Origin: a virus
Lineage: Duplodnaviria > Heunggongvirae > Uroviricota > Caudoviricetes
Direction: 5' to 3' (one strand)
Length of the DNA stretch: 44,845 nucleotides
IMG/VR virus record: IMGVR_UViG_3300045988_181891
Numbering within the stretch: position 1 is the stretch's first letter; every line of letters starts with the position of its first letter. The translations under genes were made by a program, and so were the position numbers. Under the pieces are notes generated by a model. The model saw only the letters and a program-made list of their open reading frames with translations, had not been told where the DNA came from and did not search any database. Positions 1 through 44,845 of this stretch are shown here, in pieces.

Positions 1-9
1 TTTATTAAG

Positions 10-45
10 AGCCTCAGATTTCGAAAGATTTCTGAGGCTTTTTTT
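10..45 (+). terminator. Rho-independent terminator-like hairpin ending an upstream plus-strand host gene
   Basis: 9-bp stem AGCCTCAGA (10-18) / TCTGAGGCT (31-39), 12-nt loop, followed by a run of 7 T. Confidence 0.4.
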
Positions 46-46
46 G

Positions 47-117
47 TTTTCACGCGAATTTTGTTTTCTCACGCTGATTGTTTTTTTATGCTGATTTTTT
101 TTTTGTCACGCAGATTT
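47..117 (+). repeat. Four imperfect direct repeats of the form TTTT-CACGC-N-GATT
   Basis: cacgcgaatt / cacgctgatt / atgctgatt / cacgcagatt, each preceded by a T-run. Confidence 0.3.
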
Positions 118-175
118 GGCTTTCCCTTCGGCCGCCGATTTTCAATTCGCAGATGACGCAGATTCTTTTAGCTGT

Positions 176-262
176 TTTTTCCTTTTACCTTTTTACTCTT
201 CTACTCTTTTACTCTTTTACCCTTTTATTCTTTTACCTTTTTACCTTTTTTCTTCTTGATTA
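176..262 (+). repeat. Tandem imperfect T-rich 7-8 nt repeat, (T/C)CTTTTAC units, about 10 copies
   Basis: ccttttacctttttactcttctactcttttactcttttacccttttattcttttacctttttacc read directly; the 61-aa ORF 78..263 is a translation of this low-complexity DNA. Confidence 0.5.
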
Positions 263-351
263 AGGTCAAGACATTTTGTTATAAAGTGTTTAAAAACTTC
301 AAAAAAGCGCTGATAATCAATAGATTACTTGCATATTTCGATTTTTTTTTG

Positions 352-359
352 TACCTTTG
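352..359 (+). promoter_or_regulatory. Bacteroidota-type -7 promoter box TAccTTTG, possibly for the 527..967 gene
   Basis: TACCTTTG inside gtacctttgca; about 170 nt upstream of the ATG, so the assignment is weak. Confidence 0.3.
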
Positions 360-526
360 CAAACGATAAGAATAAGGATAGCATGTTTATGCGTTTTCGC
401 ATAGATTGGTATCCGTTAAGGTATCTAACGGAACTGAGGTGAGCAGCCTTTCTTTTTCTCACAAGTTGCCACCGCGAAATCACTGATGTTGTATTTCAGC
501 TTTTCAGGTTCCATAAAACAAAAAAT

Positions 527-967
527 ATGAAGAGAATAACAATGGTATTGGTCAGCATCTTGGTGCTGGTTATGAAAGTATGTACAGCGTCGGCTGCTAC
601 AAATGGAAATGTATCCTCTACTGATGATTTCGATTGGACTCCAGTGATGGAAGCGATTATCCAGGTAGAGAGTGAGGGTAACCCCAAAGCAAAGAGTGGT
701 AATTCTGTTGGAGTTATGCAGATTACCCCAATCTTGGTGGCAGAGTGTAATGACATCTTGAAGAAAAGAAAAAGTAAGAAGCGTTACACATTAGCAGATA
801 GATATAGTATTTCTAAATCTAAGGAGATGTTTCTCCTGATGCAGTCTGTCCACAATCCTCTTAATAGCATTGAGAAGGCGATTCGTGCCTGGAATGGTGG
901 AAATCACTACAGTGTGAAGAGAACCCAGCGCTATTTTGAGAAGGTCATGAAGCTTTTGAAAAAGTAA
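527..967 (+). CDS. Secreted lytic transglycosylase (SLT-domain) protein, host flank
   Basis: N-terminal signal-like hydrophobic segment; SLT catalytic signature EAIIQVESEGNPKAKSGNSVGVMQITP. Confidence 0.65.
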   Translation: MKRITMVLVSILVLVMKVCTASAATNGNVSSTDDFDWTPVMEAIIQVESEGNPKAKSGNSVGVMQITPILVAECNDILKKRKSKKRYTLADRYSISKSKEMFLLMQSVHNPLNSIEKAIRAWNGGNHYSVKRTQRYFEKVMKLLKK

Positions 968-1173
968 TTGATTTTTGATATGTCCGATCTGTCCCGCTGG
1001 GATAGGTCGGATTTTGTTTTCTGTCTCTTTCTGTTTTTTAGATAGACAACCTTTTATTAGCTATTTGAGGTGATATTTATCATTTATCACTACATTTTTC
1101 TTGTTAAGTGTTAAAACATTGTTAATTAGATAACTTTTTGCTAGAAATATTTGGCGGTTATCGAAAAAAGTTG

Positions 1174-1181
1174 TACCTTTG
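1174..1181 (+). promoter_or_regulatory. -7 promoter box TAccTTTG for the tRNA gene
   Basis: gtacctttgcac about 30 nt upstream of the tRNA 5' end. Confidence 0.45.
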
Positions 1182-1212
1182 CACTCGCAATTCAGAAATG
1201 AGTTGATTATAT

Positions 1213-1288
1213 CGCGGCGTGGAGCAGTTGGTAGCTCGCCAGGCTCATAACCTGGAGGTCGCATGTTCGAGTCTTGCCGCCGCAACCA
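1213..1288 (+). tRNA. tRNA-Met: tRNA-Met (anticodon CAT), initiator-type
   Basis: 76-nt cloverleaf folded by hand: acceptor CGCGGCG/CGCCGCA with C1-A72 mismatch, U8, D-loop AGTTGGTA, anticodon loop CTCATAA, T-loop TTCGAGT, encoded CCA; near-identical in layout to E. coli tRNA-fMet. Confidence 0.85.
1270..1286 (+). repeat. attL core, 17-bp direct repeat AGTCTTGCCGCCGCAAC within the tRNA 3' end
   Basis: Identical 17-mer at 44538..44554; imperfect similarity continues for about 55 bp downstream of both copies (atcgggta..aacattct..atccgatt). Confidence 0.8.
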
Positions 1289-1404
1289 ATATCGGGTAAG
1301 AAGTTGGAAACAACATTCTTATCCGATTTTCCGTTTTGGGGAGGGACGGAAGCGAAATACTTTATTGTTGAATATCATTGGCTGGCAACGGACAATGAAA
1401 AAAA

Positions 1405-2568
1405 ATGACTGCAAAAGAAATTGATTTTTTGAGCTCGCGTGAAATAGTAGGTTTCACGCTGCCTGTGTTGCATACCAAGGGCGGTTACTGGTATGTTGAC
1501 TTTACTGCCTTTGACCCTGTTTCGGGTCGGATGAAGCGCAAGAAATATATGCTTAATAGGTACAAGACTGACCACAAGAAGCGTATGATGGGTACCTTGC
1601 TTATCCACAATATCACGGCAAAATTGACCGCTGGATGGAATCCTTGGGTGAATGCCGACAAGTCGAGACAATTCACCGAAATACCAATTATCTTTAGTCG
1701 TTATCGTGATTATATTAAGTCGATGACCGACAAAAAGTCGATGAAGGAAAAGACCTCTATCGACTACCTCAGCCGCCTCAAGACTCTGGAGTCTTTCATC
1801 ACTGAGTGCAAGAGTGTCAAATATGCCTATCAGATTGACCGTGCCTTCGCCATCGACTTCTTAGACCACCTGATGTATGACCGTGATGTGAGTGCTACCA
1901 CAAGAAACAACTATCGCTCTTGGCTTGTCTCCTTCGGCACTTGGCTTATGGATAGAAAATATATCAGCGAGAACCCTGCCATCGACATCAGAAACATCGC
2001 TCAGAAGGAGAAGTTCAGAGACCCTTTGACCGAGGGCGCGCTTAAGAAGCTGAAGACTTATCTCTATGATAACAACAGACATTTTCTCTTGGCTTGCCTC
2101 TTTGAATATTATACCTTTATCCGACCGAATGAGTTGACGCAGATAAGAATCAAAGATGTGTCGATTGCTGACCAGACGGTCTTTATCAGTTCTGCCATCA
2201 GCAAGAACCGTAAGGACGGACTTGTGGCATTGAACGATGAAATCTTGAAGCTCATGATAGAGCAGAAGATATTTGAGCATCCGGGACATTGTTTTATCTT
2301 TGGCAAGGGGTTGAAGCCTGGTGAGGAGCGAGCACCTTATAACCAACTGAGAGTAGAGTGGGGCAAGATGCGAGATGCTATTGGGTTTCCGAAGGAGTAT
2401 CAGTTTTATAGCCTGAAGGACACTGGCATCAGGGATTTGGCGAACGCACAGGGTATCGTGGTCGCCAAGGATCAGGCACGCCACTCTGATATATCTGTGA
2501 CGAATCGATATATCAAGAACCAGATGAAAGTGAACGAGGAGACCAAGCACTTCAAAGGTGGGCTTTAG
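1405..2568 (+). CDS. int: Tyrosine recombinase (phage integrase), Bacteroidota-type with N-terminal arm-binding domain
   Basis: ATG at 1405; C-terminal catalytic region HxxR...Y (ARHSDISVTNRYI); position directly beside the tRNA attachment site. Confidence 0.9.
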   Translation: MTAKEIDFLSSREIVGFTLPVLHTKGGYWYVDFTAFDPVSGRMKRKKYMLNRYKTDHKKRMMGTLLIHNITAKLTAGWNPWVNADKSRQFTEIPIIFSRYRDYIKSMTDKKSMKEKTSIDYLSRLKTLESFITECKSVKYAYQIDRAFAIDFLDHLMYDRDVSATTRNNYRSWLVSFGTWLMDRKYISENPAIDIRNIAQKEKFRDPLTEGALKKLKTYLYDNNRHFLLACLFEYYTFIRPNELTQIRIKDVSIADQTVFISSAISKNRKDGLVALNDEILKLMIEQKIFEHPGHCFIFGKGLKPGEERAPYNQLRVEWGKMRDAIGFPKEYQFYSLKDTGIRDLANAQGIVVAKDQARHSDISVTNRYIKNQMKVNEETKHFKGGL

Positions 2569-2586
2569 TCTCCTCGATGAGGTGGT

Positions 2587-2632
2587 GTCGTGGCTTCGCT
2601 GGTTTGTGTTTGATGAGTAGCGAAGTTACGAC
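2587..2632. terminator. Possible bidirectional terminator hairpin between convergent integrase and tail genes
   Basis: Imperfect 14-bp inverted repeat gtcgtggcttcgct / agcgaagttacgac with 18-nt loop; no clear T-run. Confidence 0.25.
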
Positions 2633-4524
2633 ATCATATAAAAATATCCTGTATAGATAGGCTCAATCTGGTCATCCTTGACCTCCATCTCTATTTTTTC
2701 GCATACGAATTTTTTGTTGTGTATGATGTATGTGTGAGATGGGTCAGGGATGGTATCAGATTGAAATTTTACCTGAAGGCAGTTTTTGTTGTCTATCTTG
2801 AGACCGCTGTCGTGGAGCTCACCCAAACAGGTTCCTGCTTGCCAAGCCTTGTTTAGGGATAGGGAAGCCATCAGAACGGTTGGAAACGTGCCAATATTGC
2901 CAGGATCGAGCAACTCCATCCTATACATGGAATTGATGCGGCTGTCAGTCATGAACTGCGGCCATCTGGACTTCTCCCCTACCCATGAGACGTTGCCATT
3001 GAGTGGGTGTTCGTATTTTTGAACTTTGCCAGGCACTATGAAAAACACATTCATGCACTCCTGGTCATCCTCGGAATCATCCAAGGTGGACTCATCATCG
3101 ATGGCATCCTGTATGGAGACGTAGTTGTAGCCATCCTCGTCTGTGTCGCTCTCTTTGGCTTCGGCTTCTTTGTCGTTTGGCATAGACAGGAGGCAGCGCC
3201 ATTCGCTGTGTTTACCCTCAAAAAGAAAAGACCTAAAGCTAACATTTTCCACGACCTGTGCTGCTGGGGATATGTTGAGGTCTGTGTAATCATCGGAGGA
3301 GTTATCCCTTATCAGTGGCGACCAGACACCAGCCAACTGCCAGCTCTTGTTGCCGTCGGTATCCTCGACATATATATAATAATCGCTGCCCAGATGACGG
3401 ATGATGGTGGTGCGCTTCTTCTTCTCGGACCATCCACTGGTAGTGGCAGGAAACTGAAAGTTGGTACCAACGGCTGTCTCGAACGAATCGACTATATCGA
3501 AATTATCAAAAACTTTTTTGGGAATGACTTCGTAATCACCTCTGTTGGCTGAGTCGCCTAAGTTGTACTGCAGGTTGGCTGTCGATGAGGTTGAGAACGA
3601 ACCATCGGCATCGTAGTCGGTGGTGTACTCGTCGAGTGTCTCTATCTCTACGGAGTCGGCGGATGATAGCTCTGAGGACTTGATGACCTGACAAGTCTTT
3701 TTGATGTCGTCGAAGTATATGGTGGCGTTGAAGAGCTTGCGGAACTCCTCGATGAAGGTGTAGCTAGTCCAATGAGGAAGGGCACGGCGAAGCTCTAGGG
3801 TCTTGAAGGCGGAGGCGATGTAGAGCAAGTTCCATGGAGAAACATCGAGGTCGTTGCGTGTGAGGGTGTAGCCCTCGTAGGCGATGACTCGCTTGAAGAT
3901 GTACATCAGGTTGGGCTGCACGGCGACGTTGCTGATGTATGGATCTTTGCTGCCTATGAAATTGCCCGTGCGGTCAACGCCCACGAAATTGGCTATCATG
4001 TCGTTGGTCTCGTCTCTGACTGGCATGAAGCACCACTTGCCCTGCTCGCCCAGAAACTTGCTCTGGTCGGCGACGAGCCTATAGACGGATTGAACCTTGG
4101 GGATGTTTTTCCAGCCCTGTGAAAAACCTTTATCTACCGTATAGCCTGGTGCGGATGCCTTGCCGAAGTCTATCTCGTCGATGTAGTGCTTGGTCATCTT
4201 GTCGTTGAACTTGATGCGAGACTTGCCGCCCACTATCTGAAGCTTTATCTCAGAGTCGGTGACGCTGATGATGGTACCCACGCCAGAGAGTACCAGGCGA
4301 CCGCTCACGTAAAGCTTGCAATCGTTGTAGGTCTGGGTGGATTTGGAGACATCGAAGCGGCTCACGTTGTGGAAAACTCGGCGGTTGGGCATTATTGCCA
4401 TGGGGAAATTGATGTCGTAGGAGTATTCGCCATCGTCGGTGACGTATTGGTTGGCGTATGTGAGCTTGATGGATTGGCTGGCAGCCGGATAGGCTGCCAT
4501 GCCATTGATGATGCATGTTATCAT
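2626..4524 (-). CDS. Phage tail protein directly downstream of the tape measure gene (candidate distal tail or receptor-binding protein)
   Basis: 632-aa ORF with ATG at 4524, 33 nt after the TMP stop; call by gene order only. Confidence 0.5.
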   Translation of the reverse strand: MITCIINGMAAYPAASQSIKLTYANQYVTDDGEYSYDINFPMAIMPNRRVFHNVSRFDVSKSTQTYNDCKLYVSGRLVLSGVGTIISVTDSEIKLQIVGGKSRIKFNDKMTKHYIDEIDFGKASAPGYTVDKGFSQGWKNIPKVQSVYRLVADQSKFLGEQGKWCFMPVRDETNDMIANFVGVDRTGNFIGSKDPYISNVAVQPNLMYIFKRVIAYEGYTLTRNDLDVSPWNLLYIASAFKTLELRRALPHWTSYTFIEEFRKLFNATIYFDDIKKTCQVIKSSELSSADSVEIETLDEYTTDYDADGSFSTSSTANLQYNLGDSANRGDYEVIPKKVFDNFDIVDSFETAVGTNFQFPATTSGWSEKKKRTTIIRHLGSDYYIYVEDTDGNKSWQLAGVWSPLIRDNSSDDYTDLNISPAAQVVENVSFRSFLFEGKHSEWRCLLSMPNDKEAEAKESDTDEDGYNYVSIQDAIDDESTLDDSEDDQECMNVFFIVPGKVQKYEHPLNGNVSWVGEKSRWPQFMTDSRINSMYRMELLDPGNIGTFPTVLMASLSLNKAWQAGTCLGELHDSGLKIDNKNCLQVKFQSDTIPDPSHTYIIHNKKFVCEKIEMEVKDDQIEPIYTGYFYMMS

Positions 4525-4557
4525 AAACTTATCATAAATGAGGTTTGATGAAAACCG

Positions 4558-7500
4558 TTATTTGTTTGACTTCATTTTTTGATATTGGCTCCATTGGCGG
4601 TCGAAGCCATCGGGGCCGGTGATGACCACGTATGACTTGATGCCAGCGTTGAGCTGCTCGTTGAGTCTGTCGATGGTGGTATGCACGCTATCGAGGGATG
4701 CGCCCATCTGCTCGGTGTCGCCACCTGAGACGTTGACCACTGGGGCGACCACGGCTGCGCTGCCTGTGCCCATGGCACGGCTCACGTCTTGGGCGGTGAG
4801 CGAGGCGACCGTGTTGTTGCGCTGCGCCATATCGATGAGCTGCAGGGCAGGGAGGAGCTGAGGATTGTTGACGGCGTTGTGGTTGGCGACGAACTCGCCA
4901 GCGTGAACCACGCCAGCCTCTTTCTTGTAATTGCCAGGACCAGTGAAACCACCCTCGTAATAGCCAGCCGCCTCTGCCTGGTGCTGCTTTTTGATTGTTG
5001 CTATCTGGAGCATGCCCGCTGCGGTGGCGAGACCTGCGGCGATAGGACCAAGGATGTGACCCACCACTGGGATGGCTGCGGCTGATGAGTAGGCGTTGAT
5101 GGCAGCCATGGCGGTTGAAGCTATGGCTTGTGCGATCTCTATCTTCATCGCCTTTTTGTTGGCCTTGCTCTTGGCTGCAGCCACCTCTTTGTCTCGCTTC
5201 GCCTCGAGACGCTTTTTCTTGGCTGAGTTGTTGCCAGCGGCAGAAATCTGCTTATCGTAGTTTTTCTCAATCTTGGCGACCTCTAGGTCTGAGCATGCCT
5301 GGGAGTAGGCGGAGGCAGCGCCCATCATCGTGTTGATGCTGCTGAAGGCAGCGCCAGCGATGGAGGCTATCTCTTGATAGGTCTCTTTGTTCATCTGCTT
5401 TTTGGCATCCTGGTATTGCTGCTCGCTGATTTTATCCTCGTCTCGAAGATTTTTGAGGTTATCGTTGACCATCTTTTGCTGTTGGATGGCTGCGATGGCA
5501 CCACCAGCGATTGTGGCGAGGTTGTCGCTGCCCATGGCATTGTTGCTGTCACCATTGCCCTTGGTCATCTTTTTGGCGGTGTCGAGGGCGGTGTTGGCAT
5601 CCTCCTTGCGCTGCTCATCGGCGGTTGGCTTGTATGAGGCGTATTTGTTGGCGATGCCCATCTTTGTGCGCTGGTATTCCTCCTCTCTGATGAGACCTGC
5701 CTTGTAGATGGCTTCGAGTCCCTGCAGATCTAGCTGCATCTGCTCTTCGTTGCCGAGCTTGCCGTATTCTTGGCGCAGCTGAAGGAGTTGCTCGTCGTGC
5801 TGCTTCTGAAGGTCGTATTTGCGTTGCTGTTGGGTCAGCTCTCGCTCTTTCTCGATCTGGGCATACTCGTCAGATGAGGAGAGGTAGAGGGCTTGCTTTT
5901 TGTTGAGATAGTCCTGGTATGAGAGGAAGAGAGCCTCGTTGACGGCATCCTCATTGTGATAGAGGTTGGAGTCTTTGTTGTAGTAATCGGCATTGAGCTT
6001 CATTTCTTTTTTCTGTCGCTCGGTCTCCAGGGCTTCGAGGTCGGCGGTCTGCTTTTTCTCGTAGTCGGCGGCGATATTCTCTTTCTCAGCGTTCAATCGC
6101 TTGAACTCTTCGCTCTCTGCCTCGCCATACTTTTTGAGGATGTCGAGGCGAGCCTGAAGCCCCTGTTCTTTGATATTCTTCATCTTCTCGTTGTATTCGG
6201 CGAGTCGAATCTGACCTGTAGCGTAGAGGGTCTTGGCATCGAGCTCTTCGGCTTGGTTGGCTTTCTTTGCATCGTCTAGCTCTTTTTTCATGTCAGCCTT
6301 GCGCTTAGCCTCTGCCTTGCGAGCGGCAGCCTCACGTTTCTTTTTCTCCTTTTCGGCAGCTTTGCGCTCTTTCTCGGTCATGGTATGACCAGAGGAAGGG
6401 GTGGTGTGTGTCTCTGTAGTTGCGCTATTGTTTAGTAAATTCTTCTTTACAGTCTTGTTGTACTGTTTCTGCAAATTTACGTTTTTCTCTAATTGCTGAT
6501 TATAGAAATTCTCTTCAGCATTGACTTGCTTTTGCAGGCTTAGGTTTGCCTGTAGTCTTTGCGTATGAACTTGCTTTTGCTTCTCGTTACTCTTCAGTGC
6601 CTCGTTTTGTTCGATGAGCTGACCTGTCCATCCATCAGCCACGGCATTGCTCTCATATTGCTTAGGATGAGCCTTGCGCTCAGCATCGACAGCCTTCAGC
6701 GAATATCGTATGCGGCTTTCTTTTTGTTTGAGTTCCAGTTTCTTTTTATTGATTTCCACCTTGCGCTCATAGATGGCTTCTGCCATGGCAGCATTTTCTA
6801 GCTCCTTGATGTAGTTTTGGATGGCAATCTGGTTGTCGTTATACAACTTGCCCTCTTTGGAGATAGAGGCGTGATATTCTGGGACGAGCTTTATCATATT
6901 TGCGATAGCTTGCTTTCGCTCGTCAACGGTATAGGCATTGGAGTGGATAACCTTGTTGAGCATATCGACCTTGTTGCGCTCATCGAGGGTAGCATCAGAC
7001 ACCTTTTTGGCGAGGCTGGCTTGAGCCTCTGCCACTGCTCTGTTGTTTTTAGCCTCTTGCGTGTTGTTGCGCATCGCCTCGTTGTAAGATGTTATGGCTT
7101 TGTATGCCCCATAGGCAGCCACGCCCACCACGGTGATGACTGTGGCGAGGGCAGCCCATGGATTGGTGAGACTTGCTAGGCGTGCTGCCCTCATCACCAC
7201 GATGTAGCCCTGTATGCCTTTTGTGAGATAAGCCCATGTGGCTTGCAGTGCCACTAAGGCAGCACGCAAGAGTGTAGATGTAGCGGTATAAGCTTTATCG
7301 ACAGCTGAAGCGTATTGTACGGCGGCTGTTTTAATCTTAATGGCGATGGTCTCCTTGTACCAGAGAGCAGTACAAACAGCGATGGCTGTTGACAGCACGG
7401 CTATTTGTTTTGCATAGGTGACGGTGAAGGTGATGAGCGTGGACATGACCTTTATGGTCAGACTGAATGATGTGATGCCATATTTCATGGCAGGGATGAG

Positions 7501-8904
7501 TTTTTCTCCGAGTTCGATGGTGAGGTCTTGGAATCGCTTCTTGGCTTTGTCTAGTTCTGCCTGTACCGTTGTATTCTGGGTATTGAACTCATTGATGACA
7601 CTGGTACCGTCGGCATACGACTTGGTGGCGATGTCTTGCGCCTCTTTCACTTGGTCGAGGTGTGTAGCCACGGCGGAGAGAACGCCCACGGCACGGGTGC
7701 CGTTAAGCTGCATCTCCTCAAACATCGGTGCCATCTCGGCGAAACCTCCCTTTGACTTCATCGCTTGCATGAACTTCATCAAGCCCTCATTGGCGTTGGT
7801 CTTCATCAGGTTGGAGAACTCCTTGACCTGCATGCCCGCTATCTTGGCGAACTTGGCTGGCTCTTGGTACATCTTGGTGATGAGCTGTGAGAAGACGGTG
7901 GCGGAAGTCGCCTCCTCTTGCATGTTTTGGTCGAGGGCAGAGGCGAGACCCATCAGCTGTGCCTGGGTCATGCCGGCCTGGATGCCGACACCTGAGAGGT
8001 CGGCGGTGAAATCGACGATGTAGCCAGCGTTTGCAGATGAGCTTTGTGCCAGCTCATTGACGGCGGAACCTGTGGCGAGCATCGCACCACGAAGGCCTTT
8101 GGTCTTATCCTCACCAAACATCTGGGCGAGCTTGCCGATTTTATCGACCGCCCCCTTGCCGAGGTCATCGCCGAGGGTGACATTGATTTTGTCGGCACCA
8201 TCAACGAACTCCTCGATCATCTCTTTGCTGGTGATGCCGAGGCGACCGGCAGAGCCAGCCAGCTCGTTGAGCTGCTCACGAGCTGTGCGGGTATCCATGC
8301 GCTTGAAGTCCTCGTTCATCTGATGAACCTGTTCGTCGGTCTGACCGGTGTATTTGCGCACGTCTGCCATCGACTCCTCCATGTCGGCATAGGCTTGGGC
8401 TGCAGCTCTCAAAGTAAGAGTGAGTGTGGTGAGACTGCCCAGTATCTGGGTGAAGGCACCCCAGTTTTTGTTAAGACCATCCCACATTCTAGAGAACAAA
8501 CTTCTGGAAGCTTTACCTTCGTCGTTGATGTGCTGCATCTCTGCTCGCACTTGCTTTAATTGCTTTTGCAGTTTTTTCCATTCGTCTGAGTTGCGCTTGA
8601 TGGCACCGCTTTTCAACTCTCTGTTGAGAGCCTTGGCGACTAGTTGCAGCTCCTTGTATGATGCAGAAGAAAGATTGTTGAGAACTTGGTTAACCTTCTC
8701 TTGGCTAGTCATGTATGCTTTTGTCTCAGCCTTTAATCTCTTTATCTGTCGTTCGAGGGCTGTTGTTGACTCGCCCTTTGCATAAGCCTCGTCTCTGGCT
8801 TTTTGCACTTCTTTCAGCTTGTTTTGCAATTCGTTGAGTTTATCCTTAGCCTCTTTGGTGTCAAGAATAACTCTGCTAACATGGGTATCTGTATTTGTTG
8901 CCAT
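4558..8904 (-). CDS. Tail tape measure protein
   Basis: 1448 aa; N-terminal TMP-type domain (NELAGSAGRLGITSKEMIEEF...), central hydrophobic helices, long charged coiled-coil regions; own promoter box upstream. Confidence 0.9.
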   Translation of the reverse strand: MATNTDTHVSRVILDTKEAKDKLNELQNKLKEVQKARDEAYAKGESTTALERQIKRLKAETKAYMTSQEKVNQVLNNLSSASYKELQLVAKALNRELKSGAIKRNSDEWKKLQKQLKQVRAEMQHINDEGKASRSLFSRMWDGLNKNWGAFTQILGSLTTLTLTLRAAAQAYADMEESMADVRKYTGQTDEQVHQMNEDFKRMDTRTAREQLNELAGSAGRLGITSKEMIEEFVDGADKINVTLGDDLGKGAVDKIGKLAQMFGEDKTKGLRGAMLATGSAVNELAQSSSANAGYIVDFTADLSGVGIQAGMTQAQLMGLASALDQNMQEEATSATVFSQLITKMYQEPAKFAKIAGMQVKEFSNLMKTNANEGLMKFMQAMKSKGGFAEMAPMFEEMQLNGTRAVGVLSAVATHLDQVKEAQDIATKSYADGTSVINEFNTQNTTVQAELDKAKKRFQDLTIELGEKLIPAMKYGITSFSLTIKVMSTLITFTVTYAKQIAVLSTAIAVCTALWYKETIAIKIKTAAVQYASAVDKAYTATSTLLRAALVALQATWAYLTKGIQGYIVVMRAARLASLTNPWAALATVITVVGVAAYGAYKAITSYNEAMRNNTQEAKNNRAVAEAQASLAKKVSDATLDERNKVDMLNKVIHSNAYTVDERKQAIANMIKLVPEYHASISKEGKLYNDNQIAIQNYIKELENAAMAEAIYERKVEINKKKLELKQKESRIRYSLKAVDAERKAHPKQYESNAVADGWTGQLIEQNEALKSNEKQKQVHTQRLQANLSLQKQVNAEENFYNQQLEKNVNLQKQYNKTVKKNLLNNSATTETHTTPSSGHTMTEKERKAAEKEKKKREAAARKAEAKRKADMKKELDDAKKANQAEELDAKTLYATGQIRLAEYNEKMKNIKEQGLQARLDILKKYGEAESEEFKRLNAEKENIAADYEKKQTADLEALETERQKKEMKLNADYYNKDSNLYHNEDAVNEALFLSYQDYLNKKQALYLSSSDEYAQIEKERELTQQQRKYDLQKQHDEQLLQLRQEYGKLGNEEQMQLDLQGLEAIYKAGLIREEEYQRTKMGIANKYASYKPTADEQRKEDANTALDTAKKMTKGNGDSNNAMGSDNLATIAGGAIAAIQQQKMVNDNLKNLRDEDKISEQQYQDAKKQMNKETYQEIASIAGAAFSSINTMMGAASAYSQACSDLEVAKIEKNYDKQISAAGNNSAKKKRLEAKRDKEVAAAKSKANKKAMKIEIAQAIASTAMAAINAYSSAAAIPVVGHILGPIAAGLATAAGMLQIATIKKQHQAEAAGYYEGGFTGPGNYKKEAGVVHAGEFVANHNAVNNPQLLPALQLIDMAQRNNTVASLTAQDVSRAMGTGSAAVVAPVVNVSGGDTEQMGASLDSVHTTIDRLNEQLNAGIKSYVVITGPDGFDRQWSQYQKMKSNK

Positions 8905-8926
8905 AATTGAATATTTTATTTTATGG

Positions 8927-8934
8927 CAAAGGTA
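8927..8934 (-). promoter_or_regulatory. -7 promoter box TAccTTTG (minus strand) for the TMP gene
   Basis: Plus strand reads caaaggta; about 23 nt upstream of the ATG at 8904. Confidence 0.45.
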
Positions 8935-8950
8935 ATAAGGAGGAAAACAT

Positions 8951-8991
8951 AATAAAAATACGAGACCGTATGTATTGCGGTCTCGTATTTA
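8951..8991 (-). terminator. Rho-independent terminator (minus strand)
   Basis: Perfect 13-bp inverted repeat AAATACGAGACCG / CGGTCTCGTATTT with 9-nt loop, followed on the minus strand by TTTTTATT. Confidence 0.6.
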
Positions 8992-9330
8992 CTTGGTTAT
9001 CTCTTGCTCTTTTTTAAAGAACTCGTATGCAAGATTGTTTGCATCCCAAACAAGATATTTCTTGTTGGTGTTTCTGAGTGTCTGTTTATCACCTGTTATG
9101 GAGTTTGCTATCGTGACGCAGAAGAATCTGCCTCGCTTTACGATTTCGGTTGCCGTATTGTTTGGCGATGCCAGTCTTATAGGCTCGTCAAAATTCTCAT
9201 CAAAAGTATCAAACAATGGTTCGGAAGCCACTGTGGCTGGGCAAGAACTATTGCCAAGCTTGTCGAGACCTTTGAGGAGTGCAACTGTTATAATCGCTAG
9301 TATCCAGCATCCAAATATAGTCGTAATCAT
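8989..9330 (-). CDS. Small membrane-anchored hypothetical protein
   Basis: ATG at 9330 sits 22 nt downstream of a TAaaTTTG box; N-terminal hydrophobic helix; the longer ORF-track start at 9528 runs through AT-rich intergenic DNA. Confidence 0.5.
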   Translation of the reverse strand: MITTIFGCWILAIITVALLKGLDKLGNSSCPATVASEPLFDTFDENFDEPIRLASPNNTATEIVKRGRFFCVTIANSITGDKQTLRNTNKKYLVWDANNLAYEFFKKEQEITK

Positions 9331-9359
9331 AATTTGTAAGTTTATTATTATCTTTGTTG

Positions 9360-9367
9360 CAAATTTA
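9360..9367 (-). promoter_or_regulatory. -7 promoter box TAaaTTTG (minus strand)
   Basis: Plus strand reads caaattta. Confidence 0.4.
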
Positions 9368-9552
9368 ATAATAATATTTGGAATATGCAAGTATTTTGTG
9401 TTAAATCTTTGATTTGTTTTGCGGTATGGTGGAAAAATATTATATTTGCAGTGGCAATTTAATTTTAGAAAGTATGAATAAAGATTTTGCTTTAATATTG
9501 GTAAACATAATATGCGCCTTAACGGCATTTGTTTGTATGATAATCACTATTG

Positions 9553-9909
9553 TTATTTCATTAGTGAGATTATAATAGTAATACACATAGATGCGATTGT
9601 AATAATCGTGCAAATGATATTGATATATTCTTTGTATTCTTTCAGAAGTGTCAGTCTCTCCTGTCTTCTCTTCTGTTTGTTATAGCCTTTCTTGGCAGCA
9701 TTCTCCCCTTGTGGTGTCAGCTTATAATAAGCTTCTCCCCACTCATAAACAAGTCCCTCGTCTTGAAGTGATTGTAGAACATCGTATGGCTCAATGTCAT
9801 ATCCATACGTATCATTTATAGCACTGTGTACATCGTCTTTGTTAGGACTACCTTCTAAGAACTGGCTTAAAATGAAATCTGCGATTTCTATTTGCTTTTT
9901 AGTCATCAT
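9553..9909 (-). CDS. Hypothetical protein with C-terminal transmembrane helix
   Basis: Start chosen at the tandem ATG (MMTKKQIE...); the ORF-track start at 9993 is GTG; promoter box upstream. Confidence 0.45.
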   Translation of the reverse strand: MMTKKQIEIADFILSQFLEGSPNKDDVHSAINDTYGYDIEPYDVLQSLQDEGLVYEWGEAYYKLTPQGENAAKKGYNKQKRRQERLTLLKEYKEYINIICTIITIASMCITIIISLMK

Positions 9910-10044
9910 AATCAAATAAAAACGGCTCGTGCATCGGGAGGGCAGTCCTTCAGCACGAGCCATTAACAGCTGTATATCTTTATGTCTTGCCACTCATGAG
10001 ACCTGCCCGAATCATGTTTGACATCATTGTCTTTAAATATGGTG

Positions 10045-10052
10045 CAAAGATA
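10045..10052 (-). promoter_or_regulatory. -7 promoter box TAtcTTTG (minus strand)
   Basis: Plus strand reads caaagata. Confidence 0.4.
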
Positions 10053-10092
10053 GCGCTTTTATCTGAATGCACCAAATGATTTTACGAAAACT

Positions 10093-10704
10093 TTATTTCA
10101 CCACCTCTATGTATCTCGAGTAATCAATCTTGGAGTGGGGATTGTGGCTGACTATCTGCACCTGATAGCCCTTGGTGCCCCATCGCCACCAGAGGAACTT
10201 GTGGCGGTAGGTGCGGCTCACGATGGTCGTCAGGCTGTCTCGAGACGAGTACTGGCACTCTCGCTTGGGGATGTCGATATGGAGGGAGAGCCATTGGTCT
10301 CGGTAGGTGTAGATGGAATCGGGGATGCCGGAACCAGCCACGGCGGCGGTCGGTTCGGGCGTGAGATAGACCGTATCGGCGGTGGTTGACGAAACTGTGT
10401 GGATAGACTGCACATCTTTGAGCCGCACTTTGAGGTCTTTGATGAGCTTGGTATCGGCGAGGTGGAGCTTTTGCAGCTCGTCGTATTTCGACTGAAGGGC
10501 GTTGAATATGGCGACATTGAGAGTGTCTCTCACGTTGGCATATTCAATGTCGTAGTTGAGGTTGGCTACGTTGTAGCTCTGTCGGTCGAGGTCTGCCTGA
10601 AGCTGCTCGCACTTGTTGGCGGAGTGTATGAATGCGACTGCGGTCACGATGAGCAGGGCTGCCAGAAGCTGGATGATAATCTTGGGTGTAATCTTTTTTG
10701 TCAT
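10093..10704 (-). CDS. Membrane-anchored coiled-coil protein, spanin-like lysis accessory candidate
   Basis: ATG at 10704 (MTKKITPKIIIQLLAALLIVTAVAF...); N-terminal TM helix then coiled coil; directly follows the amidase gene. Confidence 0.45.
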   Translation of the reverse strand: MTKKITPKIIIQLLAALLIVTAVAFIHSANKCEQLQADLDRQSYNVANLNYDIEYANVRDTLNVAIFNALQSKYDELQKLHLADTKLIKDLKVRLKDVQSIHTVSSTTADTVYLTPEPTAAVAGSGIPDSIYTYRDQWLSLHIDIPKRECQYSSRDSLTTIVSRTYRHKFLWWRWGTKGYQVQIVSHNPHSKIDYSRYIEVVK

Positions 10705-10733
10705 TGTCTTTTTGAAAATGATTGGTGAGTGAG

Positions 10734-11159
10734 TTATGCGATGTCTTTGTATTCGTCGATGGCATTGAAGCAAGGACACATCTTCTTCCATTTGGACTTG
10801 TCCTTGCCCCAGATGTCACGATGGCCCATTATCTGGGCATCTGGGAATTGTTGCTTCAGTTTGTGGAGTAGCAAAACGAGGGCGTCTTTTTGCTCTGGTG
10901 TGCGGTTGTCGATAGCCTTGCCCTTAGCGTCGATGCCACCGATATAGGCGACGTTGATGGCTGTGGAGTTGTAGCCCTGCACGCCGTTGCTCACCTTTTC
11001 GATGGCTAGGAGTTGGTGGATGCCGCCGTTTGGGGCGATGACGTAGTGATAACCTGGATTGGTCCAGCCCTTGCGGCGGAACTCTGCCTTGAGGTCGTCG
11101 ATGGACTGGCTTTGCGACCCTGCGGTGCAGTGAACGAAAATGCGTTTAATCTGTCTCAT
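10734..11159 (-). CDS. N-acetylmuramoyl-L-alanine amidase endolysin (Amidase_2/PGRP, T7-lysozyme-like)
   Basis: Zn-ligand pattern H (IFVHCTAG), H (MGHRDI), C (CPCF) plus GYHYVI and NVAYIGG motifs; internal ATG at 11159. Confidence 0.85.
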   Translation of the reverse strand: MRQIKRIFVHCTAGSQSQSIDDLKAEFRRKGWTNPGYHYVIAPNGGIHQLLAIEKVSNGVQGYNSTAINVAYIGGIDAKGKAIDNRTPEQKDALVLLLHKLKQQFPDAQIMGHRDIWGKDKSKWKKMCPCFNAIDEYKDIA

Positions 11160-11400
11160 TATTTTGCTTGTTATGATTGAACAATTTGTTTTTGATGTTG
11201 TCGAACTTGGCATCGATGGCGATGGCTACGCCGAAGATGGAGCCGGCATACATGAGCGACTGGGCAAAGTACCAGAGCACATTGTCGGTGACATCACGAG
11301 CCTGGGAGGTGAAGTAACTGATGTAAACCAGTATGATGGCGAGGAGGAGCACGGCGATGGCTGAGCCGTATTGTATCCATTCTTTAGTATTTCTCTGCAT
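11146..11400 (-). CDS. Holin-like small membrane protein
   Basis: 84 aa from ATG at 11400 with two hydrophobic helices; immediately upstream of and overlapping the amidase gene; ORF-track start 11430 is TTG. Confidence 0.55.
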   Translation of the reverse strand: MQRNTKEWIQYGSAIAVLLLAIILVYISYFTSQARDVTDNVLWYFAQSLMYAGSIFGVAIAIDAKFDNIKNKLFNHNKQNNETD

Positions 11401-11427
11401 GGTGAATCTTGTTTTTGTTTTACAGTG

Positions 11428-11435
11428 CAAAGATA
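11428..11435 (-). promoter_or_regulatory. -7 promoter box TAtcTTTG (minus strand) for the lysis cassette
   Basis: Plus strand reads caaagata; about 25 nt upstream of the holin ATG. Confidence 0.45.
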
Positions 11436-11449
11436 AGAAGGGTAGGGTG

Positions 11450-11487
11450 ATAATAAAAATACGAGACCGCCCTAACGATCTCGTATT
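11450..11487 (-). terminator. Rho-independent terminator (minus strand)
   Basis: 9-bp stem AATACGAGA / TCTCGTATT with 12-nt loop, followed on the minus strand by TTTTTATTAT. Confidence 0.5.
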
Positions 11488-11500
11488 ATATGTTTAACTG

Positions 11501-11908
11501 TTAGACCTCTCTTGAGAGAATCTCCTTGGCTATCTCTTTGGCCTCTTTGCGCCACGACTGATAAGCCTCGAACTCTGCCTCGTGAGTCTCGTCGCCATCG
11601 CCACGGTTGGCTAGGATGGCCTCTACCTGGTTTTGGCTGTATCGGGTGCGAACCAAACCAGCGGTGAAATCGTCGTAGGTGGCTGCGGTCGCCTGAATCT
11701 TGGTCGAGCCATCAGGCTCTGTGCCCTCATAGCTGTAAGCAGTGACACCCTCGGAGTTTTCATCTTCTGACTGCTCTGAGGTATCGGAAGAGCCTGTAGC
11801 GGCCTCAGGGTGATAGTTTTCAACTTTCTGCTCACCAGTGTAGAGCAGATAATGGTTATCGTCATATTTGACGAAGCTCTTGCGAGCTAGATAATACTTC
11901 TTGTTCAT
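11501..11908 (-). CDS. Hypothetical acidic protein downstream of the DGR RT gene
   Basis: ATG at 11908; 135 aa; no recognisable motif. Confidence 0.55.
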   Translation of the reverse strand: MNKKYYLARKSFVKYDDNHYLLYTGEQKVENYHPEAATGSSDTSEQSEDENSEGVTAYSYEGTEPDGSTKIQATAATYDDFTAGLVRTRYSQNQVEAILANRGDGDETHEAEFEAYQSWRKEAKEIAKEILSREV

Positions 11909-11914
11909 AATTGA

Positions 11915-13558
11915 TCACGTGAATTTATAGAACTTCTTTTTGAATTTATTGTGAAGCTCTGCGACCACGGTGGAGAAGGGTAGCTCATCACGACAGAAGT
12001 CGTTGAGGGCTTGGTCTATCAAGATCTTGGAGCCTGTATAGAGGTAGTGCTCCAGAGGTTGCCATACCTCGGTGCCGTCTGGCTCCAGGTGGTCGATGAT
12101 GCGATAGCGTAGGGAGAGGCGCTTCTTGGGCACCTCTTTGGTGACCATGTGGGTGGAGCCGTCCGGGGCGGTCTCCTCTTGCTGGATGGTCTCCTTCTCT
12201 ATCACCGAGTCATCGACCTTGTAGTCTATCACTTGAACGAGGAACTTGTTCTCGTCCTGACCCTCACGGCAGATGATGTCCTCGATGGACTGCTGCTGTG
12301 ATTTCTCCATACCGTCAAAAGGCACGCGCGCACGGCGAGCCTTGACGAGTTTACCGAATCTTTCCATACCGATTTTCTTATATAAGTTTTTAGAGTTTGC
12401 GTGGATGCCCAGACCTAGGCGAGAGGCTGCCTTGAGCTGTATCTGGCGGTCTGTGAAGCCCGCCTTGCGTAAGTTGGCGATCTGTCTGCAGAGGTCGTGC
12501 TTGAACCGCTTGCGCAACAGGGCGTGGTCGGCGTAGATGATCTGACCGCATAAGTCGATGCCATCGCAGGTGCGGTGGATACCCCAAGACTTATTGATGG
12601 ATAGGTGCCAGTCACGGGCGAGGTGCATCACGGCAAGCTCTGCCATCAGCCTGAGGAACACCTTATCCTCGTGGAGGATGTAGATGTTGTCCATGAAGCG
12701 GTAATAATGGCGAAGACCTTGGCGGCAGAAGCGCTCGAACCTATCGTTGAGCGACTTCACTCCCCCGCATAGCAGTTGAGCTTGCTGCTGAGTGCGACAG
12801 GTAACGAGCATGTCGCTCACGTAGCGAGCCTGCCAGTAACGGAACTTGTCGGTGTCTTGGAGAATGTCGAAGCATCGGAGTGCCAGGTAATCGAAGCGGG
12901 CGAGGAAGAGCTGACCCAAGAGTTGGGCGAGCTTGACGCCGAGCACGATGCCTGGATTGAAGCTATCGACCACCTCGTCGATGAAGGCGAGGAGCTTGCG
13001 GTCTTTGATCTTGCGGCGATATTCACTTTTGAGAAGAGCGTGGTCTATGCTCTGAAAATAATGGTGAATATCCATGGGCAAGCAGTAGAAGGTATCTTGC
13101 TGTGGCGAGTTGAAGATGTCTCGCTTGACAAGATTATAGAAATAATGGGTGCCCTTGCCCTTGGAACCAGCCGGACTGTGGCTGTAGAGTGTCTTGCGAA
13201 GGTTATCCTCTACAGGTTGCAGGGCAGCGTGCTGGATGACGTGGTCGATAACGGGCAGCTTGTTGACTTGGCGATGTTTTGGATAGTCGATATCTTTGGC
13301 GACATAGGCTGAGGTATGCCAAGTTTGTTGGGTGTAAGCATCGAGCATGCGTCCGATGTTATGGTCTAGGTTTGCCTCGAATTTTTGGACCGCACGGCGA
13401 GACATCTTTTGTCGGGCGTAGTCATAGAATGCCCGACGAAAGTTGTCTAGTGTCTCGACCTGTAGCGATATGTTGCCAAACCTTTTCATAAGCGGTGTAA
13501 TGTCTGTGTTGAACGGTGTATAAACTGTGTATAGTCTGAATCGTCTGCTTTTGTACAC
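11915..13558 (-). CDS. DGR reverse transcriptase-like protein with non-canonical motif C
   Basis: RT motifs recognised by eye: HVIQHAALQPV, SPAGSKGKGTHY, LPMDIHHYFQSIDH, GVKLAQLLGQLFL; sits just downstream of the template repeat; ORF-track start 13558 is GTG, first in-frame ATG is at 13489. Confidence 0.8.
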   Translation of the reverse strand: MYKSRRFRLYTVYTPFNTDITPLMKRFGNISLQVETLDNFRRAFYDYARQKMSRRAVQKFEANLDHNIGRMLDAYTQQTWHTSAYVAKDIDYPKHRQVNKLPVIDHVIQHAALQPVEDNLRKTLYSHSPAGSKGKGTHYFYNLVKRDIFNSPQQDTFYCLPMDIHHYFQSIDHALLKSEYRRKIKDRKLLAFIDEVVDSFNPGIVLGVKLAQLLGQLFLARFDYLALRCFDILQDTDKFRYWQARYVSDMLVTCRTQQQAQLLCGGVKSLNDRFERFCRQGLRHYYRFMDNIYILHEDKVFLRLMAELAVMHLARDWHLSINKSWGIHRTCDGIDLCGQIIYADHALLRKRFKHDLCRQIANLRKAGFTDRQIQLKAASRLGLGIHANSKNLYKKIGMERFGKLVKARRARVPFDGMEKSQQQSIEDIICREGQDENKFLVQVIDYKVDDSVIEKETIQQEETAPDGSTHMVTKEVPKKRLSLRYRIIDHLEPDGTEVWQPLEHYLYTGSKILIDQALNDFCRDELPFSTVVAELHNKFKKKFYKFT

Positions 13559-13697
13559 TTGATAACCTTCGACCGGATGACCGTGTTGTCATCATCTACC
13601 AGCTGTCTTATTAATGTGTATGTATCGCCATGGGGCGAGGATTGACCCTGTAATCTCGAAGTGGGAGCAAACGACCCACGAAGAGATATGTCTGTAA

Positions 13698-13819
13698 GTT
13701 GAGGGCGGCGCCGTAGTTCACATTGGCATTCGAGACAGCATTGTTCACGTTGAGCGTTGAAAGACCGCATTGACCACCATTGTTAGCGTTAGCACCACGA
13801 AGGCAGACACGAAAACCGG
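13698..13819 (-). repeat. DGR template repeat (TR), non-coding
   Basis: 122 bp matching 14109..14230 with 10 mismatches, all at TR adenines (plus-strand T); the ORF 13611..13832 is a translation of the TR, not a gene. Confidence 0.9.
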
Positions 13820-13853
13820 CACCTAGGGTCACACCCTGGTATCATAACCGCCG

Positions 13854-13861
13854 CAAAGGTA
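13854..13861 (-). promoter_or_regulatory. -7 promoter box TAccTTTG (minus strand) directly upstream of the TR
   Basis: Plus strand reads caaaggta, about 35 nt upstream of the TR. Confidence 0.45.
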
Positions 13862-14057
13862 ATAAAAATAATCGGTATGGAAGCATGTCAAAGAGCTTTT
13901 TTGATGTTTTTATTGATATTTTTTTTGTCGCCGACCGCCACAGGCGGTAACTTAAGGCGAGCTACGCTCGCTGGGTGCTTCGGCTTCGCCGAGGGTGCTC
14001 AGGTCTCTTTTGCACACCCAGTAAACCGATGCACACCCAGCAAACTGATGTAGTCTC

Positions 14058-15530
14058 TTAGGCCGCCTCGTAATACACGGGTTCAACGGACCACTCGGAT
14101 GCTGCTTCGCAGAGGGCGGCGCCGTAGTTCACATCGGCAATCGAGACAGCACTGCTCACGTCGAGCGTTGAAAGACCGCATCGACCACCAAGGTTAGCGT
14201 TAGCACCACGAAGGCAGACACGAAAACCGGATGTAGCACCAGACGTATTCCAGAAATAGCTAGTCCAGTAGGTTGACTCGGATGCGCCCGTAGCGGTCGG
14301 GAAGTTCTCTAGATGCTCCATCGAGAGCGTCTTGATATAGCCTTCGCCCTTGGTCGGCGAGGTGCTGTAAGCCACCATGCCATCGGTGGAACCTATCGTC
14401 CACGTGCCGTAGATGGACGGTGCCACGAGATGGGTCACGGAAGTGTCCTCGTTGCAACGCACCTGCTCGTCATCCATGTGTCGCCACAATAAGCCGAAGC
14501 CATTTTTGTAGCCGAAGAAGGATGGTATCTTGGCGGTATAGACCACGGTGCCATCGTCTTTTTTGACCTCGTAGCTCGCCTCGCCGCAAGCGTCGCCAAG
14601 CTCGATGCCAGCCGACATCGGCACGACAGGGCGATAGCCGTTGTAACCACCCCAATCAGGCATCTGTGTCACGCCAGCGCCGAGACCACCCTGGTAGAGA
14701 CCGTTGGCATCTTTTTGGCTGTTGACGGCATCCTGGTCGTAGTGGGTGCCGAAGATGACCCCGAAGAGCACGGAGATGGCAGAGGTGTGGCGCATGGTGG
14801 TGCAGAGCCAGCCTGTGCCGTTTTTGCGGGCAGCAGCACGCCAGTATTCGGTAGTCTGGTTGGTGGCAGCCTTGCCCAGCATGGTGCGGTTGGTGTTATC
14901 TAACGTGGAGTCGTTGTTGCCGCCTCGGTAGTTTGTGCCCTCGTTGATGTAGCTCACCAGCTTGCCTGTGCTGCGCTCTAGCGTGGCGAAGCCAGCGGCG
15001 GAGATGCTGCCCACAGGTATCTTGTAATTGTACTCGCCTGGTATCGGCGTAGGGCTGACCATCTCGTAATGGAGTCTGCCCACGGTCTTGATGACCATGT
15101 ACCACTCCTTGCCCCAGCCCCACTGGTAGTGCCCCTCTGAGCCATCGAGCTTGGCTGTCTCGCCGGTGGCATACTTGTGGTGGTCTTTGGAGTCGAGCTT
15201 GCGACGGGAGTGGTCATTCTTGACCAGATAACAGCCCAGACCCAGCTCCGTTGGTAGGGTCTGCAGTAACTCTAGCGAGCCCACATAAGTGGCGGCTTTA
15301 GGGGTTGCATTGTCGAGGTTCCACACTCGACCACACCAAGGATGCTGTCCCATTTGGACGGCGCTTTTGAGCGACATCTGCTCAGACCTGCCGGATTTTT
15401 TGTCGAAGACCTCGACAATCTTGTCAGTGGCGCTCATGTCTGACTGTGGGAGGTCGTCAACCTGTTGACCTCCATCGAAAGCGGCTATGATAGCCTTGAG
15501 CTTACTCTCTTCTTCTGATGTTAATGCCAT
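14058..15530 (-). CDS. DGR target protein, putative receptor-binding structural protein with C-terminal variable region
   Basis: 490 aa from ATG at 15530 (ORF-track start 15578 is TTG); VR occupies the C-terminus; GFRVCLRG segment resembles the C-type-lectin/FGE-like fold of known DGR targets. Confidence 0.8.
   Translation of the reverse strand: MALTSEEESKLKAIIAAFDGGQQVDDLPQSDMSATDKIVEVFDKKSGRSEQMSLKSAVQMGQHPWCGRVWNLDNATPKAATYVGSLELLQTLPTELGLGCYLVKNDHSRRKLDSKDHHKYATGETAKLDGSEGHYQWGWGKEWYMVIKTVGRLHYEMVSPTPIPGEYNYKIPVGSISAAGFATLERSTGKLVSYINEGTNYRGGNNDSTLDNTNRTMLGKAATNQTTEYWRAAARKNGTGWLCTTMRHTSAISVLFGVIFGTHYDQDAVNSQKDANGLYQGGLGAGVTQMPDWGGYNGYRPVVPMSAGIELGDACGEASYEVKKDDGTVVYTAKIPSFFGYKNGFGLLWRHMDDEQVRCNEDTSVTHLVAPSIYGTWTIGSTDGMVAYSTSPTKGEGYIKTLSMEHLENFPTATGASESTYWTSYFWNTSGATSGFRVCLRGANANLGGRCGLSTLDVSSAVSIADVNYGAALCEAASEWSVEPVYYEAA
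14109..14230 (-). repeat. DGR variable repeat (VR) inside the 3' end of the target gene
   Basis: 122-bp copy of the TR; encodes ...GFRVCLRGANANLGGRCGLSTLDVSSAVSIADVNYGAAL..., ending 17 codons before the stop at 14058. Confidence 0.9.
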
Positions 15531-15552
15531 AATAAAAATTATATTTAATCGA

Positions 15553-16317
15553 TTAAACAATGCGTAATTTATCACCAACTTTTCTAAGCTTGCCCGATGC
15601 CGACAGGCGAAGGCGAGGCTGGCGCACGGTGATGCTGACCTCTTGCCAGAGCGGTGTGTTGGCGGTGGGGATGACCCAGAACTTGGTGGTGCCCTCGCCC
15701 TTGATGATGAGGTTGCCGCTTGGGTCTGCCACGAGCGAGTCGCCCTCGGCTCGCTGGAAGAGCACGCTCTGAGGGAGGTAGCTCGGCAGGATCTGCACGG
15801 CGATGCGCAGAGCCACCTTGTTGCGTAGGCTTATCTCGGGGAGATAGGTCAGGTTCATGCGAGCTGGCGCGATGAAGCCTGTGGTTATCTGAGCGGCGAG
15901 ACCATCCATCTGCGCTATCTTGGCATCGGCTCGCTTGGATGCCGCGTCAGCCTCTGCAGCCTTGGTCTCTGCCAAGGCTGCCTGTGATGCTGCAGCCTCG
16001 CCCTGCTCGCCAGCCGCCTTGGCTGCGCTCTGGGCGAGGTTAGCCGCCTTGTTGGCATCGTCGGCCGCACCCTGCGCTCTGACGGTCGGTGTCTTGTCGA
16101 GCCACAAGCGCCACTTGGCGTTGGTATCTGAAGGAGTCGTCGTGTTGCCATCCTCTAGGGAGGCGAAGACTCCTGACGATGTGTGAACGATGTCGCCCTC
16201 GTCGTAGCCCTTGACGGTCTGGCCATCCTCATCTTGATAGGAGTAGCCCGACTGCCAGGTGCCCTGGTCGGTGAAGGCGACATTGCCCACGATAATGATG
16301 TTTGTGTTATCTGCCAT
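15553..16317 (-). CDS. Hypothetical structural protein with Ala-rich coiled region
   Basis: ATG at 16317; 254 aa. Confidence 0.55.
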   Translation of the reverse strand: MADNTNIIIVGNVAFTDQGTWQSGYSYQDEDGQTVKGYDEGDIVHTSSGVFASLEDGNTTTPSDTNAKWRLWLDKTPTVRAQGAADDANKAANLAQSAAKAAGEQGEAAASQAALAETKAAEADAASKRADAKIAQMDGLAAQITTGFIAPARMNLTYLPEISLRNKVALRIAVQILPSYLPQSVLFQRAEGDSLVADPSGNLIIKGEGTTKFWVIPTANTPLWQEVSITVRQPRLRLSASGKLRKVGDKLRIV

Positions 16318-16323
16318 AATGAT

Positions 16324-17166
16324 TTATACTTTAATGACTAACTTGTTTCTGCGCTTGACAACGTGTTCAGCGACATGACTGCCGTAGTCGATCATGAGGA
16401 GTTTGTTGCGCCGTTGACGGAACGCCGGATACATGGCACCGCCTCGGGCGATGACTCCTGTATCGACATAGGTGTGCTTGGAGAGATCCCACTGCCACCA
16501 GTTGCCGTTGTCGCCCATCTTGGGTGGATGGTCGTTGAGCTCCTGGGCTAGGTTGGTCTGCTTCTCGCTCTCGGTGAGGGCTGTGAGCGTATCATCGATG
16601 CGCTTGTTCTCGGCGGTGACACGACCCGCCTCGGCGGCTATGCGAGCATTTTCGGCTGTCGCTCGCTTGATCTCTGAATCCATGCGAGCTTGCTCTTGGG
16701 ACTGTCGGGTCTGCTCGGCAGCTTGTCTCTTGGCCTCGTTGCTCTCAATGGCAGCCTTGGAAGAGAGCGTGGCTTCGGTCGCCTGTTTGGCAGCCTCGGT
16801 CTGCGACTTGCTGGCACTGACCGCATCCTCTACCTTTTTGCGTTCGGCGGTGAAGTCAGTTGTCGCCTTGTTGACGCTAGCCGCCGCATCGTTGGCTTTG
16901 CCAGCTGCGGTGTTGGCCTCCTCTGTCGCCTGTTTCGCCTCCTCGATGCGGATATCCACATCTTTAGTCAAGAGTGACAGCGGTGCGATGACTTGCTTTT
17001 GCACACCGTCTTTGCTGTAGAGGGCGGGCATCGTACTGATGCCATCGAGCGAGGTGGCGAGCTCGCAAGAGAAGATGTTCTTGCTGTGCCGCTGTAGATA
17101 TTCGTTGAACTTAGGTAAGAGCCGGGCGCATAGCGCCTCGAACTCTGTGTCATTCTCTATGCCCAT
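16324..17166 (-). CDS. Hypothetical structural protein with central coiled coil
   Basis: ATG at 17166; 280 aa. Confidence 0.55.
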   Translation of the reverse strand: MGIENDTEFEALCARLLPKFNEYLQRHSKNIFSCELATSLDGISTMPALYSKDGVQKQVIAPLSLLTKDVDIRIEEAKQATEEANTAAGKANDAAASVNKATTDFTAERKKVEDAVSASKSQTEAAKQATEATLSSKAAIESNEAKRQAAEQTRQSQEQARMDSEIKRATAENARIAAEAGRVTAENKRIDDTLTALTESEKQTNLAQELNDHPPKMGDNGNWWQWDLSKHTYVDTGVIARGGAMYPAFRQRRNKLLMIDYGSHVAEHVVKRRNKLVIKV

Positions 17167-17169
17167 AGG

Positions 17170-17466
17170 CTATGATTTTAAGATGTCCTGTTTCCACTCG
17201 GCAATCTTGGCGAAGACAGCCCCTGCCTCTTCATCGCTCAGCACGGCAGTGTTGATGCGACATGAGAGGTTGGTATCCATAAAGCTGATGTATCCAGCAC
17301 CGCTCTCGGAGGCTGGTGCATCATCTTTGGACTCTGTACGTTTATAGACCTCACCGGAAAAAGAGACCTTGTCATCTCGCTTTGTCTTGGTGAACTTGAC
17401 GAAAACGCCTGTAACAACCTCAATCTCCTGGATGTCGGTTGTCGTAACTGTTGACTCTACCTTCAT
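17170..17466 (-). CDS. Hypothetical small protein
   Basis: ATG at 17466; tightly packed with neighbours. Confidence 0.5.
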   Translation of the reverse strand: MKVESTVTTTDIQEIEVVTGVFVKFTKTKRDDKVSFSGEVYKRTESKDDAPASESGAGYISFMDTNLSCRINTAVLSDEEAGAVFAKIAEWKQDILKS

Positions 17467-17468
17467 AA

Positions 17469-17771
17469 TTAATCTTGCTCTATTAGTTTAACAATCTGAC
17501 AATATACCCCTGGCACCAAGGAAGCCTTGGCGACCTCTTTGATCATGGTTAAGTCTTCGGTCGTACACTCGACCTCACTTGGTTTAGTGTGCATCTGCAC
17601 ACTCAGGTTGTAGGCTCTCTTAAGAGACTCATCATCAGCCTTGACGCTGTTATTGCTTCCGTTGAACAGATGAAGTCCGAGCACCTCATTCATCATCTGA
17701 GGCTGTCCGTTGCTGTCTGTCATCACCCCGCCCCTGTAGTTACGGATGGCGACCTTAAAATTTCTTTTCAT
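17469..17771 (-). CDS. Hypothetical small protein
   Basis: ATG at 17771. Confidence 0.5.
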   Translation of the reverse strand: MKRNFKVAIRNYRGGVMTDSNGQPQMMNEVLGLHLFNGSNNSVKADDESLKRAYNLSVQMHTKPSEVECTTEDLTMIKEVAKASLVPGVYCQIVKLIEQD

Positions 17772-17789
17772 ATCTGTCTAAGTTTAAAA

Positions 17790-20700
17790 TTAATATGCGT
17801 GGTTCAGCTTGCGCGCTGTGTATTTGGTCGTGTAGTCACTCACCTTGTTGCCCATGGTTGAGTTATAGACCAGCAGGAACGTCGCACTGTCGCCCTGTCC
17901 CATCTCTATGTAATCTTTGTTGCCGCAGTTCTCATCGAGAATCAAAGGTAACTCCTCTTTGTTCCATGCGTAGGAATCGCTTTTGTCTTTGATCTTGTTG
18001 CGCCCATAAATGAAGAAGTTTGTCGTGCCTGGCTCAGCGACCACCGTAAATGTCACGGCGAAGTTGGTAGATGAGCCACAGCCTAATGCGCTGCGCACCT
18101 CAGACAGTGTTGGCAGCGTTATGCCGCTTGACGAGACGTAGCTGTAGATGAGCCAGACGTTATTCTCAGAAATCTTGGCATAGCCATTATAGATGGTGTT
18201 TTTTGTGCTAAGCGCATATCTGCTATACTTATATCCACCTATCCATCCATTGAGTACGCCATTGCCAGCACCTGTGAAAGCAAAATTATAGGCACCGTTT
18301 TTAGCCGAGAGTATGGCTGCGATATTGTAACCAAGCCCCCACCAGTCGCTGCTGTCCTCATTTTCGAATCGAGCCACCGCACGCTGTCCTGATGCCGCTG
18401 GTAGTACGTTGCCACCGATGCCCGCAAAGCATTTATGGGTATCGTTGCGAAATATGATGTATGCATCATTGGTAAATGGGTCGTTTGTCAGACCCGTGCC
18501 CTGGATAGTGAATCCAGCGATCTTGCCCGCCAATGCCTCCATGGAGCCATCTTTGTTGATTTTGAAATTGCTGTTGGCCGTGACCACACCGTTAAGGTTG
18601 ATTTGGTCTGCCGTGATGGTGGCAGAGGAGATGCCGTTGGCAATCATTGTCTTGATGGTAGCCTCGGATAGAATCTTGCCATCGACACCCTCGATTTTTG
18701 TAGTCAGCGCATTGTAGTCTGCCGTCACAAGCAAGCCACCTTTGTTTTTGAGCGTGCCATCGGCATTGAATCGCTCGCTCATCAGGGCGTTGTAGTCAGC
18801 GGTGGTGATAAGATAGCTCGTATCTTTGAGCTTGCCATTGGCATCGAAACGAGCAACTGCCGAAGACCACGAATCGGCGTTTTGACTGACCAACGATATA
18901 GTCGGACCATAATCGTTGCGTATGTCTGAGCCTACGCTGTCGGCGTGTCTCCTGGCTTCGGCAACGGAACTGTTGAGGGCATTGTAGTTGTCAGACATAG
19001 TCCCTTGCAAAGTGTTTTTGGCTGCATTCAGCTCGTCTTTTGTCGCAGCCTTGCCCACCGTGGTATTGATGCCATTGACCGTTATCTTTAACTCAGCGAG
19101 TGCCGCCTTGGTGCCGTTGGCAGTATTGGTGACGCTCTCGACACGTGCAGTGATGCTGTCGATGTCGGTGTAGATGCCAGAAATTTTCTCGTTTGTGCTA
19201 TCCTGCCAGGTGTTGATGAGGTCGATGCGACCTGCCTCTATCTCTATTCTTGACGAGAGTGTTGTGTTGAGTTCGCCGTATCTCTTATCGACATATAGGC
19301 GTATTGCCTCTTTCTCAGCGTCCAGCTCGATGCCGAGCTGAGTTGTGGTACCATTGACCTTGTCGATGTTTTGTCCCAGCAGCTTGATGTTTTTGGCCGT
19401 CTGAAGTATTTGTGTCGAGACGGTCTTGCTCAGGTTGTCGAGCGGCTCGTCGGTGATGGTGAGCAGCGCGACGTAGATGTCTCCTGTATATCGGAGCACG
19501 AAGTCGCCGGTGCCATTCCACTTGCCATTTAGCTCTACCGTCTGCCACTCTGCCGAGTATGGCACGCTGACGCTCTGGGCTGACAGGTCGTTGGTCTTGC
19601 CTTCGACAGCCTTGCAACCCTCGAAGCCAAAGGTGAGGGTGCCAGCAGTCTTGGCGTAGATGCGAGCACTTATATATAAGGTGTCTTGCACCTCGGTGTA
19701 GTCATCGCCAGTGGTGTTCATGCCATCCTCGCCTTTTTCTGCCGATGGCTGGGTATATTCCTTGTGGGTACCGGGTTTGCGGATGAGATCATTGGCTTGT
19801 TTGATGCCGCTGTCCTGTATGTGCAGCATGTTGCGACCCTCGTTGTTGTCGATGCTCACTCGGTGGTTGCCACTCACGGTGGCGGCACCATTGACCATGA
19901 CAGGTAAGCCATTGGCATCGACCCAGAACTGGGACTCGTCTGTATCGTCGATGGTCCAGCCATCAATGAGCTGCTCATCGTTATAGCCTATCGCCGTCAG
20001 AAACTGACCGTTATGGAGGTAGTTGTTCTCCTCTGTCGCCTCGTAGGAGGTCTGTGCGAAGCGGGTGGCGAACTGGTTCTGCAGCATCTGTATTTTGGTG
20101 TCGATGCTCTCACCTGTGCGGCGGAGCACGAAGTCGCCCGTGGCGTAGAGGTTCTGCAGGAACTCACCGAAGCCTGATAGTGCACCGAAGAGTGGATGGG
20201 TGATGCCCCGTAAGTTGCCGAGGCGACCTTTGAGCGCATTGTCTGGGTCTGTCTTGAGACCATAGATGATGTCCATGTAGGGCGTATCGCTGCCCACAGT
20301 CATCATCTGTATGATGCCCTTGCGGTCGGGGTCGGTGAGGTTGTCGACCCTAACAAAAGTGTCTCGCTTGGTGATGAGCTGCTCTGCGGTGGCACCCTCC
20401 ATCGATGAGGTGAAGTTCTTGAACTTGACCCATGCTAGCATATCCTCGCCACTGCCCTCGCTGCCCACCTCTGTCACGATAAGCTCGTATCGCTTGGTGA
20501 CATAGTGATTGTTTTCGGTGGAGGGCATGCCATTGTACTGCTGCACCATCACGTAGTCATCCTTGCGGAATGGGTTGTACATCCTGCCCTCGTGGGTGTC
20601 GAGATAGACCCTGCCTGTCTCTGGATCGTAGTGGTCAACCTCTAGCATCGCCGTGAAGATGCGGTTGTCATTCTCGCCCAAGAGTTGGGAGATAATCATC

Positions 20701-21269
20701 TCGAAGATGCGCATGGTACCACGCACGATGAGATTATCGAGCTCTAGACCATACCTATTCTCTTGCACCCCGGCAGCGTTGGTCGTGGGGTTGTTGGCGA
20801 GTCGCCAGCCCTTGCCATCGAGGAAGCCCGAGACGAAGTCGGGAGAGCCTATGGTATCGTCAAAACGAGCAGCGCCCTTGACGTGCAGCGCACTGACTGT
20901 CGCCAAGCCCCACGCCAGGATCTCTTCGATGCAAAGCTTGTAACCCCCATTCTCTTTTGTGGCGAGGCAGAAGCCTTTTTGACCAGCCTCGGAGTAGTCA
21001 TCAGTGGCGATGGAGTGGGCGATGATGTCGCCCTCTTTGGAGAAAGAAAAGAGGTTGCCTATCTTGATGCCCTTGAGAAAGGTGATGAGCCCATGGGCTG
21101 TATCGTCGTTGATGGCGGAGAGTTTATCGTTGTCAGCAGAGGAAGCATAGTCGAGCAGGGACAGGAAGGCGTTGCCAATGCGGCTTGCCGTATTGGCGTG
21201 CTTGACTCTCTCGTCACGGATGCCCTCGAAAGCCTCTCTGATTTTGTTGATGTCTTTATTTTCTGCCAT
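17790..21269 (-). CDS. Large fibre-like tail protein (putative tail fibre or host-specificity protein)
   Basis: 1159 aa; internal repeated units (YLITTADYNALMSERF / LLVTADYNALTTKIEG), long coiled-coil shaft-like segment; own promoter box upstream. Confidence 0.55.
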   Translation of the reverse strand: MAENKDINKIREAFEGIRDERVKHANTASRIGNAFLSLLDYASSADNDKLSAINDDTAHGLITFLKGIKIGNLFSFSKEGDIIAHSIATDDYSEAGQKGFCLATKENGGYKLCIEEILAWGLATVSALHVKGAARFDDTIGSPDFVSGFLDGKGWRLANNPTTNAAGVQENRYGLELDNLIVRGTMRIFEMIISQLLGENDNRIFTAMLEVDHYDPETGRVYLDTHEGRMYNPFRKDDYVMVQQYNGMPSTENNHYVTKRYELIVTEVGSEGSGEDMLAWVKFKNFTSSMEGATAEQLITKRDTFVRVDNLTDPDRKGIIQMMTVGSDTPYMDIIYGLKTDPDNALKGRLGNLRGITHPLFGALSGFGEFLQNLYATGDFVLRRTGESIDTKIQMLQNQFATRFAQTSYEATEENNYLHNGQFLTAIGYNDEQLIDGWTIDDTDESQFWVDANGLPVMVNGAATVSGNHRVSIDNNEGRNMLHIQDSGIKQANDLIRKPGTHKEYTQPSAEKGEDGMNTTGDDYTEVQDTLYISARIYAKTAGTLTFGFEGCKAVEGKTNDLSAQSVSVPYSAEWQTVELNGKWNGTGDFVLRYTGDIYVALLTITDEPLDNLSKTVSTQILQTAKNIKLLGQNIDKVNGTTTQLGIELDAEKEAIRLYVDKRYGELNTTLSSRIEIEAGRIDLINTWQDSTNEKISGIYTDIDSITARVESVTNTANGTKAALAELKITVNGINTTVGKAATKDELNAAKNTLQGTMSDNYNALNSSVAEARRHADSVGSDIRNDYGPTISLVSQNADSWSSAVARFDANGKLKDTSYLITTADYNALMSERFNADGTLKNKGGLLVTADYNALTTKIEGVDGKILSEATIKTMIANGISSATITADQINLNGVVTANSNFKINKDGSMEALAGKIAGFTIQGTGLTNDPFTNDAYIIFRNDTHKCFAGIGGNVLPAASGQRAVARFENEDSSDWWGLGYNIAAILSAKNGAYNFAFTGAGNGVLNGWIGGYKYSRYALSTKNTIYNGYAKISENNVWLIYSYVSSSGITLPTLSEVRSALGCGSSTNFAVTFTVVAEPGTTNFFIYGRNKIKDKSDSYAWNKEELPLILDENCGNKDYIEMGQGDSATFLLVYNSTMGNKVSDYTTKYTARKLNHAY

Positions 21270-21285
21270 ATTTTTTATTTTGATG

Positions 21286-21293
21286 CAAAGATA
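21286..21293 (-). promoter_or_regulatory. -7 promoter box TAtcTTTG (minus strand) for the fibre-like gene
   Basis: Plus strand reads caaagata, 17 nt upstream of the ATG. Confidence 0.45.
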
Positions 21294-21321
21294 GGTATGA
21301 TGAGAACTATATAAAAATACG

Positions 21322-21780
21322 CTAGATCGGTGTGCCGAACATCTGCTTGAAGATGTCTGCCATCAGTCCCTGGTACTCATCGCCATAGAAGTAGCCCTCC
21401 ATGTCGTTGAGCTTCATGATGGAGGCGTAGTACTTGCGATTGAACCATGGACGGCGCTGTCGTGGCTCGCCGAGGTTGTGCTTGGCACGGTACTCAGGGT
21501 CGAGGAACTCTAGGTCGCCGGGGTTGCCATGGTAATAGCCATTGCCTGTGCCCGTCTCTTGGTAGAGACCGTAGAGCAGGAACTTGTGGGCTATCTGGCG
21601 AGAGGAACCGCCAAAGGATGTGGCTTGGACAGAGCTGAAGAGGGCACCGGTATGTCGGATGCGATAGTGGATGATTTTCTCTTTCCAGATATGCACCATC
21701 TCCTCTGCCCATCCTCGCTCGTAGGCGTAGATGTCCTCTTGTGAGACGGGTTGCTTGATGTCATTCGTTCCATTCCTCAT
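21322..21780 (-). CDS. Hypothetical structural protein
   Basis: ATG at 21780; 152 aa. Confidence 0.5.
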   Translation of the reverse strand: MRNGTNDIKQPVSQEDIYAYERGWAEEMVHIWKEKIIHYRIRHTGALFSSVQATSFGGSSRQIAHKFLLYGLYQETGTGNGYYHGNPGDLEFLDPEYRAKHNLGEPRQRRPWFNRKYYASIMKLNDMEGYFYGDEYQGLMADIFKQMFGTPI

Positions 21781-22291
21781 AATTATACTCCAGGTCTAGT
21801 GGCTCGCTCACGTCAAGATGGAACTCGACGCCTGTGAGACCGTTGATGAAATAGGCACCTATCTCTCGGCTGTCTATCTGGTCGCTGAGGGTGTAGGTGT
21901 TATAGTTGTCTTGCCAGTTGTATTTGTCGATGACAATCTTGCTCAGGAACTGTCGGAATATCTTGCGGCAGGTGTTGAGCTTCTCTTGTCGGTCGTTCAT
22001 GTCGAACTGTTTGTATCGCATGAGAATCCACACGGTATAGGTCATCACCTTGCGATAGCTGCCATCGCCGTTGATGGCGACGTTGCCCTCGTTGGTGTCG
22101 TCGATGACCACGAAGTTTTTGCTCTTCGCCATATTCTGTAGCATGCCCTCAAACGAGGCAGGGGTGCTGCAGGTGGTTGGAGTGAAGCCAAGCTCGGAGG
22201 TGAGCTTGTTTTGGCGGGTGAGGTCTCTAAAGTAAGAGAAGGCATCGAACCCCACCTGAGTGTCGGGAGTCTTAACATCTGTACTGATCAT
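21761..22291 (-). CDS. Hypothetical structural protein
   Basis: ATG at 22291; 176 aa. Confidence 0.5.
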   Translation of the reverse strand: MISTDVKTPDTQVGFDAFSYFRDLTRQNKLTSELGFTPTTCSTPASFEGMLQNMAKSKNFVVIDDTNEGNVAINGDGSYRKVMTYTVWILMRYKQFDMNDRQEKLNTCRKIFRQFLSKIVIDKYNWQDNYNTYTLSDQIDSREIGAYFINGLTGVEFHLDVSEPLDLEYNYEEWNE

Positions 22292-23085
22292 GATTTTTGT
22301 TTTAATCGTTTGTCTAACTCGTCAGCCTCGCGAGCCTTGGCATCCAGTTCGGTGAGTGCTCGCCATACGTCTGAGTCTCTAATCTGCCCTTCTTTGGTGA
22401 TGTCGCCGCCCGTGAGGGCACGGATCTGGGCGTTCATCGCCTCTATCATATCGTAGTCGCCATCAGCTGAAGCTGGCTTGAAGAGGTGTGGAAAACTTGT
22501 GGAAAAGTTTTGCTTGACCCACATGAACCACAGGAAGGCACCCATCACCTCGACTGGCGTACACTCGATATGTTCGGGTGGGTTGCCCTTGGCATCGAGA
22601 TAGAGGTAGCGCATCATCTCTCTGAGCGGTGCGTCGCTCGACTGGTCTGACTGCAGAAACTGCTGGAAGTAGTTGTCGGCGATGAGGTAATGTTGAAATG
22701 GGTACTCGTGCAGCTCGATGTCGGCGGCTTGGAAAAGCCCGATATGATCGAGGCGGTTGTCTGCGCCCTTGCCGTCGAATATGTAGTCGAAGGCTTGGCA
22801 GAAGTCTTGCACTTGCCATAGCTGAAGGAAGAAGCGCACAGTCTTGCCACTGTCTAGCTGGGTTTGGCAGAGCCAGCCGTCTTTTTTCTCGTTGAGCACC
22901 TCGATGCCAGCGAAGCGAGCGAAGAGGTAGGTGCGCACCTGCCACTCTTGCCACCCTTGGGTGAGGAGGTAGAGCACGTAGCGCAGCTGGTCTTGGGTGA
23001 GCTCGCCCCAGGAGTGAGGCACGTGGAGGTTGAGCGTGCCGTCAGCCAGCAAAGAAGAAGGTTGTGTCGTCAGCATTGTTTTCAT
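22288..23085 (-). CDS. Hypothetical structural protein
   Basis: ATG at 23085; 265 aa; start/stop overlap with neighbours. Confidence 0.5.
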   Translation of the reverse strand: MKTMLTTQPSSLLADGTLNLHVPHSWGELTQDQLRYVLYLLTQGWQEWQVRTYLFARFAGIEVLNEKKDGWLCQTQLDSGKTVRFFLQLWQVQDFCQAFDYIFDGKGADNRLDHIGLFQAADIELHEYPFQHYLIADNYFQQFLQSDQSSDAPLREMMRYLYLDAKGNPPEHIECTPVEVMGAFLWFMWVKQNFSTSFPHLFKPASADGDYDMIEAMNAQIRALTGGDITKEGQIRDSDVWRALTELDAKAREADELDKRLKQKS

Positions 23086-23887
23086 AAGCTATATTGTGGC
23101 TAGCCTTGTAGGCGGTGGAATCTCTATATTTGGCGAAGTCATCGATGTTATCGTCTATGAGGGAGAGTAGGCTGAAGAAGAGTTTGTCTCTCGCCCTGAG
23201 GTCGATGGAATCGCCGTTTTTTGTGATATGGCACCCGATGAAATCGTAGATGCGCATGATGGCGACCCGATGGGAGGTGGTCGGGAACTGAGCCTTGCGC
23301 TCCTCTTCGAGCAACTGGTCTATCTGTGCATCGGAGAGCTCTCGGCGCAGGAAGGTCTCGGCTTGGTCTATCTCGCCCTTGTGCGCCACGAGGTCATCGA
23401 AGGTAAGCTTGCCGGGGATGCCGCAGAACTTGTTGAGGATGTATGGCGACCAAATGAAGGAGCGGATGGTGTTGAAGGCTTGCAAGCTGTCAGCCCAGCC
23501 CTCGACCTGTCGCAATCGGTTGATGACGTTGTGCTGGGCGTAGTCTCGCCTGTAGGCAAGCTCGTGCTCCATGGCATCGACACGAGCCTGTGAGGCTGGG
23601 GCGATGTTGTCGTTGGAGACCACCCCGAAGCCGTTGTCGGTCATGATGATGTCGTGGGAGTGGAGACTATCGAGGAAGGTGGCCAGTATGACATAGTCTC
23701 TGGCGTAGCGCTGCAGGGGCGAGTCTTCGGTCGAGACCGCTTGCTCGGCATCTGCGCCCACGACGGTGGCGATAAGATCGTCAAAATGGTTCTCGAAGGA
23801 TGGCTGCATCTTGGTGAAGACATCCTCGGAGGCTGCCGCCACGAATGGCAGCAGCTGCTCGAACTGGTTTATATCAATCTGTATCAT
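23042..23887 (-). CDS. Hypothetical structural protein
   Basis: ATG at 23887; 281 aa. Confidence 0.5.
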   Translation of the reverse strand: MIQIDINQFEQLLPFVAAASEDVFTKMQPSFENHFDDLIATVVGADAEQAVSTEDSPLQRYARDYVILATFLDSLHSHDIIMTDNGFGVVSNDNIAPASQARVDAMEHELAYRRDYAQHNVINRLRQVEGWADSLQAFNTIRSFIWSPYILNKFCGIPGKLTFDDLVAHKGEIDQAETFLRRELSDAQIDQLLEEERKAQFPTTSHRVAIMRIYDFIGCHITKNGDSIDLRARDKLFFSLLSLIDDNIDDFAKYRDSTAYKASHNIAYENNADDTTFFFAG

Positions 23888-25280
23888 CTTGTTGCTTTGA
23901 TTTTAGGTTGTTGGAAACTTGCTTGGCATCCTTGTTCTCGTCGAGGGTGGTGAGCATGATGAGCGGCACGTCTGGATAGACCTTCTGCTCCCAGTGGTTG
24001 AAGTAGATGACCACCCAGTGAACGGTCTCCATGAGGTCGTGGAACGCCTTCTCTATCGACTGCTTGAGGGTGAAGAGCTCTCGCTTGTCTGAGCCAGAGT
24101 TGTTGGTTTGGCTCTTGCCCGGTGTGGCGCCCACGAGATTAGGGTGGATGTTGTCGGCATAACACTGCATGTTGTTGCTCTCGGCGATGTCGTCGCTGTA
24201 GTCACCGCCATCCTTTGAGGTGTCGATGCGCGTGATGCGCACCATCTTTACCTCTTTGCCATCAGGTGTGGTGTAATAGCCCGCTATCCAGAGCTTGCCG
24301 CTATTCTCGATGCCTGAGATGAAGGAGCGGATTTTTTCTTTCTCCTTCAGCTTGCGCTCCTTTTGCTTTGCCTTGTCGGTGATGTGCTCCTCTTTGAAGA
24401 TGCCACGCCAATAGTCGTTGTGTATCTCTACGAGGTAAGGGATGGCAGCGTGGTTTTTGAGCTTTGCCATCTTGCCGATGGCGATGAGCCGGGAGATGTC
24501 GTACCACTTGTCTCGGAAGATGGCGCTGTAGTAGGGCACGGGGTAGTATTGACTGCCAGGAGTAGGGAAGCGAGTCACGATGGCGAAGACTCTGTCTTTG
24601 CACTTTGCTCCACCCGTCTGTCTGGTCAGGGTCTGTCCGCTTTGACCGTCGAGCCCCATGCGCTGCTGTAGGTCGCCCAGTGGGTCTAGCTCGTCGAGGA
24701 GTGGCAGCACCTCGATGTTGTCGGGATTGACGGCATTGCGCCAGTTGGCATAGAGCACGTATTCGGAGCGACCGTTTTTGCTCTGGGTGAACCGACAGTA
24801 GCACGCCTCTTTGTGCCGGATGCCCACGATGCGATCGCCCTTTTTGTTGAGGATGATGGCTGAGACACAAAAGAAGAAGTACTTCATGTCTGTGATTTGC
24901 TCGAGGAAGAAGCGCGAGAGGTTGTTGTGCATCTTGAAGAGGTTGACCTCTTTGTCTTGTGTCGGAAGCTTTGTCTTGATGTCGTTGTACTGGAAGCCCA
25001 TGCCGTAGCAGGTGAGCACGTTGAAGAGCTTGTTTTGCGCCATCACGCTGCTCTCGCCGATGTTTTTGATGAGCTGGTAGGGCAGCTTGTTGTCTGCCCC
25101 GAAGGGGATGTAGGTGTATCTTTGCTTGTCCACCTCTACGGAGACGGTGGGTGTGGTACCATCATCATCGAAGATGGATGAGGACCCGACGAAGCCGCTG
25201 GTGGGCGACGAGGTCTGGTAATCGAGCACCTCGCCCATGGTGGCGTATGTGATGTCTATGTTATTGCTTTTGTCTGCCAT
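23874..25280 (-). CDS. Hypothetical structural protein (portal candidate by size only)
   Basis: Start placed at ATG 25280 (MADKSNNIDITY...); the longer ORF-track N-terminus overlaps the upstream gene and looks non-coding. Confidence 0.45.
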   Translation of the reverse strand: MADKSNNIDITYATMGEVLDYQTSSPTSGFVGSSSIFDDDGTTPTVSVEVDKQRYTYIPFGADNKLPYQLIKNIGESSVMAQNKLFNVLTCYGMGFQYNDIKTKLPTQDKEVNLFKMHNNLSRFFLEQITDMKYFFFCVSAIILNKKGDRIVGIRHKEACYCRFTQSKNGRSEYVLYANWRNAVNPDNIEVLPLLDELDPLGDLQQRMGLDGQSGQTLTRQTGGAKCKDRVFAIVTRFPTPGSQYYPVPYYSAIFRDKWYDISRLIAIGKMAKLKNHAAIPYLVEIHNDYWRGIFKEEHITDKAKQKERKLKEKEKIRSFISGIENSGKLWIAGYYTTPDGKEVKMVRITRIDTSKDGGDYSDDIAESNNMQCYADNIHPNLVGATPGKSQTNNSGSDKRELFTLKQSIEKAFHDLMETVHWVVIYFNHWEQKVYPDVPLIMLTTLDENKDAKQVSNNLKSKQQDDTD

Positions 25281-25285
25281 AATCT

Positions 25286-25546
25286 TTATAAGTATATTGA
25301 ATGGTCGTTGTATCTGAAGATGAAAATGTCTCTCACCTTGCGTATCTGGTGGTTGACTGGGTTGTAGAGGGTGTGGGTGCCGTTTTGCCAGGATGAGGAC
25401 TTGACGAGCCATCCCCTGTACTGGATGATGGAACCATCGCCGCCCTTCCAACAGTCGATGTCAACGGGCGAGCGGTCGATGCGCGAGATGTCGAGGGCAC
25501 GGCGCAGCTCGTTGATGTGTATTGCCTTGGGTGTCTTGTCTGCCAT
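25286..25546 (-). CDS. Hypothetical small protein
   Basis: ATG at 25546; 86 aa. Confidence 0.45.
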   Translation of the reverse strand: MADKTPKAIHINELRRALDISRIDRSPVDIDCWKGGDGSIIQYRGWLVKSSSWQNGTHTLYNPVNHQIRKVRDIFIFRYNDHSIYL

Positions 25547-25563
25547 ATATCTGAAGATGTTTT

Positions 25564-26625
25564 TTAGTTGAACGTATCGTCGAAGGAGTCGTCGAAGATG
25601 CGACCGCCCGTATTGTCGATGTTTTTGAACACGACATTCTGGACTCGCTGGGCATATTGGTAGCTGAAGGTGAACTCAGCCATGTCATCCAGCTCGTTGG
25701 TGCGCTCGCTCTTGGAGTCGGTGAAGGTAATCTCTTTGTCCTGTGTGTAGTCACGGAACAGATAGATCTCATCGGAGCGCAGCAGGTCTTCGGCGAAGTG
25801 TGCCATGGACGGAGGAATAACACCTGTGTCGCCCTCGAAGGTGCGGGTCTCTTTGACGGAGTAGTTGATCTTTTTGCCGCTGATGACGGCGCTCTTGCGC
25901 TCGAAGGTAGGTGCAATCTTCTTTTTGCCTAGGCAATAGAAGATCTCTTGGCACCCGAAGGAGTTGGTGAAGAGGAGCACCGGGTCGGCGACCGCCTCGG
26001 TATGGTCTATCTGGAAGTCTTGCACTCGCTTGCCCACGGTGACGGTGTAGGCGAAGAGGTCGCCACGGTCGGCATCGTAGTAACGGTCGGGCGAGACATC
26101 GAAGGTGGTGATGTTATTCACCGTATGGGTAGGGGTGGCATCGGCGGCGATATTGCCCTCCACGACCTTGCCGTCTTTGTAATATCGGGCTGTGACGGCG
26201 GCAGTGGTTCTGTCGGCACCTGCGGCATGGAGATATTCACGGTGTCCGAGCTGTGTGAGCTTGGCACCATCGAGGAGGGTGAGGAAGTATTGGTCGAGGA
26301 ACGACTGGCACGACATGTTGATGTCAACGGTGGCGTAGTAGGCGGTGAACTCGCACGACCAGTTGGCGACATCGCTCTCGCCATTGTGCTCGACAATCTT
26401 GATGGCGCACTTGGCGACCACGGTCGTGCGCACGGCATCGGAGATGAGCGTGCCGAGGTCGTAGATGGTGATGGTGCCAGCCACTGGGTAGTAAGTCTCG
26501 CTGAGCAGCTCTTCGCCCTCGCAGGTGATGGTAACGGTAGCGCGCTCGCCACCTATCTTGAAGGAGAAGGAGTCGAGCGCACTGGTGAACAATGGCGAAG
26601 ATGGTTGGTTGGTAACTGTAATCAT
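25564..26625 (-). CDS. Hypothetical structural protein
   Basis: ATG at 26625; 353 aa; promoter box and terminator upstream. Confidence 0.55.
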   Translation of the reverse strand: MITVTNQPSSPLFTSALDSFSFKIGGERATVTITCEGEELLSETYYPVAGTITIYDLGTLISDAVRTTVVAKCAIKIVEHNGESDVANWSCEFTAYYATVDINMSCQSFLDQYFLTLLDGAKLTQLGHREYLHAAGADRTTAAVTARYYKDGKVVEGNIAADATPTHTVNNITTFDVSPDRYYDADRGDLFAYTVTVGKRVQDFQIDHTEAVADPVLLFTNSFGCQEIFYCLGKKKIAPTFERKSAVISGKKINYSVKETRTFEGDTGVIPPSMAHFAEDLLRSDEIYLFRDYTQDKEITFTDSKSERTNELDDMAEFTFSYQYAQRVQNVVFKNIDNTGGRIFDDSFDDTFN

Positions 26626-26648
26626 ATCAATGTCTCATTAAAACGATG

Positions 26649-26656
26649 CAAAGATA
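26649..26656 (-). promoter_or_regulatory. -7 promoter box TAtcTTTG (minus strand)
   Basis: Plus strand reads caaagata, about 24 nt upstream of the ATG at 26625. Confidence 0.45.
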
Positions 26657-26667
26657 GGAAGGAAGGG

Positions 26668-26710
26668 GAGAAAATAAAAATACCTGATTGTCATCACGAC
26701 AACCAGGTAT
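26668..26710 (-). terminator. Rho-independent terminator (minus strand)
   Basis: 12-bp stem ATACCTGATTGT / ACAACCAGGTAT (one mismatch), 7-nt loop, followed on the minus strand by TTTTTATTTTCTCC. Confidence 0.45.
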
Positions 26711-26802
26711 CGACTCATGGAGCTGACCACGCCTTGTTAAGCCTAAGGCTCCATTCCGAGACTGTTTTATGTTGTAAATGAAAAAAAATGTGCTTGTCTT
26801 GC

Positions 26803-27114
26803 TTACTCTTCGGGCTGTGCGCAGTTGATTATCCAGACGAGTCTGCCACCCTCGACAGACTTCATCTTGAAGCCGTGCTCGACCATGTACTCGGTGATGA
26901 CGGAGATGGGAGCGACGACCATGCCGCTGATGGCCTCTTGTATATCTTTGGAGGATAGAAAGTCAACGCATTGGCTGTATGGGTCATCGCCCGGTGTGTC
27001 GCCATCGAAGTAAGCGTCGAGCGCCATGCGCACATAGTCGATCTTGCTCTCTTGCTCTGACTGTTGCTGCTCGTCGCTGTTGGCACTGAAGCCCATCACA
27101 CGCATACGTTTCAT
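26803..27114 (-). CDS. Hypothetical protein
   Basis: ATG at 27114; 103 aa. Confidence 0.5.
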   Translation of the reverse strand: MKRMRVMGFSANSDEQQQSEQESKIDYVRMALDAYFDGDTPGDDPYSQCVDFLSSKDIQEAISGMVVAPISVITEYMVEHGFKMKSVEGGRLVWIINCAQPEE

Positions 27115-27380
27115 GCCTCACCTCCTTTCGCCTCCAGTGCTATGTTGATGGTCTTGAAGAGCTTGCTCATGTGGTCGAAGTTGTTGAGCATGAGGAGCAC
27201 TTTGTCGGCACCGCCGAGGTCTTCGACACAGTTGGTCACCACCTCGTCTGAGATAAGCACCTTTTTGACTTGCTCAAGGTACTCGATGAAGTAGCTGAGC
27301 TGGTTGACATCCATCATTTCTACGAGCGCATTCCAGACCTCTGCTGTCATGTGCATATTTGTTGCGTTGTTTGTGTTCAT
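27111..27380 (-). CDS. Hypothetical protein
   Basis: ATG at 27380; 89 aa. Confidence 0.5.
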   Translation of the reverse strand: MNTNNATNMHMTAEVWNALVEMMDVNQLSYFIEYLEQVKKVLISDEVVTNCVEDLGGADKVLLMLNNFDHMSKLFKTINIALEAKGGEA

Positions 27381-27742
27381 GCTACGACTCCTCCCATCAG
27401 ATAACCACCAAAGAAAACCACTGCCATGAAGGCTGCGAAGCCTAGTGTGGCCTTGACCACCTCGCCGTAGGTCACGCTCTCGTCGCAGAGTGCGGTGAAG
27501 GTCTCGCTCTCGGTCTTGGCGAGCTTCTTGATTTCACACTTGAGGGTATTGATACCCTCCTCTACGCTGATGCCTGCAGGTCTCACCTGCGCATCACTAA
27601 TTAAAATTGAATTCTGCATAATTGCCATCTTATAACCATTATAGACCGATCTTGATGTATAAATACAATGGTGGCGGTCACATTCACCGTTGGTTATAAG
27701 ATGGTAGCTTTCCCAGCGAAGGTCAAGTATCTTACGGATCAT
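27377..27742 (-). CDS. Hypothetical protein with C-terminal transmembrane helix; start uncertain (27742 or 27628)
   Basis: Both candidate starts are ATG; a 10-bp inverted repeat sits at the internal start. Confidence 0.45.
   Translation of the reverse strand: MIRKILDLRWESYHLITNGECDRHHCIYTSRSVYNGYKMAIMQNSILISDAQVRPAGISVEEGINTLKCEIKKLAKTESETFTALCDESVTYGEVVKATLGFAAFMAVVFFGGYLMGGVVA
27629..27700. repeat. 10-bp perfect inverted repeat CTTATAACCA / TGGTTATAAG separated by 52 bp
   Basis: 27629..27638 and 27691..27700; a third copy CTTATAACC at 27868..27876 abuts the promoter box at 27882. Confidence 0.45.
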
Positions 27743-27881
27743 GCAACCGCCATATTGAAAAGACCTTTTTCCCGCTGCCGGGAAAATGATACTTTATAGG
27801 CATAAAAAAAGCCCACGGCGTGAAGCCTAGGCGAAACAGTCGCCATCGCTGAGTAGATTACTACTATCTTATAACCGATGG

Positions 27882-27889
27882 CAAAAGTA
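27882..27889 (-). promoter_or_regulatory. -7 promoter box TActTTTG (minus strand)
   Basis: Plus strand reads caaaagta. Confidence 0.35.
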
Positions 27890-28021
27890 CGAAGAATAAT
27901 TGGAACCGCCAAAAAAAAAGCGAGAAATTTTGAAATAAATGACTTTTTTATGTTTTAGAGCATAAAACAAGGGGGTGAGGAACGAAAAAGCCCCGGATGC
28001 TCACGCACCCGAGGCTGACAG

Positions 28022-28414
28022 TTATTTTTGGAAATAAACTTTTAAAGGGATTGAATTCTCCACATTGCCAATTTTGAAAGAGAACTGATAGTTGCCCTCT
28101 GCAGGGAACTGGAGGTCGGAGAACTCAAAGATGAAGTTGCTGAAGAGAAACTCATCTGAAGGGTGTGGCTCAATCTTGGAATTGATGGGCTGGCCAAGAA
28201 TCATCTTGCCAGTGCTCATCTCTGTAACCTCTGCCGAGAACTCTTGCTGAAGTTTGCTTTCCTCGCTGTTCATCTTAACTCTCGCTACCATGAAGAGGTT
28301 GTTCTTAGGCAGCGGTGCTTTTCTTACCACATAGTGGTCAAAAGTGCCCACGATGGTAAGTTTGCCGTCATTATCTTGTGCAAAGTCACACAATGCAAGA
28401 ATATCTATGTTCAT
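28022..28414 (-). CDS. Hypothetical protein, accessory cassette gene 3
   Basis: ATG at 28414; 130 aa; locally AT-rich. Confidence 0.5.
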   Translation of the reverse strand: MNIDILALCDFAQDNDGKLTIVGTFDHYVVRKAPLPKNNLFMVARVKMNSEESKLQQEFSAEVTEMSTGKMILGQPINSKIEPHPSDEFLFSNFIFEFSDLQFPAEGNYQFSFKIGNVENSIPLKVYFQK

Positions 28415-28851
28415 TTTATATGTCCTTTAATGTTAGACTCGATAGCCGAGTGTTTGAAAAGTTTTTTATAATTGTCGAATGAATATTTGAGTTTGCTCAC
28501 CGTGCGCTTGTTTGTGCTCACTAGGTTGGCTCCATGTCTGCCAGAGATGCCTTCCTTGGTATTGAACTTCAGAGAATTTCTTTTGGAGTCAACCCAAAGC
28601 CTGATGGCATCGCCTTGTATCTTGTCACCCACATTGCCATGGACGTTGAGATCTTCTCGTATTTTCTTGTCCTCTTCGTTGAGCTCAAGAGCTTCGGTGA
28701 TTTCTACGGAACTATTTCGGTCTAGTTCGTATAATGTCATCTTTTTGCCCGTGATAGGTTCCTCTTTGAGTCCCTTCCACTCAGCCCTTCTGGCAATGAC
28801 ATCAGCTTTTTTGCCCTCTATGATTTCACCTTCTTTGATATATATAGCCAT
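28411..28851 (-). CDS. Hypothetical protein, accessory cassette gene 2
   Basis: ATG at 28851; 146 aa; 4-nt start/stop overlap with the downstream gene. Confidence 0.5.
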   Translation of the reverse strand: MAIYIKEGEIIEGKKADVIARRAEWKGLKEEPITGKKMTLYELDRNSSVEITEALELNEEDKKIREDLNVHGNVGDKIQGDAIRLWVDSKRNSLKFNTKEGISGRHGANLVSTNKRTVSKLKYSFDNYKKLFKHSAIESNIKGHIK

Positions 28852-29279
28852 TATTGGATACTTTTTTGCATTGATTTTTCACTGAAAGAGAATACCTCAG
28901 CCATATCATCAGGCGAGGTGATGCTCATGAGCGATGGGCTGACCTCAAGAGCCACCTCAATGTCTTCAATGGAAGCATCTTTATCTTGTTTGATGATGTA
29001 CTTATCCTCATGCTCTTCAATCTCTTTATCAAACTCTTCTTCGGTAATATTGCCGTCAAGCATTTCGCAATATAGTTTGAAGTAGTTGCGCTCACGTGTG
29101 CGGTTGTTAACGGCACGAGTCATCAACTCCTTGAGTCTGTCGGCAGTACTAATGTTGAAAAAGTTAGCCTTATTGGTAACACCAGCGAATGCAACCTTGC
29201 CAGTACCTTTGTCTTGTATAGCCACAACAGGGCTGCCATCAGTTTGGTATGTTGTATATATAGTCGTTGTATTGCTCAT
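28851..29279 (-). CDS. Hypothetical protein, accessory cassette gene 1
   Basis: ATG at 29279, 31 nt downstream of a promoter box; 142 aa. Confidence 0.5.
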   Translation of the reverse strand: MSNTTTIYTTYQTDGSPVVAIQDKGTGKVAFAGVTNKANFFNISTADRLKELMTRAVNNRTRERNYFKLYCEMLDGNITEEEFDKEIEEHEDKYIIKQDKDASIEDIEVALEVSPSLMSITSPDDMAEVFSFSEKSMQKSIQ

Positions 29280-29309
29280 AATTCACATCCTGTTTATATT
29301 AACACGGTG

Positions 29310-29317
29310 CAAAGATA
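29310..29317 (-). promoter_or_regulatory. -7 promoter box TAtcTTTG (minus strand) for the three-gene accessory cassette
   Basis: Plus strand reads caaagata. Confidence 0.45.
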
Positions 29318-29439
29318 CGGTTATTTTTTGTAAATCGCAAATTTAATGATAAATTTAACAACAAAAATTGCAATAAAGATTGGAAAATGGTATATAAAGA
29401 ATGCTCGACCGCTTTTTGGCTCTTGCCAGACGCTTTCGC

Positions 29440-29488
29440 CGCAGGCGAAAATTTTTGGAAAATGAGGGGGAAGGTTTTAGCCTTCCCC
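29440..29488 (-). terminator. Terminator-like hairpin downstream of the RadC gene
   Basis: 8-bp stem GGGGAAGG / CCTTCCCC with 6-nt loop (29467..29488), followed on the minus strand by a T-rich tract; a second small hairpin lies at about 29436..29451. Confidence 0.35.
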
Positions 29489-29507
29489 TTACCTTATTAT
29501 ATATATA

Positions 29508-30191
29508 TTATAGCTTTCCTTTGTCGTGGTAGCTGTAGAAGCCATCCTCAGCCAAGATGATATGGTCCATCAAGAAAAGTCTCATCACCTCGCACGCCTT
29601 GGCTATCTTCTGCGTGAGCATATCGTCCGCCTTGCTCGGCTGCGTGCTGTTCGATGGGTGGTTGTGTGCCACGGCGATGATGGTTGCATTGTTGAGCACG
29701 GCTTCTTTCATTATCAGTCGAACGTCCACCGCTGTCTCGGTGATGCCTCCCTCGCTGAGCTTGGTGCACTTTATCAGCCTAAAGTTTTGGTTCATCAGCA
29801 CTACCCAAAAGCCCTCTGTCTCATTGCAGCCTATCATTGGGCGAAGATAGTTGTAGAGTGCCAGGCTGCTGCCTAGGTCGGTGTTTCTCGCTACCTTTTC
29901 CATTTGGTAGCGTCTGCCTAGCTCGATGGCTGCCTGTAGGGCTATCGCCTTGCAGTCTCCAATTCCTGGTACCACTTCCAGGTCTTCTATTCTCGCCTTG
30001 CCGATGTTGCGAAGCGAGTTGCCCATGATGTTATAAATCTGTCGTGCCTGCTCTTGGCTGTCCTTGGTACCTGCCCCTCTGTTGATTACCAAAGAAATCA
30101 AGTCAACGTTGGTAAGGGTGTCGAAACCTTGGTTATAGGCTCTGTACTGCGGTCTCTCCTCCATACAAAGATTGTTATAATTTTGTCTCAT
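29508..30191 (-). CDS. radC: RadC-like JAB/MPN domain protein
   Basis: Signature AHNHPSNSTQPSKADDMLTQ (HNHPSG..PS..D motif) and N-terminal helix-hairpin-helix segment VPGIGDCKAIALQAAIELGRR. Confidence 0.75.
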   Translation of the reverse strand: MRQNYNNLCMEERPQYRAYNQGFDTLTNVDLISLVINRGAGTKDSQEQARQIYNIMGNSLRNIGKARIEDLEVVPGIGDCKAIALQAAIELGRRYQMEKVARNTDLGSSLALYNYLRPMIGCNETEGFWVVLMNQNFRLIKCTKLSEGGITETAVDVRLIMKEAVLNNATIIAVAHNHPSNSTQPSKADDMLTQKIAKACEVMRLFLMDHIILAEDGFYSYHDKGKL

Positions 30192-30206
30192 ATCTTTTGT
30201 TATTTG

Positions 30207-30731
30207 TTAGTTATACATTCTCTTTGTTCTCGCTAGGAACATCGCTCCCATCACTTGTGCGCCACATTCGGCTAGCTCGTTGGCGAACTCTCGGGCGGTC
30301 GCTCCGCTCGTCACCACGTCGTCGAAGATGATGACTTTCTTTCCGCTGAAGTACTCTCTATCGAGTGCCACTCTGTAGTCGAAGCTCTCACACACTCTGT
30401 CTGTGCTGAAGTGCTTGGCTGTGCGCTCTCCATAGATGGAAATGTGCTCGTTTCCGTTCTGTACCTTTGCGCCTTGGCTCACCTTTTGGGCGAAGCGAGA
30501 AAAGCGCTTGGTGTACTTCTTTGAGTTGGCTGCTGGAGCGCAAACCATCACGAAGTCGCTGGCTTTGTCGCCATAGGTGTTGACGAAAGAGCTGACCACC
30601 ATATCGGCAGCTGCGTCTGTCGCCCACTGCTTTCCATCCTTGAAGGCAAAGATGAAGTTTCTCACTTGCTCTGCTTGTGCTGAGCGGTCGAAACGCTTGG
30701 AGCTGTACTCGTAATAATTGAAAGTTTTCAT
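30207..30731 (-). CDS. Phosphoribosyltransferase-domain protein (ComF-like PRTase)
   Basis: PRPP-binding motif KKVIIFDDVVTSGATAREFANEL near the C-terminus; ATG at 30731. Confidence 0.6.
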   Translation of the reverse strand: MKTFNYYEYSSKRFDRSAQAEQVRNFIFAFKDGKQWATDAAADMVVSSFVNTYGDKASDFVMVCAPAANSKKYTKRFSRFAQKVSQGAKVQNGNEHISIYGERTAKHFSTDRVCESFDYRVALDREYFSGKKVIIFDDVVTSGATAREFANELAECGAQVMGAMFLARTKRMYN

Positions 30732-30779
30732 ACGCTTAAAATTTTTATTCTAGCCAGAGGGAGGAAGGAGCTTTTTTAT

Positions 30780-31629
30780 TTGAACTCGTCTTTGCCTGCC
30801 CGTCTGAGAGTTTTTTTTATTCTGTCCGTCGGTCGTTTTTGTCGCTTTTTACGGTGCGATGCAGACGAGCGGAGAAGAGGTATGAAAGCCAAGGAATTTT
30901 GCAAAAAGTTTATGGAAAACCGTCATCTCTGATTGCGGAAGGCTGCCGAAAAGTTTTTGGAAAATAGATTTATCGGTACTTGGTGCATGCCGTCCGCCGT
31001 ACCTTTGCACCCGAAAAAGAGATAATGACCGATGGATAACCGATAAAGGGAAAAGCTCTCGGACAGGAAAAGCGGGCAAAGAAAAGGCTCTGCCTTACCT
31101 TGGTGGTTAAGCCTTAGCGACGTTTGAGCGCCATCACGGTCACTACCGCTTGAAAATTCGCAAATTTTAACCATAGCGTATGAAATGAAAGATGGAAAAT
31201 TTGCGTCATCAAAAACACCATGTTTTTCAGACTTTAGGAGGAAAAACATACCTTGGAGCGATGAAATCGCAGCATTTGGCATGCTTCGACCCCGAGGTTG
31301 AAGATGCCGAATGTGTCGTTTTGCGACAGGTTTTCCACACCCACGGATTGGAAAACCCCGATTTTATCGTGGTTTTAGGGATTCAAAGGGAAAATAATTC
31401 CCCTTTGTCGGCGATAGCACCCCCCACCGCCCTACGCCCGAGCGCGCCTTCCGCCCCCTTGGAAAAGACGGAATATGTAAAAGACCGTTAACGTTTTTGT
31501 AGGAATGTAAAAAGCCAAAAGGCACGAAAAAAGGGAACACGCTTCGCAGCGCACTCCCCTTATCGGCGGTCAAGCAAGAATGCCAGCCACCTAACTTATA
31601 TAAGAATCGTACTATCTAAAGAAATCAAA
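30780..31629. other. 850-bp ORF-poor region between the terminase and accessory genes; candidate non-coding RNA or packaging-related cis element
   Basis: No convincing ORF on either strand; plus-strand promoter box at 31000; C-rich tract around 31420..31465; a 7-bp stem hairpin around 31390..31415. Confidence 0.3.
31000..31007 (+). promoter_or_regulatory. Plus-strand -7 promoter box TAccTTTG inside an otherwise minus-strand region
   Basis: The 12-mer GTACCTTTGCAC is identical to the one in the host tRNA promoter (1173..1184). Confidence 0.35.
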
Positions 31630-33231
31630 CTATAGCATGGAACCCGTGGCGATGTAGCCATCAGCCTGAGGGTATTTCTCCATGCCAATCATGAGCGTGT
31701 CGTAGGCATCGGAGCCATCGGTGCGAGCCTCCAACTTATCCTCCTCGGTCTCAGCCAGCTTCTCGCCTCGCTTATCCTTCTTGCCGTTGTAGACCCCGGC
31801 CAGGCGGATGGAGATGAGCAGGTCTTCGTTGTTCTCGCTGTTGATCATCGAGCGATGCTCAGCCTTGCCGAGGAACATGCGGTTGAGCAGAAGCATCTTT
31901 TCGAGATGTCCCATCGGGTTGCCCAGATAGACCTCGTTGACATACCAGCCATGGTCGGTGAGGTAGTCGGTGATGAAGGTATGGAAGTCATCGTTCATCA
32001 GGGCGTAGTTGTTGCCCACGAAGGTGGAGTCGTAGTAGAAGTTGACCTCTTTGCACCGATGGTACTCATAGTACTGCATGAACTTGTCGAGCAGGGCTGG
32101 CAGCTTCTCCTCATACTTCACGAAGATGCTCTTGAGGCAGCGTGCCTCGCCCCGCAGGTTGTCTTGTCCGACGGCTATCCAGTTGATGAGGGCGTTGGCA
32201 TCGAAGGCGATGCAGAGCGGACGGTCGGGGTCAACGTCGGCATCCATTCTGGAATCTACATGCTTGAGCTTGTCGATGTCGTAGCCCAAGCCATCGAGGT
32301 AGGCGAGGTTGGGCGCCGTGTATAGGTTGGCATCCCTGAGGTTGGAGTAGAAGCCATCGAGCGAGATGGAAGGTCGCTTGCACATGATGGAGGTCTGGAA
32401 GGTGAGGGCAGGGAGGTCTCGCTTCATCTGCTTGATGAACTCCATGCCGAGCACCTCGATGTTATAGACCGATGAGTACTCTTTATAGAAGAGTGCCTTG
32501 GAGCGCAGTTGCGCCAGGAGCTGACCAATCTCTCGGAGTCGGCGCTGGGCATAGCCTGAGACATGGCCCGAGGTCTTGATGCGGTTGCGTATGTCATACT
32601 CCTCTACCACGAGCGAGGCGATGGCGTCGATGAGCAGCTGGTCGCAGTCTTTCTTGTAGTTGAGGAACCAGGAGCCCTTCTTGGTCACGGGCATATCAGA
32701 GGTGATGAGCATGCCATGGTGGTAGTAGTGCTGGCCGAAGAGGTTGACGTTGCCTCGATTGGCAGGGAAGGTCTCGTCTTTGAGCTGTTCGAAGTTGATG
32801 AACTTCGCCTCGTCGATGTCGAGGTAGTCGAGCGAGAGGGAGTTGGAGGTACCCTTGCGGTCTTGCGAGATGATGGTACCGATGGAGCCGTTATAGAAAG
32901 AGATGGTGTTCTCCCAGTTGCTGGGCGGTATGACCGGGTCGGGCCATCCCAGTTTTTTGGGAGGCTTGACCCCGATGAGATAATGCTTGCCCCGGTGGAA
33001 GCCCCATCGCTCCCAGTGCTGAAGCATCGACGGTATGGTGTTGGTGAGGCATCGCTTGGTGTTGGCGGATACGAAGCCGCCGTTGCTGCCAGGCATGCGC
33101 TGCATGTTGCGCAGGTTGAAGGTGGCGTGGAGAATGCTCTTGCCGATGCCTCGACCGCCCACGACCACGTTGTCGCGGGCGGAGATGAGGTTGACCTCCA
33201 TCTGGGCTGGGTTGAGATATTGATCTATCAT
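31630..33231 (-). CDS. Terminase large subunit
   Basis: Walker A VVGGRGIGKS, Walker B-like LDYLDIDEA, C-terminal acidic nuclease-type region; start/stop overlap with the upstream small gene. Confidence 0.8.
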   Translation of the reverse strand: MIDQYLNPAQMEVNLISARDNVVVGGRGIGKSILHATFNLRNMQRMPGSNGGFVSANTKRCLTNTIPSMLQHWERWGFHRGKHYLIGVKPPKKLGWPDPVIPPSNWENTISFYNGSIGTIISQDRKGTSNSLSLDYLDIDEAKFINFEQLKDETFPANRGNVNLFGQHYYHHGMLITSDMPVTKKGSWFLNYKKDCDQLLIDAIASLVVEEYDIRNRIKTSGHVSGYAQRRLREIGQLLAQLRSKALFYKEYSSVYNIEVLGMEFIKQMKRDLPALTFQTSIMCKRPSISLDGFYSNLRDANLYTAPNLAYLDGLGYDIDKLKHVDSRMDADVDPDRPLCIAFDANALINWIAVGQDNLRGEARCLKSIFVKYEEKLPALLDKFMQYYEYHRCKEVNFYYDSTFVGNNYALMNDDFHTFITDYLTDHGWYVNEVYLGNPMGHLEKMLLLNRMFLGKAEHRSMINSENNEDLLISIRLAGVYNGKKDKRGEKLAETEEDKLEARTDGSDAYDTLMIGMEKYPQADGYIATGSML

Positions 33232-33857
33232 AGTGCTTTGTCCTCCTTGACTTCTTCTGTAGGTGTATATTCCAAGAGCTGTTCGTCGTAGTCCTCGGCC
33301 TCGATCTTGACGAGATCCATGGAGTTGTCGGTGTATTTCTTGACGAGCTTCTTGATGGTCTGCATCACGTTAGGGATGCGCTTGAGACCCAAGTGTCGTG
33401 GGTCGGTGGTAGGGATGAAGACCTGAGGCTGAATCTGGTCGTAGCCGTTGTCGGTAGGATCCTCTTTGTCGAGCAGGTGATATTTGCCGTATGCAGCTGC
33501 GGCGGCAGCCATGGCTCGGGCATCGCCCATGGAGTCGGCCTTGTCGTAGGTGCGCTGTATCATCTGGTCGAAGCGATAGCGGGCGAAGTCTTTTGACACT
33601 TTTTGCAGGTTGCCCAATATGAGCTTGATGAGGTGCAGGTCGTTGTAAGCCATCATGCGCTGCACCTTGTAGTCGTGCATATCTTTATAGACCAGCTCTT
33701 GGTCGCTCTTGCGAGGGTTGATGAGCCACCAGGCATAGAGGGCACGGATGCGCAAAATGCGGTCGCGCACTGGGGCGGGCACATTTTGCGCATCCATCTC
33801 TTCGGGTGTGCGGTCCATCAGTTCGATGATGGCATCGATGTTGGCGGGTTCTCTCAT
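33228..33857 (-). CDS. Putative terminase small subunit (by position)
   Basis: 209-aa gene whose stop overlaps the TerL start (ATGA); no diagnostic motif. Confidence 0.4.
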   Translation of the reverse strand: MREPANIDAIIELMDRTPEEMDAQNVPAPVRDRILRIRALYAWWLINPRKSDQELVYKDMHDYKVQRMMAYNDLHLIKLILGNLQKVSKDFARYRFDQMIQRTYDKADSMGDARAMAAAAAAYGKYHLLDKEDPTDNGYDQIQPQVFIPTTDPRHLGLKRIPNVMQTIKKLVKKYTDNSMDLVKIEAEDYDEQLLEYTPTEEVKEDKAL

Positions 33858-34135
33858 ATTCTAATCTCCTCTAACATTTGGTTCAGATATTCGTGTGTGC
33901 GCTGCACCGCCTGTGGCGAGCCAGCCGCAGCCAGGTCTAGCTCGTTTTTGCGTATCTGCTGGCGCACCGTCGCCATGCCCAAGTAATAGACACGGTGAAG
34001 CTCGGAGTCGGGCTTCAGTATCTCGTCACGCAGATCGTCCTCGCTAATATCCAAAAGGACGGACATCTCGGATATCGGAGTCAACGTCTCCGCGAAGTCT
34101 TGCACTTTTTTGAGTAATTCCTGAGAAATTTCCAT
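33854..34135 (-). CDS. Hypothetical small protein, translationally coupled to the putative small terminase
   Basis: ATG at 34135; stop overlaps the next start; overlaps the upstream gene by about 90 nt, so the true start may be internal. Confidence 0.4.
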   Translation of the reverse strand: MEISQELLKKVQDFAETLTPISEMSVLLDISEDDLRDEILKPDSELHRVYYLGMATVRQQIRKNELDLAAAGSPQAVQRTHEYLNQMLEEIRI

Positions 34136-34619
34136 TGATTCTTAAGCTTTGAGTGTCACAATGAAGGGTATATCCGCCGAAGAGGTCGGCGAAGACCTGC
34201 GGGTCGGTGGTGATGATGGTTGACTCGTCACGGCTGCCGTAGGTCTGGTTTTGCGAGGTGACGACCGACACGACGTGCTGGTCGTTGCGGAAGAGTGTCA
34301 CCTTGGAGTGGTTTTGCCCCAGGAACACATCGTCGAAGCAGGTCTGCATCATGCGCCACAGCTGCACGGTCTTTTTGCTCGCCTTGACATCGAGCAGCAT
34401 CGTTGCTGACAGGATGCTGCCCGACTGGCGCATCAGGCGGAAGCCTCGCAGGAACTCCTCGGAGGTGGAGTAGGAAGACACCCACACATCTGCAGGGCCT
34501 ATCTGGGAGAGAATCCACTTGATGAGACCGAGGGTGTGGAGGTGCCGCCCGAAGTAGGCTTGCGTCTGGGCATCGGCGATAGGACGGAGCAGGTCACTGA
34601 CCTTGACCTTGGTCGGCAT
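34044..34619 (-). CDS. Hypothetical protein
   Basis: ATG at 34619; 191 aa. Confidence 0.5.
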   Translation of the reverse strand: MPTKVKVSDLLRPIADAQTQAYFGRHLHTLGLIKWILSQIGPADVWVSSYSTSEEFLRGFRLMRQSGSILSATMLLDVKASKKTVQLWRMMQTCFDDVFLGQNHSKVTLFRNDQHVVSVVTSQNQTYGSRDESTIITTDPQVFADLFGGYTLHCDTQSLRINGNFSGITQKSARLRGDVDSDIRDVRPFGY

Positions 34620-35337
34620 TGGCGGCTAGCTTAGCCTTGGCTACACGGTCACGGTCGGCATTGGTAACCTGGTATGAGTCGTAGGTGAGCATGTCGGCAC
34701 GATAGCGCTTGTCGAGGTCGGAGAGTATCTTGAGAAGCTCGTATCGGTCGCATGGCTCAAGGCGCTCCATCGTCTTGAGCGTCTCGAAGGTCGATTTAAT
34801 CTGCTTGTATCGCTTGGCGTTGGCATCCCAGAGAGCGGCAACCTCGGCAGGAAGGAACTCATGGTCGCTGCGCTTGCCCTTGCGGATGACCGCCACGCCA
34901 TCGCTCTCGGAGGAAGGCAGCTCGGCATCATCGGTCGAGCCATCATCGTCGATGGAATCGGCATTTTTTGCGATTTCATTGCCATTTTCGTCGGTTTCAT
35001 CGGTCTTTTTGGTCGTTTTCTCGGTCGTATCGGTCGTTTCTTCGGTCGTTGCCACAGGTACGCCCTCACTGATGATGGCTTGCGCCTCTGGTATGACGAT
35101 GGCATCCATCTGCTTGACCTCTTCGATGGTCATGCCATCGAGACGAATCTTCAGGAACTTATTCAGCTCATACTCGATGTTGGTGCGATAAACCTGTGGC
35201 TGTCGGGTGGCACGGAAATGGTAGAAGCGATTGCGGTTGAGACGGAAGAGCATGTCTGCGCCCTTGATGATGTCAGCGTCGCTCTCGTGCTTGGCATTGA
35301 GCCACGCCTGTATCTGTTTGGTGAATTGATGATCCAT
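34594..35337 (-). CDS. Hypothetical acidic protein
   Basis: Start placed at ATG 35337 (MDHQFTKQ...) just downstream of the terminator at 35353..35397; the ORF-track N-terminus reads through the terminator. Confidence 0.45.
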   Translation of the reverse strand: MDHQFTKQIQAWLNAKHESDADIIKGADMLFRLNRNRFYHFRATRQPQVYRTNIEYELNKFLKIRLDGMTIEEVKQMDAIVIPEAQAIISEGVPVATTEETTDTTEKTTKKTDETDENGNEIAKNADSIDDDGSTDDAELPSSESDGVAVIRKGKRSDHEFLPAEVAALWDANAKRYKQIKSTFETLKTMERLEPCDRYELLKILSDLDKRYRADMLTYDSYQVTNADRDRVAKAKLAANADQGQGQ

Positions 35338-35352
35338 ATATAAGAATGTTTT

Positions 35353-35397
35353 TGATGAAAAGAACAAAGGTGGCTCAGGCACGAAGCGAGAGCCACC
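35353..35397 (-). terminator. Rho-independent terminator (minus strand)
   Basis: 8-bp stem GGTGGCTC / GAGCCACC with 13-nt loop, followed on the minus strand by TTTGTTCTTTTCATC. Confidence 0.45.
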
Positions 35398-35453
35398 TAA
35401 GCTTTGAAGTTTAAACCGTATGTAGTTATGCAAAAATTTGGGCAAATGAACGT

Positions 35454-36050
35454 TTATGCCGCCTCCCATACAGAGCCATCGGAACCCTTGATGTCTCCGG
35501 ACTCAGTCTCGATCTTGCCAGGATAGAACGGTGTAGGGCAGAAGTCTGTCGCCTCGGTGTTGACGGTCGTGGTGCAAGCATCGGTCACGCCGCTGCCTGA
35601 TGCCTGGCTGACGGTAATCTTAGGTGCGAATGCCTCGCAGCCGATGAGACGGGCACGACCCTTGCGGTCTTGCACCATCATGATGAGCTCGTCGTTGATA
35701 GCCATGGTAGCGAAGCCACTGATGTCCTCGTCGGTACCACCCACCACGAACTCGCCTTTGTTGAGGAACGTAGCGGAAGGTGCCTCGCCCTGAGTCTCTG
35801 CAGTAAAATTGCTCTTGGCATCTACGAGGTCGAGACTGTGCCACTTGGCATCGCTCGCCAAGGTGAAGTCGCCTGTATATTGAGCCAGCTTAGCTGGGTC
35901 TGTGGTCTCGTCAGTTGCCGCTGGCAATGTTGGCCAAGTCAGAATCTGACTCTTCAAGATGAAGAAAACACGAGGGCGAACGCCTGGGGCTATGCGAGCC
36001 CCAGGACATTTCTTAACTGATTTATATAAATCTTTTGTATTACAAGCCAT
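35454..36050 (-). CDS. Hypothetical structural protein following the capsid gene (decoration or head-tail candidate)
   Basis: ATG at 36050; 198 aa; followed by a terminator. Confidence 0.5.
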   Translation of the reverse strand: MACNTKDLYKSVKKCPGARIAPGVRPRVFFILKSQILTWPTLPAATDETTDPAKLAQYTGDFTLASDAKWHSLDLVDAKSNFTAETQGEAPSATFLNKGEFVVGGTDEDISGFATMAINDELIMMVQDRKGRARLIGCEAFAPKITVSQASGSGVTDACTTTVNTEATDFCPTPFYPGKIETESGDIKGSDGSVWEAA

Positions 36051-36083
36051 AATTTTATCTCCTATATATAATAAGGTGAAACT

Positions 36084-37193
36084 TTACTCCTTGCCCTCAG
36101 CTCCGGTATCGTCTGCAGAAGAATTCTTCTGCTCTGCATCGCTAGCTGTGTTGCTGCTTGCAGGATCAGCACCTGAACCCTTTGTGATGAGCGATGTGGT
36201 ACCATCGTTTGTGATGAACAGGGCTCGTTCTTTATTGATGCTCTCGTACTGGCAACCTAAGAACTTGGTGGCGATGAAGTCGAGCTTCCAAGGGTGGTAC
36301 TTTTCTACGCTGATCTTCTCCTCGTCGCTGTTGTTTGCCTCGTTGACACCCACGAGCATATTGTTGCGAGTGGTGAGCTGGAAGAACGGAGCGTTCTTCT
36401 TGTTGATGAGTGGTACCATCTCAACGTTGTCGAAACCCTCGACGGTGTTGTGGTTGTAACCGGTATTGTATGGCACATTGCCAAACTTATTGAGGTAGTT
36501 GCGGTTGTAGAGATTGATGAACGCCTGTGGAACGTAGAGATAAAGCTTCTCTTCGCCAATCAGTTCTTCGTCAGCCTCCTCGCAAATGGCCTGTGCGAAG
36601 TCAACGGCGTTATCGCTGCTGATATTCTTACCACTGCCCAAAATATCTGAAACTTTGATGAGGTTGCCGAGGTCTCGAGACAGCTTGCCATTAGTCAACT
36701 CAGTCTTGGCGATGGTATCGAAACCATTGAAGAGGTCTTTTGAGCCTTTGCCCTCGTCGTTGCGCACGGCATCGAAGAGGTGGAGGTTGAGGTTCTTGCC
36801 CAGCTTGAGCGCCAAGAGCTGCAGCACCTGAAGGGTGATTGGCACGTTCTTAAGCGCTTCGCCATTCATGGCGTTGGCCCCCCAAATGGTGGAATAAACT
36901 GAGTTCGGGGAGAACTTGATGTCAACGTTGCCGAGGAACACCTGCAAAGTGCGAGGTGTAATCTTTACGCCACCATCGCCCACGCGGTTCTCGTCGTATG
37001 GACCAAACTCTGCGTTGCCGAGCAACTCGCCCACGGTCTCTGAAACTCTGATGCCCGGGCGCAGGGTCATGTACTTGAGTGACTGAGCCAAGCCTTTGGT
37101 AGGCATCGTAATCAACTTCGAACGGTAAGTTTTCGCAGTGTTCTGCAGCTGTACATCGACATCTACAGGCACAATGAATTTATTATCTGCCAT
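36084..37193 (-). CDS. Putative major capsid protein (by position after the prohead protease)
   Basis: 369 aa from ATG at 37193 (ORF-track start 37202 is TTG); directly follows the ClpP-type protease gene and is followed by a terminator. Confidence 0.5.
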   Translation of the reverse strand: MADNKFIVPVDVDVQLQNTAKTYRSKLITMPTKGLAQSLKYMTLRPGIRVSETVGELLGNAEFGPYDENRVGDGGVKITPRTLQVFLGNVDIKFSPNSVYSTIWGANAMNGEALKNVPITLQVLQLLALKLGKNLNLHLFDAVRNDEGKGSKDLFNGFDTIAKTELTNGKLSRDLGNLIKVSDILGSGKNISSDNAVDFAQAICEEADEELIGEEKLYLYVPQAFINLYNRNYLNKFGNVPYNTGYNHNTVEGFDNVEMVPLINKKNAPFFQLTTRNNMLVGVNEANNSDEEKISVEKYHPWKLDFIATKFLGCQYESINKERALFITNDGTTSLITKGSGADPASSNTASDAEQKNSSADDTGAEGKE

Positions 37194-37194
37194 A

Positions 37195-38220
37195 TTATGC
37201 AAACTGATTTAAAACATCCAACACTTGATCTGAGCAGAAATCCTCGACCTTGGTGTCATCGACAGCAGTGTGCGTGTCGCCACCAGGCTCTCCCTCCAGA
37301 TCCTTCACTTTATCCTTCAGGTCATCTCTCTCCTTTTCGAGATTCTTGACCTTAGTCTCTAACTCCTTCTTCTCGTCCTTGACCTTCTGAAGCTCTGTGT
37401 CTTTGTCGGTCACGGCCTTGGAGTCGGCAGCGATCTTATCCTCCAGTTTCTGCATCTGCTCCTGTGAGATTGTGCAGTTCTTTGCGGAATCTTCTGCCTC
37501 AATGCCCTCGATATTGAGGACATTGTTGATGTGAGTCCATTTTTTGATCATATTAATAATTTTATTTTGTGATTTATCTTTGCCGAATAATCGGTCGATG
37601 ATGCTTGGCTTTTTATCATACCAGGAGTTAACAACCTCTGGGAGAACAGGAAGGTTGTTGTACTTGATGAAGTCTTGCGTCTGCTCGGTGATGTCGGCAG
37701 GCTTGCCATCCATGGCTTCATCGACGAGACCCAGTTCGATGCACTCATCGACGGTGTGCCACATCGCTTCGGACATCACCTTGACGATGTCCTCGTGCTT
37801 CTTGCCCGAGCGATCGCAGTAAACGTTGGCGATGATGTTGTCGATTTTCTGCTGGTTCTCTTGCTGTTTTTGAAGTTGCTCGATGAGCGAGCCTATCTGC
37901 TCCTCGTTGAGCGCAGACCACACAAACTGCTCGGTAGAGCACTTGTGTACCAGGAGCAAGCTATATTTGCTCATGCGAATCTTGCTGGCACCCATCGCAC
38001 AGATGGTGGCAGCAGAGGCAGAGAAGCCCGCCTGGAAGTCAACGGTCACGTCGCCATGGGACTTGAACATCTGACAGATGGCGAGACCTGCGGAGACCTC
38101 GCCACCCAAGGAGTCGATGGCAACATCGACGTGCTTATCTTTGTTGGCCTTAAGAACATCGCGAACCATGAGCTTGGTCCACGAGCCAATATATCCTGTG
38201 ATAGAAATTTGGTACTTCAT
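37195..38220 (-). CDS. ClpP-family prohead protease with C-terminal coiled-coil (scaffold-like) extension
   Basis: ClpP signature IDSLGGEVSAGLAI and GFSASAATICAMGASKIRMSKYSLLLVHK; C-terminal about 100 aa is K/E-rich coiled coil. Confidence 0.8.
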   Translation of the reverse strand: MKYQISITGYIGSWTKLMVRDVLKANKDKHVDVAIDSLGGEVSAGLAICQMFKSHGDVTVDFQAGFSASAATICAMGASKIRMSKYSLLLVHKCSTEQFVWSALNEEQIGSLIEQLQKQQENQQKIDNIIANVYCDRSGKKHEDIVKVMSEAMWHTVDECIELGLVDEAMDGKPADITEQTQDFIKYNNLPVLPEVVNSWYDKKPSIIDRLFGKDKSQNKIINMIKKWTHINNVLNIEGIEAEDSAKNCTISQEQMQKLEDKIAADSKAVTDKDTELQKVKDEKKELETKVKNLEKERDDLKDKVKDLEGEPGGDTHTAVDDTKVEDFCSDQVLDVLNQFA

Positions 38221-38243
38221 ATATCTTTGCGATTTTTACGGCG

Positions 38244-38251
38244 CAAAGATA
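38244..38251 (-). promoter_or_regulatory. -7 promoter box TAtcTTTG embedded in an 11-bp perfect inverted repeat (38221..38231 / 38243..38253)
   Basis: atatctttgcg - atttttac - ggcgcaaagatat; the second arm abuts the protease ATG. Confidence 0.4.
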
Positions 38252-38280
38252 TATAATAATGTATAAGGATAAAAAAACTT

Positions 38281-38700
38281 TTATTGGATGATTTGGAGCG
38301 GTTTTATCACGTCAGACCATGTCACGGTATAAGTGATGAGCGATGAGTCTGTGTGTGAGCTTGGCATATTTTCGGTGCGAGTGAGCACCGGGAAGGGACG
38401 CTGGTCTCTGCCCAGAAGATAGGCGCACCCATCGGCGGTAGTCACCTTGTAGGCGAGCGGGTGAACCTCTGAGTCTATCTGCTCGCTCGACTTGAAGGTG
38501 AGCTTTGAAGTGAAAATGCGAACCTTGGACTCAATTTTGTCGGTGATTTCACAACTCGACGGCATTTTGCACTTTATCTGCTGGAAGACTGCACTTGCAG
38601 GAATGATGCAAAGATTTTTGGCTGGGAAGATGATAGCCTTGAGGTCATCGGCTCTCACGACCTCAATCTTGATGATGTTTTTGATGTATGACATAAGCAT
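38281..38700 (-). CDS. Hypothetical protein
   Basis: ATG at 38700; 139 aa. Confidence 0.5.
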   Translation of the reverse strand: MLMSYIKNIIKIEVVRADDLKAIIFPAKNLCIIPASAVFQQIKCKMPSSCEITDKIESKVRIFTSKLTFKSSEQIDSEVHPLAYKVTTADGCAYLLGRDQRPFPVLTRTENMPSSHTDSSLITYTVTWSDVIKPLQIIQ

Positions 38701-38779
38701 GAAAATTTATCTTTTTGTTTGGAATCGACGGATATTTCGGTTTTGTTCGGAGTTGTTTGCAGAGACGGAAAAATTTGTA

Positions 38780-39364
38780 TTAATCTTTGCTAAATCTTGT
38801 TGTAGATGTTAAATTTACGCCTCTTTTTGCGTGTTGATCACGCATTCTGTAGAAACATTGGCGTACGGTATCCTCGTAATCGATGCCAATGCCATGCTGT
38901 TCGCACCATGCCGAAATGAGCGATGAAAGCTTGCATGAGCGGTCGGCGATGTCTTTGAGCGAAGCCCAGAGATCCATCTTGAAGAGGTCGGAAATCATCT
39001 CTTTGACGGCACGTCTGGCACGTGGCCCGAGGTAGTTGTACTCTCGCACAGGCTTAGCCTTGGAGTCAGGCAGCTCGATGGCAAGATACTCTTCGGGATG
39101 GGTGAGCCATCGGCTCTGCTCGAACTCCTCGTCGTGGAAGGTATGCTTGACACTTTGGTGCAGTTGGCTGGCATCAGCCTGCTGCATCTCTTGGATGTTC
39201 TCTTGGTCGATAGGCGATAGGTTGACAACGGGAGGTCTGCTGGTGAACTTGCGGAGCACAGCCACCTCGTTGCCGATGGCAGGGAAGACCACTGGGTTGC
39301 CATAAGCTCGGTAAGCCCATTGTCTGATGTGGGTAGGAACTTTGATGTAAACAATTGGATTCAT
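38780..39364 (-). CDS. Hypothetical protein, first gene after the candidate origin
   Basis: ATG at 39364, 21 nt downstream of a promoter box; 194 aa. Confidence 0.5.
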   Translation of the reverse strand: MNPIVYIKVPTHIRQWAYRAYGNPVVFPAIGNEVAVLRKFTSRPPVVNLSPIDQENIQEMQQADASQLHQSVKHTFHDEEFEQSRWLTHPEEYLAIELPDSKAKPVREYNYLGPRARRAVKEMISDLFKMDLWASLKDIADRSCKLSSLISAWCEQHGIGIDYEDTVRQCFYRMRDQHAKRGVNLTSTTRFSKD

Positions 39365-39384
39365 ATAGCTATGCAATTTTCGTG

Positions 39385-39392
39385 CAAAGATA
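39385..39392 (-). promoter_or_regulatory. -7 promoter box TAtcTTTG (minus strand)
   Basis: Plus strand reads caaagata. Confidence 0.45.
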
Positions 39393-39504
39393 CAAAGAAA
39401 ATTTGAAATAACTAACGATAATCGGTAAAAACTAACTTTTATCAGTAAATTTGGTGTGATATAATTTCGTCCGAAAAGTTTGTATTTTTGTATCGTACAA
39501 ACAA

Positions 39505-39760
39505 GGCTCTGTAACTAGCTGATAATCAATACTATTTTTGTGATACAATTTTCTGATACAGAAATTGTAACTCTTTAGCTTTTGTAACTTGGGGTTTTGT
39601 CGAGGTCGAAGACCTGTAGGAGAAGGGGCTTGTTACAAACTTGAAAAACTTTGTAACCGAGTTGTAACGCAACTTTGTAAACATCGGCATGGCGGCTTAA
39701 CTCACTCTTTTTTAGTTATTTACCTCTTTTGCTAACATTATGTTACAGAGTTACAAAGGA
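39505..39760. repeat. Iteron-like array of TTGTAAC heptamers (candidate replication origin)
   Basis: Direct copies at 39565, 39582, 39651 and 39662, variant TTGTAAA at 39676, inverted copies GTTACA(A) at 39632, 39742 and 39750; AT-rich, non-coding, beside the primase gene. Confidence 0.5.
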
Positions 39761-39902
39761 TTTGTATAAAATAAAAGAAAGGGGTGTGGGGAAAACGATG
39801 GCACGGGGCGTGAAGGAGGTTAGAAAAGGCCCATCGAGACACCCAGGACACCCCCATTGGCCAATGGAGGGGTAGCGAGACGAAACATCGCCCATGGCAA
39901 CG

Positions 39903-39937
39903 AAAAAAGGGAGCGACGGCCAATGCGCATCGCTCCC
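39903..39937 (-). terminator. Rho-independent terminator (minus strand) after the primase gene
   Basis: 8-bp stem GGGAGCGA / TCGCTCCC with 13-nt loop, followed on the minus strand by TTTTTT. Confidence 0.5.
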
Positions 39938-40069
39938 TCGTAACATGGGAAAAGAATTATAAATCAGCAAAAATCTGCCTATGAAATCAGCCCTCGTCTG
40001 CTTGCAAAAATAGTGAAAAATTGCTTGAAAATTTAGCCGAAAATATTTGCATAATTCAGATATTTTTTG

Positions 40070-40077
40070 TACCTTTG
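40070..40077 (+). promoter_or_regulatory. Plus-strand -7 promoter box TAccTTTG pointing antisense into the primase gene 3' end
   Basis: GTACCTTTGCAC 12-mer identical to the tRNA promoter; TTTG at the expected -33 spacing (40046..40049). Confidence 0.3.
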
Positions 40078-40118
40078 CACTATAACTTGGGGCTATCTAT
40101 TCTATTATATATGGATGG

Positions 40119-43073
40119 CTAGAAAGGTTTATCACTATCTTTATCTACCTTGCTCCAGTCAATGGTAGATTGATATTCACCCCCAGCTGCAGGGACATCA
40201 GCCTTGGCAGCTTGTTTATCCTCTTTTTTATCATCACTCTTCTTGCTTCGGAGATAGATCATCTCGACAGGGCTGCCGTCTGGGTTAGCTGGATCGCGTC
40301 TGATGATGCGGTGCTGGCTGTTGCAGAGATCAGCTGGGTTCAGCTCTTGGATGTATGGACACAGCTCGACGAAGGCTCTGAGCTTTTTGGTGAAGCTCTG
40401 TGTGGTCGCCTTGTTGATGCCTGAGAACTGCTTGAAGTCATTGAACGCACGCTCTCTCACGATAAATGTATCGAGTCGCTCGCTCTCTTCTGAGAAGTAG
40501 GATGCAGCCCAGTCTTCGAAGTTGACACCCATGTCGGCCTTGAACTTGCGCTTGATGATGTTATCCATCGGTGGCATGATCTTGATAGGTTCGCCAGCCA
40601 AGGAGAGATAGAAACGACAGCACTGCAGGAAAAAGTTGATGTCAGCATTCCACTCATCCTCAGTGTATGTCTTTGAGAAGAGATCTTCGTCGAAGTCATC
40701 ACGGATGCTTCGGGTCTCTTGGTAATCATTCTCCTCTGTGCGCTGATGGTAATAGTCGGAGAACACCATATAGAGCAGTCTCGCCTCTGAGGAAGGGTCG
40801 AAGTCTGCCGGCACGTAGTTGGTGGTGAAGGCAATCTTCGGGCTATCCTCGAAAGGAATTGTGAAGCTCTGGTTGTTCTTTGGGTTGACTGTCATATCTG
40901 AAGTAATGTTATCGTAAAATAAACCTGTGTTGAGATAGCGGTCACAGTCATCGAGGAGCAGCATCTGGGTGTGCTGTGTCACCTGATCGAAGACGTGTGG
41001 GTTGTCCATCAGCTTAGGGTTGCGTCCGGAAAGCTTGACTGTTTTCATCAGCAGTGAAAGCGTCTTGAAGAAGAAACTCTTACCGGAACGGCCGTTGCAC
41101 TCGTTGTTTTCACCAATCTTGTTGTCCATCGCCATCGGAGCCCAAGCCCTGGATGGTGCCTTGTAATGATGGAGCATGTAGCCGAAGGTGAAAATCTTGT
41201 TTATCAAGTTCTGCTTTTGCTCTTGTATCTCGTTGTCGGCAAGCCCTTCGCCAGCGATGTCGAAGAGGTGTGCCTTGTGGTATGCCTCTTTCTCCTCGAT
41301 GCTCTTGTCCTCAAAAGCATACTCTAGCTCTTTGCGCCAGTAGGTGCGAGAGGCGTTGATGAGATAGCCGAAGAAGTGGGACTTCACGTTCTTGACCTCG
41401 ATGTCGAACTTCGGCCTGCCATCCTCGTCGATGGTTCGTGTGATGGAGAACATGTCATCCAACTTCTTGAAGTTGTGGTTGATGACATTCTCTTGCCAAA
41501 CATAGTTTTTGAGCGAGCTGCCCTCACGCTGGTACTCGTTTAGTCCATCTTTGGTGACCTCGACGCTGACACGAGGGAAGAAGAACAACTGCGAGTGGTT
41601 GGTGTAGCTGGTGAAGTCTAGCGTAATCTCTTGGAGCGAGTCGAGCGCCGATGCCGACAGCTTTGGCGTGTTGAGCACCAAGTTAAGGATGTCACGCTTC
41701 TCAGCTCTCTCGATGACCCATTGGCGGCAGAACTCACGGATGTCTCTCGTGGTGATGAGCTTGACGATGTTGCCCGTGATGCGAACATATTTGGTGATGG
41801 TCGAGTTGTCATCGTGCAAGGTATAGAAACCATTGAGACGAAGAAAATTGTAGAGGCACGCCGTGTCGATGTAGTGGTCCCAGGTGTTAGCCTTTTTGTT
41901 GAGCTTGCTCACCCAAAATCGGGCTGGCATCGCCAGTGTCATGAGGTTGCGGAAGTCTTTGCGAGTATTGCGCAGCTCCATCCAGTCTCGCAGGTCTTTG
42001 CGCCCCTTGCCACGGTTGTCGTGGTAGGTGCGAAGCCAAGAAGGCAACCATATCGTATGGATGTCGATGAAGCGCAGGGCAAGCTCTGTGCCCTTGGCGA
42101 TGCCCGTCTCGTCGATGTCGGGTATATTGTAGAGCACCTCGACATACTTCATAATCTCTCGGTACTCCTCGTCGCTGAGCTTGTAGGTCTCGGAGTTGAA
42201 CCATAACGGGTTGTAGCCCATGGAACGGCAGCAGAGACTGTCACGCTCGCCACTGCAGATGAAAGCCTCGGGAAGTTTCTTCTCCTTGTAAGGCTTGGAC
42301 TCGTCTGTGTTGGTCTTGTTGTACTCAGCCTCTTCACGGCGGTTGAACTCGTGATAGGCAGCCTTCAGCTCAGCTAGGCCATTGATGTATTGCTTAGGCT
42401 TGATGCCGTCTGGGGTGTAAGAGAATCGCCACTGCTTTTGGTAGTTGAGAGGCTCATATATCTTGTAGAACTTAACCTCAGGCTTGTCGCCTTCAGCTGG
42501 GCGAACCAAGCACTCACGCATAAAGATAGGGTAGTGCTCGTTGCTGTGCTTAATCTTGACCTTGCGGTCTTTGACGTATCCTATCCACTTGGCGGAATGC
42601 CAGTTGAGTGCATCGACGTGCTCTTGCTTGACGTTTGGACCCAGTACCTTCAGTTCATCCTCGGTGAACTTCTCGTTCAGCTCGAAAGGTCTGGTACCAT
42701 CTTTCTCGTTGATGGTGGCATCACGCTCTGTGAATGTAGGCTTGTTGACCTCTTTTTTGAGTTCATCGCTAACGTTGTATTCGGAAGCCAGTCTCAGGAT
42801 GGCATCAGGAAAGCGGTCGATGCACTTCTCTCTCATGTAGAGGTCGATAGGTGACTCGGCAGAGCCGTCGCCGCCGAAGTCAGTCACTCGCCAGCAGTCT
42901 TTGAACTTTTTGAGACTGCAGGAAGGTGTTTTCTCATTGCGGATGGCAAAGTGCTTTTTAGGCGTGCCAGTCGTGCAATATTTCTGGACGCATTCTTTTG
43001 CGTCCGGGTATAGTGAGATGATGATGTCGAGACCATCATCTGTAGCTTGATAAATTTGTTCTGCTTTGATCAT
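40119..43073 (-). CDS. DNA primase-helicase (Toprim domain plus P-loop NTPase; P4/D5/VirE-like)
   Basis: Toprim motifs CSGERD and DIDETG; Walker A GRSGKS and Walker B LLLDDCD; ATG at 43073 (ORF-track start 43103 is TTG). Confidence 0.75.
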   Translation of the reverse strand: MIKAEQIYQATDDGLDIIISLYPDAKECVQKYCTTGTPKKHFAIRNEKTPSCSLKKFKDCWRVTDFGGDGSAESPIDLYMREKCIDRFPDAILRLASEYNVSDELKKEVNKPTFTERDATINEKDGTRPFELNEKFTEDELKVLGPNVKQEHVDALNWHSAKWIGYVKDRKVKIKHSNEHYPIFMRECLVRPAEGDKPEVKFYKIYEPLNYQKQWRFSYTPDGIKPKQYINGLAELKAAYHEFNRREEAEYNKTNTDESKPYKEKKLPEAFICSGERDSLCCRSMGYNPLWFNSETYKLSDEEYREIMKYVEVLYNIPDIDETGIAKGTELALRFIDIHTIWLPSWLRTYHDNRGKGRKDLRDWMELRNTRKDFRNLMTLAMPARFWVSKLNKKANTWDHYIDTACLYNFLRLNGFYTLHDDNSTITKYVRITGNIVKLITTRDIREFCRQWVIERAEKRDILNLVLNTPKLSASALDSLQEITLDFTSYTNHSQLFFFPRVSVEVTKDGLNEYQREGSSLKNYVWQENVINHNFKKLDDMFSITRTIDEDGRPKFDIEVKNVKSHFFGYLINASRTYWRKELEYAFEDKSIEEKEAYHKAHLFDIAGEGLADNEIQEQKQNLINKIFTFGYMLHHYKAPSRAWAPMAMDNKIGENNECNGRSGKSFFFKTLSLLMKTVKLSGRNPKLMDNPHVFDQVTQHTQMLLLDDCDRYLNTGLFYDNITSDMTVNPKNNQSFTIPFEDSPKIAFTTNYVPADFDPSSEARLLYMVFSDYYHQRTEENDYQETRSIRDDFDEDLFSKTYTEDEWNADINFFLQCCRFYLSLAGEPIKIMPPMDNIIKRKFKADMGVNFEDWAASYFSEESERLDTFIVRERAFNDFKQFSGINKATTQSFTKKLRAFVELCPYIQELNPADLCNSQHRIIRRDPANPDGSPVEMIYLRSKKSDDKKEDKQAAKADVPAAGGEYQSTIDWSKVDKDSDKPF

Positions 43074-43100
43074 AATTCTTTTCCATTGTAAATTTTCTTG

Positions 43101-43108
43101 CAAAATTA
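43101..43108 (-). promoter_or_regulatory. -7 promoter box TAatTTTG (minus strand) for the primase gene
   Basis: Plus strand reads caaaatta, about 28 nt upstream of the ATG. Confidence 0.35.
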
Positions 43109-43241
43109 TTGCAAAGCGAGTTCAAAACAAAATACTTATTTTTTGTCGCATAGAGCCTTTGGCTCATACTCGACGTATCTGTGGAGAGGGTGGCAGTATC
43201 TGCCATTGATGCAGTTGCTGCCATCCTCGCACTTTTGGCAT

Positions 43242-43553
43242 TTAATCGGTGGCATCGACTTTTATATCAAAAGTGTCGTTGTGTAGCAACATCTTGGTAT
43301 GAACATAAATTGGTTTTTGTTCATCCTCATCCCATCCAACCTCTCGGAAGTCTCTGCCATCGATATAGCATTCGGTGGCGTATCCTTTGTCGGTCCACTC
43401 TACGATATGGTCTTTGTCGAACTCGTCTCTTGCTGGCACTGTAGCCAGAACACGAGTGCCAAACTTGCTGTAGCTAATCTCGTGTATAGTGACGTTAGGG
43501 TATTTCTCGATGATTGCCTCCTCGATAGATTTTGTCTTAGTCTTCTTTTTCAT
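43242..43553 (-). CDS. Hypothetical early protein
   Basis: ATG at 43553; 103 aa. Confidence 0.5.
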   Translation of the reverse strand: MKKKTKTKSIEEAIIEKYPNVTIHEISYSKFGTRVLATVPARDEFDKDHIVEWTDKGYATECYIDGRDFREVGWDEDEQKPIYVHTKMLLHNDTFDIKVDATD

Positions 43554-43743
43554 TGTTCTTCATTCTGAATTTAACAATACCTGCCACGATGCCGTCTTCT
43601 TGGTCATCGTAGAACATATTTAAATCTGTTGTGCCCTTATGGAGTGTACCATAGGACACGTCAACGGCAACGCTGGCATCCTCGAAATCTTTGAGGATGG
43701 CTTGAAGCTGTTTGCTGTTGCATCTGACTGTCATTTTTCCCAT
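43537..43743 (-). CDS. Hypothetical small early protein
   Basis: ATG at 43743; 68 aa. Confidence 0.45.
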   Translation of the reverse strand: MGKMTVRCNSKQLQAILKDFEDASVAVDVSYGTLHKGTTDLNMFYDDQEDGIVAGIVKFRMKNNEKED

Positions 43744-43949
43744 GATCCATCATTGATAATTTGCTCGATGACCTCTCTGTCGATGGCACGCCAAGTATTG
43801 GTGCGCATCTTATTGTAGATGGTGTTCTGGCTCATCTCTAGCTTTAGCTGCAGTGTGGCCATGAACTTGCTTCTCTTTTTGCGTGGTATCTCATTATACC
43901 ATGCGAGGATGATATTTTCATCATCATTTTTTTTGTTTTTTTCTTGCAT
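43731..43949 (-). CDS. Small basic protein, Cro/excisionase-like candidate (first gene of the minus-strand early operon)
   Basis: ATG at 43949, 22 nt downstream of the promoter box; divergent from the repressor gene; possible HTH segment LQLKLEMSQNTIYNKMR. Confidence 0.45.
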   Translation of the reverse strand: MQEKNKKNDDENIILAWYNEIPRKKRSKFMATLQLKLEMSQNTIYNKMRTNTWRAIDREVIEQIINDGSWEK

Positions 43950-43977
43950 ATTCCAATATTTATTATTAATTTTGTTG

Positions 43978-43985
43978 CAAAGTTA
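43978..43985 (-). promoter_or_regulatory. -7 promoter box TAacTTTG (minus strand) for the early operon
   Basis: Plus strand reads caaagtta. Confidence 0.45.
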
Positions 43986-44070
43986 GTAATAAAAATCGGA
44001 AAATACTAACGAAAGTAAGTAAAAACACCTATGATAATAGGTTAAATATTATTAATTAAATTAGGTAATT

Positions 44071-44448
44071 ATGTTTAATGGTCAGATAATCAGAAAGTTA
44101 ATGTCGGATGCTGGCTTAACTAAAAAAGAGTTTGAAAGACGTATGTTCGGTAGTAAATCGACCGACCTCAACCATTTGGAAAAAGCGAAGAATCTTCGCA
44201 GTGACACTCTCGAACGTCTGCGTGAGGTGTTGAAGTGCTCTATGGATGACTTCTTTACAGCACCCTCATGGGCTGAGAACGGAAAGGGGACAGTCGTAGG
44301 CTCTAACAATGTGCTGTCAACAGTAGCCATCGGCAACGAAGTGATGGAAGCCCAATATCTCAAGGAGTTGCTCTTGGAGAAGGACAAACGCATCAGCACT
44401 TTGGAAAATTATATCAAGCTTCTGGAGACTAACTTAAATAAGGACTAA
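44071..44448 (+). CDS. XRE-family HTH transcriptional regulator (putative prophage repressor)
   Basis: HTH region GLTKKEFERRMFGSKSTDLNHLEKAKNLRSDTLERLREVL; divergent arrangement across a 120-bp AT-rich switch region. Confidence 0.7.
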   Translation: MFNGQIIRKLMSDAGLTKKEFERRMFGSKSTDLNHLEKAKNLRSDTLERLREVLKCSMDDFFTAPSWAENGKGTVVGSNNVLSTVAIGNEVMEAQYLKELLLEKDKRISTLENYIKLLETNLNKD

Positions 44449-44537
44449 TACGAAACATAATTCGTAAGATGAATCCTTATATATAATAAGGTGTATAAAA
44501 TATATCGTATAATCTCAGCAGTGATATCCAACTCGTT

Positions 44538-44554
44538 AGTCTTGCCGCCGCAAC
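44538..44554 (+). repeat. attR core, 17-bp direct repeat AGTCTTGCCGCCGCAAC (displaced tRNA 3' remnant lacking CCA)
   Basis: Identical to 1270..1286; downstream about 55 bp resemble the sequence after the tRNA at the left end. Confidence 0.8.
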
Positions 44555-44718
44555 AATGCAAATCGGGTAGAAAGTTGTAATTCAACATTCTATCCGATTC
44601 TTTTTTTATCCCTATATTTATAATTTAACACTAAATATTTGCATATATCGAATAAAACTACTAATTTTGCACACAGATATTTTTATGTGCAATCATTTTA
44701 ATTAGGAGGGGCTTCAAT

Positions 44719-44845
44719 ATGTCAATTTCCAAAACAAGACAAAAGTTAGTAGATGTCGCCCGACAACTGTTTGCAAAGAACGGTATAGCAAATACCACTA
44801 TGAATGATATTGCTGTAGCTTCTGGTAAGGGTCGCCGTACGCTCT
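44719..44845 (+). CDS. TetR/AcrR-family transcriptional regulator, 5' fragment truncated by the window end (host flank)
   Basis: N-terminal TetR HTH signature RQKLVDVARQLFAKNGIANTTMNDIAVASGKGRRTL; ATG at 44719. Confidence 0.7.
   Translation, partial: MSISKTRQKLVDVARQLFAKNGIANTTMNDIAVASGKGRRTL

Follow-up and report, generated by a model that had tools for sequence, protein, structure and literature searches.

A temperate Segatella copri phage at the 3′ end of the initiator tRNA-Met gene, and the hairpin it shares with its host

The stretch of DNA analysed here – hereafter the window, 44,845 nt from the IMG/VR virus record IMGVR_UViG_3300045988_181891 – very probably carries a temperate tailed phage of Segatella copri that was integrated at the 3′ end of an initiator tRNA-Met gene by its own tyrosine integrase, a reading to which we assign a probability of about nine in ten. 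A preliminary description, drawn from the letters of the window, had proposed a prophage in this gene, and the proposal is borne out by the phage genes between two repeats, by ten empty chromosomal sites, by an intact tRNA gene and by the joined attachment site of a related phage.

The boundaries of the element are fixed by the two copies of a short core. The 17-mer AGTCTTGCCGCCGCAAC occurs exactly twice in the window, both times on the + strand and at the places previously claimed: at 1270–1286, where it forms positions 58–74 of the tRNA (attL), and at 44538–44554 (attR). Within the window there are no further copies with up to 2 mismatches, and 100 dinucleotide-preserving shuffles yielded 0. 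As had also been noted, the right copy lacks both a tRNA body in front of it and an encoded CCA, reading ...GCAAC followed by AA. With one of the core copies included, the element measures 43,268 bp; its body (1287–44537), recognised as phage by matches to PHROGs and by composition, has a G+C content of ~50%, compared with 37–42% in the flanks.

The flanks themselves are host chromosome. On the left lies a gene for a 146-aa SLT-domain transglycosylase (527–967, + strand; Pfam SLT), and on the right the start of a gene for a TetR-family regulator (44720–44845, + strand), which matches the related locus L001 from position 10925 onward. An exact-sequence lookup of the SLT protein returned the identical protein at ten phage-free loci (two in NCBI genomes, eight on metagenome contigs), and these served as the sample of empty sites. 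Gene order is the same in all ten – SLT, tRNA-Met, TetR, adh_short, pseudouridine synthase, TamB – with no phage genes at any of them and a single core copy at each; the uninfected relative with one repeat that the preliminary description had envisaged is thus found ten times over, with SLT, tRNA-Met and TetR together. At every one of these loci, what comes straight after the tRNA body is the DNA found beyond the attR core in the window (...GCAAC, then C or A, then ATGCAAATCGGGTAGAAAGTTG...). The TetR_N protein of the empty sites is 198 aa long and starts 483 nt after the SLT stop codon; in L001 this gap occupies 10442–10924, and the corresponding host DNA of the window amounts to 319 nt (968–1286) plus 165 nt (44555–44719). 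Without the element, and with one core copy retained, the window therefore matches the L001 gap within 1 nt, the spacing that removal of the phage predicts. Phage gene content running on across 1270 or 44554 without the repeat would be the opposite of what the relatives display.

Some features of the surrounding chromosome deserve mention. In the complete genomes L001 (5986–6202) and L002 (6016–6189), tRNA-Ile and tRNA-Ala genes lie ~4.5 kb upstream of the site. The pairing suggests the spacer of an rRNA operon, so that attB may be situated just after such an operon, and a hairpin with a T-run at window positions 10–45 may be the terminator of that operon. Upstream of the SLT gene there are also two repeat arrays: some ten 8-mers in tandem, each fitting TTTTACYY, at 175–261, and four copies of a unit containing CACGC(N)GATT at 36–123.

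The tRNA gene is intact. The only tRNA that ARAGORN detects anywhere in the window is a tRNA-Met(CAT) at 1213–1288 on the + strand, which Rfam scores as a tRNA at 60 bits. Its assignment to the initiator type, already made in the preliminary description, is upheld by the C1 x A72 mismatch (a non-canonical 1:72 pair in Rfam), by A11:U24 and by the anticodon-stem pairs G30:C40 and G31:C39; G:C thus accounts for two of the three anticodon-stem pairs, the pair 29:41 being A:U, a partial departure from the E. coli pattern. Elsewhere in the molecule, the T-stem pair 52:62 is pyrimidine–pyrimidine (U.U in the window, U.C or C.C in sister alleles), and position 6 is variable (C, T, rarely G or A) opposite a fixed G67 across the window, L001–L010 and L090–L125.

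As it stands in the window, the gene is a composite: positions 1–57 come from the host, positions 58–74 make up the att core and the final two bases, CA, are contributed by the phage. The core takes in the last three bases of the T-loop, the 3′ strands of the T and acceptor stems, the discriminator A73 and C74. Since attL reads ...GCAAC followed by CA, the rebuilt gene encodes CCA, and the earlier statement that the left copy completes an intact gene is right as far as the tRNA goes. The encoded CCA is another matter: it is present at five of the ten empty sites (the other five have CAA), and most related prophages carry CTA or CAA at attL. Encoded in only half of these otherwise nearly identical strains and absent from most relatives of the phage, CCA is not conserved in these bacteria, and its supply by the phage here is incidental. 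When CCA ends are compared, identity between att sites always stops at C74.

The recombinase is encoded next door. The integrase gene (1405–2568, + strand) specifies a 387-aa tyrosine integrase with a PHROG integrase match at 5.6e-31 and Pfam matches, both above their cut-offs, to PF00589 (Phage_integrase, 45 bits) and PF02899 (SAM-like domain, 33 bits); an R...K...R...H...Y pattern was read in it by eye only, and no relatives in the PDB are detectable by sequence. Its ATG at 1405 lies 116 nt past the end of the tRNA (1288), in the same orientation as the tRNA gene – the adjacency noted before is real, although the spacing had been put at 117 nt.

Recombinases of the lambda-Int family exchange strands within an overlap of 6–8 bp, producing attL with the structure B-O-P′ and attR with the structure P-O-B′. 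Here the exchange very probably took place inside the 17-bp segment, tRNA positions 58–74, that phage attP and host attB have in common. The resulting attL consists of the 5′ part of the host tRNA, the core and the phage P′ arm, and attR of the phage P arm, the core and host downstream DNA. With attL built in this way, the tRNA gene stays intact. The attP of the window's phage would accordingly be expected to read ...CCAACTCGTT-AGTCTTGCCGCCGCAAC-CAATATCGGG. The only polymorphic position in the core, position 5 (tRNA position 62, T or C), follows the host allele; as it is alike in attL and attR wherever both ends are seen, it does not locate the crossover.

Judged by its gene content, the element between the repeats is a tailed-phage genome. 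Matches to PHROGs identify, all on the – strand, a tape measure protein (4558–8904), an amidase endolysin (10734–11213), a tail protein (14058–15578), the large terminase TerL (31630–33231) and a head maturation protease (37195–38220), together with a reverse transcriptase (11915–13558, – strand; PHROG RT, 2.1e-52). The last phage gene before attR (44071–44448, + strand) encodes a 125-aa Cro/CI-type HTH protein that matches Pfam HTH_26 and a PHROG transcriptional repressor. Divergent from it, the list of open reading frames contains a 72-aa ORF (43731–43949, – strand) with a homologue at the equivalent place in the related contig L048; the arrangement makes it a candidate for a putative Cro- or excisionase-like switch partner, and profile scans of the prophage gave no match to an Xis-type family.

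Two further features of the phage genome were observed. One is a complete diversity-generating retroelement (DGR) on the – strand at 11915–15578, comprising – besides the reverse transcriptase – the DGR RNA (Rfam RT-17, 13541–13642, – strand) and a 119-nt pair of repeats, with the template repeat TR at 13701–13819 (– strand) and the variable repeat VR at 14112–14230 (– strand) in the C-terminus of the tail protein; the differences between TR and VR fall at TR adenines in eight of eight cases. The other is a conserved intergenic motif of ~39 nt that stands ahead of phage operons at 8923–8961, 11424–11462, 21282–21320 and 26645–26683. On the minus strand it reads GTATTTTTAT...TMTCTTTGCATC and contains the Bacteroidetes-type –7 element TAnnTTTG, and it is probably a promoter shared by these operons.

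The integrase also leads to the relatives of the phage. Integrases 86–100% identical to that of the window are found on 42 viral contigs. A core copy lies upstream of the integrase gene in 39 of these, the remaining three having too little upstream sequence to judge. What leads into the core is the same tRNA body in 37 of the 39; in L017 and L048 it is phage DNA, not tRNA. On the 40,998-nt contig that bears both L048 and L073, the junction is found midway along, in the order right end, core, hairpin, integrase gene. Its right-end side is homologous to window positions 41914–44491, which take in the HTH gene along with the small divergently transcribed ORFs, and its integrase end to positions 1270–2578 at 81% identity, with ~81% at both ends; the two sides are joined through AGTCCTGCCGCCGCAAC, after which come the hairpin and the integrase gene. 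This junction has the arrangement of an attP and carries a mimic of the tRNA 3′ end, so that a structure which had been deduced for the phage is seen directly in a relative of ~81% nucleotide identity. The L048 junction would look no different in a collapsed tandem double lysogen, and the conclusion about its sequence would be unchanged. Exact and degenerate searches of the viral contigs for the attP or circular form of the window's own phage returned nothing.

The same junction weighs on a quite different account of the repeat, namely that the 17 bp are a target-site duplication of the kind left by a transposase, or else a chance match or duplicated tRNA fragment with no connection to mobility. 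A single copy at empty sites would be expected under target-site duplication too. Yet the core belongs to the joined ends of a relative's own genome, all tRNA-linked relatives sit at the same site, the recombinase belongs to the tyrosine integrases, a scan of 40 ORFs gave no match to a transposase family and no chance matches to the core are expected. With the core present in a relative's attP, the transposition reading was rejected, and we consider it extremely improbable; site-specific integration at the tRNA remains the account followed below.

Several side observations concern these relatives. Their modules are mosaic: in IMGVR_UViG_3300045988_178699 (L013, L082) the integrase is 100% identical to that of the window and the right-end HTH regulator only 64%. 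The right end of the window's phage is also found beside the host arm of a sister clade (L059). The junction in L055/L059, a single contig recovered by a search with the right-end pattern, was first read as a tandem or hybrid site. The simpler reading is an attR in a sister host with a native hairpin equal to a phage arm, although the contig stops too soon for a decision. Another contig, L057 (CAVCRI010000337.1), is binned as ‘Lachnospiraceae bacterium’ and bears a Segatella-type tRNA-fMet and an 87% identical integrase at the same site; most likely it is a mis-binned Segatella contig. Among deposited phages, a megablast search with half the prophage found only two unannotated faecal contigs labelled ‘Bacteriophage sp.’, whose matches cover ~10%, at 76–78% identity, and a look through the literature found no description of this phage, its att site or the putative terminator copy discussed below.

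Beyond the core, the two ends of the element share a second, less conspicuous feature. The preliminary description had reported ~70 nt of imperfect homology flanking the core. The homology is real, but it extends over ~50 nt and is confined to the 3′ side. Past the core in that direction, 39 of 54 aligned columns agree, with a score of 20 against –7.5 ± 4.0 (maximum 7) in 2000 shuffles; upstream, in the comparison of the tRNA body with the phage P arm, similarity is at chance level (–11 against –11 ± 3.3). The diverged blocks singled out earlier (atcgggta, gaagttg, aacattct and atccgatt) prove to be the two arms of one hairpin. The phage-borne copy in the P′ arm, at attL, occupies 1291–1327 on the + strand (–20.7 kcal/mol, z –5.2) and is followed by TTTTCCGTTTT, an interrupted T-run; the host copy in the B′ arm, at attR, lies on the + strand at 44561–44609 with its T-run (hairpin 44561–44599; –19.8 kcal/mol, z –6.7) and is followed by TTCTTTTTTT. 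The copies at the empty sites and in the L048 attP fold equally well, the whole set ranging from –19.6 to –20.7 kcal/mol with z between –5 and –8. The host version stands directly after the tRNA at all ten empty sites, and the phage version, placed between the tRNA and the integrase gene, is kept in 40 related prophages.

What such a hairpin might be is suggested by the other hosts. In 32 right ends of related prophages, the sequences after the core include several that are unrelated to one another, each a perfect stem with a T-run directly after the tRNA. A simple terminator scan calls these position-equivalent elements of other hosts and does not call either hairpin of the window, because both window stems have an internal mismatch or bulge. 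As a terminator stands directly 3′ of this tRNA in every host, we infer that the attR hairpin is the native terminator of the host tRNA gene, displaced by 43 kb through the insertion.

The origin of the phage copy can be followed into a sister clade. In the right ends L080–L083 and L088 the core is followed by AATGATCGGGTAAGAAGTTGGTCAACAACATCTTATCCGATTTT, more Ts and host-like DNA, and a pattern consisting of the tRNA body, a hairpin of the AATGATCGGGTAAGAAGTTGGTCAACAACATCTTATCCGATTTT type and a T-run recurs on 36 metagenome contigs. All 36 have TetR downstream (~94% identical) and 32 have SLT (~82%), the rest being cut short; none carries an integrase gene. These contigs are empty sites of a sister Segatella clade. 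Over 44 nt the native hairpin of this clade does not differ from the P′ arm of related prophages such as L020 and L030, and the identity between attP and attB thereby reaches 61 bp, compared with 17 bp in the window's host, where the chromosomal hairpin has diverged and identity consequently ends after the core. On this alignment, the phage arm is homologous to what is putatively a Segatella tRNA-fMet terminator, beyond a mere likeness of shape. The hairpin may have moved between host and phage in either direction, both being compatible with the data.

Could the shared segment simply be functionless – a leftover of attP capture through imprecise excision, or of recombination between the arms of attL and attR, decaying neutrally since? 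Its distribution, with 61 bp of identity to one host clade and diverged copies elsewhere, is the pattern expected of a captured segment. The manner in which it varies is harder to square with neutral decay. Across 17 distinct host and phage versions of the hairpin the stem is retained and most other variation falls in the loop, and at two neighbouring stem pairs the host and phage versions are set apart by compensatory changes, which amount to a single host-versus-phage event. The homology, moreover, reaches precisely as far as the hairpin and the first Ts, and no further. On balance, a purely passive remnant strikes us as unlikely.

Alternatively, the hairpin could serve recombination rather than transcription, as a site for the arm domain of the integrase or for a host bending factor that is needed for synapsis. 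It adjoins the core in both attP and attB and is kept in all related phages, and the reconstructed attP contains further short inverted repeats around the core: an 11-mer pair, TGATATCCAAC and GTTGAATATCA (44522–44532 and 1367–1377), flanks it, and an inverted pair CCGTTTT/AACGG (1329–1337 and 1387–1392) lies between the hairpin and the start of the integrase gene, with a similar arrangement in L048 at 2909–3003. These pairs, both short, are candidates for arm-type sites or for structures regulating the integrase gene. The difficulty with a role in synapsis is that relatives of the phage sit in hosts with unrelated post-core sequence and different hairpins; as such hosts are occupied all the same, attB does not need the hairpin. 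That the unrelated elements are all stem-and-T-run terminators suggests, in addition, that the transcriptional role belongs to the position rather than to the sequence. A recombination element at this place therefore seems distinctly improbable.

Of these readings we favour the transcriptional one, in which the hairpin would act as an intrinsic terminator of the tRNA transcript. The phage copy would then give the rebuilt tRNA gene a proper 3′ end and, at the same time, would shield the co-oriented integrase gene, 116 nt downstream, from read-through of the tRNA promoter. Taken further, this leads to a tentative proposal that may well turn out otherwise: that the phage keeps in its attP a selected copy of the tRNA-fMet terminator as an insulator of the integrase gene against the strong tRNA promoter, stabilising lysogeny; that recombination needs only the 17 bp, invariant in the initiator tRNA throughout the Segatella copri complex, which would let one integrase module cross species; and that the 61 bp of one clade set against the 17 bp of the other might be read as a natural titration of the requirement for att homology.

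Whatever the role of the hairpin, the analysis establishes where a complete, DGR-bearing temperate phage of Segatella copri begins and ends; this gut species is abundant, but few phages are known from it. The sequences of attB, attP, attL and attR can be used for detecting lysogeny and excision in metagenomes, and also for integration vectors in Segatella, which is hard to engineer. Furthermore, as the target of the integrase family is 17 bp of an essential, highly conserved tRNA in several host clades, a comparison of clades shows what part of the att identity can be dispensed with.

Integration into the 3′ ends of tRNA genes, with a copy in attP that restores the gene, is textbook behaviour for temperate phages; examples among phages and islands with lambda-Int-family tyrosine integrases include P4 at leuX, P22 at thrW, HP1 at tRNA-Leu and mycobacteriophage L5 at tRNA-Gly. 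Williams is said to have distinguished, in 2002, sublocation classes of tRNA-gene integration. The phage of the window resembles these examples in having its integrase gene beside attL, in rebuilding the tRNA gene with a 3′ copy carried in attP, in being bounded by direct repeats, and in an identity that begins in a tRNA loop and runs toward the 3′ end – in HP1-type cases also past the end of the tRNA. Unlike them, it targets the initiator tRNA of a Bacteroidota host; its identity runs from T-loop position 58 and, in this host, no further than C74; it carries a copy of the downstream terminator hairpin, with a clade-dependent extent of identity (61 bp elsewhere, 17 bp here); and no relative of its integrase is detectable by sequence in the PDB.

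As for kindred phages, the Bacteroides ‘Hankyphage’ is a DGR-bearing temperate phage of gut Bacteroidales, and the present phage is likewise a temperate tailed phage of ~43 kb from a gut Bacteroidales host, with a DGR that targets a tail protein. With half the prophage as query, only fragmentary DNA matches to deposited phages appear at the megablast level. Its close kin are uncultivated viral genomes in IMG/VR, among them IMGVR_UViG_3300045988_187506, _178699 and _116473, which have integrases 86–100% identical to that of the window and share the tRNA site, the core and the hairpin arm; one of these relatives shows the attP form, and all are unannotated predictions with mosaic modules. Set against these known systems, the mechanism is an ordinary one, to which the phage makes two modest additions: a copy of the putative terminator and a length of att identity, 61 or 17 bp, that depends on the host clade.

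Follow-up and report, generated by a model that had tools for sequence, protein, structure and literature searches.

The window analysed here, a stretch of 44,845 nucleotides from a Caudoviricetes phage (IMG/VR record IMGVR_UViG_3300045988_181891), carries a tyrosine integrase adjoining tRNA-Met and belongs to an integrase-type temperate phage, whose host is a gut Bacteroidales, probably Prevotella-like. The first-pass annotation had proposed a diversity-generating retroelement (DGR) in a "prophage structural region", which is a reasonable description, and each component that it named is present: a template repeat (TR), a variable repeat (VR) inside a tail-protein gene, and a gene for a reverse transcriptase (RT). 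The features are collected in Table 1.

Table 1. Features of the DGR cassette in the window, with positions counted from the first nucleotide.
Feature	Position	Strand	Description	Basis
Small acidic ORF, 135 aa, pI 4.6	11501..11908	-	Starts 6 nt past the RT stop; syntenic throughout the family	
DGR RT, 524 aa	11915..13489	-	phrog_1423; bRT is the best match	Sequence and fold
Spacer RNA, Rfam RT-17 (RF03020)	13541..13642	-	Between TR and RT	cmscan
TR	13698..13819	-	Non-coding, invariant, 25 adenines	Alignment, strand-aware tabulation
Putative promoter box	13854..13861	-	TACCTTTG on the minus strand, CAAAGGTA on the plus strand	Read from sequence
VR	14109..14230	-	Codons 434-474 of the target; diversified codons 444-469	
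VR 3' boundary	14109..14123	-	GC-rich GGCGCCGCCCTC, then fixed TGC (Cys474); AAC in the TR	
Target gene, 490 aa	14058..15530	-	Phage tail/receptor-binding-type variable protein, modelled C-type-lectin fold	phrog_5302, AlphaFold model

TR and VR had been described as 122-bp direct repeats with 10 mismatches, and a recount by alignment at an offset of 411 gave the same result. Strand-aware tabulation placed 10/10 mismatches at a plus-strand T (minus-strand A) of the TR and 0/97 at other positions, as first claimed; on the plus strand the changes from TR to VR are T>C (six), T>A (three) and T>G (one). With 25 T in the TR, the chance of 10 random positions all falling on T is P = 2.4e-8. Homology breaks off sharply on each side, again in agreement with the earlier reading, and an independent repeat search recovered a 119-bp core (13701-13819 / 14112-14230) of 93% identity. 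The only TR codons changed in the VR are AAC, AAT and CAA, and every change is nonsynonymous.

Not all 10 mismatches can be credited to mutagenesis, as had been supposed. The 3'-terminal AA>TG pair (13699-13700) is seen in both VR alleles of the element and in every related locus; on this comparison it is a fixed boundary difference (Cys474), so that the mutagenic mismatches number 8/10. All five distinct loci read "...CTC TG(C/T) GAA" in the VR and "...CTC AA(C/T)" in the TR, and Cys474 is fixed in 14/15 members of the 90%-identity cluster of the target. The GC-rich GGCGCCGCCCTC together with the fixed TGC (VR) / AAC (TR) difference fits an IMH/IMH* pair and would represent a putative IMH-like mark of directionality. 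Small stems are possible 3' of the VR in the five loci, with fold energies no better than those of shuffled sequences (z -1.5 to +1.5), and the BPP-1-type hairpin in this position has no supported counterpart in the window element. Pooling of five distinct elements of the family gave 57 mismatches, all at adenines, with 0/487 non-A positions changed (P = 6e-49) and ~50% of the TR adenines altered; in the family-wide pool, 67/134 A sites differ versus 0/583 non-A sites.

The VR lies near the C-terminus of its target as proposed, but it is not the last ~40 codons of the gene, since 16 codons separate its end from the stop. Identities for target and RT were obtained from PHROGs, a PDB sequence search and a fold search, Pfam being silent on both. 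The target matched phrog_5302 "tail protein" (6.8e-57), and a Pfam search at E up to 10 returned no match. Its AlphaFold model (pLDDT 89.6, pTM 0.85) found TaqVP (5vf4, E 1.3e-6) as the best PDB entry, followed by Mtd (1yu0-4, E ~1e-3) and then FGE-like C-type-lectin folds; in this model the 490-aa protein takes the form of a DGR variable protein with a C-type-lectin fold. Among the 15 cluster members, hypervariability is limited to adenine-containing codons, namely 444, 446, 447, 450, 455, 457, 459, 460, 464, 466, 468 and 469, with 4-9 residues per column.

The RT-like gene had been given as 11915..13558. Its product is a bRT-like RT, but the start is the ATG at 13489 and not the GTG at 13558: homologues begin MKR..., and the GTG-extended frame would overlap the RT-17 RNA. 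A profile search, which the first-pass annotation had suggested, identified phrog_1423 RT (7.8e-52), and bRT (8ub7) was the top match by both sequence and fold (model pLDDT 84), so the RT fold is present. Pfam, searched at E up to 10, gave no family match, RVT_1 (PF00078) included; a precomputed PF00078 match exists for a minority of the homologues, and TIGR04416 scored 35 bits against a 300-bit cutoff. Motif A contributes D140, and motif 4 (LGVKLAQ) follows the [I/V/L]GxxxSQ signature, "AQ" being among the variants listed by DiGReF (PMC3521204). R73, D140, L183, G184, Q189 and D267 are invariant in the homologues; R73 is equivalent to bRT R74 and L183/Q189 to bRT I181/Q187 (adenine-mutagenesis determinants of bRT).

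The enzyme departs from the DGR pattern in motif C, where RFMDN stands in place of YxDD and Asn268 replaces the second catalytic Asp. RFMDN aligns to bRT RYMDD at maximal posterior probability, and D267 and N268 are unchanged in 32 homologues. Asn at 268 is constant over a clade of 38-92% RT identity, its codon being either AAC or AAT, so that the residue has been kept through synonymous codon change, and a dN/dS of 0.059 for the gene indicates purifying selection. The RT is also lengthened by an insertion of ~50 aa that separates motifs 4 and 5 and by a beta-rich C-terminal domain of ~125 aa, a profile of which retrieved nothing from the PDB. A 7,945-aa adhesin (P0267) with 53 matches to profile positions 471-514 was judged a compositional/repeat artefact. 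Proteins of the same long architecture with DD were found as sisters, and a search of the window for a second RT (tblastn with Hankyphage and crAss RTs; family HMM versus six-frame translation) found none.

The TR was correctly described as intergenic with its own TAccTTTG box: it lies within a non-coding gap of 568 bp, and the box TACCTTTG, which we take to be a Bacteroidota -7-type promoter box, is 34 nt upstream of it. TAnnTTTG recurs 34-45 nt upstream of the TR in 4/5 distinct related loci (the window, L005, L009 and L010), while L008 has TACCTTCG; the box is a putative promoter of a TR-spacer-RT transcript. Between TR and RT, 52 nt upstream of the RT ATG, cmscan placed the Rfam RT-17 motif at 59.9 bits (gathering threshold 40.4) over model positions 1-95 of 95. 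The same motif occupies the same place in L001, L005, L006, L007 and L013 (60-73 bits), and its P1 hairpin shows compensatory changes at three pairs, the distant loci L009 and L010 included. In BPP-1, the "Sp"/RT-10 region positions and primes cDNA synthesis. The RT-17 spacer is presumed by analogy to be its counterpart, and a role in priming would follow from this comparison.

An ORF of 124-135 aa (pI 4.5-4.7) directly follows the RT in L005, L007, L009, L010, L012 and L013, and the cassette keeps its gene order even where RT identity falls to 38%. The window copy gave no match in Pfam or the PDB; it could encode an accessory factor, or else be a phage gene unrelated to the DGR. The accessory protein Avd occurs in >70% of DGRs and is essential in BPP-1. 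No Avd was found near the cassette with Pfam and NCBIfam on the small ORFs and a profile-versus-PDB search on the downstream ORF. The acidic ORF was not called Avd, as it has no Avd matches and a pI of 4.6 versus a mean of 9.5 for Avd proteins (PMC5758913). The layout is that of "Architecture A" of Wu et al. 2018, TG-TR-RT without avd or other accessory genes, which accounts for 29% of 372 DGRs (PMC5758913).

Comparison of the VR across copies, also suggested at the outset, gave the most direct evidence for diversification. The window and the independent contig L012 share 7,989 aligned bp with 12 differences, all of them confined to VR sites where the TR has an adenine (P = 3.7e-32), TR and RT being 100% identical. 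L007 and L008 likewise have identical RT and TR and different VRs, and every xDN element examined (five distinct, 38-92% RT identity, different samples) has a diversified VR. By this comparative evidence, the DGR is currently active, and each refuting condition set in the first-pass annotation turned out to favour a DGR.

We put the probability at about 85% that the element is a functional DGR with an accessory-gene-less TG-TR-RT architecture in a temperate gut Bacteroidales phage, with the xDN RT as its most likely polymerase. The TAccTTTG promoter would drive a transcript containing the 122-nt TR, the RT-17 spacer RNA and the RT ORF; the RT would bind this transcript, copy the TR into cDNA and misincorporate at roughly one in two template adenines. 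The restriction to adenines can be read directly from the repeats, and the enzymology is modelled on the homologous bRT. The VR of the tail-protein gene would then be overwritten by the cDNA as far as the GC-rich 3' boundary (TGC/AAC), a replacement pattern visible in the alleles. Twelve codons would be recoded on the ligand-binding face of the C-type-lectin fold, presumably shifting receptor specificity. Catalysis by this RT is not guaranteed, because its second catalytic Asp is Asn; the xDN enzyme is nonetheless most likely the working polymerase, because the element is active, as its VR alleles demonstrate, and encodes no other RT. With less confidence, we favour the broader view that a clade of gut-phage DGR RTs is functional in vivo with Asn for the second YxDD Asp (consensus R-F-x-D-N), without Avd, with a long RT (insertion and C-terminal beta domain) and with RT-17.

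A duplicated gene fragment shaped by ordinary mutation and diversifying selection on a receptor-binding loop, with no retroelement involved, might be considered for this repeat pair, as diversifying selection is frequent on tail-fibre tips and short repeats arise through duplication. Selection cannot, however, restrict changes to template adenines (0/583 versus 67/134 in the pooled family), the untranslated copy does not vary from one strain to another, and a bRT-like RT with an RT-associated structured RNA lies directly downstream in every relative; we regard this account as having a negligible chance of being correct. A DGR that retrohomed in the past and is now inactive, with Asn as a sign of RT decay, is also very improbable. 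Past and present activity look alike in a single genome, and the odd catalytic box and the missing Pfam match superficially resemble decay, but Asn268 is invariant in the 32 homologues despite synonymous codon change under the dN/dS given above. Moreover, the window and L012, which match at 100% across ~8 kb apart from the VR, have 12 differing adenine sites within it, L007 and L008 repeat this on a shared RT and TR, and the target cluster is hypervariable at A-containing codons.

The remaining alternative accepts the DGR and assigns the FMDN protein the role of a dead pseudo-RT scaffold for RNA binding or targeting, the cDNA being made in trans by a YxDD RT from the host or a co-resident element. 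It owes its appeal to the residue itself, which is held to be essential: both YxDD aspartates are 100% conserved in 155 DGR RTs in DiGReF (PMC3521204), HIV-1 and MoMLV RTs are reported to be inactivated by mutation of either Asp in work cited in PMC554778, and the long-architecture DD sisters could in principle complement. Such an arrangement would require a compatible helper in each host, since the VR is diversified in all five distinct xDN elements, and the window encodes no other RT. A scaffold would have no need of the invariant R73, L183 and Q189 (dNTP-contacting, adenine-mutagenesis), nor of D140 and D267, and the RdRps of Mononegavirales have GDN at the equivalent position. Ty1 RT with the engineered D211N substitution is also polymerase-active in vitro, with a 223-fold lower kpol and a preference for Mn2+ (PMC2148107). 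We therefore consider the scaffold reading unlikely, although better placed than the other two, and retain the functional DGR with the xDN RT as polymerase.

Compared with the paradigm BPP-1 DGR (mtd-avd-TR-brt), the window element differs in having no detected Avd, in its RT (524 aa versus 328 aa, ~22% identity), which has the motif 4-5 insertion and the C-terminal domain, in motif C (FMDN versus YMDD) and in the spacer RNA (RT-17 versus RT-10). Extensions of up to 150 aa past the thumb occur in ~20% of DGR RTs (PMC5758913), and the absence of Avd and the C-terminal RT extension are variations already documented.

Hankyphage (Bacteroides phage p00), for which DGR activity has been demonstrated experimentally (PMC12135933), resembles the window phage in being temperate, in its gut Bacteroidales host group, in promoter type and in the order of target-VR, TR, structured RNA, long RT (434 aa) and acidic small ORF. 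It differs in its canonical YCDD (~22% identity over residues 1-373), an RT-3 spacer RNA, a small basic ORF annotated as Avd between VR and TR, a target of >2,000 aa (490 aa here) and a Mu-like transposable lifestyle, versus the tyrosine integrase by tRNA-Met in the window. A C-terminal RT domain shared by both phages is a weak lead: MAFFT aligned a common ...Y(K/I)FT end, which is suggestive, but BLASTP gave E 1.4.

The text of the Wu et al. 2018 DGR survey does not mention a departure from YxDD (PMC5758913), and among open-access papers and bioRxiv preprints we found a natural xDN-type RT motif in nematode Belpaoviridae alone and none for DGRs. The RTs of this lineage (Cer7-13, Atlas virus) have a conserved natural YVDN with the same Asp-to-Asn change (PMC9094657), and the activity of the YVDN enzyme was described as "to be determined" (PMC554778). 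Both Belpaoviridae and Ty1 belong to the LTR retroelements of eukaryotes, which are not related to DGRs. D211N abolishes transposition of Ty1 in vivo, whereas the VR alleles seen here record a working retroelement in vivo.

Apart from its RT, the element is a typical DGR, and its presence in a phage of gut Bacteroidales is expected biology. DGRs are abundant in gut Bacteroidales phages, with Hankyphage and crAss-like examples published. The new part is the enzyme, in which Asn is fixed under strong purifying selection, yet the full DGR signature is present: ~50% of adenines changed, all other bases untouched, and new alleles set in otherwise identical sequence. If the clade-wide reading is true, this would be a natural and selectable demonstration, in vivo, of a catalytically competent xDN RT. 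It would also suggest that a very slow active site, perhaps one that prefers Mn2+, is tolerated or even exploited by DGRs, in line with a proposed link between adenine mutagenesis and low catalytic efficiency (PMC7826257). The element would offer a tractable bacterial system for the role of the second carboxylate, which is also at issue in the nematode YVDN retroviruses, and would allow asking whether a reduced catalytic rate feeds adenine mutagenesis. Several DGR screens use Pfam PF00078 as a first filter; because this RT is invisible to it, part of the DGR diversity in gut phages may be missing from their counts. RT-17, an orphan family in Rfam, also gains a biological context as a DGR TR–RT spacer.

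When the plus strand was aligned with itself at a 411-nt offset, a block of identity ran from 13698 to 13819 (template repeat, TR) against 14109 to 14230 (variable repeat, VR), with sharp edges and unrelated flanks at both ends; a 119-bp core of this pair was also recovered by an independent repeat search. TR and VR differ by 10 mismatches within 122 bp, each falling on a plus-strand T of the TR, an A on the minus (coding) strand: T>C six times, T>A three times, and T>G once. The TR contains 25 T, and none of its 97 remaining positions is changed in the VR (P = 2.4e-8 for 10 random positions all landing on T). The first-pass annotation, which had described a 122-bp repeat with 10 adenine-only mismatches, was therefore accurate on realignment and strand-aware counting. 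Its placement of the VR at the very end of the target gene holds only in part: the VR lies in frame near the C-terminus of the 490-codon target ORF (14058..15530, minus strand; codons 434–474) but stops 16 codons short of the stop codon. Where codons are changed, the TR has AAC, AAT, or CAA, and all changes are nonsynonymous.

Eight of the ten mismatches can be attributed to mutagenesis. The other two form a terminal AA>TG change: directly after a GC-rich run, the 3′ end of the VR reads “...CTC TG(C/T) GAA” against “...CTC AA(C/T)” in the TR in all loci. It encodes Cys474, which both alleles of the window element share and which is also fixed in 14 of 15 members of the target's 90%-identity cluster and nearly throughout the family; this makes AA>TG a constant difference between VR and TR rather than a product of mutagenesis. 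By analogy with IMH and IMH* in the Bordetella phage BPP-1, it would mark where information transfer ends. No hairpin like that of BPP-1 is supported 3′ of the VR: fold energies there are no better than those of shuffles.

A contig of an independent assembly (L012, ENA ERZ28571175) encodes an identical RT and aligns without gaps to window positions 9512..17489 over 7,989 bp with only 12 differing positions. The 12 fall without exception within the VR (14129..14200), each at a TR-adenine position, while the TR is 100% identical; the chance probability of this placement is 3.7e-32. Two further contigs, L007 and L008, likewise share identical RT and TR and carry different VRs. The target's 90%-identity cluster has 545 members, and among the 15 read out, columns with 4–9 different residues occur at codons 444, 446, 447, 450, 455, 457, 459, 460, 464, 466, 468, and 469; all twelve have adenine-containing TR counterparts, and variation outside them is sparse and mostly biallelic. 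The annotation had named identical, invariant repeats in relatives as one observation that would speak against a diversity-generating retroelement (DGR); the VRs instead differ among relatives and, compared as sequences, record recent, repeated mutagenic retrohoming.

Two irregular alleles were noted. The L007 VR (L007 6325..6452) has a 2-bp insertion relative to its own TR and the L008 VR, which leaves the called target ORF with 452 instead of 474 aa, and is either a frameshifted allele (e.g. a retrohoming error) or a mixed-population assembly error. In P0398 (502 aa), from the target's 90% cluster, the ORF continues into unmutated TR-encoded sequence and then spacer (“...GAALNLQTYLFVGRLLPLRDYRV...”); on its contig the VR is joined to the TR and the ~290 bp between them are deleted, through either assembler collapse of the repeats or genuine VR–TR recombination.

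The target matches PHROG 5302, “tail protein.” Its structural model (pLDDT 89.6, pTM 0.85) finds the DGR variable proteins TaqVP (E 1e-6) and Mtd (E ~1e-3) as best PDB matches, followed by C-type-lectin folds like those of formylglycine-generating enzymes. Together, the context genes listed below indicate an integrase-type temperate phage or prophage.

Reverse transcriptase (RT) and phage context genes of the window
Feature	Coordinates	Strand	Length
RT	11915..13489	-	524 aa
tRNA-Met	1213..1288	+	
Tyrosine integrase	1405..2568	+	
PhageMin_Tail tape-measure protein	4558..8904	-	
Amidase	10734..11213	-	
Terminase-like protein	31630..33231	-	
Clp-type prohead protease	37195..38220	-	
Repressor-like protein	44071..44448	+	

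The tRNA-Met is directly upstream of the integrase, GC falls to 0.40 in the first 2 kb, and the repressor-like ORF is at the opposite window end, which suggests either integration of a prophage at tRNA-Met or an attP-permuted phage contig. MAGs of Prevotella, Bacteroidaceae, and Rikenellaceae and human faecal viromes supply homologues of target and RT; DGRs are already known from gut Bacteroidales phages, both temperate and lytic (PMC6199706, PMC12135933, PMC8143477).

The RT has no Pfam match even at E = 10, matches PHROG 1423 “reverse transcriptase” at 8e-52, and has the BPP-1 DGR RT (bRT; 8ub7, 2e-10) as its best PDB-sequence match. About 200 close homologues of 510–550 aa were detectable with full-length coverage, most without a precomputed Pfam domain, and DGR screens starting from PF00078 (e.g. 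PMC6199706) would miss this clade. Gene order is conserved in loci at 66%, 51%, 39%, and 38% RT identity: a 450–490 aa target, a ~500-bp gap, the RT, and a 124–135 aa ORF. Every locus with enough flank has a TR/VR pair of 114–126 bp with all mismatches at TR adenines. Six pooled pairs give 67 of 134 adenines changed (A>G 33, A>C 18, A>T 16) against 0 of 583 other positions (P = 6e-49 for adenine restriction in five distinct elements), a density of ~50% that agrees with BPP-1 and Bacteroides DGRs (10.1101/2024.11.15.621889; PMC7826257). One 7.3-kb contig (L013, Logan SRR23294291) has a 92%-identical RT, with which the small downstream ORF stays, then a 255-aa ORF and SusD/RagB-type genes, without the lysis and tail genes that follow the cassette in the window; this cassette may lie where a prophage ends, or may have another genomic setting.

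The catalytic box of the RT departs from the canonical one. Motif C reads R-F-M-D-N, aligned to R-Y-M-D-D in bRT.

Residues of the window RT and their bRT counterparts
Window RT	bRT	Role	Basis
D140	D138	Motif A carboxylate	bRT alignment
R73	R74	Promotes adenine mutagenesis (PMC7826257)	bRT alignment
L183	I181	Promotes adenine mutagenesis (PMC7826257)	bRT alignment
Q189	Q187	Motif-4 signature, last residue	bRT alignment
D267	D215	First Asp of YxDD	bRT alignment
N268	D216	Second Asp of YxDD	bRT alignment

In an alignment of 32 family members (38–92% identity), D267 and N268 are invariant, with the consensus R-F-[M/A/V]-D-N. Asn268 is encoded by AAC in most loci but by AAT in contig L005, adjacent codons vary synonymously, and dN/dS is 0.059 between the window RT and a 92%-identical relative (dS is saturated for more distant pairs). 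This invariance, synonymous variation, and dN/dS identify the Asn as a selected state and not as decay of the RT. In an exhaustive profile search of 1.84 billion representatives, with 501 hits at E ≤ 1e-30, the long architecture was confined to about a dozen full-length 50%-identity clusters, beyond which matches are ordinary 320–460 aa DGR RTs. Long RTs with Asn (DN) include P0241, P0243, P0244, P0247, P0250, and P0262, and those with the second Asp (DD) include P0245, P0246, P0248, and P0251. Because the main DN clade is nested among DD forms in a rough NJ tree, with the Hankyphage RT (YCDD) just outside, DN is derived; it may have more than one origin. About 20% of DGR RTs are extended at the C-terminus, by up to 150 aa (PMC5758913). 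A giant repeat adhesin (P0267, 7,945 aa) gave 53 matches to profile positions 471–514, in the RT C-terminal domain (residues ~400–524), its repeat “Y.A.SGNTVVLTQAGADLVNSGADLPTFTV” loosely resembling “Y.YTGSKILIDQALNDF..DELPFSTVV”; the similarity is probably compositional, though it might hint at the fold of this domain.

Mutating either Asp inactivates HIV-1 and MoMLV RT, as noted in PMC554778, and the mutagenesis could be ascribed to a helper RT supplied in trans. We consider this unlikely. No second RT was found in the 44.8-kb window by tblastn with two canonical phage DGR RTs or with the family HMM against the six-frame translation. As the element is active, this is the sole RT in the phage, and the other active-site residues are all conserved, we infer that the xDN RT itself is active. 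Ty1 RT D211N is still an active polymerase in vitro, though its kpol is 223-fold lower and it prefers Mn2+ (PMC2148107). The inefficiency of bRT-Avd has been called “a property likely intimately tied to” adenine mutagenesis (PMC7826257), which by analogy makes a further-slowed xDN active site plausible in a DGR. Both aspartates were 100% conserved in 155 DGR RTs (PMC3521204), and the later large surveys that were consulted do not discuss the catalytic motif. In targeted literature searches, the nematode Belpaoviridae were the one group with the Asp to Asn substitution, as YVDN (PMC9094657); whether it is compatible with activity is there called “to be determined” (PMC554778). A clade-wide xDN box in RTs of demonstrably active DGRs is thus apparently undescribed.

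No small ORF near the cassette matches Avd, nor has any other Pfam or PDB match. The ORF that always follows the RT starts 6 nt past its stop in the window and has a pI of 4.5–4.7, against a mean of 9.5 for Avd proteins; avd-less cassettes make up 29% of DGRs (PMC5758913). The window element is a genuine DGR that fails the “defining” YxDD feature and lacks the common but non-universal Avd.

The spacer between TR end (13698) and RT ATG holds a full-model match to Rfam RT-17 (RF03020; 13541..13642, minus strand; 59.9 bits against a gathering score of 40.4), found at the same position in five related loci with 60–73 bits. The GTG start at 13558 proposed earlier was replaced by the ATG at 13489, since homologues begin MKR... 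and the extension overlaps this structured RNA. The RNAalifold consensus has compensatory changes at three pairs of the first spacer hairpin, also present in two distant loci without an RT-17 match; the Hankyphage DGR differs in having RT-3 at this position. RT-1 to RT-19 were described as motifs near RT genes by Weinberg et al. (PMC5737381), who linked only RT-10 to a DGR (the BPP-1 TR–RT spacer) and speculated that other RT motifs might serve other DGRs. The window locus supports this idea for RT-17, whose assignment to a DGR spacer is apparently undescribed.

On the minus strand, TACCTTTG precedes the TR by 34 nt. Of five distinct loci, four have a TAnnTTTG box at 34–45 nt ahead of the TR and the fifth has TACCTTCG; going by what is established for promoters of that phylum, we take the box to be a putative Bacteroidota −7 promoter element. 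An 18-nt inverted repeat (12362..12379 and 13865..13882; 89% complementary, arms 1,485 nt apart) has one arm directly upstream of this box and the other in the RT gene at codons ~371–376; L005 likewise has “TTCCATACC(G/A)AT” ahead of its TR promoter, and the arm may be an upstream promoter element or a chance match. A 19-bp direct repeat occurs in tandem at 14011..14048 (TGCACACCCAGTAAACCGA / TGCACACCCAGCAAACTGA), in the non-coding gap just past the target stop (minus strand) and upstream of the TR promoter; it could bind a protein or belong to a terminator region.

Follow-up and report, generated by a model that had tools for sequence, protein, structure and literature searches.

To our knowledge, the mechanistic understanding of DGRs derives entirely from the Avd-dependent element of a Bordetella phage, and we know of no avd-less DGR that has been dissected so far. 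About a quarter of DGRs lack avd and must work otherwise, and those found in Bacteroides relatives constitute a catalogued class (Wu et al. 2018, PMC5758913). In the DGR RNA of BPP-1, a duplex bracketing the TR, together with a stem-loop and adenosines, forms the so-called cPRT Stop (bioRxiv 10.1101/2023.10.23.563531). Inverted repeats downstream of VRs were described as "nearly always" present in DGRs and as needed for BPP-1 homing, the target hairpin/cruciform being characterized by a 7-10 bp stem, a 4-nt GRNA loop and a distance of 4-34 bp from the VR (Guo 2011, PMC3240598). Among the RT motifs reported by Weinberg et al. 2017, RT-10 (the BPP-1 TR-RT spacer) was the only one assigned to a DGR, with the others being maybe associated with DGRs or retrons.

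The locus presented here belongs to a stretch of viral DNA of 44,845 nucleotides (44.8 kb), hereafter the window. Its positions 13820..14108 quite probably correspond to the inter-repeat control region of an Avd-less DGR in a Segatella copri-type prophage, the best explanation as a whole being that of a control region with a dedicated promoter and a cPRT Stop-type RNA. About 120 related loci were found in Bacteroidales prophages, with RT identities of 33-100% and Segatella copri as the nearest, and all share the same module order: the target gene, two to three GC-rich hairpins, the CTCTTTGAC box, a TAnnTTTG -7 box, a short leader, the TR, a structured spacer of ~200 nt (Rfam RT-17), an RT of 510-550 aa and a small acidic ORF. 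The spacer from VR to TR measures 203-378 nt (~110 related loci). The region between the hypervariable tail-protein gene and the TR holds a hairpin cluster and a predicted Bacteroidetes promoter for the operon of template RNA and RT, both conserved. The features of the window's cassette, in the order in which they are read, are the following:

14058..15530, minus strand: DGR target gene, tail protein of 490 aa (ORF and translation; PHROG 5302 "tail protein", E 6.8e-57)
14112..14230, minus strand: VR, 119 nt, near the 3' end of the target gene (ungapped alignment to the TR)
14102..14111, minus strand: VR-specific 10-mer TGCGAAGCAG, directly 3' of the VR (invariant columns 1-10 of alignment A1)
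14011..14045, minus strand: tandem direct repeat GTTTGCTGGGTGTGCA / GTTTACTGGGTGTGCA, just past the stop codon (read from the sequence; MFE structure)
13969..14042, minus strand: long helix P0, 14042..14033 TGCTGGGTGT with 13978..13969 GCACCCAGCG, enclosing H1 (MFE structure, compensatory changes)
13981..13991, minus strand: hairpin H1, CGGC-GAA-GCCG (helix 1; paired in 84.5% of cells, both sides changed in 2 pairs)
13957..13971, minus strand: hairpin H2, GCGAGC-GTA-GCTCGC (3 pairs with changes on both sides)
13934..13948, minus strand: hairpin H3, ACCGCC-TGT-GGCGGT (100% paired; one A-U/U-A swap)
13887..13895, minus strand: upstream box CTCTTTGAC (invariant in alignment A1)
13854..13861, minus strand: predicted sigma-ABfr -7 box TACCTTTG (motif scan and conservation; consensus per PMC7366714)
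13825..13837, minus strand: leader strand AGGGUgUGACCCU of the TR-bracketing duplex, stopping 5 nt short of the TR (pair counts; RNAalifold on MAFFT alignment A6)
13701..13819, minus strand: TR, 119 nt, 23 adenines (repeat alignment with the VR, offset 411 nt)
13653..13687, minus strand: stem-loop just 3' of the TR, AUCUC..GUGGG-loop-CCCAC..GAGAU (MFE and centroid structures)
13638..13649, minus strand: spacer strand AGGGUCAAUCCU of the TR-bracketing duplex (RNAalifold on A6, pair counts)
13541..13642, minus strand: Rfam RF03020 RT-17 motif (59.9 bits against a gathering score of 40.4; full model, 1-95)
11915..13489, minus strand: DGR RT, 524 aa (PHROG 1423, E 7.8e-52)
11501..11908, minus strand: small acidic ORF135, 135 aa, pI 4.6 (4.63), starting 6 nt past the RT stop
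11458..11487, minus strand: canonical terminator, hairpin plus T-run, closing the TR-RT-ORF135 unit (terminator scan)
11435..11428, minus strand: next promoter box, TAtcTTTG, after the terminator (motif scan)

The repeat pair is that of a DGR. The VR and TR of the window differ at eight positions, all eight at TR adenines and every one at codon position 1 or 2; the TR possibly reaches 13699, which would add two more adenines, also differing in the VR. The same specificity is seen across the family, with 740 of 752 mismatches falling at TR adenines in 70 IMG/VR loci and 505 of 509 in 38 genome loci, figures that are slightly inflated because the VR/TR finder weighted non-A mismatches with a heavier penalty. 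The 70 IMG/VR loci carry 68 distinct VRs against 30 distinct TRs. The VR ends in the GC-rich, IMH-like GGCGCCGCCCTC, 51 nt upstream of the target stop codon (14060..14058, in agreement with the 14058 given in the original prediction). The 10-mer that follows, TGCGAAGCAG, is identical in 16 of 16 representative relatives and also present in locus L080; together with the last VR base it forms a mini-palindrome, CTGC-GAA-GCAG. In DGRs the VR is expected in the 3' part of a gene whose product has a ligand-binding fold (C-type lectin or Ig); a Pfam search with the tail protein returned no match.

The RT adjoining this repeat pair falls in the DGR clade, even though a Pfam search gave no RVT_1 match at E<0.5 and its motif C reads RFMDN (FMDN). 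The family profile matched bRT (8UB7_A) with E 2.5e-35, leaving group II intron RTs far behind (2.9e-10), and the AlphaFold model (pLDDT 85.6) had 8UB7_A as top Foldseek PDB match (E 2.6e-15). The protein carries a helical insertion of ~55 aa between motifs B and C and, after the core, a beta-rich C-terminal domain of ~150 aa. Annotated phage DGR RTs of the GenBank phage collection (crAss-like and others) are only ~25-29% identical to it across the first ~370 residues and do not have the C-terminal domain; no member of the RT family was found in the annotated genomes of that collection, the single match being an unannotated fragment (MT835875). Downstream of the RT, a small acidic ORF is kept in 79 of 80 oriented loci (78 from IMG/VR plus the window itself) and in 44 of 49 genome loci (122-139 aa, pI 4.2-5.8), including relatives with 38-51% RT identity in which the next gene differs. 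ORF135 had no match by family, PDB or fold search, and its structure model is poor (pLDDT 57), not that of a confident helical bundle. Judged by its synteny, it is a candidate DGR accessory gene.

The absence of an Avd-like ORF between the target stop and the TR, as had been proposed, was borne out, and no conserved ORF exists from the target stop to the RT start. The search, which used PF05635 / TIGR02436-type models and had as target a basic four-helix bundle of ~110-130 aa, returned no Avd among all 22 ORFs of 40 aa or more in the six frames of 11333..14086 (Pfam), nor among the 49 non-overlapping ORFs of the 44.8 kb (Pfam and NCBIfam), with thresholds of E<=0.5 for Pfam and with NCBIfam Avd-like matches never better than E ~0.008. 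Hence no Avd was recognized in or near the cassette, ORF135 being acidic; an ORF of 94 aa (13770..13486) gave no Pfam match and is restricted to the window's closest clade. A DGR without detectable Avd is therefore supported, and this is not unusual in itself, since Avd-less DGRs of Bacteroidales have been catalogued (Wu 2018).

It could be argued that an Avd is used after all and that it escaped the profiles through divergence or comes in trans from another prophage or the host chromosome, in which case the element would not be mechanistically Avd-independent. Conservation among Avd proteins is poor (Wu 2018, PMC5758913), so that a very divergent or host-encoded one acting in trans could evade HMM searches, and avd-TR-brt of BPP-1 does function in trans. 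Moreover, the window has two unannotated small basic ORFs, 28851..28411 (pI 9.4) and 9528..8989. PHROGs and PDB checks revealed no Avd among these, however: the former had neither a PHROG match nor an Avd-like PDB match, and the latter no PHROG match. In addition, the Avd-free cassette is retained by the ~120 related loci in many genera, no PF05635 or TIGR02436-type match emerged from either ORF set, the RT family has conserved extra domains that are absent from bRT, and a profile search of whole genomes with avd-less DGRs also found no Avd (Wu et al. 2018, PMC5758913). Altogether, a hidden Avd appears very improbable. If Avd is indeed dispensed with, its roles (RNA binding and RT support) would presumably have moved to the insertion and C-terminal domain of the RT, possibly also to ORF135.

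The original prediction had the TR followed directly by the RT gene. This did not hold, as the two are separated by a structured non-coding spacer of 211 nt (13700..13490), which includes the RT-17 motif. The RF03020 score lies above the gathering threshold, and RT-17 occupies the same position in 12 of 17 relatives (48.9-77.3 bits). The spacer also provides one strand of a duplex that brackets the TR, the other being located in the leader. In an alignment built without fitting to structure, 96.4% of cells are paired in the 12-bp leader:spacer duplex, with eight pairs changing on both sides; counted over the 16 pairs of the bracketing duplex, paired cells amount to 97.3% (versus 26-53% when the partners are slid) and ten pairs change on both sides, a result attained by 0 of 500 shuffles. 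The first hairpin of RT-17 (13637..13626, CGCC-CCAU-GGCG) abuts this duplex directly and is followed by an A-rich run. The 12-bp duplex, in which eight pairs covary, the 4-bp stem-loop after it and the A-rich run together match the layout of the cPRT Stop. Just 3' of the TR, the stem-loop 13653..13687 has a conserved loop motif (GUUUGCU), with relatives presenting a stem of different sequence.

How the RNA carrying these elements is transcribed can be approached from the TAccTTTG box which had been noted on the minus strand upstream of the TR, and which is indeed found there (TACCTTTG, 13861..13854), agreeing with the sigma-ABfr -7 consensus TAnnTTTG. The window contains 53 copies of this motif, compared with 20.1 +/- 4.3 in shuffles, and the minus-strand intergenic ones sit immediately upstream of gene starts. 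In 58 of 58 unique IMG/VR spacers the box is conserved, varying at the two free "nn" positions only (~95 unique loci overall), and in most of 38 well-resolved genome loci it is placed 34-54 nt upstream of the TR. A functional sigma-ABfr -7 element would be expected to show just such a conservation pattern, and transcription would be predicted to start at ~13848..13844 (~13846). The -7 box is preceded by the TTTG of CTCTTTGAC at a distance of 27 nt, which is too long for a canonical -33 element, and TTTGAC is found 28-32 nt upstream in ~26 genome loci. At 18-20 nt no -33 TTTG is present, the window having cTTCc at ~19 nt and many relatives TTTC; the -33 motif is weak or absent in other Bacteroidetes (PMC7366714). 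Terminators elsewhere in this phage are single hairpins, AT-richer than those of the cluster and followed by T-runs.

A different possibility is that the TR-RT RNA is produced solely by read-through from the late tail operon, with TAnnTTTG and CTCTTTGAC being kept, for example, as a protein-binding site or an RNA structure. The -33 element is non-canonical, and H3 has no U-run in the window, which makes read-through from the target gene plausible. RNAalifold also predicts pairing between the CTTTGCA of the -7 box and TGCGAAG, the invariant sequence after the VR, although these columns are all invariant and the pairing consequently provides no covariation evidence. Finally, in five related contigs the target is fused straight to the TR and the promoter is absent; these have the appearance of contigs in which the VR and TR repeats collapsed, in assembly or through recombination, and not of a functional variant. 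Exclusive read-through is quite unlikely, given that the box varies only at the two "n" positions across the ~95 unique loci and that the same motif is found in the window ahead of the tRNA-Met gene and of many phage genes. We thus favour a dedicated promoter for the TR-RT transcript.

The three short GC-rich hairpins of the original prediction are present on the minus strand at 13991..13981, 13971..13957 and 13948..13934. The 44.8-kb window has just seven perfect 6-bp GC-rich hairpins in total, of which two are here, 9 nt apart, forming the sole intergenic GC-rich hairpin pair of the window. Folding of 14057..13920 gave -62.5 kcal/mol (z = -5.3), with none of 200 shuffles being as stable. In the alignment of relatives 92.8% of cells are paired, against 31-41% with partners slid, and the covariation score is 0.208 versus 0.071, with 0.208 being attained by 0 of 500 shuffles. 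In the L039/L048 clade the arms of H2 have changed places; in the L036/L059/L071 clade they are broken. Spacers contain on average 2.05 GC-rich hairpins (95 unique spacers), against 0.17 in control windows of the same loci, and a cluster of two to four occurs at the same position in 79% of 95 unique loci, down to RT identities of ~35% and 12-fold over controls. The tandem repeats GTTTGCTGGGTGTGCA / GTTTACTGGGTGTGCA, which are confined to the window's clade, provide the 5' strands for long helices in which the partners are the two GCACCC boxes. Regarding P0, its best complementary stretch is 8-12 bp in several clades, a length attained by at most 1.7% of shuffles, and its flanks show compensatory changes (CCGGGTGCTC/GAGCACCCGG in L039, CGAGGGTGC/GCACCCTCG in L040); the L042/L048 clade lacks it or has it in degraded form, and in L036/L059 it contains a bulge. 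The G-U pairs of P0 are compatible with sense-strand RNA only.

What these hairpins do can be read in two ways, as a terminator or 3'-end structure of the tail transcript or as a homing element that would guide or stimulate insertion of the cDNA into the neighbouring VR. No T-run follows them in the window, as had been stated: H3 is succeeded by CGGCGAC and an A8 run (13926..13919), so that the U-run of a Rho-independent terminator is missing and the terminator scan made no call. Among close relatives, however, a canonical T-run of at least six T (typically 8-9) follows H3 in 26 of 58 unique sequences, which gives the cluster a terminator-like appearance. In diverse genome loci a T-run after the cluster was found in only 4 of 38, meaning that "terminator" cannot wholly explain it. 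This last figure, the fixed position of the 12-fold enriched cluster and its being the sole intergenic GC-rich hairpin pair, with the other phage terminators AT-richer and ending in T-runs, would agree with the hairpins acting primarily as a DGR cis-acting target-site element (a lineage-specific counterpart of the IMH-proximal BPP-1 hairpin/cruciform, or a structure recognized as RNA), as would the near-constant occurrence of inverted repeats downstream of VRs and their requirement for BPP-1 homing (PMC3240598). The link to homing as a structured element 3' of the VR, which had been suggested originally, fares poorly when the published target-hairpin criteria (PMC3240598) are applied. The stems are of 4-6 bp and the loops of 3 nt (GAA, GTA, TGT), and the 5' bases of the hairpins are 120, 140 and 163 nt away from the VR end, so that they do not match a BPP-1-type target hairpin/cruciform in stem, loop or distance. 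Family-wide, 147 loops are of 3 nt and GRNA occurs in 12 of 34 four-nt loops. Furthermore, the P0 G-U pairs favour sense-strand RNA over a DNA cruciform. The target gene, RT and hairpins are co-inherited, hence conservation cannot tell a "tail-gene" from a "DGR" element. A primary target-site function is in our view rather doubtful, and any role of the hairpins in homing is hypothetical.

The elements named originally were all found in place, on the minus strand and above chance expectation. As an interpretation, the DGR without detectable Avd and the conserved -7 box stood, whereas the hairpins did not agree with the published target-hairpin criteria; the structured TR-RT spacer with RT-17, the TR-bracketing duplex, the acidic ORF 3' of the RT and the extra RT domains had been overlooked.

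In the model that we prefer, 13820..14108 would be made of three parts. The first corresponds to the last 51 nt of the tail-protein target gene. The second would be a structured 3' untranslated element of ~110 nt (P0 enclosing H1, then H2 and H3) that marks where the late tail transcript ends and insulates that end, most likely as a terminator or RNA 3'-end structure, termination being probably leaky here since the U-run was lost in the window's clade. The third would be the sigma-ABfr promoter, whose -7 box TACCTTTG is predicted to start a separate transcript at ~13846. This transcript would serve both as DGR RNA and as mRNA, comprising the leader, TR, structured spacer, RT gene and ORF135, and ending at the terminator 11487..11458. 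Pairing of the leader (13837..13825) with the spacer (13649..13638) would bracket the TR and, together with the stem-loop and adenosines, reproduce the cPRT Stop layout of BPP-1, in which case the RT most likely self-primes from the spacer. The RT would then copy the TR with adenine-specific errors and halt at the duplex, and the cDNA would replace the VR. A bolder proposal combines two ideas, namely that mutagenic retrohoming is truly Avd-independent, with the RT (FxDN motif, helical insertion, beta-rich C-terminal domain), possibly plus ORF135, replacing the Avd pentamer on the RT-17 RNA, and that P0-H1-H2-H3 is a lineage-specific homing signal, RNA-level or transcription-coupled, rather than just a terminator; that both are true we consider unlikely.

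The locus and its ~120 relatives constitute a compact, well-delimited Avd-free module (promoter, leader, TR, RT-17 spacer, long RT and acidic ORF) of a family evidently active in human-gut Segatella/Prevotella and other Bacteroidales prophages. Through its covariation, the bracketing duplex shows that the cPRT Stop RNA architecture is retained without Avd, which narrows the requirements on Avd's substitute. The module offers constructs for reconstitution and for smaller DGR-based diversification tools, and the orphan Rfam motif RT-17 gains a functional context. Current understanding is not overturned, with the locus being a specimen of a known, mechanistically unexplored class.

Compared with the BPP-1 DGR, the locus has in common a VR at the 3' end of a tail receptor-binding gene with the TR downstream on the same strand, adenine-specific mutagenesis, and a GC-rich 3' end common to VR and TR at which homology stops (IMH/IMH*-like). 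It also shares with the BPP-1 cPRT Stop a duplex of ~12 bp that brackets the TR and leaves one base unpaired, with a short stem-loop and adenosines coming after it, and bRT is the nearest to the window RT in both sequence and fold. In BPP-1, however, avd is present and the 5' duplex strand lies inside it, whereas here this strand belongs to a leader of ~25 nt behind a dedicated (predicted) promoter. The spacer RNA is RT-10 in BPP-1 and RT-17 here, the RT has 328 aa versus 524 aa with the ~55-aa insertion and ~150-aa C-terminal domain, and motif C is YMDD instead of FMDN. Unlike in BPP-1, the VR ends 51 nt upstream of the stop codon and an acidic ORF follows the RT; the single GRNA-loop hairpin placed ~4 bp from the VR in BPP-1 contrasts with hairpins 120-163 nt away with 3-nt loops.

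The avd-less DGRs of Wu 2018 (Architecture A "TR-RT", and E with the acidic CH1) are similar in having a TR-RT core, the target immediately upstream and no avd, HRDC or MSL gene. By description, the locus can be likened to their Lineage 3 / 3a, "only in Bacteroides species and relatives", as hosts here are Bacteroidales only. The small acidic flanking ORFs are alike in pI (4.7 +/- 0.2 for CH1, 4.6 for ORF135) and differ in size (160-169 aa for CH1 versus 122-139 aa for ORF135 and homologues), a comparison made by description, size and pI. The RT has a C-terminal extension, as do ~20% of DGR RTs (Wu 2018, PMC5758913); the main text of Wu 2018 contains no description of the promoter, hairpin cluster, RT-17 assignment, bracketing duplex or FxDN motif. 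RF03020 RT-17 (Weinberg et al. 2017) is matched over its full length and, as described, upstream of an RT gene; here it sits in a DGR spacer and its unpaired 5' end contributes one of the two strands to a long-range duplex absent from the Rfam model. Hankyphage, Bacuni phages and crAssphage LMMB are likewise gut Bacteroidales phages that diversify tail proteins by DGR, unlike the present family with DGRs that encode Avd (PMC12135933; PMC8143477). Lastly, the usual operon boundary of this phage, with a Rho-independent terminator followed by a sigma-ABfr promoter, resembles the locus in having GC-rich hairpin(s) right after the stop and TAnnTTTG within ~70 nt, and resembles its close relatives in the T-run after H3 (26 of 58); the window differs by an A8 run in place of the T-run, and by having, where one hairpin would be usual, three of them and a long enclosing helix.

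On sequence grounds the locus is a diversity-generating retroelement (DGR) in function, an assignment that rests on adenine-specific differences between its template repeat (TR) and variable repeat (VR), on a reverse transcriptase (RT) of the DGR clade and on an RNA duplex bracketing the TR. Its genes and repeats are the following:

15530..14058, minus strand: target gene, 490 aa, PHROG 5302 "tail protein"
14230..14112, minus strand: VR, 119 nt, a repeat of the TR near the 3' end of the target gene
13819..13701, minus strand: TR, 119 nt, the second repeat copy, 411 nt downstream of the VR
start at 13489, minus strand: RT gene, 524 aa, PHROG reverse-transcriptase family (7.8e-52)
11501..11908, minus strand: ORF135, acidic 135-aa ORF (pI 4.6), 6 nt past the RT stop, its adjacency conserved
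11487..11458, minus strand: canonical terminator (hairpin and T-run) after ORF135, with the next promoter following

VR and TR differ at 8 positions, all of which (8/8) are adenines in the TR and fall at codon position 1 or 2 in the VR, the signature of a DGR template and its variable repeat. Because a Pfam scan of the RT and the target protein gave no matches, the identity of the RT was taken from PHROGs, a PDB profile search and a fold search. The RT-family profile matched the RT of the Bordetella phage DGR (8UB7_A) at 2.5e-35, with group II intron RTs far behind, and the same entry was the top PDB match of an AlphaFold model with a pLDDT of 85.6. Judging from its gene content, the window is a prophage, since a tRNA-Met gene (1213..1288) adjoins a tyrosine integrase gene (1405..2568); this plus-strand pair (1213..2568), with the tRNA directly upstream of the integrase, is probably the prophage attachment end. 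Two neighbouring minus-strand genes of the prophage (29508..30191 and 30207..30731) specify a RadC-like JAB protein (Pfam E 5e-34) and a ComF/phosphoribosyltransferase-like protein. The nearest genomic relatives of the window are found in Segatella copri (RT identity 87-88%). The sole match in a nucleotide search of GenBank phages was an unannotated 16-kb fragment (78%), which ruled out hankyphage or any annotated phage as the identity of the element, and this RT family was not found in the annotated phage genomes of the GenBank collection.

The same cassette is present in 79 IMG/VR viral contigs (RT 57-100% identical) and in 49 Bacteroidales genome loci (RT 33-88% identical), the hosts of the latter being Segatella, Prevotella, Phocaeicola, Bacteroides cellulosilyticus, Lepagella, Duncaniella and Rikenellaceae. 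The repeats indicate that this DGR family is active, since VR/TR differences lie nearly all at TR adenines (740/752 in 70 viral loci and 505/509 in 38 genome loci, counts slightly favoured by a repeat finder that penalised non-A mismatches more) and 68 distinct VRs stand against 30 distinct TRs.

The absence of any Avd-like ORF, as put forward in the original prediction, was borne out by Pfam, NCBIfam, PHROGs and PDB scans and by the comparative loci. Pfam and NCBIfam detected no member of the Avd/23S-IVP four-helix-bundle family among the 49 non-overlapping ORFs of the whole window, and a six-frame search of 11333..14086, in which all 22 ORFs of at least 40 aa were compared with Pfam, gave no Avd-like protein. 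None of the small basic ORFs of the window, compared with PHROGs, was Avd-like, and the 146-aa one among them (28851..28411) gave no Avd-like match to PDB sequences either. The only sizeable ORF between target and RT (94 aa, 13770..13486, overlapping the TR and the following spacer) was considered as a hidden Avd and rejected, as it has no family match and is lost outside the closest clade. The comparative picture, that of a shared cassette with a short VR-to-TR spacer (203-378 nt in related loci, counting the terminal ~50 nt of the target gene), is stronger evidence for Avd-lessness than the scans of the window. An Avd that has diverged strongly, or that is provided in trans, is formally conceivable; against it stands the avd profile search performed by Wu et al. 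across genomes of avd-less DGRs, which found none (PMC5758913).

The TR had been described as followed directly by the RT gene; the two are in fact separated by a 211-nt non-coding spacer, in which a full-length match to the Rfam family RT-17 was found (13642..13541, 59.9 bits against a threshold of 40.4). In the work of Weinberg et al., RT-10, in the BPP-1 TR-RT spacer, was the one motif assigned to a DGR, and a similar role of the other RT motifs was a matter of speculation (PMC5737381). An Rfam match to CRISPR-DR9 (13622..13646) fell well below threshold and was discarded as chance. On a MAFFT alignment of 17 loci, spanning the interval between the predicted start site and the beginning of the RT gene, RNAalifold predicted two adjoining elements:

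13837..13825 with 13649..13638, minus strand: TR-bracketing duplex between leader and spacer, 12 bp with one bulged base
13637..13626, minus strand: 4-bp stem-loop (the first RT-17 hairpin) and then an A-rich run, directly after the duplex

The leader strand of the duplex ends 5 nt before the TR. In pair counts 97.3% of cells are paired, against 26-53% for slid partners, with 10 of 16 pairs changed on both sides, and 0/500 shuffles reach these values. A local leader hairpin (AGGGU-GUG-ACCCU) was dropped in favour of the long-range duplex, because the latter accounts for the covariation seen in clades whose local hairpin would be limited to 3 bp. In distant genome loci a contiguous-helix test of the duplex was powerless, bulges breaking the helix, and it was silent below about 49% RT identity. 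The arrangement recalls the "cPRT Stop" of BPP-1, an avd:Sp duplex of 11 bp that leaves one U unpaired, a short stem-loop and adenosines making A-minor contacts, which is required for cis-primed reverse transcription and also ends it (bioRxiv 10.1101/2023.10.23.563531). The layout here is the same (duplex, stem-loop, adenosines), yet it is kept without Avd, such duplexes having been predicted in that study only among Avd-containing DGRs. Between RT-17 and the RT start codon lie repeated ACACCG/ACACAG motifs (13490..13540, minus strand; about 3925..4000 in the related contig L039), which in some clades read TACACCGACAT and occur 3-5 times.

Three features of the RT itself set it apart from bRT, the 328-aa RT of the BPP-1 DGR, as seen in an alignment of 30 family members that are 35-92% identical. 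A helical insertion of ~55 aa separates motifs B and C (residues ~205-258; 12715..12880, minus strand), and a conserved, beta-rich C-terminal domain of ~150 aa with very long beta-strands closes the protein (residues ~377-524; 11915..12410, minus strand); both are missing from bRT, and neither has a Pfam match. Motif C reads R-F-x-D-N (R-F-M-D-N in the window, residues 264-268, 12688..12702, minus strand) instead of the R-Y-M-D-D of bRT, with D267 invariant over the 30 members, N268 nearly so and DD in only one. Given the abundant adenine-specific VR diversification in the family, this natural xDN active site appears compatible with a functional RT. ORF135 is found beside the RT in 79/80 oriented loci (78 from IMG/VR, plus the window itself) and in 44 of the 49 genome loci, and is also kept in relatives with a different next gene. 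It had no match among families, PDB or folds, and its low-confidence structure model (pLDDT 57, fold search without match) is not Avd-like. By description only, it can be likened to CH1, an acidic accessory gene of 160-169 aa reported only from those DGRs of Bacteroides relatives that lack avd (Wu et al., PMC5758913); ORF135 is likewise acidic and sits beside an avd-less DGR, but is shorter, with 135 aa. The RT insertion, the C-terminal domain and ORF135 might substitute for Avd.

A promoter serving the TR and RT had been proposed from a box just upstream of the TR, and this box, TACCTTTG, lies at 13861..13854 on the minus strand as placed. It conforms to the -7 consensus of sigma-ABfr, TAnnTTTG (PMC7366714), which is 2.6-fold over-represented in the window, with minus-strand intergenic copies immediately 5' of gene starts, and which is also found ahead of the tRNA-Met gene and of many phage genes. 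In an alignment of 16 representatives, CTCTTTGAC-N27-TAnCTTTG is the best conserved non-coding segment of the VR-to-TR spacer. Variation of the -7 box in close relatives is confined to a free position (the 16 aligned, with all 58 unique spacers checked); in distant genome loci the two free positions are both variable (TAACTTTG, TATATTTG, TAAATTTG, TAATTTTG, TACTTTTG) and T, A and TTTG are kept, the box standing 34-54 nt upstream of the TR in most of 38 well-resolved loci. A functional sigma-ABfr -7 element would be expected to vary in just this way, which suggests that the promoter is used. A canonical -33 TTTG is absent at the usual spacing, a conserved TTTG occurring about 9 nt further upstream. 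Close relatives carry the box CTCTTTGAC (13887..13895, minus strand) without any change, and (C/T)TCTTTGA is widespread among distant ones. Boxes of this type always precede the -7 box by 27-32 nt, a spacing that exceeds that of a canonical -33 by roughly one turn of the helix; CTCTTTGAC may be a regulator site. A candidate long-range pairing of the post-VR TGCGAAG with CTTTGCA of the -7 box was set aside as probably coincidental, all its columns being invariant and hence uninformative.

With this promoter upstream of the TR and the terminator at 11487..11458 after ORF135, the predicted transcription unit comprises leader, TR, spacer, RT and ORF135, and the TR-bracketing duplex would have its 5' strand only a few nucleotides into this RNA. 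At other operon boundaries (8934..8970, 11435..11487, 21293..21330 and 26656..26690, minus strand) a hairpin and T-run ending in GTATTTTTAT is followed ~20 nt on by a TAtCTTTG box; this stereotyped module looks like a set of late promoters, in a context unlike that of the TR promoter.

The stop codon, the TR start and three GC-rich hairpins (H1, H2 and H3 at 13991..13981, 13971..13957 and 13948..13934, minus strand) were all found where predicted. The 138 nt past the stop codon have a predicted folding energy of -62.5 kcal/mol (z = -5.3; 0/200 shuffles as stable), and two of the only seven perfect 6-bp GC-rich hairpins of the 44.8-kb window lie here, 9 nt apart. In the 16-representative alignment H1-H3 are paired in 92.8% of cells, against 31-41% with the 3' partners slid; six pairs show changes on both sides, and the covariation score is 0.208 against 0.071, with 0/500 shuffles reaching it. 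Two central pairs of H2 are flipped in one clade (GCGAGC/GCTCGC to GCTCGC/GCGAGC) and broken in another. H1 is enclosed by a long helix, P0, which pairs the sequence right after the stop codon with a conserved GAGCACCC box and whose flanks carry compensatory changes (TGCTGGGTGT/GCACCCAGCG in the window, CCGGGTGCTC/GAGCACCCGG in L039 and CGAGGGTGC/GCACCCTCG in L040, another related contig). Because of its G-U pairs, P0 fits a sense-strand RNA rather than a DNA cruciform. In the L026 clade the contiguous-helix test for P0 settled on the wrong GCACCC box, and it missed the bulged helices of L036 and L059. Just past the target stop, a 16-nt direct repeat, GTTT[G/A]CTGGGTGTGCA, is present in two copies with a period of 19 (14011..14045, minus strand), each complementary to one of two downstream GCACCC boxes, a duplication limited to the window's clade.

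Across the family, spacers hold a mean of 2.05 GC-rich hairpins (95 unique spacers, 79% with at least 2), against 0.17 in control windows of the same loci. As for their role, we rank first a structured 3' end or terminator that would insulate the TR-RT unit, and second a lineage-specific homing element, a reading compatible with the first. The ranking is based on the T-runs of close relatives, 26 of 58 of which have at least six T (typically 8-9) after H3, as in a textbook terminator, and on the departure from the published DGR target hairpin. In that published hairpin a stem of 7-10 bp carries a GRNA loop of 4 nt and stands 4-34 bp from the VR (PMC3240598), whereas the hairpins here have stems of 4-6 bp and loops of 3 nt and begin 120-163 nt past the end of the VR; across the family 147 loops measure 3 nt, and GRNA occurs in only 12 of 34 four-nt loops. 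The window's clade has an A-run instead, and the predicted lack of a T-run holds there, an A8 run following the hairpins and the terminator scan making no call at the site; among diverse genome loci a T-run after the cluster is seen in just 4 of 38. The original prediction was largely right as to Avd-lessness and promoter, and right as to the presence of the hairpins, in coordinates and above chance; their part in homing is unproven.

The 10 nt right after the VR, TGCGAAGCAG (14102..14111, minus strand), are invariant at the DNA level in 16/16 representatives and in the related locus L080 (51% RT identity), while the codons around them drift. With the last VR base added, the 10 nt make up a mini-palindrome, CTGC-GAA-GCAG, and they may represent an IMH-equivalent or a target-recognition sequence. 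In five of the 79 related contigs (L016, L035, L038, L051 and L076; about 3620..3800) the target gene runs straight into a single repeat copy, spacer and RT, and the VR 3' flank, hairpins and promoter are missing, which reflects either VR/TR collapse in assembly or real VR-TR recombination deletions.

We did not find described a dedicated conserved promoter, the hairpin cluster with P0, RT-17 as a DGR spacer RNA, a cPRT-Stop-like duplex in an Avd-less DGR or the FxDN motif. The locus can be viewed less as a surprise than as a clean specimen for the open mechanistic question of Avd-independent retrohoming. Avd-less cassettes represent about a quarter of catalogued DGRs, and among these "Lineage 3/3a" is described as confined to Bacteroides relatives (PMC5758913). 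Since it has no Avd, the present cassette is not of the BPP-1 type, and it differs in the same respect from the DGRs of hankyphage, Bacuni and crAss LMMB, which encode Avd (PMC12135933, PMC8143477).

Follow-up and report, generated by a model that had tools for sequence, protein, structure and literature searches.

A stretch of caudovirus DNA of 44,845 nucleotides (IMG/VR record IMGVR_UViG_3300045988_181891; hereafter the window) carries a three-gene cassette, g1-g2-g3, that is in all likelihood a mobile, non-structural moron, and the trio has recently been swapped as a unit between phage lineages. The cassette lies between the gene for the terminase-like protein (TerL) and conserved genes for a 353-aa protein and a putative portal, and is regarded here as a candidate new phage-host conflict module rather than a part of the virion. 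The phage itself is a temperate phage of Segatella (Prevotella) copri; its integrase gene (1405..2568) adjoins tRNA-Met, a Cro/C1 HTH gene is also present in the window, and a S. copri MAG encodes a g3 product that is 96% identical, together with g1 and g2. The features of the region are listed in Table 1.

Table 1. Features of the g1-g2-g3 cassette and its borders (window coordinates).
Feature	Position	Strand	Description
g1	28851..29279	minus	142 aa, pI 4.6
g2	28411..28851	minus	146 aa, pI 9.4
g3	28022..28414	minus	130 aa, pI 5.0
Unit gained, lost or exchanged	27931..29382	minus	promoter region, leader, g1-g2-g3, terminator
Predicted bipartite Bacteroidetes sigma-A-type promoter	29310..29341	minus	consensus match TTTG-N20-TAtcTTTG
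Operator-like imperfect palindrome	29291..29304	minus	TGTTAATATAAACA (gene strand), directly 3' of the -7 box
Second related site	29347..29360	minus	TGTTAAATTTATCA (gene strand), immediately 5' of the -33 element
Cassette intrinsic terminator	27989..28016	minus	12-bp GC-rich stem and U-tract, dG -23.3 kcal/mol, z -5.3
Terminator of upstream RadC/PRTase module	29467..29488	minus	8-bp stem, dG -15.3, z -2.05
Next bipartite promoter (backbone)	27882..27913	minus	for the downstream small-gene operon; right-hand boundary marker

The trio had been described in a preliminary description as a self-contained, AT-rich accessory cassette of three coupled genes with start/stop overlaps, and the coupling is evident at both junctions, TAATG between g1 and g2 (one base common to both genes) and ATGA between g2 and g3 (four bases common to both). 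The products have masses of 14.9-16.7 kDa and two of the three are acidic. Reading of the sequences by eye, with no prediction tool, suggests that they have neither signal peptides nor membrane segments, which makes a surface-type role in lysogenic conversion less likely. Measured against homologues that are 75-80% identical, dN/dS is 0.04-0.07 for the three genes (0.06 for g1), so that all of them are genuine genes under purifying selection. Paralogues of g1-g3 were not found elsewhere in the window, nor were Rfam families detected above threshold in or around the cassette. The AT-richness is real, albeit modest: the GC content of the cassette is 0.423 versus 0.498 for the window and 0.50-0.56 for the flanking genes, and values as low or lower occur in 7.9% of equal-sized windows of this stretch. 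The difference recurs in other contexts: in 12 of 12 other loci examined, the trio lies 4-11 GC points below its flanks. Foreign origin as the sole cause of the low GC was rejected because trio GC scales with that of each host phage; a Lys/Asn/Glu-rich protein composition may be the cause instead.

The TAtcTTTG box noted earlier at 29310..29317 belongs, as its -7 element, to a complete bipartite promoter, with the -33 TTTG at 29341..29338 and a 20-nt spacer. Nine such bipartite sites are present in the window against 0.44 expected from shuffled sequences, a number reached in 0 of 100 shuffles, and the cassette promoter is also found upstream of the trio in loci L001, L005, L009, L089 and L205. 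At or near the predicted transcription start lies the imperfect palindrome, whose counterpart is perfect in L001 and L005 (TGTTAATcATTAACA) and reads TGTTAATTAGCA in L009; more distant trios lack it. The palindrome accompanies the trio and does not occur where the promoter serves different cargo, as in the trio-less relative L019, which has the promoter in common only up to 29305. An RNA structure was rejected for this element since the hairpin is too weak (dG -2.8, z -0.6), and for the same reason the palindrome is likelier to be a candidate DNA operator. The second related site (29347..29360) was found in L089 too.

The cassette had also been said to be flanked by terminators, which is the case. 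The upstream terminator-like hairpin placed at 29440..29488 resolves into the 8-bp stem (29488..29467) and a second hairpin (29450..29434), both situated just past the RadC gene stop; the former is a boundary feature that lies outside the cassette. On the other side, the non-coding gap of about 280 bp measures 279 bp (27743..28021) and holds two elements that the preliminary description did not list, the strong terminator (28016..27989) and a second bipartite promoter. When the sequences were read by eye, a terminator-like hairpin could be recognized 3' of g3 in L001, L005, L009, L012, L203 and L205 as well.

Comparison with related phages shows that the cassette is optional. Counting those with enough flanking sequence, 29 of the 54 close relatives (TerL ≥92% aa identity) have the trio and the other 25 do not, nor does any of the 14 more distant relatives (TerL ∼52%) counted on the same basis; among the counted relatives, there were no partial trios, all three genes being present or none. 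The outcome that had been named as speaking against a moron, conserved assembly genes occurring in all relatives, was thus not observed. The near-isogenic L019 (TerL 99%) lacks exactly 27931..29304 of the window, and in L024 and L043 the TerL-side DNA is joined straight to the position corresponding to 29382. The right border of the exchanged unit abuts a backbone promoter segment that is seen in 49 of 72 relatives. Evidence of exchange comes from the contrast between cassette and surroundings. Phages with a TerL of 86-88% identity and downstream genes of ∼75% identity (75% for the small ORF s2, 27111..27380) share the cassette and its promoter region at 99-100% nucleotide identity. In eight loci, the RadC/PRTase genes next to a near-identical cassette are only 79-82% identical, and where RadC identity is 79%, the region 29280..29507 together with g1 and g2 reaches 98-100%.

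Of the fetched loci, 124 of 134 keep the order g1-g2-g3 with genes that overlap or lie no more than 19 nt apart, as do 38 of 41 metagenome loci, the exceptions being contig ends, g1-only phages and two decayed copies; decay that spares g1 and removes g2 and g3 is seen in L287. Single homologue clusters of the cassette genes occur on 163-325 metagenomic contigs. A blastn search with the whole region returned two unannotated gut phage records, neither of which covers the trio. The ordered trio occupies at least six phage contexts with unrelated flanks, namely after TerL, before a ClpP/putative capsid gene, beside tape-measure genes, and at the ends of early regions. In L009-L011 it closes an early region with DNA methylase, PAPS reductase and Sequestin genes, and in L012-L014 it comes last in a long series of small early genes and has no promoter of its own. 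Optional presence, exchange as a unit and unrelated contexts together point to a mobile moron and not to an assembly gene set, and the earlier statement that no gene shows a structural-protein hallmark is upheld, in that PHROGs and Pfam yielded no structural match for g1-g3 and the Ig-like similarity of g3 is generic.

Morons are independent transcription units located between conserved phage genes, defined in lambdoid phages such as HK97 and HK022. Like them, the cassette has its own (predicted) promoter and terminator, a lower GC content than its neighbors, a site in the late-gene region and a presence/absence distribution between collinear relatives; it differs in having three coupled genes instead of one, and in a modest GC offset that scales with the individual host phage. 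The TerL-side site likewise resembles the diversity or defence hotspots of phages and satellites, of which the P2/P4-type hotspots are examples, in its fixed position between core genes and in the alternative cargo carried by siblings, although the trio matches no known defence or anti-defence family. In sibling phages, the site holds HicA, SocA/Panacea, DUF5053, DUF2335, RNase_T, PRTase (phosphoribosyltransferase) plus RadC, or a methyltransferase-like gene; the PRTase gives ShosT/PsyrT-like matches, and a putative HicB-like protein was identified by reading its sequence. Hyper-variability hotspots are the subject of a survey (bioRxiv 10.1101/2024.10.15.618418).

Only g3 belongs to a described family. 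Its residues 5-126 align to positions 2-124 of the 125-position profile of Pfam DUF6941 (PF22091), a full-length match scoring 75.5 bits against a cut-off of 27. The protein forms a nine-strand Ig-like β-sandwich in which two invariant loops, DFAQDN.GKLTIVGTF and LQFP..G, are found at one end; a fold search returned generic Ig-like similarity only, and neither phmmer against PDB sequences nor tblastn against the deposited phage genomes of INPHARED gave a match. No mention of DUF6941 was found in the literature. Ordinary chromosomal DUF6941 genes that stand by themselves are known from Chitinophagaceae, Treponema and other taxa. The chromosomal members share both g3 motifs and are solitary, whereas the phage branch alone is coupled to g1 and g2. 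The 79 chromosomal neighborhoods inspected show lineage-specific synteny beside DnaK-like and decarboxylase-like genes (judged from their sequences), and no partner is conserved across phyla among them; they consequently give no functional lead.

The g1 family comprises 395 clusters at 50% identity and has no curated family in Pfam, PHROGs, NCBIfam or PADLOC. Its N-terminal part is variable, while the core (AVNNRTRERNYF...ITEEEFDKEIE..ED.Y) and the C-terminus (DDMAE.FSFS) are highly conserved and an Arg/Asn-rich helix, NNRTRERNYF, is invariant. The C-terminus has what may be an HTH-like pattern when read by eye. An HTH domain was not detected in g1: isolated weak matches to HTH-type Pfam models in single family members do not reach threshold, and 52 diverse relatives scanned singly against family databases gave no family match. 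The family profile found nothing among PDB sequences and tblastn of g1 found nothing in INPHARED. The g1 locus scan used the closer alignment (A3), the broad alignment (A4) being too diverse, and a long family match fused to a glycerate-kinase fragment (P0262) was set aside as a probable gene-calling chimera. The g2 product is mostly β and was never seen outside the trio; residues Y41, D44-R45-N46, H71, G75-D76, R91, E100-G101 and H106-G107 do not vary even among members with as little as 29% identity. There was no family match for g2 in Pfam, PHROGs, NCBIfam or PADLOC, nor for 24 relatives scanned singly, no match of the family profile to PDB sequences, and no fold matching the predicted model in PDB or BFVD. 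By contrast with g2, g1-like genes stand alone in two phage lineages, and these together with solo DUF6941 genes indicate that the partnership of g1 and g3 with g2 is not obligatory.

None of the three products matches a known anti-defence (Acr/Aca), TA or enzyme family in Pfam, NCBIfam or PADLOC, or any of the PADLOC-DB 2.0 defence models (E ≤ 0.1), and the functional reading is therefore drawn from context. Strong purifying selection combined with exchange between phage lineages implies a selectable function, which is probably one in conflict, whatever its direction; on balance, the cassette is taken to be a mobile accessory operon with three products that act jointly in such conflict. Host RNA polymerase would transcribe it independently of the late operon, so that expression might occur in the lysogen and/or early in infection, and the three small cytoplasmic proteins would cooperate in conflict between phage and host or between phages, probably by forming a complex. 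A plausible but tentative extension is that g1-g2-g3 constitute an undescribed three-component conflict system, for prophage defence/abortive infection or for counter-defence, in which a g2 core with no fold relatives in PDB or BFVD recruits a β-sandwich that bacteria also use solo, and which may have spread by cassette exchange through many S. copri phages. With rather less assurance, the direction may be defence or TA-like, the model preferred here because sibling phages have such cargo at the same site. The basic g2 could then be the effector, since it never occurs alone and has an invariant set of His, Asp, Arg and Glu residues; the acidic g1 might be its partner or neutralizer and possibly an operon repressor acting via the palindrome at the transcription start, and g3 might be a binding or sensor subunit. 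As a specific assignment of roles to all three products, this scheme is unlikely to hold in full.

With type II and tripartite toxin-antitoxin systems, of which omega-epsilon-zeta, TAC and PaaR-PaaA-ParE are tripartite examples, the trio shares its compact, overlapping genes, the order of an acidic product before a basic one, and a mobile-element hotspot with bona fide TA pairs nearby; the retention of g1 in decayed copies is a further likeness, and the promoter palindrome, perfect in two lineages, imperfect in the window and absent in distant trios, is a partial one. The trio differs from them in its lack of homology to any toxin or antitoxin family and in the conservation of g1, which lies in the C-terminal part and not in an N-terminal DNA-binding domain. 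The acidic/basic pairing of g1 and g2 was counted in favor of the defence or TA-like model.

A somewhat unlikely alternative is an anti-defence operon whose small proteins, made early from a strong host-type promoter, would disable an immune system of the host, through signal sequestration or an effector block, for instance; g1 would here play the part of an Aca-like autorepressor bound at the palindrome. Where the trio ends early-gene arrays beside anti-defence-like genes, in L009-L011 and L012-L014, counter-defence fits equally well. The proteins are small and soluble, two are acidic and none has an enzyme signature; an operator-like inverted repeat sits at the predicted start and moves with the cassette, and mobility among unrelated phages is high, all of which would fit this reading. 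Small proteins, a strong promoter with a start-site inverted repeat and spread over unrelated phages are also seen in Acr-Aca operons, and the invariant loops at one end of the g3 β-sandwich would suit a ligand- or protein-binding sponge. Against this, the trio proteins show no similarity to known anti-defence proteins, Acr proteins included, and no detectable HTH; the alternative cargo at the hotspot is of defence or TA type and not anti-defence; DUF6941 is solitary in a housekeeping context in free-living Bacteroidota; and the candidate regulator comes first in the operon, whereas Aca genes are usually last in anti-CRISPR and anti-defence operons.

Still less probable is a host-takeover or regulatory module unrelated to immunity, for example with g1 and g2 binding nucleic acid or RNA polymerase, and thereby adjusting the gene expression of host or phage, and g3 serving as adaptor. 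The Arg/Asn-rich helix and HTH-like C-terminal pattern of g1, the weak HTH-type matches in single members, the basic character of g2 and the solo g1-like genes of other phages would be in keeping with such a module; no protein matches any regulator family significantly, the trio is dispensable in half of the close relatives, and its varying position ties it to no particular regulated module. That the trio is a non-essential virion accessory, with the Ig-like g3 decorating capsid or tail and g1 and g2 helping assembly, is very improbable. It does adjoin packaging, head or tape-measure genes in several contexts, but its own predicted host-type promoter and terminator set it apart from the late operon, its positions include early regions and center on no single morphogenetic module, and the lack of structural PHROG matches, its absence from 25 close relatives and the solitary DUF6941 homologues in non-phage DNA all argue against a virion role.

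Segatella copri is a dominant, hard-to-manipulate bacterium of the human gut, and to our knowledge its phages are almost uncharacterized and Bacteroidota are under-represented in current catalogues of defence and counter-defence systems. The cassette occurs on hundreds of metagenomic contigs, g1 and g2 belong to families with no curated model and g3 to a DUF, so that solving its function would annotate three protein families and could add a new Bacteroidota defence or counter-defence system, while the TerL-proximal hotspot offers a ready place to seek more cargo of this kind.

The cassette is an autonomous and optional operon that is exchanged horizontally, its three products being inherited strictly as one set. 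Its genes, g1, g2 and g3, lie on the minus strand, like every other gene in this region of the window, and occupy exactly the positions proposed in the preliminary description, with the start/stop overlaps claimed there seen as a TAATG junction between g1 and g2 and an ATGA junction between g2 and g3. The TAtcTTTG box noted upstream belongs to a complete bipartite TTTG-N20-TAtcTTTG sequence, a predicted promoter of which type nine sites occur in the window versus 0.44 in shuffles. The terminator-like hairpin described at 29440..29488 corresponds to two hairpins closing the upstream RadC gene, and a further one follows g3 (dG -23.3 kcal/mol, z -5.3). The reported non-coding gap of 280 bp is real (279 bp) and also contains this terminator hairpin and the next promoter. 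The AT-richness likewise held, since cassette GC is 0.423 compared with 0.50-0.56 in neighbouring genes and 0.498 in the window (7.9th percentile among equal-sized windows). Strong purifying selection acts on each of g1, g2 and g3 (dN/dS 0.04-0.07, with dS near saturation).

Features of the window discussed in the text
Feature	Coordinates	Strand	Remarks
tRNA-Met (CAT)	1213..1288	+	adjoins tyrosine integrase
Tyrosine integrase	1405..2568	+	adjoins tRNA-Met
s1, small ORF	27377..27742	-	
Next bipartite promoter, inside gap after g3	27913..27882	-	consensus match
Terminator-like hairpin directly 3' of g3	28016..27989	-	12-bp GC-rich stem and U-tract
g3	28022..28414	-	130 aa
g2	28411..28851	-	146 aa
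g1	28851..29279	-	142 aa
-7 element TAtcTTTG of cassette promoter	29310..29317	-	consensus match
Predicted cassette promoter, Bacteroidetes-type TTTG-N20-TAtcTTTG	29341..29310	-	consensus match
Two hairpins at end of RadC gene	29488..29434	-	hairpin prediction
RadC	29508..30191	-	within module 29383..31150
PRTase	30207..30731	-	within module 29383..31150
TerL, terminase-like protein	31630..33231		533 aa; weak terminase-large-subunit match

Presence of the trio was scored, together with every gene from TerL to a conserved 353-aa gene on the other side of the cargo site, in 72 IMG/VR loci encoding TerL relatives. Where TerL was at least 92% identical and enough flank was available, g1, g2 and g3 were complete in 29 loci and all missing from 25, and no partial set was found among the TerL-relative loci; the trio was also absent from 14 of 14 relatives with TerL ∼52% identical and enough flank. 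The trio is optional among close relatives and its members are therefore not conserved assembly genes, which bears out their suggested accessory status. In the sibling L019 (TerL 99% identical) the missing segment is exactly 27931..29304. The PRTase and RadC genes form a two-gene module of their own, whose gain and loss do not follow those of the trio, all four combinations being found; L024 and L043 are without 29383..31150, and their TerL-side DNA is joined straight to the cassette. About 20 phages match the window at 98-100% nucleotide identity across the upstream intergenic region, g1 and g2, and at 86-88% in TerL and ∼75% in the downstream small ORF s2 (27111..27380); the adjacent RadC and PRTase genes are only 79-82% identical (nt) in eight of these phages, and in some a breakpoint lies within g3 (92-93% identical). 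Judged from such per-segment nucleotide identities, the region is a clear mosaic in which the cassette moves as a unit. The left segment, with the promoter, mostly accompanies the trio, and the right border of the cassette meets a backbone promoter segment found in 49 of the 72 relatives. This segment (27740..27930, minus strand), kept in trio-less relatives at 75-93% identity, contains the bipartite promoter and then, upstream of s1, a structured leader of ∼140 nt (dG -44.6, z -2.85) that includes a hairpin followed by U7 and could be an attenuator or small RNA.

The ordered set g1-g2-g3 recurs in six or more phage contexts whose flanks are unrelated. Among these, it lies after TerL, immediately before ClpP and a presumed capsid gene, beside tape-measure genes, and as the last genes of an early region (RecT, DNA methylase, PAPS reductase, Sequestin), where it runs convergent to a polyvalent protein of 5300 aa. 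In L009-L011 (∼11390-20429, minus strand; contigs up to 211 kb) the convergent giant protein is 5300-5460 aa and carries MuF_C, ART-PolyVal, ddrB-ParB, InPase and PBECR domains. The trio is complete in 124 of 134 fetched loci and in 38 of 41 metagenome loci, with junctions typically of -1/-4 nt and no gap between genes above 19 nt. The exceptions are contig-end truncations, g1-only lineages, and two decayed copies (L287:5573-6312 and L325:1376-2010) in which g1 is intact, g2 is cut after about one-quarter to one-third of its length and g3 is deleted. Two phage lineages carry a g1-like gene alone next to a tape-measure gene (L204:4958-5416; L209:4842-5414, also L210-L213), so g1 can apparently persist by itself; in L214 (5082-6196), which is related to one of these lineages, the complete trio occupies that same place. 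Outside the trio g2 was never found among the loci searched. The GC content of the trio is 4-11 points lower than that of its flanks in every context and in absolute terms tracks that of the host phage; the offset may therefore owe as much to protein composition as to foreign origin. On the 62.8-kb metagenomic contig L288 (4992-7785), three small genes downstream of the trio are tandemly duplicated, the copies being separated by a chimeric ORF of 177 aa that includes a piece of g3; this duplication could be real or an assembly artefact.

The g3 product is a full-length DUF6941 member (75.5 bits) modelled by AF2 as a nine-strand Ig-like β-sandwich (pLDDT 88). Its invariant residues are confined to two short motifs, DFAQDN.GKLTIVGTF and LQFP..G, which we infer to be adjoining loops making a predicted binding site. 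Away from phages, DUF6941 genes stand alone on the chromosomes of Chitinophagaceae, Ferruginibacter, Treponema and others, and these neighbourhoods contained neither g1/g2 nor a partner conserved across phyla. The acidic g1 product (pI 4.6) belongs to a sizeable unannotated family, comprising 395 clusters at a 50% identity cut-off and proteins of mostly 130-175 aa, with a variable N-terminus, an almost invariant core motif AVNNRTRERNYF and a conserved C-terminus DDMAE.FSFS..S; it matched no curated family or PDB sequence. The g2 product is basic (pI 9.4) and mostly β, and retains Y41, D44-R45-N46, H71, G75-D76, R91, E100-G101 and H106-G107 down to 29% identity. No signal peptide or membrane segment was seen by eye in the three sequences.

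The window, a temperate tailed phage or prophage, carries besides the integrase genes for a 1448-aa tape-measure protein, a ClpP-type prohead protease and a Cro/C1 HTH protein. The tRNA-Met/integrase junction probably corresponds to the attachment site and to the end of the prophage, and the tRNA-Met segment (1150..1288, plus strand) has its own bipartite promoter (consensus match). A Segatella copri MAG has the same trio, its g3 being 96% identical, and many homologues, labelled uncultured Prevotella or Siphoviridae, originate in assemblies from the human gut. Elsewhere in the window, an Rfam RT-17 RNA match (13541..13642, minus strand; 59.9 bits, gathering threshold 40.4) lies directly upstream of a 547-aa ORF (11915..13558, minus strand) that matches the solved reverse transcriptase 8ub7 (E 2e-10) and the group-II-intron reverse transcriptase 6ar1 (E 4e-4) and has no Pfam match at E < 0.01; a diversity-generating retroelement or another RT element is suspected.

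The TerL-proximal site has the pattern typical of a hotspot for phage diversity or defence. Loci L017-L088 contain 85 ORF clusters in the interval from TerL to the 353-aa gene, many of them alternative cargo. In trio-less siblings this site carries HicA toxins, an antitoxin-type SocA/Panacea protein accompanied by a small membrane-like protein, the PRTase and RadC pair, proteins of the DUF5053 and DUF2335 families, an RNase_T exonuclease, a HicB-like protein without a family match and an 857-aa methyltransferase-like protein (the membrane-like, HicB-like and methyltransferase-like labels being sequence readings). The PRTase and RadC(JAB) genes may be a defence or toxin-antitoxin (TA)-like pair in their own right, because the PRTase has weak PADLOC matches to the ShosT (E 2e-9) and PsyrT (E 9e-9) toxins.

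Directly after the -7 box of the window lies a palindrome, TGTTAATATAAACA (29304..29291), with a related site at 29360..29347. It takes the perfect form TGTTAATcATTAACA in the trio leaders of L001 and L005 and the form TGTTAATTAGCA in L009, and L019, with the same promoter and other cargo, diverges exactly at its start point. As RNA it would form a negligible hairpin, making a candidate DNA operator more plausible than an RNA structure; the most distant trios are without the palindrome, and the operator is accordingly treated as a lead and not as a finding.

It is proposed that host RNA polymerase would transcribe the cassette independently of the late genes and that the three cytoplasmic proteins would act together in phage-host or phage-phage conflict. 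A defence-type or TA-like function is tentatively preferred, though well short of an even chance, on the grounds that siblings carry TA and defence-like cargo at the same site, that the phage is of the temperate kind, that g1 and g2 overlap as an acidic/basic pair downstream of a palindrome close to the promoter, that g2 is never alone and that decayed copies retain g1. Only slightly less probable is a counter-defence operon: the products are small and without enzyme signatures, in two contexts the trio closes an early region and neighbours anti-defence-like genes, and its promoter is built much like those of Aca-regulated operons. Less supported are a regulatory or host-takeover role, which is unlikely, and decoration of the virion by the trio products, which is very improbable.

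A moron in a phage diversity hotspot is a well-known kind of element, and four of five moron criteria were found here (promoter and terminator by sequence prediction, base composition, and presence/absence). As a gene set g1-g2-g3 is undescribed: DUF6941 in g3 was the sole match in PADLOC, PHROGs, NCBIfam and Pfam, tblastn of g1 and g3 detected no homologue in the deposited phage genomes of INPHARED, and no mention of DUF6941 was found in the literature. That the trio represents a conflict system that is genuinely new and centred on a protein without detectable fold relatives in PDB/BFVD is a serious possibility that falls somewhat short of an even chance, and several unannotated clusters in the hotspot could be further unknown systems.

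Follow-up and report, generated by a model that had tools for sequence, protein, structure and literature searches.

What does a phosphoribosyltransferase (PRTase) do next to a RadC-like protein behind the terminase gene of a tailed phage? The question is raised by two open reading frames (ORFs) that exactly bound positions 29508-30731 of the stretch of viral DNA analyzed here (44,845 nucleotides; hereinafter, the window), both on the minus strand. The first gene (30207..30731) encodes a PRTase of 174 aa, recognized from the ORF, its motif and a PF00156 match as a ComF/ShosT-like type I enzyme, and the second (29508..30191) a full-length RadC of 227 aa, recognized from the ORF, its motif and profile matches; they are separated by 15 nt (30192-30206), one fewer than given in the preliminary description of this locus. 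That description placed the pair between packaging and structural modules. The packaging side stands, the terminase gene TerL (31630-33231, minus strand) being located upstream; the structural side is less certain, as the genes just downstream, small unannotated ORFs followed by large ones, gave no family matches that would identify them as structural. A PHROGs search with the neighboring genes yielded a weak match for TerL only, and megablast against cultured phages detected no nucleotide similarity. Elsewhere, the window encodes a tape-measure-like protein, a ClpP-type protease, and an integrase adjoining tRNA-Met.

The first protein belongs to the type I phosphoribosyltransferases. It matches the Pfam Pribosyltran profile (PF00156) with 29.7 bits (cut-off 26.3, E 4.5e-7), and its PRPP loop, VIIFDDVVTSGATA (aa 133-146), consists of a hydrophobic strand, two acidic residues and T/S-G-x-T; residues K31, R76, R103, D137, D138 and T141 are invariant among homologues of 25-100% identity. 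The comF profile TIGR00201 aligns with aa 21-168 (E 1.6e-7), its 31.5 bits being far under the cut-off of 233.55. Among the PADLOC profiles, ShosT matches aa 9-171 with E 1.6e-9, over profile positions 63-213 only, and PsyrT matches with E 9e-9 over profile positions 554-685 of 689. The AF2 model (pLDDT 87.3, pTM 0.83) has the alpha/beta PRTase core fold, and a Foldseek search with this model returned 237 PDB matches at E <= 0.001, among which the top 50 listed are all PRTase-fold proteins. The best matches are Helicobacter pylori ComF (7p0h, TMq 0.55) and ShosT (8zvc, TMq 0.54), ComF equaling ShosT and generic PRTases, with TMq 0.40-0.51, being not far behind. At the sequence level, only the PRPP loop resembles the solved ShosT (ShosT residues 330-368, E 0.9). 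Ordinary ComF proteins were the next relatives in the homology search, and the true ComF matches carry PF18912; in the cassette protein, the N-terminal zinc ribbon is missing, with neither a PF18912 match nor a Cys cluster in the 174 aa, and so is the PPase-like N-domain, leaving the PRTase domain alone. A protein database search matched only contigs of uncultured human faecal “Bacteriophage sp.”, at no more than 35% identity.

The second protein is a full-length member of the RadC family with an intact JAMM site, in which an N-terminal helix-hairpin-helix (HhH; UPF0758_N) domain precedes a JAB/JAMM domain. It matches Pfam RadC (PF04002) with E 1.2e-35, UPF0758_N (PF20582) with E 7e-12 and 45.7 bits (cut-off 27.1), TIGR00608 with 152.9 bits, over the cut-off of 133.85, and PDB entry 2qlc with E 1e-14; the score against the housekeeping equivalog NF000642, 175.5 bits, is just below the cut-off of 180. 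The JAMM segment, HNHPSNSTQPSKAD (aa 176-189), retains the pattern E...HxHx7Sx2D, and residues E126, H176, H178, S186 and D189 are invariant across eight partner RadCs of 32-100% identity. One RadC variant is indexed in 222 blocks of the collection. Overall, the searches with ComF, PRTase and RadC profiles confirmed both domain assignments of the preliminary description, including the JAB motif and the HhH segment of the RadC-like protein.

The two genes are part of a self-contained cassette of ~1.63-1.77 kb, comprising a leader, the PRTase gene, the RadC gene and a terminator, which is optional in a temperate phage of Segatella (Prevotella) copri. Of the phages whose TerL shares at least 92% identity with that of the window, 33 carry the leader, PRTase and RadC, 21 lack all three, and one retains a remnant. 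Given that the absence in the 21 relatives is a clean indel of 1.63-1.77 kb, the cassette is accessory, in agreement with the original proposal. In pairwise blastn comparisons, the indel edges were 31150-29383 against the cassette-less loci L234 and L265, and 31043-29414 against L278, so that the largest extent of the presence/absence segment is 29383..31150 (minus strand). The left edge of the leader is the indel boundary in L278. At the other end, homology with cassette-less relatives restarts at 29382 or 29413, just past a terminator-like GC-rich hairpin (29467..29488, minus strand), which is located ~20 nt past the RadC stop codon and forms the 3' end of the cassette; the gene that follows has promoter boxes of its own. 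The cassette, which is horizontally exchanged, is seated in a non-coding stretch after the terminase gene. A coding explanation of this 900-nt gap between TerL and the PRTase gene was considered and rejected: the 119-aa ORF at 30923-31282 is not conserved in relatives, which differ there by indels of lengths not divisible by three and have no gene called in this region. The 5' half of the gap (31151-31629) was likewise considered as a part of the cassette and rejected; this half belongs to the phage backbone, as cassette-less relatives retain it and conjugative-type copies lack it.

The PRTase-RadC pair is not a chance pairing of ORFs. As the co-occurrence analysis proposed in the preliminary description revealed, more than 60 related contigs retain it, the identity of the PRTase ranging from 27% to 100%, and it is found in several phage clades, behind terminases of 29%, 52%, 56% and >90% identity. 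It is also present in a mobilizable element (L213) with a Mob_Pre relaxase, where the cassette genes point toward the relaxase gene. At every locus examined, the PRTase family is confined to phage or mobile-element contexts. The cassette is very common among phages of Prevotella/Segatella, a dominant genus of the human gut, and therefore may influence how phages interact there with their hosts and with plasmids.

The partner of the PRTase is not always RadC. Short-form PRTases (about 170-220 aa) precede either RadC or YpsA/SLOG proteins, which are DprA-like. Combined ORF and HMM detection in 78 distinct sequences found a RadC partner in 52 and a SLOG partner in 5, and about 10 more loci (L016-L021, L036, L039, L044 and L115) have a RadC that was detected by tblastn only, having been missed by the ORF caller, which accepts ATG starts only. 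By ORF/HMM detection, 13 leader-bearing short-form PRTases appeared partner-less; most of these have RadC by tblastn, and the rest are located too near a locus end for a partner gene to be recognized. RadC-only cassettes exist as well, as do long-form PRTases without a partner. In the PRTase-YpsA sister cassettes, the PRTase is 30-36% identical and occupies the same position behind the leader element, with a leader copy directly upstream of the pair in L219 and 2.4 kb upstream in L041 and L042. RadC, then, occupies the slot of the DprA/SLOG partner, and this positional replacement is the sole ground on which an equivalence of their roles can be suggested because RadC and DprA share no fold. 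This alternation of partners, the minus-strand orientation of the genes, the structured leader upstream and the exact boundaries of the cassette had all been overlooked in the preliminary description.

The leader (30732..31043, minus strand; ~310 nt), recognized by an nhmmer profile match at 31043-30786 and by conserved blocks, consists of a structured core followed by an A-rich tract, AAAAAAAACTCTC..., that extends up to the PRTase start codon. Its blocks are conserved across phage clades, and no gene is called there in relatives; the invariant blocks of the core are GCAAAGGTA, CAAG, GGCAGCCTTCC, GGTTTTCC, TTCCTTGG and CGTAAAAAG. The core (30845..31008, minus strand) is a hairpin element with helices P1, P2 and P3, and matches the covariance model R1, built on the ~170-nt core, with 127.4 bits (E 3.7e-23). 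In the covariance model alignment, 82.9% of the cells were paired, compared to 65% in shuffled and 39-50% in slid controls, and 28 of the 40 pairs changed on both sides; in a structure-blind MAFFT alignment, the corresponding values were 70.8% and, for the controls, 56.7% and 41-52%. The structure covaries within the phage lineages as well. Conjugative-type copies fold strongly (z -5.5; L088 fold), and the sense RNA does so to the same degree (z -5.95), whereas the copy in the window is not thermodynamically stable (z about 0). A comparison of the folding strands by wobbles gave 87 GT vs 81 AC, practically equal counts that favor neither strand.

The same element is found elsewhere in front of cassettes encoding ArdA (E 1.6e-32), an orphan methylase (MTase-DUF4942), WYL_2 and LPD11, and its copies often form same-orientation arrays. 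The hairpin was also considered as an integron attC site, a reading that was rejected because cassette-less sites keep no copy of the element; furthermore, inspection of the phage copies revealed no GTTRRRY/RYYYAAC pair of R''/R' core sites. When the window and five loci (L131, L088, L091, L171 and L111) were scanned against Rfam 15, radC, DUF2693 and other Bacteroidales motifs included, the leader matched no family, whether the gathering threshold or E <= 1 was applied, and literature searches, with limited coverage of full texts, returned no published description of either the leader or the PRTase-RadC pair. The leader may be new.

Within the 5' arm of the hairpin, Bacteroidetes-type promoter boxes can be read from the sequence on the plus strand (30979..31007): CTTG, a 17-nt spacer, and TACCTTTG. 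Such boxes are present in 65 of the 68 distinct copies, in the form [C/T]TTG, a spacer of 16-19 nt (mode 18), and TAnnTT[T/C]G. In duplex DNA, they point away from the cassette genes; in the folded template strand, by the orientation worked out from the sequence, they would be directed into them. Boxes on the sense strand were found in none of 62 cores, and in 4 of 62 upstream and 1 of 62 downstream regions.

The leader could be a single-strand promoter similar to Frpo, inherited from conjugative elements; a structured 5' UTR RNA regulating the cassette in cis; or a mere outward duplex promoter combined with a protein-binding site. We rank the Frpo-like promoter at or slightly above the leader RNA, and both above the duplex promoter, with some hesitation. 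The Frpo-like promoter is favored by the placement of the whole promoter within the hairpin stem in the orientation that suits transcription of the cassette from the folded template strand, by the lack of sense-strand boxes, by the single-orientation arrays and by the strong folding of the conjugative-type copies, but phage DNA enters the cell as a duplex, and the window copy hardly folds. For the leader RNA, the covariation within phage lineages and the stable fold of the sense RNA can be adduced, but no promoter was found that would produce such an RNA. The invariant sequence blocks are compatible with a duplex promoter, but a plain duplex site would not be expected to covary.

What could the cassette do for the phage? 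Most likely, it is used in conflicts with the host or with rival elements and not in virion building. The context of mobile-element conflict invoked in the preliminary description is supported by the PADLOC matches, the sister cassettes with DprA-like YpsA, the leader shared with ArdA, methylase and LPD11 cassettes, and the occurrence in an element with Mob_Pre. We tentatively favor, at somewhat less than an even chance, a conflict or establishment module analogous to ShosTA, in which RadC would be the partner on the DNA side. In ShosTA, the toxicity of ShosT depends on PRPP, and the DprA-like antidote ShosA binds ssDNA and RecA but does not bind the toxin directly (PMC11961720, PMC12961424). 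By analogy, the PRTase would be the effector and, like ShosT, would bind PRPP and interfere with nucleotide metabolism or DNA replication, whereas RadC, with its intact JAMM metal site, would be tethered to DNA through the helix-hairpin-helix domain and might offset or direct the activity of the PRTase from the DNA side, as ShosA does via ssDNA and RecA. The pair could then act as a type-IV-like toxin/antidote module for exclusion, for abortive infection or for the element's own establishment. The leader that is common with anti-restriction cassettes would imply that the pair is expressed alongside them, at or soon after DNA entry. Against a toxin/antidote relation speaks the lack of the PPase-like N-terminal hydrolase domain that, in the solved ShosT (432 aa), precedes the C-terminal PRTase and is reported to be coupled to toxicity (PMC11961720). 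So do the restriction of direct sequence similarity to the PRPP loop, the RadC-only cassettes and the long-form PRTases that have no partner. A retron-like arrangement, with the PRTase as effector and the leader as the non-coding RNA, was rejected: no reverse transcriptase adjoins the cassette, and the match to PADLOC PRTase_III-A is weak (E 2.4e-4).

Among the alternatives to the ShosTA-like module, the one that fares best, and that we consider possible albeit with a lower probability, is a cooperative pair without any toxin/antidote relation, which would assist establishment or counter defense by protecting, processing or marking DNA that is incoming or single-stranded, or by acting on a nucleotide signal of the host, so that the element survives the host defenses just after entry. 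ComFC, DprA and RadC are all tied to the handling of incoming ssDNA in competence, which fits such a role, as do the arrays of cassettes behind the same leader and the mobilizable element in which the genes face the relaxase. The company kept by the leader, ArdA and the orphan methylase, argues equally for a cooperative anti-defense role and for a toxin/antidote pair. Additionally, plasmid leading regions collect genes of this kind behind single-strand promoters (PMC11541004), and Iyer et al. have proposed that the PRTases and RadC of invasive elements act early in invasion, also discussing the link between the PRTase and ComFC (PMC5512222). Nevertheless, a tailed phage injects dsDNA, making an ssDNA-handling role less obvious there; in profile searches, neither the PRTase nor RadC matched a known anti-defense family; and the closest experimentally studied PRTase-partner systems, ShosTA and PsyrTA, are toxin/antidote defense systems (PMC11961720, PMC12961424).

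Improbable, in our assessment, is the possibility that the location next to the terminase and head genes is itself functional, the two proteins being expressed late, packaged in the capsid and co-injected with the DNA in the manner of solo polyvalent domains. In phages, PRTase domains occur most often as fusions with MuF head proteins, and those standing alone adjoin structural genes (PMC5512222); the pair directly follows TerL on the same strand and has no canonical sense promoter of its own. However, a terminator-like hairpin, read by eye, is located 3' of TerL, the cassette is dispensable in the 21 close relatives, the same cassette resides in a mobilizable element that has no capsid, and Pfam searches with the pair detected no MuF or other packaging-targeting domain. 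Very unlikely is the derivation of the pair from ordinary host genes of metabolism and repair, namely, a PRTase of nucleotide salvage and a housekeeping RadC, neither involved in conflicts: the near-threshold NF000642 score of RadC and weak matches of the PRTase to the APRT, OPRT and HGPRT models are in its favor, but no salvage equivalog reached its cut-off (16-25 bits each vs cut-offs of 100-300), the pair is found in many related phages and the PRTase family only in phage or mobile-element contexts at the loci examined, the commonest “Prevotella RadC” relative is itself phage-borne and adjoins a PRTase, and the leader comes and goes together with the PRTase and RadC genes.

To our knowledge, RadC is one of the most widespread proteins of bacteria to which no function has yet been assigned. 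That it occupies the gene position where PRTase toxins have their DprA-like antidote yields a concrete, testable hypothesis for its role. The hairpin leader provides a sequence handle for finding unknown anti-defense and establishment genes in mobile elements of Bacteroidota and, if it is indeed a single-strand promoter, would show that the Frpo principle also applies in a phylum whose promoters follow another grammar. A more sweeping proposal, which we hold to be rather doubtful as a whole, is that the leader is an undescribed Bacteroidota counterpart of the Frpo-type promoters or a new structured leader RNA, defining hairpin-led cassettes (ArdA, orphan methylases, WYL_2, LPD11, PRTase-YpsA, PRTase-RadC and many unknowns) that are swapped between conjugative or mobilizable elements and tailed phages, and that PRTase-RadC is a new two-enzyme conflict module in which RadC would acquire a defined role for the first time, by serving a ComF/ShosT-type PRTase on the DNA side.

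Among known elements, the radC RNA motif, said to have been described by Weinberg et al. in 2010 upstream of radC, anti-restriction, DNA-methyltransferase and integrase genes, keeps the same gene company as the leader; the leader falls outside this motif because the Rfam 15 scans of the window and the five loci gave no match at E up to 1. Like the Frpo/ssi promoters, the leader is an extended, imperfect hairpin whose stem contains both promoter boxes, which are oriented to the downstream genes from the folded template strand, and it is repeated, in one orientation, ahead of anti-restriction, methylase and similar genes (PMC11541004). The arrays in one orientation and the cassette genes that face the relaxase gene in L213 are suggestive of a location on the transferred strand of a leading region. 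It differs in that its boxes are of the Bacteroidetes -33/-7 type and not sigma-70 -35/-10, there is no sequence similarity, and dsDNA phages retain the element too, albeit with a weak hairpin; its use as a promoter on ssDNA is putative.

The proteins themselves have several counterparts. As indicated above, ComF 7p0h is the best structural match of the PRTase, and RadC is full-length like chromosomal RadC, but the cassette PRTase differs from ComFC in having no double zinc ribbon (PF18912) and scoring below the TIGR00201 cut-off, its neighbors are TerL and RadC, with no ComFA helicase at the locus, and the genes are phage-borne and optional. The early-invasion “polyvalent protein” domains of invasive elements, as catalogued by Iyer et al. 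(2017, PMC5512222), include the PRTase (ComFC-like, with a conserved Arg), RadC, ArdA and LPD11. In the same work, solo domains adjoining structural or transfer genes are described, RadC is found only in the polyvalent proteins of conjugative elements, and the PRTase mainly in Proteobacteria and Verrucomicrobia; here, in contrast, the cassette consists of separate small proteins, a PRTase-RadC operon with a dedicated leader.

Closer still are the two-component systems. PRTase-YpsA is a strongly coupled, conserved gene pair (PMC6459960), in which the second gene encodes YpsA/SLOG, compared to RadC here. PsyrTA/RqlHI, a RecQ-like helicase-PRTase fusion with a DprA-like protein, for which the logic of joining a PRTase to a DNA-uptake protein has been noted (PMC5512222), has a homologous PRTase domain, but the cassette lacks the helicase domain and has RadC as the partner. 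With ShosTA, the cassette shares the arrangement of two genes, a PRPP-binding PRTase and a DNA-associated partner, and the sister cassettes join the same PRTase family with a YpsA/SLOG protein of the DprA superfamily. The differences are that the cassette PRTase, at 174 aa, comprises the PRTase domain only, vs the 432-aa ShosT, that the partner is RadC (HhH and JAB) whereas ShosA is a SAM-plus-DprA protein, and that the cassette resides in a phage of Bacteroidota, its genes being preceded by a structured leader. Overall, the cassette belongs in one class with ShosTA, PsyrTA/RqlHI and PRTase-YpsA: in all these modules of mobile elements, a PRTase of the ComF type, which binds PRPP, is joined to a partner on the DNA side.

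The interval 29508-30731, read for open reading frames (ORFs), consists of two minus-strand genes and nothing else: a 174-aa type I phosphoribosyltransferase (PRTase; 30207-30731), with the PRPP-loop motif VIIFDDVVTSGATA, and a 227-aa RadC protein (29508-30191), with the motif HNHPSNSTQPSKAD. The preliminary description put these genes 16 nt apart, but the actual spacing is 15 nt; its identification of the two proteins was borne out by profile searches, which matched both domains. The PRTase is a member of PF00156 (Pfam Pribosyltran, 29.7 bits; gathering cut-off 26.3) and, in a defence-system library, is matched by the ShosT profile (E 1.6e-9) and by the PRTase end of the PsyrT profile (E 9e-9); matches to salvage-PRTase profiles are weak, every one far under cut-off. 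Its AlphaFold model (pLDDT 87, pTM 0.83) shows a type I PRTase fold, with the top two TM-scores for Helicobacter pylori ComF (7p0h, 0.55) and ShosT (8zvc, 0.54), compared to 0.40-0.51 for ordinary salvage PRTases. The second protein belongs to the RadC family (Pfam RadC, E 1.2e-35; TIGR00608 score over cut-off), contains an N-terminal UPF0758_N (HhH) domain, and matches the one solved RadC JAB domain (2qlc, E 1e-14). Across the relatives of the pair, the catalytic residues are unchanged: K31, R76, R103, D137, D138 and T141 of the PRTase and the JAMM motif of RadC (E126, H176, H178, S186, D189).

The pairing itself, which the preliminary description had treated as meaningful, recurs across phage clades and in a mobilizable element. 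Among the fetched relative loci (L numbers), the PRTase is directly followed by RadC behind large terminases (TerL) that are >90%, 56-57%, 52% and ~29% identical to that of the window, as well as in L171 and L221 and, with a PRTase of only 27% identity, in a chromosomal mobilizable element that encodes a Mob_Pre relaxase. The very abundant “DNA repair protein RadC [uncultured Prevotella sp.]”, 59% identical to the window RadC, is phage-borne and lies directly behind a 219-aa PRTase. It is the RadC of a further phage clade (L223/L224, 3340-4681, and L283-L298; TerL 52% identical), in which the PRTase is 39% identical and has no Pfam match, and the leader is vestigial at most (7 bits in L224).

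In five loci (L041, L042, L219, L220 and L222; PRTase 30-36% identical), the second gene instead encodes YpsA/SLOG, a DprA-superfamily protein. Among the 78 distinct PRTase sequences from the fetched loci, all short forms (about 170-220 aa) are adjoined by RadC or SLOG wherever the downstream sequence suffices: 52 by RadC and 5 by SLOG, as detected by ORF calling and HMM searches, with the RadC neighbour of ~10 more found by tblastn only. Artefacts and locus-end cases aside, the partner-less PRTases are N-terminally extended forms of 272-311 aa, two of which are 230 and 320 aa in the gene calls. Four loci (L045; L046, 7572-8507; L047; L218, 5001-5963) encode long-form PRTases of 305-320 aa with a ~140-aa unannotated N-terminal extension and no adjoining RadC or SLOG; that of L046 is near PcfJ and PcfK, and that of L218 is near an integrase, with a YpsA gene 4 kb off. 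In L041 (7086-9538), on a contig classed as viral, PRTase-YpsA has as neighbours a PP2C phosphatase, a 291-aa protein without annotation and an AbiEi-like regulator, an arrangement that resembles a small defence island. The conservation of the PRTase-YpsA gene pair, whose function is unknown, has been noted before (PMC6459960).

The TerL stop and the PRTase start are separated by 898 nt (30732-31629) that contain no conserved ORF; relatives have no called genes in this gap, indels in its alignments are not multiples of three, and its conserved blocks persist where PRTase is ~50% and TerL 29-57% identical. Among phages with TerL at least 92% identical and enough downstream sequence, leader, PRTase and RadC are all present in 33 and all missing in 21, and a remnant of RadC is left in one. 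In phages without the cassette, homology to the window extends from TerL to 31151 and restarts at 29382 (in one of them, L278, it stops at 31044 and restarts at 29413), just past a terminator-like hairpin at 29467-29488. Because homology breaks in this manner, the optional segment can be delimited to 1.63-1.77 kb. Besides PRTase, RadC and the terminator, it takes in the 310 nt at the 3' end of the gap, which form the leader; the 5' 480 nt (31151-31629) are phage backbone outside the cassette. This non-coding backbone stretch, kept in cassette-less relatives and missing from conjugative-type copies, contains internal inverted repeats and folds with z-scores of -4.3 (plus strand) and -3.3 (minus) against shuffles; by eye, a terminator-like hairpin follows TerL at about 31533-31559. 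Bacteroidetes -7 boxes of its own, at 29345 and 29317, precede the next gene past the cassette (28851-29279). Six small ORFs lie in series after the cassette on the minus strand (26803-29279); searches with four of them gave no PHROG match and, for two of these, no Pfam match either. The region past RadC varies among close relatives, and 26803-29279 resembles a hotspot for accessory genes.

The window is a temperate tailed phage or prophage, with an integrase (1405-2568) adjoining tRNA-Met (1213-1288), TerL (31630-33231), a tape-measure-like 1448-aa gene and a ClpP-type protease (37195-38220, minus strand), after which a 372-aa ORF is a possible capsid gene. In the direction of transcription, the protease and this ORF come before the terminase genes (33228-38220, minus), a module order unusual for a tailed phage. 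IMG/VR contigs of 43-44.6 kb are near-identical to the window, identical copies of PRTase and RadC are present in a Segatella copri MAG, and no cultured phages resembling the window were found. An Rfam RT-17 RNA match (13541-13642, minus strand; 59.9 bits, gathering score 40.4) is flanked by ORFs 11915-13558 and 14058-15578, neither with a Pfam match at E <= 0.001; RT-numbered motifs are named for their position near reverse-transcriptase genes.

The leader (30732-31043) also occurs outside the PRTase phages. A search pattern of two of its invariant blocks, GGCAGCCTTCC...CGTAAAAAG, recovered it in 45 viral stretches and >120 metagenome stretches, about two thirds of the latter upheld by a profile. 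Beyond the PRTase phages, the genes directly 3' of it encode ArdA (E 1.6e-32), an orphan methyltransferase with DUF4942, WYL_2 (formerly DUF2693), an LPD11 protein, RadC alone, or small unknowns; the RadC-only cassettes, without PRTase, are those of L225 (1818-2828) and L226. Often, four to six leader copies follow one another in the same orientation, one per small cassette (L131, L170, L205, L219). Full-scoring copies number six in L131 (1-11424), four in L170 and five in L205, where the locus end truncates two of them; L131 and L170 have additional weaker, divergent copies, and nhmmer gives three or four matches in L219 (371-2939). The repeat unit of L131 is up to about 925 nt and contains a 78-aa ORF.

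The leader core of ~170 nt forms one long imperfect hairpin with basal, middle and apical helices and invariant internal-loop blocks, a fold that covariation supports. When 19 diverse copies are aligned by MAFFT, blind to structure, 70.8% of cells pair, compared to 56.7% in shuffles and 41-52% in slid registers, and both sides change in 27 of 40 base pairs; in a covariance-model alignment of 68 distinct copies, the corresponding values are 82.9%, 65.4% and 39-50%, with a covariation score of 0.393 versus 0.133. A conjugative-type copy is far stabler than shuffles (z -5.5 as DNA, -5.95 as RNA), whereas the window copy is no stabler than they are (z about 0). The leader matches none of the Rfam 15 families, including the radC RNA motif of Proteobacteria, which has the same kinds of gene next to it.

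The reverse complement of the invariant 5' block of the leader, GCAAAGnTA, is TAnCTTTGC, the Bacteroidetes -7 box, for which Bayley et al. in 2000 reportedly gave the consensus TAnnTTTG. On the strand opposite to the cassette, [C/T]TTG, a 16-19 nt spacer (mode 18) and TAnnTT[T/C]G are found in 65 of 68 copies; in the window, these read as CTTG (30979-30982) and TACCTTTG (31000-31007) on the plus strand. In duplex DNA, this predicted promoter fires away from the cassette. Sense-strand boxes are absent from the leader core (0/62 copies) and rare around it (4/62 in the 400 nt upstream, 1/62 in the 200 nt downstream). Both boxes sit within the hairpin stem, so that, if the template strand folds, they would form the non-template strand on its 3' arm, with transcription leaving the hairpin base and entering the cassette genes. 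[quoted passage not shown] The leader may instead act as an RNA leader, given the equal counts of GT and AC wobbles (87 vs 81), the weak folding of the phage copy, and the duplex state of phage-delivered DNA.

Most likely, the whole is an accessory cassette that serves a mobile element in conflict or establishment, rather than in virion, packaging or salvage functions. In the best-supported, still tentative reading, PRTase-RadC might be a ShosTA-like effector/antidote pair in a moron-like cassette, used in the conflicts of the element. In ShosTA, the PRTase ShosT is a toxin that depends on PRPP and interferes with purine metabolism and with DNA replication, and a DprA-like partner neutralises it without binding, via ssDNA and RecA (PMC11961720, PMC12961424). 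RadC would fill the slot of that partner. Independently, Iyer et al. argued for RadC as an enzyme that processes nucleic acids, and for a role at DNA entry of the PRTases of invasive elements, which are ComFC-like and share a conserved Arg (PMC5512222). The main rival, a cooperative establishment or anti-defence pair, is somewhat less likely. Identity with ComF proper (no zinc ribbon; comF TIGR00201 match with E 1.6e-7 and 31.5 bits against a cut-off of 233; no ComFA neighbour) or with ShosTA proper (PPase-like N-domain missing; partner not DprA; sequence similarity of the window PRTase to the solved ShosT confined to the PRPP loop, E 0.9) is rejected, the likeness to these systems being one of architecture only.

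The components and the general theme of the cassette are already known. A limited literature search found no description of the PRTase-RadC operon as a conserved optional cassette, of the RadC-for-SLOG partner exchange, or of the shared hairpin leader, and the main interest lies in the leader element and in a testable handle on RadC function. As to the effector/antidote reading, ShosTA, PsyrTA/RqlHI and PRTase-YpsA each combine a ComF-type PRTase with a DNA-uptake-type partner.
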